DNA of 64,000 nucleotides from Hormiphora californensis (lineage: Eukaryota; Animalia; Ctenophora): positions 2,852,001 to 2,916,000 of the forward strand of contig CM035353.1 of NCBI GenBank assembly GCA_020137815.1. The letters run 5' to 3'. Positions within the stretch are counted from its first letter, which is position 1; each line of letters starts with the position of its first letter. Shown here piece after piece: positions 1 to 64,000 of the stretch. The notes below the pieces were generated by a model that had not been told where the DNA came from, made no database searches, and was given only the letters and a program-made list of their open reading frames with translations. The translations under genes were made by a program, and so were the position numbers.

Positions 1-440
1 CTCAAAAACGGCTGATCGTAGAGACCTGAGACTATGCTTAAACGATTCAGAAGGTCCGATTTTGGGGGGGTCTTCTGAGAGACATTTTGCTCCTACTTCA
101 ACCGTTTTTGCTGTAATTGCGAAAAACAAATTCTATGGAAAGGGCAAAAGCTAAACTCCAATATCCTGTAATTAGGGAATTTTGGCTAAGAAAGGACCGA
201 AACTATGGAAAAATGTGTAACAAGCTAATTCCTTCACTATTTGGTCCATATGGGTCCCTATAATCACCAAAAACAAAATCACAAAAAATCCACGATGGCG
301 AAGATGGGTTTTTGTTTTTCGCAATTACAGCAAAAACGGTTGAAGTAGGAGCAAAATGTCTCTCAGAAGACCCCCCCAAAATCGGACCTTCTGAATCGTT
401 TAAGCATAGTCTCAGGTCTCTACGATCAGCCGTTTTTGAG
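1..440. repeat. 130-bp inverted repeat (1-130 / 311-440), probably inside a DNA-transposon remnant that extends beyond the window start
   Basis: The arms are exact reverse complements. Confidence 0.85.
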
Positions 441-1001
441 ATACAGGGAATTTATTTATTTCTGAAATGACGGCTTTCACAAAAAAAACTCTGTACATCT
501 TATTTCAAATAAGGACACGCCCAAAATTTATGGCCACTTAGATAATCGTTAGACGCAACTTTTCACCAATTTACAGCTTTCACATGTTTTCGGAACTTTG
601 CCAAATAGGGCGTTAAAGTGGAAAAAAAGAAATCCATCTCAGGACCGGAAATCAGCTCGGATTGCAAAATTTTTTTTTTGTGGTTATTCACCTTCATGTC
701 TTCTTCAAATCCCCAAATTTTCATGCTCCTATCTTTTAAAAAAAATTTTTGAGATGCCAAACGTATTTACAGGACATTTTTTAAATAGCTGTAGCAAAAA
801 TATGAATTCGACTTAAGAGCTAAAATTGCATATTTGAGGTCTCCTTGGTATGGCCTACAACCCTACGGTGAGAGATTTCCCTGCACTCGAAAAAAAATTT
901 TGGTTAGCGTACCCTTAATTTTCCCAAAGCTACGACAAAAATCAGACAGAGATAGACTACTAATAGATTGTTGAGTAACTGAACTATACCGTGTCTAGGT
1001 A

Positions 1002-1158
1002 CAGTCGGACCCCTATTTACCGGAACCCCGATTTACCGGGAGGATAAAGTTCCCCCGTTATAAGAAATTAACAGTATTTCACCCCAATATACCGGGCACC
1101 CCGATTTACCGGGCAAAACCCTTTCCCCCGAGCATCCCGGTAAATCGGAGTCCGACTG
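1002..1158. mobile_element. Tc1/mariner(pogo)-type MITE, family A
   Basis: TIR CAGTCGGAC..GTCCGACTG, TA on both sides, internal GATTTACCGG repeats. Confidence 0.88.
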
Positions 1159-1352
1159 TACCACCCATGGTCCACAGAAACCATCATGTTCTCATAGTGA
1201 CACAGCTGACAGATTAACAGACATGGCTATAACATTTTTCGACAATGAAAAAAAAAACATACGGCACTTTAAAAAAACAAAACAATAATAACACTGTCTC
1301 TTAGTAGCGGATCATGAGACCAGGTATGGTTTATCTCTCCAGATCTGTCTGA

Positions 1353-20511
<19,159 letters not shown>

Positions 20512-20716
20512 ATCATATAAAGCTGGCCCTACATGAAGGATTGGGATTATTAGTAGAGGGGGGCTGGGGTTGGAGCTGGGGAGGGGGGTTGGAACTGGCC
20601 ATGGCCCTACATGAAGGATTGGGATTATTAGTAGAGGGGGCGGGGTTGGAGCTGGGTAGGGGAGGCGGGGGGGTCTGGAGCTGGGGGGGGGGGGGGGGGT
20701 GCTGGAGCTGGCCAGT

Positions 20717-21533
20717 GGTGTGCTATTTTTCTCAACTCAAAAATCAAATCCAATTTTCACAAAGTTTACCCCTAGAATGAGTTCCTACGATCATTCTAAA
20801 ACATTTGGTAAAAAAATTTTAGTCCTACCCTGGCCCAATTACGTGGGCCGATGTATGTCCATATATGGGCATATTCATATCAAAAAATGTTTTTTGGGGC
20901 GTTATTTCGAAAAAACCACACATATGAATCGCCTCATGAGAACCAGTACAACCATTATTTCCAGTCTGCACCTTCAGAACTCCATTTTATAATGAAAATT
21001 TTATTTTTTTTTCATCTTTTTTTCTTGCACATTTTCCTACTTTGCAGTATTAGTTGAGACGAATTTTAACTTTTTGAGATTTTATTTGTCGGAAACCAAA
21101 TTCCGGTTGTAACCGACTACTTTTGACCTGCTGAACACGATCCCATTCATGAAAAAGCTCTCAAAATTGAAGAAAATGGCCAAAATGAACATTTTTAGTT
21201 AAAAATGAACATTTTTGGTCCAAAATGAACATTTTCAGGTCAAAAATGAACTTTGGCTAACTTTCATGATACACATCCATTCTGATCGGTATCAAACCGC
21301 TGAACACGACCCTGTCTATAAAAAGTTGATATAAAGAACATGCCAAACACTGGTGAAAAACACACATATTTTCCTTTTTTCGGTAAAAAAGTAAACTTTT
21401 TTAATCGCCTGGCCCACGTAATTGACATACACTACCCCAATTCCGTTTTCAGGATTTAGTAGACAATTGTCCATAGTTTCATATCTACCCTTAACCTATT
21501 GGCCAAGTCGACAAAATTTTCACTTAGCACACC
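20717..21533. mobile_element. Non-autonomous TIR element
   Basis: GGTGTGCTA / TAGCACACC termini; AT-rich interior with AAAATGAACATTTT repeats. Confidence 0.55.
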
Positions 21534-21813
21534 CTAGACTGGCCCTACATGAAGGATGATACATAATGGGGATATATATACTATGGTATTATGGGGATCG
21601 GGGGGTGGGTTAAAACAATACTATTGTGCAAAAAAGCCATCCATTCTCATATAAAATAGATATATGTACAGACAACACACACCCACTCAGTGAAAAAGTG
21701 ACGGTGGGCAAAAGGGTGTAGACAAATACAGGGAGAACACACACACAGAGAAAAGATTGACCGAGAGAGAGAGAGAGCTCCAGAGCTCGATAATCATCAC
21801 ATCAACTCAGTGA

Positions 21814-22356
21814 TTATTTCTTCTCGGCAGCGGCCTTCCTTCGCTTGAAGTCCCAGTTGTAGACCCTCGCCATGTTAACCTCCATCGTGGTAATCTGGTT
21901 GGAAAGGTACTCCAGATCTTCATCTAGCTGCCCGGCGTTCACAACAGCAGTATTGAGGTTCTTTGTCAGCAGGGTTACAGCTTCATCAATGGAGTACTCA
22001 AGCATGGTGTTGGCCCCCAGCCAAAGGAAGACCTTCTCGGTTGGCGGCACCTTAGCCACAGCGTGGACCTGGTCGGAGAGCAGGAAATGGGTGTTGAACT
22101 CTTCCTTTTTCTGTAACATGTGCTCCACGATTTCAAGTGTTTTCTCAATGTCAGGAATCTGGGCCCTCAGCCTCTTCTTCCGCTGGATCAGATTGAGCTC
22201 CATGTATTTGTACTTTTGGAGCTGCTCATCAAAACTTTGAAGGACGTTAGTTGCATTCTTCTCCTCCTTGGCATCCTCATTCATATATCCGTCCACGTCC
22301 TCCAGGAAGATTGCCTTAGGAATTCCCCGGTGCTCTTTGGTGGTGACTGCAGTCAT
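21814..22356 (-). CDS. VBP1: Prefoldin subunit 3 (VHL-binding protein 1), single coding exon, 180 aa
   Basis: Characteristic motifs GIPKAIFLEDVD, QKYKYME, KVFLWLGANTMLEY and QITTMEVNMARVYNWD. Confidence 0.97.
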   Translation of the reverse strand: MTAVTTKEHRGIPKAIFLEDVDGYMNEDAKEEKNATNVLQSFDEQLQKYKYMELNLIQRKKRLRAQIPDIEKTLEIVEHMLQKKEEFNTHFLLSDQVHAVAKVPPTEKVFLWLGANTMLEYSIDEAVTLLTKNLNTAVVNAGQLDEDLEYLSNQITTMEVNMARVYNWDFKRRKAAAEKK

Positions 22357-22480
22357 GGTGGTGGAAACCTAGAAACATTGAGGTGTGTGTGTTAACATTA
22401 TTATTATTATTAAATCTGTTTACAATAATTTGACACTGTCAATATTGCCCTCGGTGTGTTAACAACAGTATACAGAAATA

Positions 22481-22740
22481 TCAAACACGAGTGTTTGAAT
22501 GGAAAACAATGAGGCCCCTCGGAAATGTTCAAGTCATGCACAATCAAGTCACGCCCACCAATCACAGCTCAGAACGCGCGGAGTGCTTCGCGCGTTCTGC
22601 GCTGTGATTGGTGGGCGTGACTTGATTGTGCATGACTTGAACATTTCCGAGGGGCCTCATTGTTTCACTACCAGCGGTAGAACCGATGATCTACCGCTGG
22701 TATTGGAACAATTATTTTATATTAAAACACTCGTGTTTGA
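22481..22740. mobile_element. Palindromic MITE-like element
   Basis: Inner ~80-bp arm hairpin at 22502-22667 plus an outer TCAAACACGAGTGTTT inverted repeat. Confidence 0.75.
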
Positions 22741-22749
22741 ATTTGTACA

Positions 22750-24150
22750 GTATTCCCCTGTCGAGTTCTCCCTGAGGACCCACAAACCACAAACCACAGA
22801 GAGTATACAGGAATATAATAGTCAGAACCCGATATATATCTTGAAACTGTCTGCCGGCTCCACGCCCCCTGGGTTTCGCAAAAATTATAGCTCAGATATC
22901 TCCAGTTTCTGATAAGATAGAAAATTCTTATTTGGGGGTTGAAAAGAACTTGACAAGATCTTTATAACCTCCAAATGTGAACCATGTATCTCATCAAGGG
23001 ATGGAGTTATGGTCTTGAACGTATAAAAAGAAACGTCCCGTAAAGTCGGATTTTTTGAAACTGTCACCCCCCTGAAATAACAAAATTTCCCATATCTCCG
23101 GTTCCTGATAAGATAGAGACTTGAAATTTGGAGGTTCGGAAGAACTTAGCAAGATCTTCGTAACCTCCAAATTTCAAGTCTCTATCTCGTCAGGAACCGG
23201 ATTTATGGTCATTTGCGAAATTTGAAAATACCCAGGGGGGTGACAGTTTCAAAAAATCCGATATTACAACTTAAAATTTTTGGCATACGTTGCAGGCCCC
23301 TTATAATATAATATAAGGGGCCTGGAGGGAATACCGCGCTAGGGGGGAATACACAATCAACCATATCTCCGGTTCCAGATAAGGTACAGAAATCGTTTTG
23401 GTAGCGTTGGAAAGAGGAAGATAACAGCTTTCAAATGCAACCGGTTTCAGGTCTCTATCTTATCAGGAACAGGAGATATGAACCAAACTCCGCAAAATCG
23501 AGTGCGGTAAAATAAAAAATTTCGAGATTTTAATTCAAATTTGAAACAAAGTGTCCCTGCAGGGACCTGTGACGTCACTTTTTGAAAACAACCAATCTTT
23601 GAACGGCTATTGCTCAGCCTCCTCAAATCCAATTAACTTCTCTCAAAAACAGCAAGGTAGATAATTGTCAGATCTAACAGCTAGTGAAAGAATCAAGCAA
23701 AACGGACTTCAGGGGCCAAAGTTATAAGCACCGCCGTTTTTTCGCTCGCAAAGTTATTTTCGACCCAGCCGGGCTCAGGCCAAACGCGCGCGCGGCATTC
23801 CCTCCAGTCCCCTCGTTGCGGGGGTGCGCGCATGAGGGGGCTGCAGCGCATTCCAATTAAAATTTATAAAATTTGAGTGTACTTTAAAAAAAGTGAGAAT
23901 TTGGAAGATCTTGCATTTTTCTGGCCGAGCGCGCGCAATCGTCAAGTTGTGTAGCGCGGCCATTGAAATTGCGCGTGCCAGCCGGAAGGCTCCGCGCTTT
24001 GCTTCCACACGACTTGTGTCTTCGCGCGTGACGTTAACGAAACGGAGCAGCATCCAAGGAAGTCACAAAACCACTTTCGTTCCTTGAACTCTCGATTCTT
24101 CATGAACTGAAGTCTGATTTCTTCCGATATTTTCAAATCATTGATTCGTC
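22750..24150. mobile_element. Cluster of non-autonomous DNA-transposon remnants
   Basis: GTATTCCCC/GGGGAATAC termini (22750-23352); repeated inverted ATATCTCCGGTTCCTGATAAGATAGA motifs. Confidence 0.55.
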
Positions 24151-24322
24151 AAAGGAAAACTGTCTCATAGCAAGGATATAAACAGATCAAGAAACAGATC
24201 AATAAAGAAAATACTGAACAACACATTCTCAAAACACTCTCTCTACTAGCTTCAATCCTCTGACATAAAAAAGGGGCCAAGTTAAAAGAGAGAAAGAGAG
24301 TCCCAAGATCCACACCAAATTG

Positions 24323-27300
24323 TTAGAAGACAAGACACGATTTCTCGGGGTATCCGAGTTTCTCCAAGTTGGGCATACAAGCAAACTTTATCATGCCCGG
24401 TGGACCACACATGAGGACTGCAGTATCCCGGGCGGGTGGGGGAAGGTGGGTGGCAAGCATGTCTGCATTGACAAACCCAGTATCGTACTTCCAATCTGAA
24501 GGGGCAGGAGGGGGTGTTATCAGAAAGAAACAGGTGAGCTGTACTACCGAGAGAGGGAATGGGAGGAGAGAATGGTGTGAGAGAGAGAGGGAAAGGCGGG
24601 ATGTGAGTGAGGGGTCAAGGGGAGTGGGAGTAGGAGGGGTCTGGGGTTGGAAATTATTCTTTTCCTGTCTCGGATGATCAGTGCTTATCTAAATCGTGCT
24701 AATTAGTAGTAAACCAATTAAAACATGTACCTTGCCCCTCTGGGACTCGATCAACAGTATACCAAACATTGAACCTCTCATCCTGATCCATCCTCTCAAT
24801 TATATCCTTACAGAGGATGTCTTGAGGGGTCTGGTTAGCGAACAGTAGAAACACCTCAGTCTGATCGTAAGGGTTCTTCAGGATCTCCTGAGCTATCTGT
24901 AGCATTGGTGTGACACCTGTGCAGGAGGGGTTTGGTTTGGGCTATCTGTAGCATTGGTGTGACACCTGTGCAGGAGGGGTTTGGTTTGGTGTGACACCTG
25001 TGCAGGAGGGGTTTGGTTTGGGCTATCTGTAGCATTGGTGTGACACCTGTGCAGGAGGGGTTTGGTTTGAGCTATCTGTAGCATTGGTGTGACACCTGTG
25101 GGGGTTTGGTTTGGGCTATCTGTAGCATTGGTGTGACACCTGTGCAGGAGGGGTTTGGTTTGGGCTATCTGTAGCATTGGTGTGACACCTGTGCAGGAGG
25201 GGTTTGGTTTGGGCTATCTGTAGCATTGGTGTGACACCTGTGCAGGAGGGGTTTGGTTTGGGCTATCTGTAGCATTGGTGTGACACCTGTGTAGGAGGGG
25301 TTTGGTTTGGGCTATCTGTAGCATTGGTGTGACACCTGTGCAGGAGGGGTTTGGTTTGGGCTATCTGTAGCATTGGTGTGACACCTGTGCAGGAGGAGTT
25401 TGGTTTGGGCTATCTGTAGCATTGGTGTGACACCTGTGCAGGAGGGGTTTGGTTTGGGCTATCTGTAGCATTGGTGTGACACCTGTGCAGGAGGGGTTTG
25501 GTTTGGGCTATCTGTAGCATTGGTGTGACACCTGTGCAGGAGTGGTTTGGTTTGGGCTATCTGTAGCATTGGTGTGACACCTGTGCAGGAGGGGTTTGGT
25601 TTGGGCTATCTGTAGCATTGGTGTGACACCTGTGTAGGAGGGGTTTGGTTTGGGATATCTGTAGCATTGGTGTGACACCTGTGGGGGGGGGGGGGGTTTG
25701 GTTTGGGCTATCTGTAGCATTGGTGTGACACCTGTGTTGGAGGGGTTTGGTTTGGGCTATCTGTAGCATTGGTGTGACACCTGTGCAGGAGGGGTTTGGT
25801 TTGGGCTATCTGTAGCATTGGTGTGACACCTGTGCAGGAGGGGTTTGGTTTGGGCTATCTGTAGCATTGGTGTGACACCTGTGCAGGAGGGGTTTGGTTT
25901 GGGCTATCTGTAGCATTGGTGTGACACCTGCAGGAGGGGTTTGGTTTGGGCTATCTGTAGCATTGGTGTGACACCTGTATTGGAGGGGTTTGGTTTGGGC
26001 TATCTGTAGCATTGGTGTGACACCTGTGCAGGAGGGGTTTGGTTTGGGCTATCTGTAGCATTGGTGTGACACCTGTGCAGGAGGGGTTTGGTTTGGGCTA
26101 TCTGTAGCATTGGTGTGACACCTGTGTTGGAGGGGTTTGGTTTGGGCTATCTGTAGCATTGGTGTGACACCTGTGCAGGAGGGGTTTGGTTTGGGCTATC
26201 TGTAGCATTGGTGTGACACCTGTGTTGGAGGGGTTTGGTTTGGGCTATCTGTAGCATTGGTGTGACACCTGTGTTGGAGGGGTTTGGTTTGGGCTATCTG
26301 TAGCATTGGTGTGACACCTGTGCAGGAGGGGTTTGGTTTGGGCTATCTGTAGCATTGGTGTGACACCTGTGCAGGAGGGGTTTGGTTTGGGCTATCTGTA
26401 GCATTGGTGTGACACCTGTGTTGGAGGGGTTTGGTTTGGGCTATCTGTAGCATTGGTGTGACACCTGTGCAGGAGGGGTTTGGTTTGGGCTATCTGTAGC
26501 ATTGGTGTGACACCTGTGCAGGAGGGGTTTGGTTTGGGCTATCTGTAGCATTGGTGTGACACCTGTGCAGGAGGGGTTTGGTTTGGGCTATCTGTAGCAT
26601 TGGTGTGACACCTGCAGGAGGGGTTTGGTTTGGGCTATCTGTAGCATTGGTGTGACACCTGTGTTGGAGGGGTTTGGTTTGGGCTATCTGTAGCATTGGT
26701 GTGACACCTGGGTTTCGTTTGGGCCGCTCATCTTGGACAACAGTAAACAGTCACACAGACATCATAGTGCCGGATCATCCTTTCGGAATCACCACCAGAT
26801 CAGGAGGGGTGTGTTAGGTCACGTGACTGGTTTCAGCCAATCAGGGCCCAGTATTTCCTGACAGGAAAGTACATACCTGATCCACCAGCGATCATGCCAA
26901 TCTTTCTTCCCAGTACTCGCTCAATTTGACCCTTTTTGGTAACCTCAAACTTTCCCTGTCCGATGTAATGAATCTTGCCCTGTAATCAGAATAGAGGTTG
27001 TAAAAAGTATATCTTGCCCTAAAATTCGATTGAAATTGACGTAAACTTTGAAGATTACAAATTCCAACTACCACAGAGCTGGCAAGCGCTCTGGGGCCAT
27101 CTATCTACTGAAGAATAACTCAGGAATAGATCACGTTCCACTAACAGTGCTCTATCGGGAACCCGAGAGCCGGAAAACAAAGTGAAACAAGGTTACTTCA
27201 GATCTGAAGTAACCTTGTTTCACTTTGTACAGAGAAATAACACTAACCTTGGGACCCCTAACATCAATAGTGTCCCCTATCTGCATATTCTCAAGATACT

Positions 27301-29596
27301 GCGTCATTTTACCACCATCAGGGAACTTGGGGTGAACCCCTCCAAAGTAAACCTGCAGGGGCATTTAATTAACTATTTAATTAACTATTTAATTATTAAT
27401 CGTGTTATATGTAGGACACGAGTGCGGAGAAAAAAGCAATATATGACGTATAATGTTAACTTTTATTTATGTATTCTGTACCACGATGCACTGCTAAGGT
27501 TAACAATGTGTATGTGTGTATTACACATGGGAAACCACATAAAACTAACAAGTGATGACAACTGCTACACCACCGGATATTTCTCAAATAGTGTCTCAAC
27601 AACTACTGCATTATATGATCAGTACAAAATACTGGATGACAATTAACATTAGATAAAACACTAATTGTTATTAACAGGTTCAATACACAACCTTTTTCAC
27701 AACATCTCTCAGTACCCTAACCTAGAACCTACAGCCTATTAAACCCACCAGTCAACTAATTAATAATCTTTTCAATTGATTAATAACATATTCGACTAAT
27801 TAACTAATTACCTTAATTACAAGATCCATATGGCCTCCTTAATTAACTACAATTACCTTAATTACAAGATCCATATGGCCGACATCGTCATCTGAACTGG
27901 TGGGGGTGTAAGATCGTACAACCAGTTCATTGTTTACCGTGGCAACGAGACTCAGGTGGTTTCCTGCAGGACATGTGATTTAGTTACCGTGGCAACCAGA
28001 CTCAGGTGGTTTCCTGCAGGACATGTGATTTAGTTACCGTGGCAACCAGACTCAGGTGGTTTCCTGCAGGACATGTGATTTAGTTACCGTGACAACCAGA
28101 CTCAGGTGGTTTCCTGCAGGACATGTGATTTAGTTACCGTGGCAACCAGACTCAGGTGGTTTCCTGCAGGACATGTGATTTAGTTACCGTGGCAACCAGA
28201 CTCAGGTGGTTTCCTGCAGGACATGTGATTTAGTTACCGTGGCAACCAGACTCAGGTGGTTTCCTGCAGGACATGTGATTTAGTTACCGTGGCAACCCGA
28301 CTCAGGTGGTTTCCTGCAGGACATGTGATTTAGTTACCGTGGCAACCAGACTCAGGTGGTTTCCTGCAGGACATGTGATTTAGTTACCGTGACAACCAGA
28401 CTCAGGTGGTTTCCTGCAGGACATGTGATTTAGTTACCGTGGCAACCAGACTCAGGTGGTTTCCTGCAGGACATGTGATTTAGTTACCGTGGGAACCAGA
28501 CTCAGGTGGTTTCCTGCAGGACATGTGATTTAGTTACCGTGGCAACCAGACTCAGGTGGTTTCCTGCAGGACATGTGATTGGCTCATTTCTTACCGATGG
28601 GAGGGGAGGGGAAAGTGGCTCATTTCTTACCGATGGGGGGGGGGGTGAAGTGGCTCATTTCTTACCGATGGGGGGGGGGGGGGGAAGTGGCTCGTTTCTT
28701 ACCGATGGGAGGGGGAGGGGAAAGTGGCTCATTTCTTACCGATCGGTAGACCAAGGATGTGTTCATCTGATGGGAGGGCAAATCGAAACAATCTCGTATC
28801 ATGTGTTATCACCTATTAGGGAGCAGCAGGTCTAGTCATAAAGGTTCGAATACTGACCAATACCTGAGATTGGTAAATCTTTTGAAATATAATAAAAATA
28901 TAATAATTATAACTCAAATAACTGTAATCGTGATTGGTAAATCTTCTAAAACGGCCTATTTCCCAACTTACATCCTTCTTGATAAGCTTTAGTGGGACTT
29001 TGATGTCCGGATTCAGTGTAACAGGGGGGCCTTTCCTTTTCTTTCCCAGTAGTAGATAGAGGGTGACAAGGGAAATAGAGACTAGCGTCGTAATACCTGC
29101 TACCAACTGAAACACACGCTTGGTATTACTAATATGTTCTCTAACCCTGCAGAAAAAGGGTCGAGCAATATATTGGATGACCTGATACCGTGGGTCATTT
29201 CAATATATTGCTGGACCCTTTTTCTGCAGGGTTAGAGCCCAAGTCAATATTGAATGATCAAGTCTATTACTTCTGATGTTGCTGGAATGATATCCAGTAT
29301 TGGTTGCACCCTGCAGTACTCAGTATCTCTCTATCTCTCACCCACACACTAGTGAGGTACTTGATCTTACAGCGCACCGCCTTACTACACGCATAAATGT
29401 GCAAGTAGAAACACACAAAAATTGTCTCAATATTCTGTGAAATAACTGGAAAACTGGGATAACAGGAACCGACCGAATCAGGAAATACTGGTCCTTGATT
29501 GGCTGATAACCAGTCACGTGGCCTAAATAACGAGTTATAATTGGTTGTTTACTTGTTTCGGTCGGTTCCTGTGGGATAAAATACCTTAACGTCCAT
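24323..29596 (-). CDS. CYB5R: NADH-cytochrome b5 reductase, 8 coding exons, 297 aa
   Basis: Exons 29596-29585, 29106-28972, 28812-28740, 27963-27857, 27352-27248, 26979-26877, 24916-24731 and 24495-24323 total 894 nt and are phase-consistent. N-terminal membrane anchor; [17 protein letters not shown]; RSYTPTSS (FAD); [14 protein letters not shown]; MIAGGSGVTPMLQ (NADH); LLFANQT; MCGPPGM. Confidence 0.96.
24892..26710 (-). repeat. 49-bp tandem array (~37 copies) of CYB5R splice acceptor plus exon start
   Basis: Minus-strand unit ccaaaccaaacccctcctgcacag|GTGTCACACCAATGCTACAGATAGC. Confidence 0.95.
26711..26800 (-). mobile_element. Second copy of the (CCAAA)n-tailed retroposon
   Basis: Shares GTAAACAGTCACACAG and CATAGTGCCGGATCATCCTTTCGGAATCACCACCAGATC with the 59.5-kb copy. 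The flank CAGGAGGGGT (26801-26810) recurs in the adjacent array as the other TSD. Confidence 0.8.
27931..28580 (-). repeat. 50-bp tandem array (13 copies) of CYB5R splice acceptor plus exon start
   Basis: Minus-strand unit ctaaatcacatgtcctgcag|GAAACCACCTGAGTCTGGTTGCCACGGTAA. Confidence 0.95.
28581..28743 (-). repeat. Five tandem copies of the CYB5R exon-3 splice donor
   Basis: Minus-strand unit ATCG|gtaagaaatgagccac followed by a C-run. Confidence 0.9.
29140..29238. mobile_element. ~100-bp hairpin MITE in CYB5R intron 1
   Basis: CTCTAACCCTGCAGAAAAAGGGTC..GACCCTTTTTCTGCAGGGTTAGAG inverted arms. Confidence 0.75.
29463..29571. mobile_element. MITE family B
   Basis: TIR CAGGAACCGACCGA; 8-bp TSD TGGGATAA. 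Confidence 0.92.
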
Positions 29597-29932
29597 GGTT
29601 CTTGGTCACCAGGTATTAACCCCTGAAACAACCTATAACACAGGGTGGATATTTAGTTGGGTGTCGTGATGAAATTCAACAACTCTACACGTTATTTATC
29701 ATAGGAATTAGGAAAATTTAGAGGTTATAAAATGTTATAAAAATGTTATAAAAATGTTAAAATATGACTAACACCAGCTGGGGCAAGTCCTGCTCAAGAA
29801 CAATTGATAGATGGTCATTTAGCATGCTTATTATTTAACAGTGACTGACACTTCCACACCTTCTAGTAGGTAGGTTTTGTTCTTCAAGATATAATGGTAT
29901 ATAACATAGTGGTCCACCGGCCACACATTATA

Positions 29933-31557
29933 CTATTGGGCCCAGATGCTAAACCTCATGCAATTCTCCCTTCTACACCACTTGTAGAATTCTTCAAGTG
30001 CGCTGGTTGGAGTACTTAGATCGGCACAGACTACCAAAGGTATCCTTTTCATTCCGGAACTAGTATTTCTAGTAAGATCGTAATGGTAATTATATTGAAA
30101 AATGATGTTCTGTAGCAGTTCAGGGTCTTGGTGAAAGTGAGTATCTGTAACAATCTCTAAAACTTCAGGATGCAGTGCAGGGTCATCCACCAACTGGATA
30201 CTAATAACTGGCCATGATTTATCGTCTTCTATAGTCATCGAAACCTCCACAGCTATTTTACATATTTTGTTCGAAGTTCGTGTCTCAATGACCAAGATTT
30301 CAGAGTACTGTGTCTCGAATGGTGATGTCCAACAGTCATCAAACAGCCAATGAAAACCATTTTGACATGCACTGTCCTCCTTCCCTTTCAAATATTCCTT
30401 AAAAACAGCTTTTTTATTCACGCAATTTATAAGATAGCTATCCGGTAAAGTAGTTGTATCTGTAACGTCAAACAGCCCGTGCGTTCGGTCACTATGCCTT
30501 TTGTCCAAAGCTGCTGTTATTCGCATCAACAATTTCCGGTGATGATGTGTCACCAAATACAGTCACAGCAGTAATACAAGGAATAAACAAACTGGATACA
30601 TGAACTGATTCTCGGTTCCCCATCAAGCACTTTAACGGCATCCAGAAATGTTTTACAATCTGCAAGAGCTGGTATTTCAATCGGGTAGACGATCCTATCA
30701 GACGGATTGAGGGAATTACTAGAGCTGCTTAGAAGACTTGTAGTAGATAGAGAAAAGGGGACACTGGCAAAACTCTCAAAACGAGACACTAGATCTTCTT
30801 TGGTTATAGATCGCTGGACAGTTGTCAGAAGCTTCTGGTACAAGCTTCGATCCTGTTTGGAAACAGAGTGCAAGGGAAGGAGAAGTTAGAAATCTCTTTT
30901 CAATATCAGTCAATTTCACAGGATGGGGTTTACCTTCAAAATTCAAAATTAGCCAATCGTAGAGAACTGTAACTTCGTTACCTACTTGCCAGAGATAAAC
31001 ACAGGTCTGTGTTTACGTACTCCTGTTGATTAGGATCACGGGAGATGAATTCCTTGACAAGTGCTAATCGGAGAGTGGATAATCTTTCCAGCCCGATCTT
31101 TAGGGCTATCTTGGAGACTTCTGCTTGTTCCTCTCTTGAGAATATAAGCAGCCTCTTCCAATAGGAACATGCCCAGCTCCACTGATCCAGTTTTCAACCC
31201 AGAACAGAGATCAGGTGTAATACTTGAGACACTCATCAACCATCCATTCGACTTGAAAGACTGCACTCAGTTTGTTAATTTCCCTAAAATTGTCCCTATT
31301 TACCAAAATACCCCCGGTATAGCATGACTCGACGAAGCATTGAACTGAGGATTGAGAAAATTCCTCGACATCTAGCTCTTTCATTTGTTGCTTTCCCTAC
31401 CAGGTCAGGACATGACAAGGCTGTTGAGGGCCAGGGGGAATGAGCTGGTTCGGACAATATCGCCCCCTTTACACATTAGTTGCAGATCGTTTAGTCCCTT
31501 CAAATCCAGAAGGTGTCTTCCAAAGTTCATGGGTACTGTGCAGGTCTGCACTGCCAT
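29933..31557 (-). pseudogene. Intronless BTB/POZ-domain gene with multiple frameshifts (pseudogene or assembly indels)
   Basis: ATG at 31557. Joining frames gives NDLQLMCKGGDIVRTSSFPLALNS..ELDVEEFSQSSVQCFVESCYTG..NRDNFREINKLSAVFQVEWMVDEC, a BTB-like pattern. It continues through ORF pieces 31266-31036, 30873-30550 and 30556-29933. Confidence 0.65.
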
Positions 31558-32256
31558 ATCTATTTAAGGGAGGGAAGGTAGGAAGCAATTGAAATTTTTC
31601 AAATGGCTATAGCCACACAACCACATGGAAGAATTGAGTAAACTAAAAAGTATCTGATGGATAATCGATGGCTCTAACCGACAGCCCCAAAAATGCTCTA
31701 GCCAGACCCTAACAACAGCCCTAACCCCTCTCAACTGCCAAAATTGTTACCACCCAGATTTTAACGCTGGCCGATTTTAACTTTGCCCGCCGACCGGACC
31801 CAGTTCAGTTCAATTAAAATACTATCAAATGCGCGGCGGTGTCACCTCGATATATATATTTGCGCGTGGTTGACAGCGCGCGGCTCAAAGTCGAACACCG
31901 TTGTACTTTTATTATATCACGGTCATGGCGCGTTACGTCTTTGTTGTGTCAACTAATTTATCTTTACCACACTGCTGCTGCAGCAGACGGTGGTATTGAT
32001 GTTGGGAATGGTCCATATTATGAGTCAGATAAACAGGGATTCAGTTACACTCGCCCCCGTTACAGAGAATAAAAACATCCGTGTTGAACAGTTTAAACGA
32101 ATAAATCAACTAAAATAACACTCGACATATCGAACATAATGTAAAATAGAATAAAAGAAGGGTGTGCGGTATCTATAATAGATCGTATAAAAAGAGATAA
32201 AAAGAGCAGCATTTTCATATATTTGTTACTCCCTCACACACACACACACACACATA

Positions 32257-32291
<35 letters not shown>

Positions 32292-33428
32292 CACACGATA
32301 TATTACTCACACAAGTCTTCATATCATTTGATATGACACACTTTGAAACATATATAAGAACACGACACACACACTCTGCTCATGTAATAACTTACTATCA
32401 GTCTAAAATTATCAACCCTCACTCTCTTACACACAGACATGCAACAGCTGATCTTGGTTACTGAGCATACTTTTTAAAATTAATAGTTGGTTATATTCTC
32501 CCGGCATGCACACACTTATTCTGTTCCAATACACCTATCTCTCTCTCAATCAACAAAAGAATTGTTCAAGTTTTTGGTTTTTAAGGGCTCGAAGAACACA
32601 CAAGAAAATCAACTAATTTAATAATGTGAACCGGGGGCACGTATCCTAATTAATTCGATTTGTGCGTGCTACATCTACACCAAGTTCCTGATGACCTTAA
32701 ATCTTGACTCTGAAAGCATTGGAAAGATAATTTTAAGACCTTTTCAATGCAACCAAGATCAAGCCAATGAAATTATCGAAATGGTTTGTCACACGTGTGT
32801 ACTGTGTACACGCAAATCGACTTTTTTTAAACGAAGCGCACCCCGGTTCAAATTATAAAAAATCGGACTTTACTATCAAATTATTTTCAAAAGCCCCGCC
32901 CCTCCCGTTAAAATTTACTCTCCACATCTGAGATAAGAAGATCTGAGATAAGAAGATATCTTTGTAGTTATAACTACAATTTATAATAGAGATGGATACA
33001 AAAATCAAGTCAAATTAATACAAAAGCAGCACACACACGTCATACGCACACACACACACACACACGCACACACACACACAGAAACAACATAGAGTGAACG
33101 TAAATTTAACCCAGTTTTCATTACCAAAAGCTGTTCAAAAATAACTCTTACATCCATTATAGCCAGTCAGAAGATTACATTATATATCATAGCATAATGC
33201 TTCAGGCTTCACATTGTTATATTATTTGATTGTTTAAATGAAATAAACACTGGTTAATTTTCCTGTTTTCAAAGTTATCACCCTTTGTCTCACTCACAAA
33301 GACATTATATAATCATTAGTTATTAGTAAATTAATAGCATACCGAGACCCACAAATCCCTGCTAATTAACTTCAGGAACTATTGCAATATATTGGATCAT
33401 ATTGGATCATGTACCAAATAGAACCCTG

Positions 33429-36400
33429 TCAATATTGGTCTTCTGTTTTTGCTACTTTCCTAGTCTCCCCTCCACCTCCCCCAGGGTCCTCCCACCCTCG
33501 GCGTTTGTCGCGGGCCCTCTTATTTTGGAACCATAACATTATCGTATCGTGGGTGAGGCCCGTTTCTTTTATTAGTTCGGGTAGACCGTTATCTGGTCGT
33601 GCGTAGCGTGAAACTGTGTTGTAATAGCGCTCCATTGCGGCAACCTGCGGGGAAATTAATTAATGAGGATATTTAGAATTTAGAAGGGTGTTGAGTGTAC
33701 AGTGTGTACACTGTACACTCTCTCATCAGAGTAGGTCCCATTACATCCCTGATTACACATCGCTAGTGAGTACAGCGCAGGAGGGAGAGAGAGAGGGGTG
33801 ACCTCGTACCCAAAGGGACGAGGGTAGTATCAAGAGCGAGGTAGGGGTGAAATTATGTAATAATTAATTTTATCTTAGTATGAACCCCTCAGAAAATATG
33901 AGACTCACATATATGTGTGAAGCTTGTTATGTTCTAACCCTTATTTATATGTTGGTAACGAAATTACCTCTCGTAAGACGTAAATAAGGCATAGCGGTAG
34001 TAAGGGATGTTTTAGGATGCCCGCAGTAATTTCTAAACCTCCTTTACACACACATGCGGTGAGGCATTAGTCGACGAGCAATGCTAAACTCACCTGATCA
34101 TCATTAAATCTGGTCCGGTGTCTTCTATAGGGTTTACTCCGTGCAGTATTAAATCCCATCATGTTGAGCAGTGTGTTACTGGTGTTGTTATTTGGTTGAT
34201 GGTGGGATGCAGTTGTTGTTGTTGGGGTTGAATTACCGTCGTACATTGGCTGTCTGAAAAGTTTTGGGGGGGTTTTGGTGATGATAGGTTGTTTAAAAAG
34301 ATAGCTTTTGGTTGAATTTGGTGATGGTAAGTTGTTTAAAAAGATATTGTGTTTTGGTTGAGTTTGATAGGCTATTTTGGATGATGCTGGGACTATTTAT
34401 ATTTGCTGACAGTATTGACATCCCACACTGACACACACACGCAACCAATCAAATGTAAATGTAATCCAATTAGTGTAACATTATACGTCTACACACACAC
34501 ATCATGTCCCCAACAGGCAATCACAAACTCTTTACCTCTATCTTACTTTCTATCACACACTCTCCCCAGTGTCTCAGTCTAGTGATGTCACTCTACTCTC
34601 AGCCTATTCAGATGACATATTATACACTCTTACACACTCATATATCTCCTTCCTACTAACATGTCTGCCCCCCTTCCGTGGTACTACTACAGCTCTCTTT
34701 TATAATTATAGAGGTTCTCTGAGTACACATAATATTATACCCCCTCCCTCACACTCTAGAGAGTTCGGTACAGGGTGTCACTAAATTATCCAGACACCCC
34801 GATATATAACATGTACACGGGGAGGGTGTCACTAGATTAGTCTAGACAGTGTTGTACCAGTCACTGCAATGACCGCACAGATATTATGAAGTGAGACAAA
34901 TGATCATTGCAGTAAAATTCCTAACTAAAAATAGCTGATATTATAATATATCCATACCGCCGAAACCTGATTTGCCTCGAGTTTTTGATATATCAGGCTT
35001 CCAATTAATCGAATGAATGTATCATGTGTAGTGTATATCAGAAAATGTGTACATTCTGATGTATATTTTACTTACACGTTATTAACTAGTCCGCCAGTTG
35101 AGGGTGTAGAGGAAAACATGAGATGTGGTAGATGCCCATCTGCAGGAATGGAAGGGGGATGTTAGATTAGAGGAAGGATGTTAATAGAGGGGGGATTTTA
35201 GATAAGAGGGGGATGTTAGATTAGAGGTGGGATGTTAGATTAAATATGGATGTTAGAGGGGGAATGTTAGATTAGAGGGGGATGTTAGAGGGGAGAGAGG
35301 AATTGTGTTTGGGTGTAGCTGAATGAAAACTGGCAAATTAAATAGGATCACACATGGCGCACACACGAACCAACATACATTAGATGGGAGACCTGTGTAA
35401 ATTTTAATAATATATCCGTAATAAATGATACACATGTAGCTCAGGTCATGTAGAATATACTCCAGGAACCGACCGACACAAGTAAACAACCAATCAGAAC
35501 TCGTTATTTAGGTCACGTGACAGGTTATCAGCCAATCAGGGACCAGTATTTCCTGATTCGGTCGGTTCCTGATATACTCACTATCATCTGTTATATTTTC
35601 TTTTGCCGTGCTGGGAGAGGTTGGGGTGTTGGATGATGTATCAAATCCTCCTTGTAGTGAAGTGGTCACCGCTGATCCTCCCCCTCCGGGGGTTTTACAA
35701 ATTTTACCCTGAAATGAATGATTTAATTTGGTTTGAAAAAGGGGGGGTCGGCCGATATTGGCCTTGAATATAAATAGTGGTACACACACTTACAATGTCA
35801 ATAATAAATTAAACAAACGGGGTCAATAAATTATATAAATAAAAGATTTAGTCTATTTGGTAGATACTGTCATCCCGACCGCTGCTGCCTTCTGCCCTCA
35901 GTCGTCCGCGGTGCCCCCTGATGGAAATGGTGACGGAGCGGACCATGGCAAATGACAACCTTAGCCTCAGGTACCGGATACACTGATCGTATGAATATCC
36001 TGTTTTAGTCGCCTTCTTCTCAGCCAATTGTTTCAAAGTCTTATTAAATTCCCTTCCAAGGCCCTTGGTAACGAAGTTACCCCTCCCTTGCCGGCGCGGC
36101 GTGCGAAGCACGCCAAACGAAGGCCGCGAAGCGGCCTGAGTAGGGGTAACAAACCCGCTTTGATTCACTTCAAAAATTAATAGCTCCTCAACCACTCAAT
36201 GAAAATGCACCAAATTTTGGTATTCCCCACCAAATTGTCTGAAAATTATAATTCTATACTCATACTTGAAAAATTATCTCCGGAACCTTGGTTTTGAGAT
36301 CAGTTTTAGGTGTTAATGATGAAAAAAATTTTTGAAAAAGTAGTTCAGGTATGCTTAACATCATATCAAAGATCGTGGCAAAGTTTGAAGTTTCTATCTT

Positions 36401-39400
36401 CAAAGGTCTGGCCATCAAAATTAAAAAGGTCTTGAAGTTGAACCATTTGTACAAAACATGTTGTAACTCAGCTTCTACTTTGCCAAATTAAACCTGGTTT
36501 GAAACACTGAATTGCTAATCTATCCCTCCGAATACGGACGAAGTTTGAAACCGCCATCTCTATTGACCGCTCTACAACACTTGTTTCTGTGAAAGATATC
36601 GGGAAAGCAACGAGATTTGGTCTCGGTGTGGCCCTGTGCGCGGCTCAAACCCCTAAGCTAGAACTATGTAGTGTAGACTACAACTTTTCAGTGCTCAGTA
36701 TGACGGTTTGAGCGCGTTATAAAAATAGGGTAAGCGGCTCTGATACCTCTAAACAGAGTGTGAGGTGTCTTCGATACCAACCAAGGCCCCCTGTAGTTGA
36801 CATGACCAGTGGTGTGAATGTTGACTTTTCCACCTCTAGGACACGGTGGAGGTAGGATGTTTTCTTCTCTCTCTCGTGTTTTTCATATGTTTTGGCGATG
36901 GTCTGGTTTGAGTTGGACGATATCCTTGGATTGAAAATCCTTACATCGAAATAGATATTGTCCATATCCGACCAAAAGCCGCGACTACTGATGTCAAGTC
37001 TGGCGCCATCGGCTGTTATAGTGCCAGCCGGAAGATTCACCCCTCTAACATTTAGGAGATGGGGTTCGATCTTAGTGTCGACACATACTTTATTCAGTTC
37101 GTGGCCAATGAAATCTCTCACGTTGTTGTGTCGGAAACATACAAAACCTCCGAGTTTACAGGATATGAGGTGATCGATGGTGTTTTCTTCCCCACATGCA
37201 CAATGCTGAGGTAAGGCCTGTCCGACGAGAGGCAGGTTATAACGGGCTGACATGGCGTCGTGCCACTCCTGTCTGTTGAGGGTGAAGTTCAAAGATTGGA
37301 GAGGGAGACATGTTAACCAGGATGAGGCCCCCTTTTCCATGAGTAGGTCCAGGTTTCTGATTTCAGCTGTAGTCATCATGTTTTTGATCTCGTCGATTTT
37401 CTTCTGATGAATATCGTTCTTGGTTCGGTGGATGAGGGTTTTCTTCTCTGCTCGTTCCTTTTGGTTGATTTTGAATGTTTCCTGTTGAGCTAGGACTGCA
37501 ACTGAGAGCTCTTCAGTAACAAACTTTGAGAAACTGTAGTCTGAGTCTGATGATATTTGAGGGTTGTCTACTCCTAGTCCTCCGAATCTTACAGGGAGGG
37601 CTGCAACCAATCTCAAGGTTTCATTTACAACTGGCTGACCGGTTATCGCCGGGAGGAGCTTCTGATGAATTTTCTCCTCAATAGTGCCTAGTTGGTCCGA
37701 AATCCCAGGAGTGGTTCTCATGAGATAGCTCCAACGTTTTGATAGTCCGATGTTGTATGCAGTGTATGCAAGCTGAGGTTCGTTCAGGGCAATATCACAA
37801 ATCTGATCAATTTCACTCTCCCATTTCGCAACTTCGTTCCTCACAAACTCTGCCTGACCTTCCTCCGTACCAATGTATGAACCCAGGTAACGCTGGCCCT
37901 GAGAAGTGATGTTTACATCAGGGAACATGGATCGAGCAGCTTCTTCAAATTCTGGTTTCACAATCAGCCAGGATTTCCCTGGATTTGGGAGATAGCCATA
38001 ACCAGGTCCATCTTGTTTAACTTTCTCCCACCAGGTTTTTACAGTACTGAGAGTGCCCCCGCCAAGGCCGTCGTCTGCGTAAAAGATTTGAGTCAATTTA
38101 GAGTCCTTATCCTCAACAGACCGTATAAGCGGCATTAGGCAGCAAGCGTACATATGCATAGCAGCAGTATCTCCCTGGGTTGTCCCTTCAGACGACTTCA
38201 AAACTTCATTGTTCTCGCCATCGCATAAAAATAAGTTCGCGGTTAGTCCATATGTATTTTGTAAATAAATCTTAAATTCAGGGCAAGTGTATTTAACGTT
38301 GTTTAAGGCAGCAATTCGATTTAGGGAGTTGAAAGCATTACTCGCATCAATTAACAATAAACATTCAGTACTCTCAAGATCAAACAAGTCTCTAGCAGCG
38401 TGAACAGCAGCTTCAACGCCGCCTTCCAACCCTGCACACAGCTGGACGGGTGCAGTACACTCTATCAGGTCTGGTTTGAGAGCTTGGGTAATGACTTTTC
38501 CAGCCAGTCTCCTCAGAACTTCCCCTATTCCAATGGGCCTGATACCTGTTGGCCGTTTGCTCAGTGGAACCAAGCGAGATGCAACATAGGCTGATAAAAG
38601 TTTTGGATCTGTAGGTTCTGTTGCTAGTTTGAAGGCAAAGGTGGCAATAGCCTGCGCTAGCTCGGAAGATGCAGGACTGAGTTTTTTAGATAGCAGCATA
38701 TGCTTCCATAGATCGGAGTCAGCCCCTGATGGTCCTCCTGATCCGGATAACATTTTCGCTGCCTTGGTTACTGCCCCAGCTGATATCTCAGAGAACATGC
38801 AATGTGTATTCGGGAGTGCTGGTCCTTGAAGAAGGGATGATGTCTCTGAACTAGGTGGGTGTTTCTTGATCAGTTCACCCACGACTTCCGGTGTGATAGG
38901 AACCGGTGCGACATCACTGTCCCGTATCGCTCTCAGTGCTTGACTCACTTTTCCACGTAGCATGAGTCTGAACAGACCGTATGGTTTGAAAAAGGGTAAA
39001 ATTAAATAATTATGGAACGTGGCACTACGAAGAATATTCAGTCTAACAAGAACAATGCAACTTTCTCTCTATGCAGCAGCTACCCATCGGCTGTTGAAAA
39101 GTATACATAACGCCAATCGGTGTTGGGGTAATACAATTTCCAAAAAAATAAAACAACAAAAGCTGAAATTTATAAAAAATAACGTACCTGTACAAAACTT
39201 TCCACGATAAGTTCGCTGATTTCACTTAGCTCGCTCATACTACTCATACTCGTCAGGTTTTGTATCAGGTTTTGGGTGGCCGCACACTCCCCTGCAGTAG
39301 CAGGGGATGCAGTAGTTGGGAAGGGAATGGCTTCTGAATTAGTGACCACCGGTTGCTCGGATACCTAGGGAAGAATAAGTAAGTTTCGAGAACATGAATA

Positions 39401-39518
39401 ATGCTGCCAAGGAACCGAAATAAAAGCCCACACCTCTAGACCTACTAGCAACCTCCCAACCGTCAACCGAACCTCTCAACCTATGGAGATATGAAGATAA
39501 AGACTAGAGAGAGAGAGA

Positions 39519-39596
<78 letters not shown>

Positions 39597-42500
39597 TAGT
39601 AGGTATCTAGTACTGAGATAGAGAATAAGCAGTCTCTCCTCTTCTCTAGATAATCTAGTTAAAAATTGCTTGCGAGTGAGAGAGAGAGAGGATTAAATTT
39701 CATCGCTCGTTGTTTTGTTTTATCTGTCGATGTCTGTATCCTGGGGTCATAGAATTCTCAGAGAATTTACCAAATCCTGCAAATCAACTATGGACTATTA
39801 TACTGCCCCTTTTTTTTAGAATGAAGTATTTGCATTTTTTAAGTTTCGAGAAAATCGACTTTAAAGTTTTTTAGAGGGTTTTTCGGAACTAAAATTGTCA
39901 TAGAAGCCCAAATAGTACGTCAAACGATTTATGACTTATACCACAAGAATCCTGAAGGAATTCTGCAGGACTTCCAATTATCAGCTATCATCAAATTTGT
40001 CTCAAATTGATGTCAGGCATCAAAATTGATGCCTTACTCTGTTGGTTACTTCACTTATATTACAGTTTTGAAAATACTTCCGTTGCTAGACTGATATCGA
40101 CTGAAGCATAATTTTTCGTGGTAGATACTTCAGTAATTACTTCACTCAAAAAAATACTTCATCATAATAGCAACAAAAGCACCTAAAAAGTACTTCACTT
40201 GCATATACTTCAGTAATTACTTCATTCCTAAAAATACTTCTTCAGAACTGTATTCAAAATGCCTAAAAGTAACTTAATCGAACAAAAGTGTACATGTGCT
40301 TCAAAATCGCAATCTTACTTCAATATTTTGGATAAAATCACAAACGAAGTTAATTTTCATTTAACACGCAGTGAAGTATAAAATGTGTTAGAATTCTTGC
40401 TAGTCTTGAAAGTAACTCCAGAGCAGCAGCTGCAGACAAACAGACGCACAGACAAACAGACGCACAAATTACAACTGCAGCAGCCTGCAGCAGCCTGCAG
40501 CAGCATAAAGAGATGGGCCCGCCCGCCCTTCGGGCGGAATGTTAAAATCATGGTGCTGATAAATTGAGCGAAAACAGAAAAACGCTATGGCAACCCTCAA
40601 ACTAAGACGAACCTGCAGATAAAATCTGGAAGATTAATCTGTTCCGGTACGAGTCATACTTTGAAATTGGTTGAGTTCGGCTTGTAATATCAGAGTGAAA
40701 CATGGAGATTGGAGATTCAAGAATTTTCTTCCGACCTCTACACAGGTCCGTGTTCATAAAATATGACAGACATACAAACAGATCACAGACATACAAACAG
40801 ATCACAGACAGACACACAGACAGACACACAGGCCAGTTCATTACATGTTTTAACAATCGATTGGCTGATAACCAGTCACGTGACCTGAATAATGAGCTCG
40901 GATTGGTTGTTTATTTGGTCCGGTCGGTTGCTGAGAGATAGAGAAAGGGTCTGACAGAGAGATAATATCGATGAGAGGGAACGGGAGTGAGATTGTCTCC
41001 ATTCGGGTTATTCACGAAGAGGAGTATTTGTCTAGGAGTGTGGGAATGTAAGGACAGAACAGTTAGATGACAATATATTTTGTTAATATTTGGATGATTT
41101 GTATCCGTATTCTTTAATTTTTTACAAACATTTCAAATTCCCGTGAGTGTGATAGTTCAGTGACATGGGAGACAGTGGGAGGCAAAGTGACAGGGGTTAC
41201 AATGGGAGGCAAAGTGACAGGGGTTACAATTGGAGATAAGGTGACAGGGGTGACAAAGGGATATAAGGTGACAGGCCCTCACTCACCCCCCTTCCCCAGG
41301 TCATCCTGCCTCCTAACTCACCCCCTTCCCCAGGTCATCCTGCCTCCTAACTCACCCCCCTTCCCCAGGTCATCCTGCCTCCTAACTCACCCCCCTTCCC
41401 TAGGTCATCCTGACCCCTAACTCACCCCCCTTCCCTAGGTCATCCTGCCTCCTAACTCACCCCCTTCCCCAGGTCATCCTGCCTCCTAACTCACCCCCTT
41501 CCCCAGGTTATCCTGACCCCTAACTCACCCCCCTTCCCCAGGTCATCCTGCCTCCTAACTCACCCCCTTCCCCAGGTCATCCTGCCTCCTAACTCACCCC
41601 CTTCCCCAGGTCATCCTGCCTCGTAACTCACCCCCCTTCCCCAGGTTATCCTGACCCCTAACTCACCCCCCTTCCCCAGGTCATCCTGCCTCCTAACTCA
41701 CCCCACTTCCTTAGGTTATCCTGACCCCTAACTCACCCCCTTCCCCAGGTCATCCTGCCTCCTAACTCACCCCCTTCCCTAGGTTATCCTGACCCCTAAC
41801 TCACCCCCTTCCCTAGGTCATCCTGCCTCCTAACTCACCTCCCTTCCCTAGGTTATCCTGCCTCCTAACTCACCCCCCTTCCCCAGGTCATCCTGCCTCC
41901 TAACTCACCCCCTTCCCTAGGTTATCCTGCCTCCTAACTCACCCCCTTCCCTAGGTTATCCTGACCCCTAACTCACCCCCTTCCCCAGGTCATCCTGCCT
42001 CCTAACTCACCCCCCTTCCCTAGGTTATCCTGACCCCTAACTCACCCCCTTCCCTAGGTTATCCTGCCTCCTAACTCACCCCCTTCCCCAGGTCATCCTG
42101 CCTCCTAACTCACCCCCTTCCCCAGGTCATCCTGCCTCCTAACTCACCCCCCTTCCCCAGGTCATCCTGCCTCCTAACTCACCCCCCTTCCCTAGGTCAT
42201 CCTGACCCCTAACTCACCCCCCTTCCCTAGGTCATCCTGCCTCCTAACTCACCCCCTTCCCCAGGTCATCCTGCCTCCTAACTCACCCCCTTCCCCAGGT
42301 TATCCTGACCCCTAACTCACCCCCCTTCCCCAGGTCATCCTGCCTCCTAACTCACCCCCTTCCCCAGGTCATCCTGCCTCCTAACTCACCCCCTTCCCCA
42401 GGTCATCCTGCCTCGTAACTCACCCCCCTTCCCCAGGTTATCCTGACCCCTAACTCACCCCCCTTCCCCAGGTCATCCTGCCTCCTAACTCACCCCACTT

Positions 42501-45467
42501 CCTTAGGTTATCCTGACCCCTAACTCACCCCCTTCCCCAGGTCATCCTGCCTCCTAACTCACCCCCTTCCCTAGGTTATCCTGACCCCTAACTCACCCCC
42601 TTCCCTAGGTCATCCTGCCTCCTAACTCACCTCCCTTCCCTAGGTTATCCTGCCTCCTAACTCACCCCCCTTCCCCAGGTCATCCTGCCTCCTAACTCAC
42701 CCCCTTCCCTAGGTTATCCTGCCTCCTAACTCACCCCCTTCCCTAGGTCATCCTGACCCCTAACTCACCCCCCCTTCCCTAGATGATCCTGCCTCCTAAC
42801 TCACCCCCCTTCCCTAGGTTATCCTGACCCCTAACTCACCCCCCTTCCCCAGGTCATCCTGCCTCCTAACTCACCTCCTTCCCTAGGTCACCCCCTTCCC
42901 CGGGTTATCCTGCCTCCTGATAGTACCTGATCACTGACTGATCACTGACGGGATGATTGATTGGATGACAAGGTGACTGGGTTACAGTGGGAGGCAAAGT
43001 GACAGGGGTTACAATTGGAGATAAGGTGACGGGGGTTACAGTGGGGGACAAGGTGACAGGGTTACAATGGGAGACAAGGTGCAAGTGTGACAAAGGGAGA
43101 TAAGGTGACAGGGGTGACAAAGGGAGACAGGGTGACAGGGGTTACAATGGGAGACAAGGTGCAAGTGTGCCAAAGGGAGATAAGGTGACAGGGGTGACAA
43201 AGGAAGACAGGGTGACAGGGATGACAAAGGGAGATAAGGTGACAGGGGTTACTGTGGGAGACAAGGTGACAGGGGTTACAGTTGGAGATAAGGTGACAGG
43301 GGTGACAAAGGGGGACAAGGTGACAGGGTTACAAAGGCTCCGAAGTTTCATCAAAAACAGGGTAACGTGCTTTTAAATCACGTCCTGATAACAATAATTA
43401 TTATCATAATAAAAACGGTTTATTGTAATTGCAATAGGAGAGACAAAACGAAACGGGTATACATTCAATGTACATGGTGGCTAACTAAGCAGCAGCTGCG
43501 TGTGGTGGGAGAAATGGCTTACCCTATATTTTTTACTATTTTACAACAAATGTCTGAGAGTGACAGAAACATTGTACCGCTGCAGCATGATACGATACAC
43601 ACGGATGTCCGTTAGCTACTATTTGAACTCCAGACAGGTTGAGTTTTCAAACCAGCTGCAGCTGGCCCCCTAGCCTTTCGGAATGATGTAAATTTGAAAC
43701 CAAACGCTAGGGCAATAACTTATAAAACCTTATGAGGTCAGTGTTTGACAACACTGTTTGTGGTGTCTCTCTCTCTTTGTCTCAGAGTGACACTCTTACA
43801 TAGAGATAATCCCAGAATCATGATCACCCCGGCCCCCAGACATCTCTTCTCCACTTGTTGAGTTACCTAACAACTGGTTGTGTTGTGTCGTTACGACAGT
43901 ACGGTACTGGAACATAATGCTACCTTTGAATGTGGGGTTCTAAGTTCGAAGAATGAGATTGGAGTGACGTAGTTGTGACGGTGAGGATGAGTAATTCGAG
44001 ATGTGAACGATAATTATAATTACTCAGAATAGAATAATTATTATAGGGATCGCCTCCGTTCGACCTTCATCATGATGATGCTGCAGCAAAGAACAAATCT
44101 TGGAAATTACTTCATTTGGCCGGACTTGTGTTATAAATGGCACATATTATAATAAAAAATGAAGTATTCTTAAGTTATGAAGTATTTTTTCTGGATGCGA
44201 CAAGAAGCATTTGAATTCCACAGATTTATGAAGCATTTTCAAATTGAAGTAAATGAAGTGAAGTATCTTCTGATTTGAAAATACTTCAAACAAAATCTGC
44301 AACTGATTTATGAAGCATTTTCAAATTGAAGTAAATGAAGTGAAGTATCTTCTGAGTGGACAATACTTCAAACAAAATCTGCAGCTGATTGAAGTATTTC
44401 AATAGAATTTTTTAAATGAAGCAAACAACTGAAGCAAATTTTTCTGCGGTTATTACTTCTATGGTAGAAAAGTTTAACGAAGCAGTATTTATTTCCGAAT
44501 TATATTAGCGAAGCAATTGCCATTTGCTTCACTTTTCTGCAGTTTTTCAAAAATAAAAGTACTTCACAAAAAACACTTCACTCTATTTTTTGAAGATTGA
44601 GACACGAGACTTAGCCCATCTTGTAGATCTTTTTCTCCTGATCAAGATGGTATAAATAACTCAAAATCGCCAAAATTGCAAATACTTCATTCTAAAAAAA
44701 AAGGGGCAGTATATTGGAGGAGTTCACATCAAGAAGCGACTACTCAACAATTAGATAAGAACCAGTCTGCTTGCTTGTCCAGTTGTTGTTGAGTCTGTAT
44801 CTCGTCTGAACCTCTATCCCTGTTAGCGTAGTGTGACATCTGTTCTGGTCTGTATCATCCCACTTGTAGGTTCATTATTCCTGTATCCTCTCCTTTTCAT
44901 TTATATGTATAGTATAGTCTGTTACAGCTGTAGTACCCCCCTTTTTTTCTTTTGTATCTTATTTTTCTATATTTTTACGTTCAGGTTTTGTGATTCCCCT
45001 CTTGTCCATTATTGGACGTATCTCTCCTGTCTCCTGTTTGCTACATTCATGTATTCGAGTGTCATCCCCTTTTCCTGCTTCCGGGCCTCTCATCCTGGCT
45101 TGCCCGCTGCCCTGGTCCTCTGCCTAGTTTCTCTTTCCTCCTCAGGCCCTATTTTGACTCTCCAGGCTGCCCATCTCTTCTCTGTATCTTCTTTGTCTCT
45201 CATTTCTTCCTCACTTTCCCTCACTATCCCTATTTTTGCCCCTGCCAGCGCATTTTTGCCCCTGCCAGAGCATTCTTCCTCTTTCATCAATCATCATCCC
45301 CCCCCTTTTTTCCCTCTCTCGCATGTCCCATTCTTATCTTCTTCAGCCCAATTTCTCCAATTAGGTGTGTTCTTTCTGTTCCACCCTGCCCCTGGTAGGA
45401 TTTCCCCCTTCTCCCTCTCTCGCTCTCTACCCTTATTCTCTCTTTCTTTTTCGCTCTTTCTCACTCG

Positions 45468-45514
<47 letters not shown>

Positions 45515-48500
45515 GCAATACCATTCTTGATACTCACAGAGACACATCTCAATTCTCTGATTCCTGATGATGAAATGGTGTTCCCCAGCTACAATCTTTA
45601 TCGGGCAGACCGAATTAATCGGAAACAAGGGGGAGTAGCTATTTATGTACACTCCGCCCTACTAGTTGGTGCTCACGAGAAGGTCTCGACATCTTTCTGT
45701 GAAGCAGGTATGGTGTACATTGAGTCGATCAACACCACTGTTATTGGTGTCTATAAGCCACCTCCCAACTTCTCCAAACCTGAACTCTCCTGTCCAGTAG
45801 AGCACTTTGAAAGTCTTTGTTCCCAGATTGTGAAGTTTGTGTCCAAATTCCCGTCATCAAACATCATTATTGCTGGAGATTTTAACCTCCCCTTTGTCAA
45901 CTGGGCAGATCTGAACATAACCACTGGTGGTAATGTAACGAGCTCTGAGAGGCAATGTGCCGAGCACCTCCTTCGGTTAAGAGAGGACCTCTTCTTGGAA
46001 CAAGTGGTAGAGGAACCTACTAGGAGGGGTAAATCGGACAACATTCTGGATCTTGTTTTTGTAAATAACGATCTGCTGGTCCAGGAAGTACTTGTAACGG
46101 GCACATCTCTCTCGGATCATGATCTGGTTACGGTAAAACTGAGAACCAGTGAATTGCCAGGTATATTTGAACATGGTACTCGTCCCCAGAGACCCCGTAC
46201 ACTCACCAGGAAGAACAGATGGGACCTGTTCTTAGCTGTTGACTCCACCCTTGCTGCTGGATCTCGCTCTGCAAATGCTAGGCGATACGATATATTAGGT
46301 ATCAGCCAGGGAATAACAGCCCCGGCTACATGGTTCCTGACACTAATGAAACCCGCCTCACCATCATCATTCATAAACACTATGTTTGACTCCCTTGATC
46401 TGATGAAGGCCGACTGGGACGCTATTAGGAGGGATCTAGCGCTGTTCTGCTGGGACGAAATCCTCGCCATGGAAGATCAAGACATGGCCTGGAATGAGTT
46501 CATAACTGTCATTGGGGAAATATGTGCTAAACATTCTCCCTACCGGGGACCTTCTGCTAAGAAGAGGAAACCCGCTATCCCCCGTGACCGAACCCTTCTA
46601 CTCAGGAAAAAAAGAATCTTGAATACTAGAGTAGCTGCTATAAAATCACAACACCCCGGGGATCTAGCCAAAATCAATGCACTCTACGAACAGCTAGGAG
46701 AAATTGAACTAAAGATGGGTGAAAGTATTAGATCTCAAGAACGAGGGCGTGAAAAGATAGCAGTCACCAAGATGAGGACCAATCCTAAAGCATTCCATGC
46801 ATTTGTCAATAGGAAGAAACCAAAATCAAGCCGGATCGGTCCTCTCCGTGACTCAGAAGGAAACCTTACGACGGACCCTGAACGCATGGCTAACATATTG
46901 CAGGAACAATACGTAAAGGTTTTTTCTTCCCCCTCAGCCGACTCGTTGCAGAACAACCCCAACGCTCAACCCAGTGCCAAGCTTCATGAAATAACAATCT
47001 CTGCCGAGGCCATAAGGAAAGCGATTGCGGATATTCCCATCTCATCTGCACCGGGTCCGGACAAGTTCCCTTGTCTTGTGCTGAAGGAGTGTGCCCCTGT
47101 ACTCGCCCCAATACTGTCCCAGCTATGGGAAGGTGCTTTTAACTCAGGGCAGACAGCGGCTATCTTCAAGCACCAAACTATCGTACCCATCTACAAGAAA
47201 GGGAATAGAGGACTCGCCTCCAACTACAGGCCAGTCTCGCTGACTTCTCATCTCTGCAAACTATTTGAAAGAGTTGTAAGAAAAGAGCTGGTTGGTTTTT
47301 TGGAGGAGCAAGAGGTAATCACCGGAGACCAACATGGATTTAGAGTTGGCAGATCTTGCCTTACTCAGTTGGTCGATCACCTGGACTCCGTACTCAAAGA
47401 CTTAGAGGCAGGCCATAATGTGGACGTGCTTTACGTCGATATGGCTAAAGCATTCGACAAGGTTTGTCATTCAAGACTCCTGACAAAGCTCGCCTCAGTG
47501 GGAGTGGGTGGAAATTTACTGACATGGCTGGAATCTTTCTTGGTGGGCCGCACCCAGTCCGTTGTGGTAGAAGGTAAACTATCAAGACCAGAAACTGTAC
47601 GGTCTGGAGTTCCCCAGGGAACAGTACTGGGCCCGATATTATTTTTACTCTATGTAAATGATATGCCAGATGTACTCCAGCACTCCAGCATGAAACTGTT
47701 TGCGGATGATGCTAAACTCCACAAAACCATTCGAGATGAATCAGATAGGTCCCTCCTACTCGATGATATAGAAAGAGTGAGTGAGTGGGCTGTCAAAAAC
47801 TCTATGGAACTCAACGCTGATAAATATCAGCTTCTCCAGCACGGAAAGAAGGATCTACTCAAGCAGCCCTACACACTACCAACTGGCACCACAGTCTTTG
47901 GAGACGCCACTGTTAGGGACCTTGGAATCACTGTGGATACTCATCTCAACTGGAAAGAGCACACTGCCCAGATAACTAAGACTGCAAATCAAGTATCTGG
48001 AAGAGTGCTAAGGGCATTTGAAACTCGAGACGAGGAAACCATGCTCACCTTATTCAAAACTTACATCCGACCTCATCTGGAATACTTGTCGCCTATTTGG
48101 TCACCCCACCAAATTGGTGAAATCCAAAGAGTAGAGGCTATCCAGAGAGCATTCACCGCGAAGATTGAGAACTGCCAGCTGCTCAATTACTGGCAGAGAC
48201 TCGACTACCTGAATCTCTACTCTCTCCAAAGAAGAAGAGAGAGGTACCGTATTCTGTACATGTGGAAAATTCTCAGAGGCATAGTTCCTAACCACCAAAA
48301 TCTTGTGTTTCGGAACTCCCCGAGAAGAGGTCCTTATGTGGAGCGCCCACTTGGAAAATCAGGACTCAAAAGCATTAACTCCACAATATTCCACTCCTGT
48401 ACATCTACTGCTGCCGCACTGTTCAATGCAACTCCAAAAATTGTGAAAGAACAGTTGACCCTCGAAGCAGCAAAGAAAGAACTTGATAACTTCTTAACTA

Positions 48501-48653
48501 AAATCCCAGATAACCCCCCTATTAAGGGTTACGGGACGCAGAACACCAATAGCATACTGGACTGGTGTCTGCAGAGGAACTACTGATACGAAAGTTGCTT
48601 CCCGGCTGATCCAGCTTAACCTTTTCGAAGGTAATCGAAGGTAAACTCTCTCT

Positions 48654-48694
<41 letters not shown>

Positions 48695-49406
48695 CTCTTT
48701 CTCTCTCCCTCACTCACAATTTATTATTCCCAGCCATCTCAACCCTTCATCCCCACGTGGTTATCTCTACAAGTTCTGACTAGACGCCATTTACATGGTT
48801 TTTTTTTTTTTTTTTTTTTCGTATCTTCTCCGCATCCATAGTTTTGCAAGGAGTTAACCTTTGTTTCGGTATCTCAAGGGCTGCCTTACAAAACATGAAT
48901 TCACCGCGCCCCATCTTGCCCTCTGTCTTTTCGACACGAACACTGCACAGCCCTGCTCTCTCCGTCACATGAGTATAGACTGCTAATTGAATATCAACAT
49001 TGATGGTTGCTCTTCAATCAAGAGTCGCACGAGAGAGCAGCGTGGTTGTACAGCTAGACAACATAGTTTGGGATGGCATTAGTTCCGACGGCACAACCTT
49101 ATACAGCGCTTGGCCAGCGCGGGGTGAACCTGCCAGGGCCGTCCCGACCACTCTCTTTTTTCAGAAAGAGCCTAAATTTTACGAGCTACGTACGGTAATG
49201 TGGGTCGGGACTGCACCCTAGCAGGTGTTGTAAAACGATAGAAGTAAGGGGGAGAGAGAAAGAGAGAGGGGGGAAGAGAAAGATAGAAAGAAAAGGATAA
49301 AATCAATATACACAATGTATAAGGACAAGATCCGATCCTGGCTGGCTCCCATTGACATATTAATAATATTATTATTATAATATTATTATGACAACAGCGA
49401 GAGGGG

Positions 49407-49500
<94 letters not shown>

Positions 49501-49635
49501 AGAGAGATAGTGCTGAGAGAAGAAGGTCTGGAAGGAGAAAAAGAGAGGAGGACAGAGCGAGAGATAAGGGAGGGAGAGGGACAAAGAGGGAGAGGGAGAG
49601 AGAGAGTGAGAAAGAGAGAGATAGAGGGAAAGAGA

Positions 49636-49729
<94 letters not shown>

Positions 49730-51468
49730 CCGCAGAGGTAAGGATGGGGGAAAACGAAAACAGTCCTCTAGGCTCAAATTGGTTGAACCAATAAATCTGA
49801 GACAATGGGTAAATTAGTTGAGAAAAGGGTTCAGTGCTGGAATGGACAGACTAGGGGATTACTAGGGAGAGACCTTGAGAACTGAGATAAGATGGTATCG
49901 TGCCACTGTCCTGAAAGTAATTAGGTTAAGGAGGGAGCCGGGGAGGAGAGTCAGCTGCAAAACTGCTGCAGATCTCGACGGGAAGATTAAAACAGAGAAA
50001 GAAGGGGGAGGTGCATGCAGGAACGAGTGCATGCAGGAACGAGTGGGAAAAGAAGAAAGGGCGGGGGAATTAGATGAAAAAAAGAAAAGGAGAAGTAGCT
50101 GAAAAGAAAGGTGTGGCTGAATAGAAATTCTTGCTGGAACATGAAGATGATCTGGAACAGTTGAGTGATGAATTTGTGATTTTCTCCAAATTTGCCCAAC
50201 CCAACATATATAATTCACATCAATTGATCAGACATAGAACGTGATCTGAGCGTGGTATGATATGCTGAGCAATGCCTCGGTGAGCTAGTGAGTGGACGGG
50301 AGGCTGAATTATAGGCCCCATGACACTCTCCGCTTAATGACAGTTCCATGGGGCCTATCTAGTGACTTCACTGTGGATGTGAAGGTGGCTGAGAAATGAA
50401 GGTGGCCGGGGGCTGCTCACCAACAGTAACATGCGATAAACGTGCTAAGTCAGCGACACAAAACCATATAATTATGGACGGTACACTAATATAGTGTACT
50501 ACTCAGTTCTACTCTCCCGCAATCTCTTAATCAACCAAAGCTTTGAATTTTGAACATTATGTAAAAACTGCAAATTCATTATGAGTCATTTGTAGTGCGT
50601 TTATCAGTTGCATTGATTATAGTTAAACAATAAACATAGAGTTCTTATCCTGTTCAAATGTGTAGATTTGTAGTTGGTTTGGTGGTTCAGATACAAAGAC
50701 AAGGGAGGTAGGGTGGTTCATGAGACGGTAACTCGATCGCCACACAGTTCATATCATCTGGGATATCTTACCCCTTGCGTCATCCCAGTCACGCACAATC
50801 TCGCTATAATTGTCACTCTGTCAAATCGACAGTTTCGATTATAGGAGCATTCCGGATCGCACCCTTGTCCAGCCAGATAGAGGTGTTGGTTTCACCTAGT
50901 CTTGGACTAGCTCTCTTGACAGTACTAACTAGACAATCTACAAACCGAGAACGAGTGCTTGAGAGTTGAGGAGTGAGAACTGACCCCGTCGACGACAGAC
51001 ACTATGACCGATTTTCAGTCCTTCGGGGCGTGCTCTTATTACCCTTTCTATTGCATCCCCTGCATGTTTAAATCTTGACACTGTGCGAAGGACAGAGTCA
51101 CGCTAGCTTTATACTTTTTCCGGCTTCACGTGCTTCCTACACACGTATCCGTGTCGGTCAACTCAGACTGTCTGTCTGATGTGATCGTGATCACTGGTCG
51201 GCATCCCGTCCTACTCCCCAGGATGTAGGGATCTAGAACCAGCCCAAATCCCTTCCATAGTTCTGCCTCTCTTCTCAATCTCAAACTGAAATCTTACACT
51301 TTTCAAAATCCCTTTATATCTGAAGTGTTGACAATATGGTGGTACTGAGCACCTGCGTCTCCTTCGGGTCTTTCATATAGATATTATAATAACACGGTGC
51401 CGACAGTAGCTGGCTGCTTAGTGGCAAGACCGTAGTCCTACCAAACCAAACCAAACCAGAGAGAGAGA

Positions 51469-51535
<67 letters not shown>

Positions 51536-54500
51536 TGAGAGAGAGAGAGAGAGTGTGTGTCTGAAGATGCATAGGACCACACCCCCTCTTATATATAATG
51601 TAGTGCGTGTACTAGACCAATTACATAGAAGGGGGCAAGTAGTATTAGAATCAATAAAGCTACATCCCAGCGAGTCTCAGTTTATACTATCTAGTTCCCT
51701 GAATAATGCACAATGCACAGAAGTCGGAATATAAAATCAAGATCAATAGAATACCGAAGAAATGCGCTTGTACCCACAGAGATATGTCATCAATTACCCC
51801 CCAATTACCTCTAGATGGTGATCACTGCTGACTTCCATCCCACTCTCCTCCAGAGTCTGACGGACCACTTCGTTTGCAGCGTTGCAGATCTCCTCGAGCT
51901 CTTTAGCTAGTGAATAAGGCTCCTGTTCAGCAGTAGTGGTGGATGGTGTTGCTACCGGTGTGGGCGTTACCACCTGCCAAGGGGCGAGCTAATTAGCTAA
52001 TTAGTTAATGAGCAAAGTAACTAATTAATTAGTTAATAAGCAAAGGAATTAGAGAACATGAGTTGTTTCCTTGTTTTGGAAAACCAAGTTCCCGACAGAG
52101 GTGATGCATTACCTGCTCGACAGTGGTAGCAGTAGCGGGTTCAAGAGGGGGAGGTGGAGGGCTCTGTTCCGTCCTGTGATACAGTGTTGGTCCCATCACT
52201 GTGTCTCGCCCACCACCACCAGATTCCCTTCCTCCCCCTCCTACTACTGGGGTGTCACTGGGTGTGCTGGATGTAATGGGAGACGATGATGCAGATCTCA
52301 CTGAAAGGGGGTGGGGTGGTTTAGTATAGAGGGGGGGGGGCTGGTTTAGTTAGGGGCTGGTTTAGTTGGGGGGGGGGGGGGGTTGGTGGAGTATAGAGGG
52401 GGGCTGGGGGGCTGGAGTATAGAGGGGGGAGTATTATAGAGGGGGGCTGGTTTAGTTAAAAAGAGGGCGTTAGGGAGTTAAGTTAAAAAGCAGGGGATAA
52501 ATGATAGCGTTCAGGATTTTGAGATCATACGTCATTTGACAGCACGAAATGACACTCCCCATTTTTTACACCATTCCGCAGCTTTGAGCAAGATTCCAAG
52601 GGGGCGGGGGAGTCAGATCAGTAAGTGTACCTGCTACAGATGTTGAAAGATAGTCTGTGACCTCGGTGATGGACAGGAGACAGGAGGAGAGGATGGCGCT
52701 AAGACGGTTACTTGGTAGGACCTGCCCGGCGCTGTTCCACCGGCTCATCTCAAGCTGCATAGCTGCTTCCATGTGGCCGTCATGGTATAGCTGACTGGGG
52801 GGGGGGAGGGGGTTAGTTAGAGTGTGGCCGTCATAGTATAGCTGACTGGGGGGAGAGGGGGTAGTTAGAGTGTCATGGTATAGCTGACTGGGGGAGAGGG
52901 GTTAGTTAGTCATGGTATAGCTGACTGGGGGAGAGGGGTTAGTTAGTCATGGTATAGCTGACTGGGGGAGGGGGGAGGGGGTTAGTGGCCGTCATGGTAT
53001 AGCTGACTGGGGGGGGGGAAGGGGGTTAGTTAGAGCGTCATGGTATAGCTGACGGGGGGGGGGGGGGGGGAGAGAGAGGGTTAGTTAGAGTGTCATGGCC
53101 GTCATGGTATAGCTGACTGGGGGGGGGGGGGGGAGGGGGTTAGTTAGAGTGACCAACTTACAGTCAGTGTCAGTCAAGAATTAGTTCAACTTTATCGGTC
53201 AGTACTTTTGGTCAGTTTAGGGCAGGTATTTCTGTAAGTAATGAAATCCTTCAGACGAGAGTCTTGTCCAGGCCCGGTACGATGTGCGAGAGCCGACTGA
53301 TACTTGTGATGTTCTTAAACCCTTCTTTACGGGGCACGCCAAACACAGTCTAGCTAGGCAAACTGATACAATGTATGTCAGCTATCACACTTGACATACA
53401 TAATGTGTACATTCAATGTACACATTATGTACGTCAAGACGTTTAAGAGCTGACATACATTGTACTACATTGTCATTTATATGCTATATTAGCAGCTAAT
53501 GCAGTAGTCAATACAATGTCAAGTGTTGTGTACTCCGGTGTACTAGCAGCTAATGTCAAGTGTGTGTCAATGTATAACCACAAAAGGGATCAATATAGAT
53601 ACATGCATGCTCTATCAGGGCATTGGCCTGACCCATTCTCGTTTCTCGGAGCGTGCGAGAACTGTGGTCAGAGCATTGGCCTGACAGTGCATGCTCTATG
53701 TCTGTAAATTCTAATTGTATTACTTGAGTTCACAAATTAGTACTTACTTCGCTTCTAAAATACATTCACCATTGTACACTTTTGCAGTGTACATTGTACA
53801 CTCTTGCAGTGTACATTGTACACTTTTGCAGTGTACTGTTGTATTTTATAATATAATTAGCGTACATTGTACACTAGATTGCGAGATGTGGTTTGTTCAA
53901 ACCCAAACAGGGTCAAGTAATTGAGATACTGTTATACAGTCTAGACTAATTACAGCCCAATTAAATCAGTGTTTGCAGAAGAGAGTTTAAATGATTTTAT
54001 TTATCAAATCAAATCAAATCAACACACATTTTTATCAGCGAATCAGCTAGTTCGGGGCTAGTTCACACAAACAAACAAACAAACAAACAAACAAACAAAC
54101 ACCCAAATAAACAAACAAACAAACAAAAAAAACACCCAGTTAAACAAACAAACAAATCAACAAACAAACAAACAAACAAACAAACACCAAAACAAACAAA
54201 CACCAAAACAAACAAACACCCAAACAAACAAACAAATACCCAAACAATCAAACAAACAAATCAACAAACAAAAAAACAAACACCCAAATCAACAAACAAA
54301 CAAACAAACACCCAATTAAACAAACACCCACACAAACAATCAAACGACCAAACGCCCAAACAAACAAACAAAAACCCAAACAAACAAATACCCAAACAAA
54401 CAAACAAACAAACAAACAAACAAATATCCAAACAAACACCCAAACAAACAAACACCCAAACAAACACCCAAACAAACACCCAAATAAACCAACAAACAAT

Positions 54501-54635
54501 CAAACCTACCTGATAATAAGATAATAAGATAATAAACCCAAACAAACAAACAAAGAAACACACAAACAATCAAATCTACCTGATAATAAGATAATAAAGG
54601 TATTGTTTCTCAGTTGGGAGGGTTGACTGCTGCAT
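33429..54635 (-). CDS. Divergent homeobox protein with N-terminal CstF-50-like (LisH-like) dimerisation domain, 9 coding exons, 438 aa
   Basis: Exons 54635-54580, 52794-52631, 52300-52113, 51973-51809, 39364-39188, 35708-35582, 35139-35076, 34253-34094 and 33644-33429 total 1317 nt and all phases match. Homeodomain RRHRTRFNDDQ|VAAMERYY..GLTHDTIMLWFQNKRARDKRR. The link across the 12.4-kb intron rests on phase-0 compatibility and similar S/T/P-rich composition. Confidence 0.8.
35463..35571. mobile_element. MITE family B
   Basis: 8-bp TSD ATATACTC. Confidence 0.92.
35744..38981 (-). mobile_element. 5'-truncated CRE-clade non-LTR retrotransposon (RT plus restriction-like endonuclease), interrupted by a DNA element
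   Basis: ORF 38963-36781 continues at 36064-35848. RT motifs IRPIGIGE, QGD and YADD; CACG..H..C knuckle; RLDI..FDVRI..KK..Y..FTPLVMSTTGG. 15-bp TSD TGGTTTGAAAAAGGG at 35729-35743 and 38982-38996. Confidence 0.9.
36065..36780. mobile_element. Non-autonomous TIR DNA transposon inserted in the CRE ORF
   Basis: 12-bp TIR TTGGTAACGAAG / CTTCGATACCAA (11/12 match). 9-bp TSD CCAAGGCCC at 36056-36064 and 36781-36789. Excision restores GGLGREFNK. Confidence 0.88.
41278..42918. repeat. 34-35-bp minisatellite (~47 copies) with a 792-bp higher-order duplication
   Basis: Unit cctaactcacccccttccccaggtcatcctgcct. Diagnostic variants recur 792 bp apart (41621/42413 and 41701/42493). Confidence 0.95.
42965..43335. 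repeat. ~27-bp degenerate minisatellite (also at 41160-41275)
   Basis: Unit approximately ggagacaaggtgacaggggttacagtg. Confidence 0.85.
45511..48645 (+). mobile_element. CR1/L2-group LINE ORF2 (APE endonuclease plus RT), slightly 5'-truncated, open to the stop at 48586
   Basis: Motifs LTETHL, GGVAIYV, GDFN, LDLVF, SDH, PGPD, NYRPVSLTS, QHGFR, KAFD, SGVPQGTVLGP and LFADD. 3' tail (TCGAAGGTAA)x2. Both flanks are (CT)n. Confidence 0.95.
52773..53150 (-). repeat. Eight copies of homeobox exon-2 acceptor plus exon start
   Basis: Minus-strand unit ctaactaacccctctcccccag|TCAGCTATACCATGAC. Confidence 0.9.
54065..54572. repeat. Degenerate (CAAA)n microsatellite in homeobox intron 1
   Basis: Visible directly. 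Confidence 0.9.
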
Positions 54636-56082
54636 TTCGCATTTATCGAGCAGCTTTCATGCTAAAACAAAGGGCATTATAATTTGAGGGATTCATCATA
54701 ACATGACAGTGTATAATTAATGGCTGGGGAAGGGAAGCTACACAGCAGGTACAGCAGAGGAAAATAATGTAGAGAAGGCATATAAATTGAAGGATATGTG
54801 GGGGGGGGGGGCAGAGGAAAAAGAAGGTATAAAAATTGAAGGATATCGGGGCGCAGAGGAAAATACTGTAGAGGAGGTATATAAATTGAAGGGTATCGGG
54901 GCGCAGAGGAAAATAATATAGAGAAGGTAATAAATTGAAGGATATCGGGTGGGGGGGGGGGGGGCAGTTAGTCGTCATGGAATGATGGGTATCTCATGGG
55001 GGGGGGGGGGGGCTAGACACAATGGGAGCACGAGTTCAATAACGAACAGAATGAGAAAGGGAGGGAGATAATCGGGAGATAGACATAAAATGGGGAGGAT
55101 GATATACATTATATATAAGAGAAAGATATGGGAGATAGATTGTAGAGGGATATAGGGACTCGAGGGGAAGTTGGTAATTAAATAACCCCTCCACGCGCGA
55201 ACGCCCCTGAGTAAATGGGTGACTTCGTAAGTCGTAACCAAGAGAGGGAGGTAGATATGATTGAGAGATATATAGTAGAGGGATAGATAGGGAGAGGGAT
55301 GACACAAAAAAAAGAAAAAGGTTATAGAGGGAGGTCGAACGAGTGTGTGTGGGGCAGATAAAGAAGGTACGGAGAGAAGATAAAATATGTTTATAGTTCT
55401 CCTGGGACGGTGTATATTGTTTTGTGACAGGGGTTGAAAGTTATCGACACTTGACTCTCTCCAGACGAGTGAAGAAATATCAAATTTGCCTTCAGAAGGA
55501 CGGCCCACGGGGGGGGGGGGGGGGGGGGATCACTAATTTATTTAAACACAACGTTTTTTTGTAATCGCTATATCAAATAGATTGGTTATATCATAAAAAC
55601 AGTCCTTTTGAAAAATGTTGGGGGTTCCAAAGAGAGGCATGAAGAGTGCGTTCTGAAGCCACCAATAGAAGTTGATCGACTAAATAATTCAGAATCACTG
55701 TAACTTGATTCAACTTGGCGGACTTCAGATGATTTCAGATTACACTGAATGTAAATGAAATCAAATTAACATTCCACATCCATTGGAACCCCCGAAAATA
55801 CTAAGTATATAATATCATCTCACTGTTAAATAGAGTACGAATGTGGTTGTATAAAAACACAAACTCTTAATATATATCTTAGTTCGCCATAATATTGTGT
55901 AGTAACTGTATACACTGCATGTACTTGTATTGCGTTACTCAGTATAAAATCTAATACCCAGAATACTACTTCCGCGTTTTCAATACAAACTCTTCTTTTT
56001 TTCGTCTTTTTTTCGTCTTTTTTTCGTCTTTTTTCTTCCTCTCTACTCTCTCGCTCTCTTTGTAAACATCACATATATGAGG

Positions 56083-56739
56083 CATAAACTCTGGCCACTG
56101 GCACGTTATTTCAGATACCTTTCTCCCAGCGCGCCGCTGGGAGAAGGTAGTTTATCCGCCAGTGGCGGATAAACTGGTTTAAATCACGACGACGATCCTG
56201 AGGCGTAGCCGAGGGAGAGGCGGAGGGGTTTAAACCAATAACGTGCCATTGGTCAGAGTTTATGGGTTATATACCCTGCTTTAGTTGTTTGTTTCAAGTA
56301 TTACACACTAACAAGAGAGAGAACACTAATCAAAACACACAAAGAGAACTGAGAAACAGTCAAAAACATCTCTCAATTGAGTGTATATTGTTTGGTAACA
56401 GTTACTAAGGAGAGAGAGAAAGAAATAACAAGATATGGGGCATGCCAGACATAACACAGAGGAATTGAGATAGTGAAACAAAAGGGGAGATAAAGAGAGA
56501 GAAATTGACGGAATGTGTTGTTTCTTTCTCTCCAATGCAGTGTGTAACTCTTGCAAACAGTGTTCCCTCTGTATTTCAGTAAGAACTGATCATTTACACA
56601 CACTTTGAATGTAACATAGGAGTTAATAATAAACAGCCAGCCAGTGGGAAATAATCTGCCGCTGGACTGGCTGTATATTGAGAGCGCGCCAGTGGGACTT
56701 CTCGCCGCTGGCGGGTTATTTAAGTTAGCAGGGTATATA
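56083..56739. mobile_element. Adjacent inverted-repeat elements
   Basis: Inverted repeats at 56083-56110 / 56237-56264 and TATATACCCTGCT / AGCAGGGTATATA at 56268 / 56739. Confidence 0.55.
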
Positions 56740-56995
56740 ATACGAAAAAAACTAACTAAATAAAAACTACATACTACTAAATATACTAATCGGTATCATA
56801 TATTTTATAGAACACGTCTTATCTTTTTAGGTTTGACTGGTATTGGTAGAAAAAACTTTGAGTTATTAATTAATGTGATGGTGTGAAAAAATATGTGTTG
56901 AGCATTACACTACAGAATGGTTAGTAGTAAAAGGCGTTTAAATATAGCACAAAAATGTGTGGTCACCAGTACCAATTTTACACATCAGATATATA

Positions 56996-57078
56996 CAGTC
57001 GGACCCCGATTTAACGGGCCTCGACTTACCGGGCAAAACCCTTTCCCCCGAGCATCCCGGTAAATCGGTGTCCGACTG
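56996..57078. mobile_element. MITE family A, internally deleted
   Basis: Same TIRs and TA TSD; 83 bp. Confidence 0.85.
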
Positions 57079-57172
57079 TATTATATATATATTTAAATAG
57101 CGTTACACCATTTATATTATACCCTTACGACTTACGTTAACACCACTATATAATATCACATAATGTATAACT

Positions 57173-57274
57173 CAGGAACCGACCGACACAAGTAAACAAC
57201 CAATCAGAACTCGTTATTTAGGTCACGTTATCAGCCAATCAGGGACCAGTATTTCCTTATTCGGTCGGTTCCTG
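57173..57274. mobile_element. MITE family B
   Basis: TSD GTATAACT/ATATAACT (7/8); small internal deletion. Confidence 0.88.
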
Positions 57275-57640
57275 ATATAACTTAACTCATGTTATCAGTT
57301 ATACATCCAGGAATATTGAAACGATTTCTTTTATAAAACGTGAAACTAGAAAAAACCCGCGACACATTATGTTGCTGGGATAACTCGTAATAGTTAAAGC
57401 CGTTAAAGCTTTATATAACGTTGTTGGCAGGACTGCCCACTATAATACTAGTAAAGGAATCACATTTGAGTTTGCCAGCGCAATGATACAAAAGGCGTTA
57501 AATAAGTGTTAAATAAAAGTATGTAAGGAAAAACATGAGGGATGCTGTATAATAGACGTCTGTATATATTGAGTGAAATTTAGCATGATATTATATGAAT
57601 AATGAATGTATTATCTCAGATTAACTCTGTTATATTATAG

Positions 57641-57749
57641 CAGGAACCGACCGAAACAAGTAAACAACCAATCAGAACTCGTTATTTAGGTCACGTGACT
57701 GGTTATCAGCCAATCAGGGACCAGTATTTCCTGATTCGGTCGGTTCCTG
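57641..57749. mobile_element. MITE family B (partial copies also at ~2480-2521, ~26815-26860 and ~40859-40933)
   Basis: Full TIRs; degenerate TSD. Confidence 0.88.
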
Positions 57750-58072
57750 TTATATAGTGTGTTACATATCATTGTACATATATGCCCCGTTAAAAATATC
57801 CCATCTTCTGTCCTTGGCACGATCAGTATTATGACTTATAAGGCCTGGCAATTACTACCAAAGGAGATATATGGCTTATAAGGCCATGGGAGGAGGTTAT
57901 TAACCCCCCCCCCCCCGCTTAGCCTCATTAAGTGGATTGTGTAATATAAAGTTACACACTGCACATAGTGTATTCCCTTGTGTACCAACTCAGGTTGTGC
58001 CTTGTTCGACCCTCTCTCTCTCTGCGAGGAGAGCATGACCCCTCAATATTCCTGATCCTATATCAAGTCAGC

Positions 58073-61859
<3,787 letters not shown>

Positions 61860-62208
61860 GATGGTAGAAAACTTTTTAATACATCGCTACATTTATAATA
61901 TATAGGGTTAGTTAGTTAATCAGTTAATAGCACACTAAGTGTATTCAGTAGTGTAATATAATAATGTAGATGTTTTGAGCATTGCACTAATGATCTTGGT
62001 TTTTCGGTTTGAAAATGGATAAATTCGAATGTATGTAACTGACAGATTGTGTGTACATTATAACCAATCAATATATCGTTAGACTAGTCGTGGCCACGTC
62101 TAATGATATTTTTAGAATCTCGAGCGCATAAAATAATGTATCTGATATGTTATACATAATGCAAGTTAGAACTATGTTAAATTGTGTAATGAAACCCACC
62201 GAGTTTCT

Positions 62209-62285
<77 letters not shown>

Positions 62286-63363
62286 CTGATCTCTCTCTCT
62301 CAATTAATATTTAATATATTGTATTACATTTAAGAACAATTCAATAAAGTGATCTGAGAAGAAATAGCTGAGAGCGGCTGAGAGAGAAAAGAGAAATAGG
62401 AGACTAATTGAACTTAGTAAGAGAGTTGTAAAAAAGAACAATAATTTCAGCAAGTAAAATATTTAAAACTGAAAAAGTGAGAACGACGGCGCCTAAATAG
62501 CAGAAGTATGCAGAGAAAAAACGAGTGCTGGTGTTTATAATAAAATTACAGGAAGTAATGGAGTTAAGGTTGTAAAATAAATGTGTGCAAAACAGAAGAA
62601 GTAGATGGAAGGAAGAAAGAGAAAGGAAAGATAAGTTTATTAATAAGTAAAAGAAAGAAAAGAGAGATGTTTAAAAGAGAGATGGTTAAATCAAACAGAT
62701 AGCTATATAGTGAATTAACTGAATACTCAAGTCAAACAATCACGCAACACAGCCGTGTGCGTGTGTGTGCGTGTGTGTAAAAAGTTAATAAAAATAGTTA
62801 CATGTGAGATGCAGCCACAGGTTAACATTATTGATCTCTGCTTTCTCTCTCTCTCTCTCTCACTCTCTCTCTCTCTCTCTTTCTCTCTTTTTCTCTCTCT
62901 CTCTTTTTCTCTATCTCTCTCTTTTTCTCTATCTTTCTCTCTCTATCTCTCCCTCTTTCTCTCTCTCAAATTTATTTCCTCTTTTCCTGTCGAACAGTAT
63001 TCAAAGAAGAAGTTAAATTTTCTCAATTTATAAAAAATAAGATGGAGAGATAGATCGAGGCATTAAATATATGGCGGTGGGTCAGCTAGGCTACTGCACA
63101 AAGGAAATGGAGGTAAAATTCTATTAGCAAAGACAAATCCGTTGTTTTCTTGCTGAACCGCAGCTTGTAAATAACGATTTATCTACACGATAAGAAGTAA
63201 ACGAGTTTGAAAGTTTCTCTCTCTCTCCTTTTATTTTACATGTATCTTCTTTTTACTCTTTTCCATTTTTCTCCAACAGCATATGAAGCAATAAAAAAGA
63301 AAAATTGAATTTTACGTTTTATAGCAGTCGTAGAAAACAGAAAATACAAGAGGAAGAGAGAGG

Positions 63364-63470
<107 letters not shown>

Positions 63471-64000
63471 GAGGAAAAGACTAATATATTAATACACAAC
63501 AACCGCTGTATGACTGGTGACTGGTGCGAAATTAATAAACTTTGAGCAATTTTAATAAGCTAGAAAATTAACCAACTCACAGTACTACAATCTATGTCAT
63601 ATAAATAGCAATTCTTTATAATATAGTCAGGGATGTAAAATTAACAGATTTTGATAATTTCTAACATAATATGGAGTGTAACAAAAAAGATGTTTTTGTT
63701 TGTTGATTTGTTTGATTGTTTGTCTTTGGAATCTGGGATATGCGTTTTAGTCCCTGTTTAGCACATTATAGATCAGGGATCAAATTTCAGAGTTTCTGCT
63801 TCTTTTCAATTCTCAAGTTGGTGATGAAATCCCCTATTATATTCGCAGGCTTCGTTTAGCCGCGCTTCGCGCGGCTAGTGTAAGGGGTGACTGTGTCACC
63901 AAATTCTCAAGTGTCATGTCAAGACTTCTTTGCGTTTGTGTAAAGTTGAGTGAAATGTGAATCAAGACAAGGGTTAGCTAATGTTCTAGCTAGCATAGCT

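Follow-up and report, generated by a model that had tools for sequence, protein, structure and literature searches.

Tandem repeats that copy a splice site and yet leave splicing undisturbed are known from amphioxus as mirage minisatellites. They occur in Adh3, the globins BflGb6 and BflGb9, troponin C and PGBD5, and normal mRNA is made according to the available text of the reports (PMC3087553, PMC3902484). In humans, the 844ins68 allele of CBS carries an extra junction; splicing takes the distal site, and the additional stretch of exon is removed along with the intron, as the accessible part of that account describes (PMC2630376). Junction VNTRs have also been described for human F7 intron 7, IFI6 (6-16), CBS intron 13, LMNB2 and PDGF. 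In the available portion of that study, the exon-proximal donor alone is used in the F7 VNTR, and the authors favour oriented scanning, their data fitting exon definition only partly (PMC1557585). For ctenophores, a genome report gives 13% tandem repeats, and the part of its text at hand does not mention splice-site repeats (PMC8527503); the literature searched, with subscription journals outside it, holds no ctenophore mirage minisatellite.

In the 64,000-nt stretch of Hormiphora californensis DNA analysed here (the window), an array of this kind stands before exon 7 of an intact NADH-cytochrome b5 reductase gene (CYB5R) on the minus strand. As in amphioxus, head-to-tail copies join the 3' end of an intron to the 5' start of the exon (PMC3087553, PMC3902484). 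As far as those texts are available, the two systems are also alike in their units of 10-160 bp, in copying both donors and acceptors, in having several arrays per gene and in their signs of repeat turnover; however, the CYB5R array has 37 spare copies against 3-6 in BflGb6, its unit holds a retroposon tail and a target duplication, and its host is a ctenophore. It shares with CBS 844ins68 a duplicated intron/exon junction and the use of the distal site, but the human allele, as described in the accessible part of its account, has one 68-bp extra copy and no retroposon, whereas CYB5R has an expanded array (PMC2630376). With the human VNTRs it shares a series of identical splice sites among which the exon-proximal one is chosen; those VNTRs, in the portion of the study available, are donor arrays, whereas the exon-7 array is made of acceptors, CYB5R having donor copies as well (PMC1557585). 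We consider it probable that the exon-7 array is a mirage minisatellite in an intact CYB5R, which likely arose by ordinary repeat growth and is likely removed in one step with intron 6. Most likely, it belongs to a known kind of repeat that the gene tolerates and is not a stepwise splicing device. What is new here is the ctenophore lineage, the presence in a single gene of four junctions that have been copied, a visible retroposon seed, and the position of this retroposon, both copies of which (2 of 2) stand shortly upstream of acceptors.

The window model of CYB5R comprises eight coding exons in a single open frame of 297 aa, and 292 of the 297 residues are identical in a protein (P0001) whose source contig is 1115 nt long, so that introns would not fit within it. 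The open frame and this agreement bear out the numbering of exons 6 and 7 in an earlier note on this DNA. A domain search matched FAD_binding_6 or NAD_binding_1 in three of the exons, and exon 7 has as its nearest named relative a protein from Bolinopsis microptera (76% identity). Immediately upstream of CYB5R lies the remnant of a BTB-domain gene with several frame breaks (29933-31567, minus strand). The features of the gene, its array and the retroposon are as follows.

29585-29596, minus strand: CYB5R coding exon 1 (4 codons)
28972-29106, minus strand: CYB5R exon 2
28740-28812, minus strand: CYB5R exon 3, with an ordinary acceptor reading AG|GT
27857-27963, minus strand: CYB5R exon 4
27248-27352, minus strand: CYB5R exon 5, with a single ordinary acceptor, likewise AG|GT; the exon 4-5 joint is present in an RNA contig
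26877-26979, minus strand: CYB5R exon 6
26811-26876, minus strand: original 5' part of CYB5R intron 6, with donor GTATGT at 26876
26801-26810, minus strand: target-site duplication, upstream copy, 10 bp
26711-26800, minus strand: 3' end of a 5'-truncated retroposon of a high-copy family, with a degenerate (CCAAA)n tail; supported by a second copy in the window and by DNA contigs
24892-26710, minus strand: mirage minisatellite before CYB5R exon 7, 37 units of 32-53 nt with 37 spare acceptors; supported by the repeats and by reads of two samples
24922-24931, minus strand: target-site duplication, downstream copy, 10 bp, 5 nt before exon 7
24731-24916, minus strand: CYB5R exon 7, NAD-binding domain PF00175, true acceptor 24916; RNA contigs run on into exon 6
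24323-24495, minus strand: CYB5R exon 8, up to the stop codon; the spliced joint is present in an RNA contig
59430-59591, minus strand: second retroposon copy including its own target duplication, in sense orientation, ending 7 nt before acceptor 59422 of a zinc-finger gene

On the minus strand, the motif CAG|GTGTCA occurs 38 times from 26707 down to the true acceptor at 24916, and the 37 spare CAG|GT sites span 26707 to 24965. A unit consists of the first 25 nt of exon 7, the (CCAAA) tail, the 10-bp target duplication and the last five intron bases. The tandem unit crosses the authentic exon-intron boundary of CYB5R, and the extra copies are intronic and bear the splice signal. This composition had been described in the earlier note and is seen in the units, except that the target duplication is no longer present at the first acceptor; the statement that all array acceptors read CAG|GT also holds, at 38 of 38 sites. 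The note had counted about 37 identical acceptors: the count is right, with 37 spare sites, but the units are not all identical, as 12 variants are present. One 49-mer accounts for 20 of the 37 units and 11 variants for the remaining 17, the lengths of the 12 ranging over 32-53 nt. The same 20 intronic bases stand at 22 of the 38 acceptors, and these 22 are also alike over at least 11 exonic bases. The array is far above chance (TRF score 3183, 35 copies at 96%) and makes up 1791 nt of the 1960-nt intron 6. Variant units are interspersed within it, and together with a 32-nt deletion unit they fit expansion by slippage or unequal exchange.

The seed of the array can be recognized. As claimed before, the retroposon body (26711-26800) and the other target duplication (26801-26810) sit at the upstream edge of the array. 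The element has a target-site duplication, a simple-repeat 3' tail, 5' truncation and dispersed copies, which are traits of non-LTR retroposons. The second copy, at about 59445-59576, is longer; it carries a (CCAAA)4 tail and a separate target duplication of 14-15 bp, and it confirms that the element is a retroposon. The earlier proposal that the array originated at a retroposon junction holds up. No array lies beside the second copy (59430-59591). Many DNA contigs extend from the 90-nt remnant into more of the retroposon. We regard the retroposon reading as sound because of the second copy, the target duplications and these extending contigs. An Rfam search with the second copy gave chance-level matches only (best E 0.46), and we do not claim a ribozyme in the element.

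We propose the following course of events. First, the retroposon landed 5 nt short of the acceptor and duplicated 10 bp, as the anatomy of the locus and the second copy show; the intron without it would have measured roughly 80 nt. Removing the element and the array on paper would leave an intron of about this length, with CTAAC about 19 nt before the exon; this branch-point-like motif, at 26817-26813, is now 1.9 kb from the true acceptor. A dispersed-repeat fragment also lies in this 5' part of the intron (26814-26861). Second, the 49-bp segment from the tail through the 25 exon bases would have been duplicated, and slippage or unequal exchange would have multiplied the copies. Third, the copies fall on the intron side, leaving the protein unchanged if the exon-proximal site is used, as is seen for mature RNA; a duplication across an acceptor would thus do no harm and could grow like any other minisatellite.

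The presence of the array was followed in sequencing reads. Seven of 16 runs were examined, as contigs (X1 and X5-X10, with X2-X4 and X11-X16 left out), and the contigs were compared on the stretches flanking the array, including one or two units. Run X1 may be the source of the window itself; its 47-nt unit contig reaches a depth of 2288 against 67 for exon 7 (about 34-fold), and the unit words of this contig have 21 copies in the window; by this rough measure, the X1 reads hold at least as many unit copies as the assembly. X5 and X6 represent one sample from another study, in which variant units and the exon-4 array described below are present. The exon-7 array is thus found in DNA runs of two samples, with 5 differences between them in 168 nt of exon 7, and no empty-site allele is seen among the listed joints or loose ends of the examined runs. 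That the array is an artefact of assembly or library, or a private silent allele, has a negligible probability in our view. Long near-perfect repeats can indeed be mis-assembled, and no contig in the examined runs spans the whole array; against this, the unit words stand in X1 at a depth tens of times that of single-copy sequence and are abundant in the X5/X6 sample, the retroposon 5' junction is unchanged in X5, and variants are scattered among the units. One X1 contig departs from exon 7 at 24778 and continues with 219 nt similar to a dispersed repeat near 27410; a heterozygous insertion or a chimera is possible.

Full exon 7 is joined to exon 6 in the contigs of all four RNA-type runs, which come from four studies. 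In X9, a joint with 26 nt connects exon 6 to the 25 shared bases, and the sequence continues as exon 7. In X8, a 31-nt piece ending at the junction is followed by exon 7, and only the last bases of exon 6 are visible; in X7 and X10, the contigs pass from the acceptor end of exon 7 straight into exon 6. The RNA runs derive from environmental samples, and X7, in which intron 7 is skipped, was classed as RNA by guess. The mRNA is spliced at the authentic site, as in other mirages, on the evidence of these four runs, which are of low depth, and of P0001. Exon 7 of X7 and X10 shows no difference from that of the window, and exon 7 of X8 bears the three variants of X5, the second, array-bearing DNA sample. 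Judged by these exon haplotypes, the transcripts would derive from array-bearing alleles, and both array-linked haplotypes appear to have been seen spliced.

On the intron side and over 25 exon bases, the spare acceptors agree with the true one; therefore, the cue must lie downstream. The choice would most likely rest on cross-exon pairing with the exon-7 donor at 24730, over an exon of 186 nt, which is the simplest candidate, and one-step removal of the array is likely because only the last acceptor precedes the whole exon and its donor. No YTRAY motif occurs within the array, and so an A in the (CCAAA) tail is probably the branch point. Other causes were considered. RNA folding of four stretches gave z from 0.5 to -2.2, which makes no case for a structure masking the spare acceptors. 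A G-quadruplex was rejected, as the array is G-rich on the template strand but holds 0 canonical motifs; G runs are nearly absent in two of six arrays checked.

Translation from any of the 37 spare acceptors reaches a stop 18-98 codons past exon 6. The earlier claim that their use shifts the frame and reaches stops is thus right about the stops (37 of 37) and wrong about the frame for some of them: acceptor 36, for example, retains 81 nt and keeps the frame, yet still reaches a stop. Occasional use of the nearest spares would presumably be cleared by nonsense-mediated decay. A leakier version, in which a fifth or more of the transcripts use spares, mainly the last few, so that nonsense-mediated decay follows and copy number lowers the CYB5R dose, seems unlikely to us. 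It draws on the stops from all spares, on the last spare acceptors, which with the same donor would give exons of 235 and 267 nt, and on human IFI6 (6-16) and CBS intron 13, where two pseudo-sites are used besides the true donor in the portion of the study available (PMC1557585). However, the intronic part of a unit is uncovered by the RNA contigs of the four runs, and no junction from exon 6 to an intronic site appears in them. This argument is weak at the depth concerned, 2-11 with rare forms dropped; three of the runs are oligo-dT and all are shallow contigs, which show the main product and say little on minor forms or intermediates. The array's presence in two samples with differing exons 7 and no listed empty-site allele suggests a low cost, and the available texts on amphioxus mirages describe no aberrant mRNA (PMC3087553, PMC3902484).

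The earlier note named AG|GT as the signature of recursive splice sites and of the tandem-duplication model of intron gain, and it proposed that the array could be removed stepwise through a weak regenerated donor. In recursive removal, exon 6 would be joined to a spare acceptor, the regenerated CAG|GTGTCA would act as a donor, and the array would be excised stepwise. The array does share with known recursive sites an AG|GT juxtaposed inside an intron, here at all 38 sites. The CAG at the end of exon 6 matches the exon side of a donor perfectly, and by plain match count the regenerated donor reaches 5 of 9, level with the weakest real one. Recursive sites are known in small and medium human introns too, in the part of the report available (PMC10156609), and the final mRNA seen is compatible with recursion. 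Mature RNA would be the same after one-step or stepwise removal; hence, the RNA data do not separate them. In spite of this, we hold recursive removal to be very improbable. With a donor matrix for positions +3..+6, trained on the small set of 18 donors modelled in the window, the regenerated donor scores -5.18 (rank 214 of 256), against -1.06 to 3.88 for the 18 real donors in leave-one-out scoring, whereas human sawtooth sites rebuild strong donors according to the accessible text (PMC6110456). Recursive introns of Drosophila are at least 11,341 nt long, with segments of at least 2,596 nt and conserved sites (10.1101/006163), compared with an intron of 1.96 kb, a spacing of 49 nt and a recent repeat origin in CYB5R; great intron length is a usual trait of recursive sites and no absolute one. 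A 49-nt unit is also shorter than any of the 18 modelled introns, the shortest of which is 119 nt. Moreover, four of the five duplicated acceptors in the window cannot ratchet and yet persist.

AG|GT is in fact ordinary here, standing at 5 of 18 modelled acceptors and at three of seven in CYB5R; among the five duplicated acceptors it occurs in the exon-7 array alone. The copied non-AG|GT acceptors in the window show that arrays of this kind can form and last with no ratchet. The AG|GT of the exon-7 array is simply the start of exon 7, a phase-1 Gly codon (Gly-Val), and its reading as a recursive signal is poorly supported: it is common, four of five duplicated acceptors lack it, and the regenerated donor falls below all 18 real donors at +3..+6. 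A further elaboration, a repeat-born ratchet that re-splices in steps of a few units, with an AG|GT mirage expandable at no cost and seeded by an acceptor-homing (CCAAA)n retroposon, is equally a long shot. If recursion were true, the array would be a ratchet made by repeat expansion and far smaller than known ratchets.

Intron gain does not describe the locus either. In the Rogers model, a duplicated exonic AGGT segment creates a new intron (PMC3443670), and intron gain by tandem duplication concerns exonic segments (PMC2812944), as far as the available text of both goes. CYB5R likewise has AGGT-containing tandem copies that are spliced out; however, an intron that already had a donor of its own lengthened about 24-fold, whereas the model, in the portion available, makes a new one (PMC3443670). 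The unit is half intronic, and the RNA uses a separate, older donor at 26876. We rejected this candidate, as the intron keeps this donor and its own 5' part and no new intron position appears.

The exon-7 array is not alone in the window. Eighteen introns were modelled by reading-frame continuity in four genes: CYB5R, a gene that we take to be mitofusin-like, a C2H2 zinc-finger gene and a gene with a CSTF1-dimer-like domain. Their further duplicated splice sites are listed below.

27934-28580, minus strand: second acceptor mirage in CYB5R (exon 4), 13 x 50 bp, CAG|GA, an internal control for the exon-7 array; found by TRF and also in the second sample
28580-28743, minus strand: donor mirage in CYB5R, 5 copies of the exon-3 donor, unit of about 37 bp
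27797-27880, minus strand: duplication of the CYB5R exon-4 donor, two copies, 45 bp
52772-53151 and 54466-54597, minus strand: intron of the CSTF1-dimer-like-domain gene, with about 8 acceptor copies and 2 donor copies; a homologue (P0027) supports the junction
58979-59120, minus strand: acceptor duplication in the C2H2 zinc-finger gene, 3-4 copies
16396-16505, minus strand: acceptor duplication in the mitofusin-like gene, 2 copies

In these four genes, 8 of 36 splice sites are tandemly copied (7 by motif count, the exon-4 donor by TRF), which is an upper figure because the genes were chosen for having arrays. Acceptors make up five of the eight (38, 13, 8, 3 and 2 copies), and four of the copied junctions lie inside the 5-kb CYB5R gene. 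By hand count, 8 of 18 TRF loci with a period of at least 25 straddle a modelled splice site, where two blocks of one unit were merged and one microsatellite was dropped (otherwise 8 of 20). Against an assumed background of 10-15%, this gives P of 0.0002-0.003, or 0.0008-0.008 without the exon-7 array. For one neighbouring exon, a homologue search gave no match, and a profile-free search gave nine matches, one of which supports its exon junction. The units of the exon-4 array resemble 26-nt mini-exons 24 nt apart, each holding a donor-like site with a score of 0.51, within the range of real donors. Judged from its letters, the exon-4 acceptor array is a better candidate for aberrant inclusion than the exon-7 array.

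Further repeats in the window have a similar look. An array of 47 x 34 bp (41277-42890, plus strand) has a unit like a textbook acceptor (CTAAC, pyrimidines, CAG|GT) with no evident adjoining exon; it is flanked on both sides by a 27-bp array and is possibly an orphaned mirage. On the minus strand, repeats lie at or just upstream of apparent acceptors at 4112-4194, 35153-35293, 52372-52429 and 59812-59879, several of them built from branch-point-like motifs; the first two are candidates.

The finding extends mirage minisatellites to a ctenophore and suggests that animals in general tolerate copied splice sites, Ctenophora often being placed as sister to all others. Within one gene, CYB5R offers matched natural tests of splice-site choice, with 38 AG|GT acceptors, 13 non-AG|GT acceptors and 5 donors. 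The exon-7 array also provides one concrete seed for a mirage, namely a retroposon junction.

The position of this seed is a lead of its own. Both retroposon copies in the window are in sense orientation, with 5 and 7 nt from the target duplication to the exon, and under rough assumptions the second, independent copy would come to lie like this with a probability of about 1%. It is possible that the retroposon targets acceptors, or is tolerated at them with its tail giving the branch A, a lead with n=2. That (CCAAA)n-tailed retroposons home to 3' splice sites is doubtful on these two copies. Metagenome scans with the retroposon core and with the start of exon 7 both gave 0 loci, so that neither additional insertions nor an empty-site allele came to light. 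The targets of both copies are C-rich and resemble the (CCAAA) tail. A third (CCAAA)3 tail (51441-51455, plus strand) has a different body upstream and perhaps belongs to a related family. Two non-LTR reverse-transcriptase ORFs lie in the window, at 36717-39068 (minus strand, 783 aa) and 45365-48586 (plus strand, 1073 aa with endonuclease); neither region has similarity to the (CCAAA)n element.

Other elements and genes were noted in passing. A dispersed MITE-like element of about 110 bp with inverted ends is represented by five near-full copies, and the fragment at 26814-26861 in CYB5R intron 6 belongs to it.

9680-9787, 29459-29571, 35463-35576, 57173-57279 and 57641-57754: MITE-like element copies

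A small LDLa-domain ORF (15540-16142, plus strand) lies antisense within an intron of the mitofusin-like gene. The window also holds, on the minus strand, a prefoldin ORF (21814-22368), a homeobox exon (33429-33659) and an exon of cysteine-rich ephrin/TNFR-like repeats (4816-6138).
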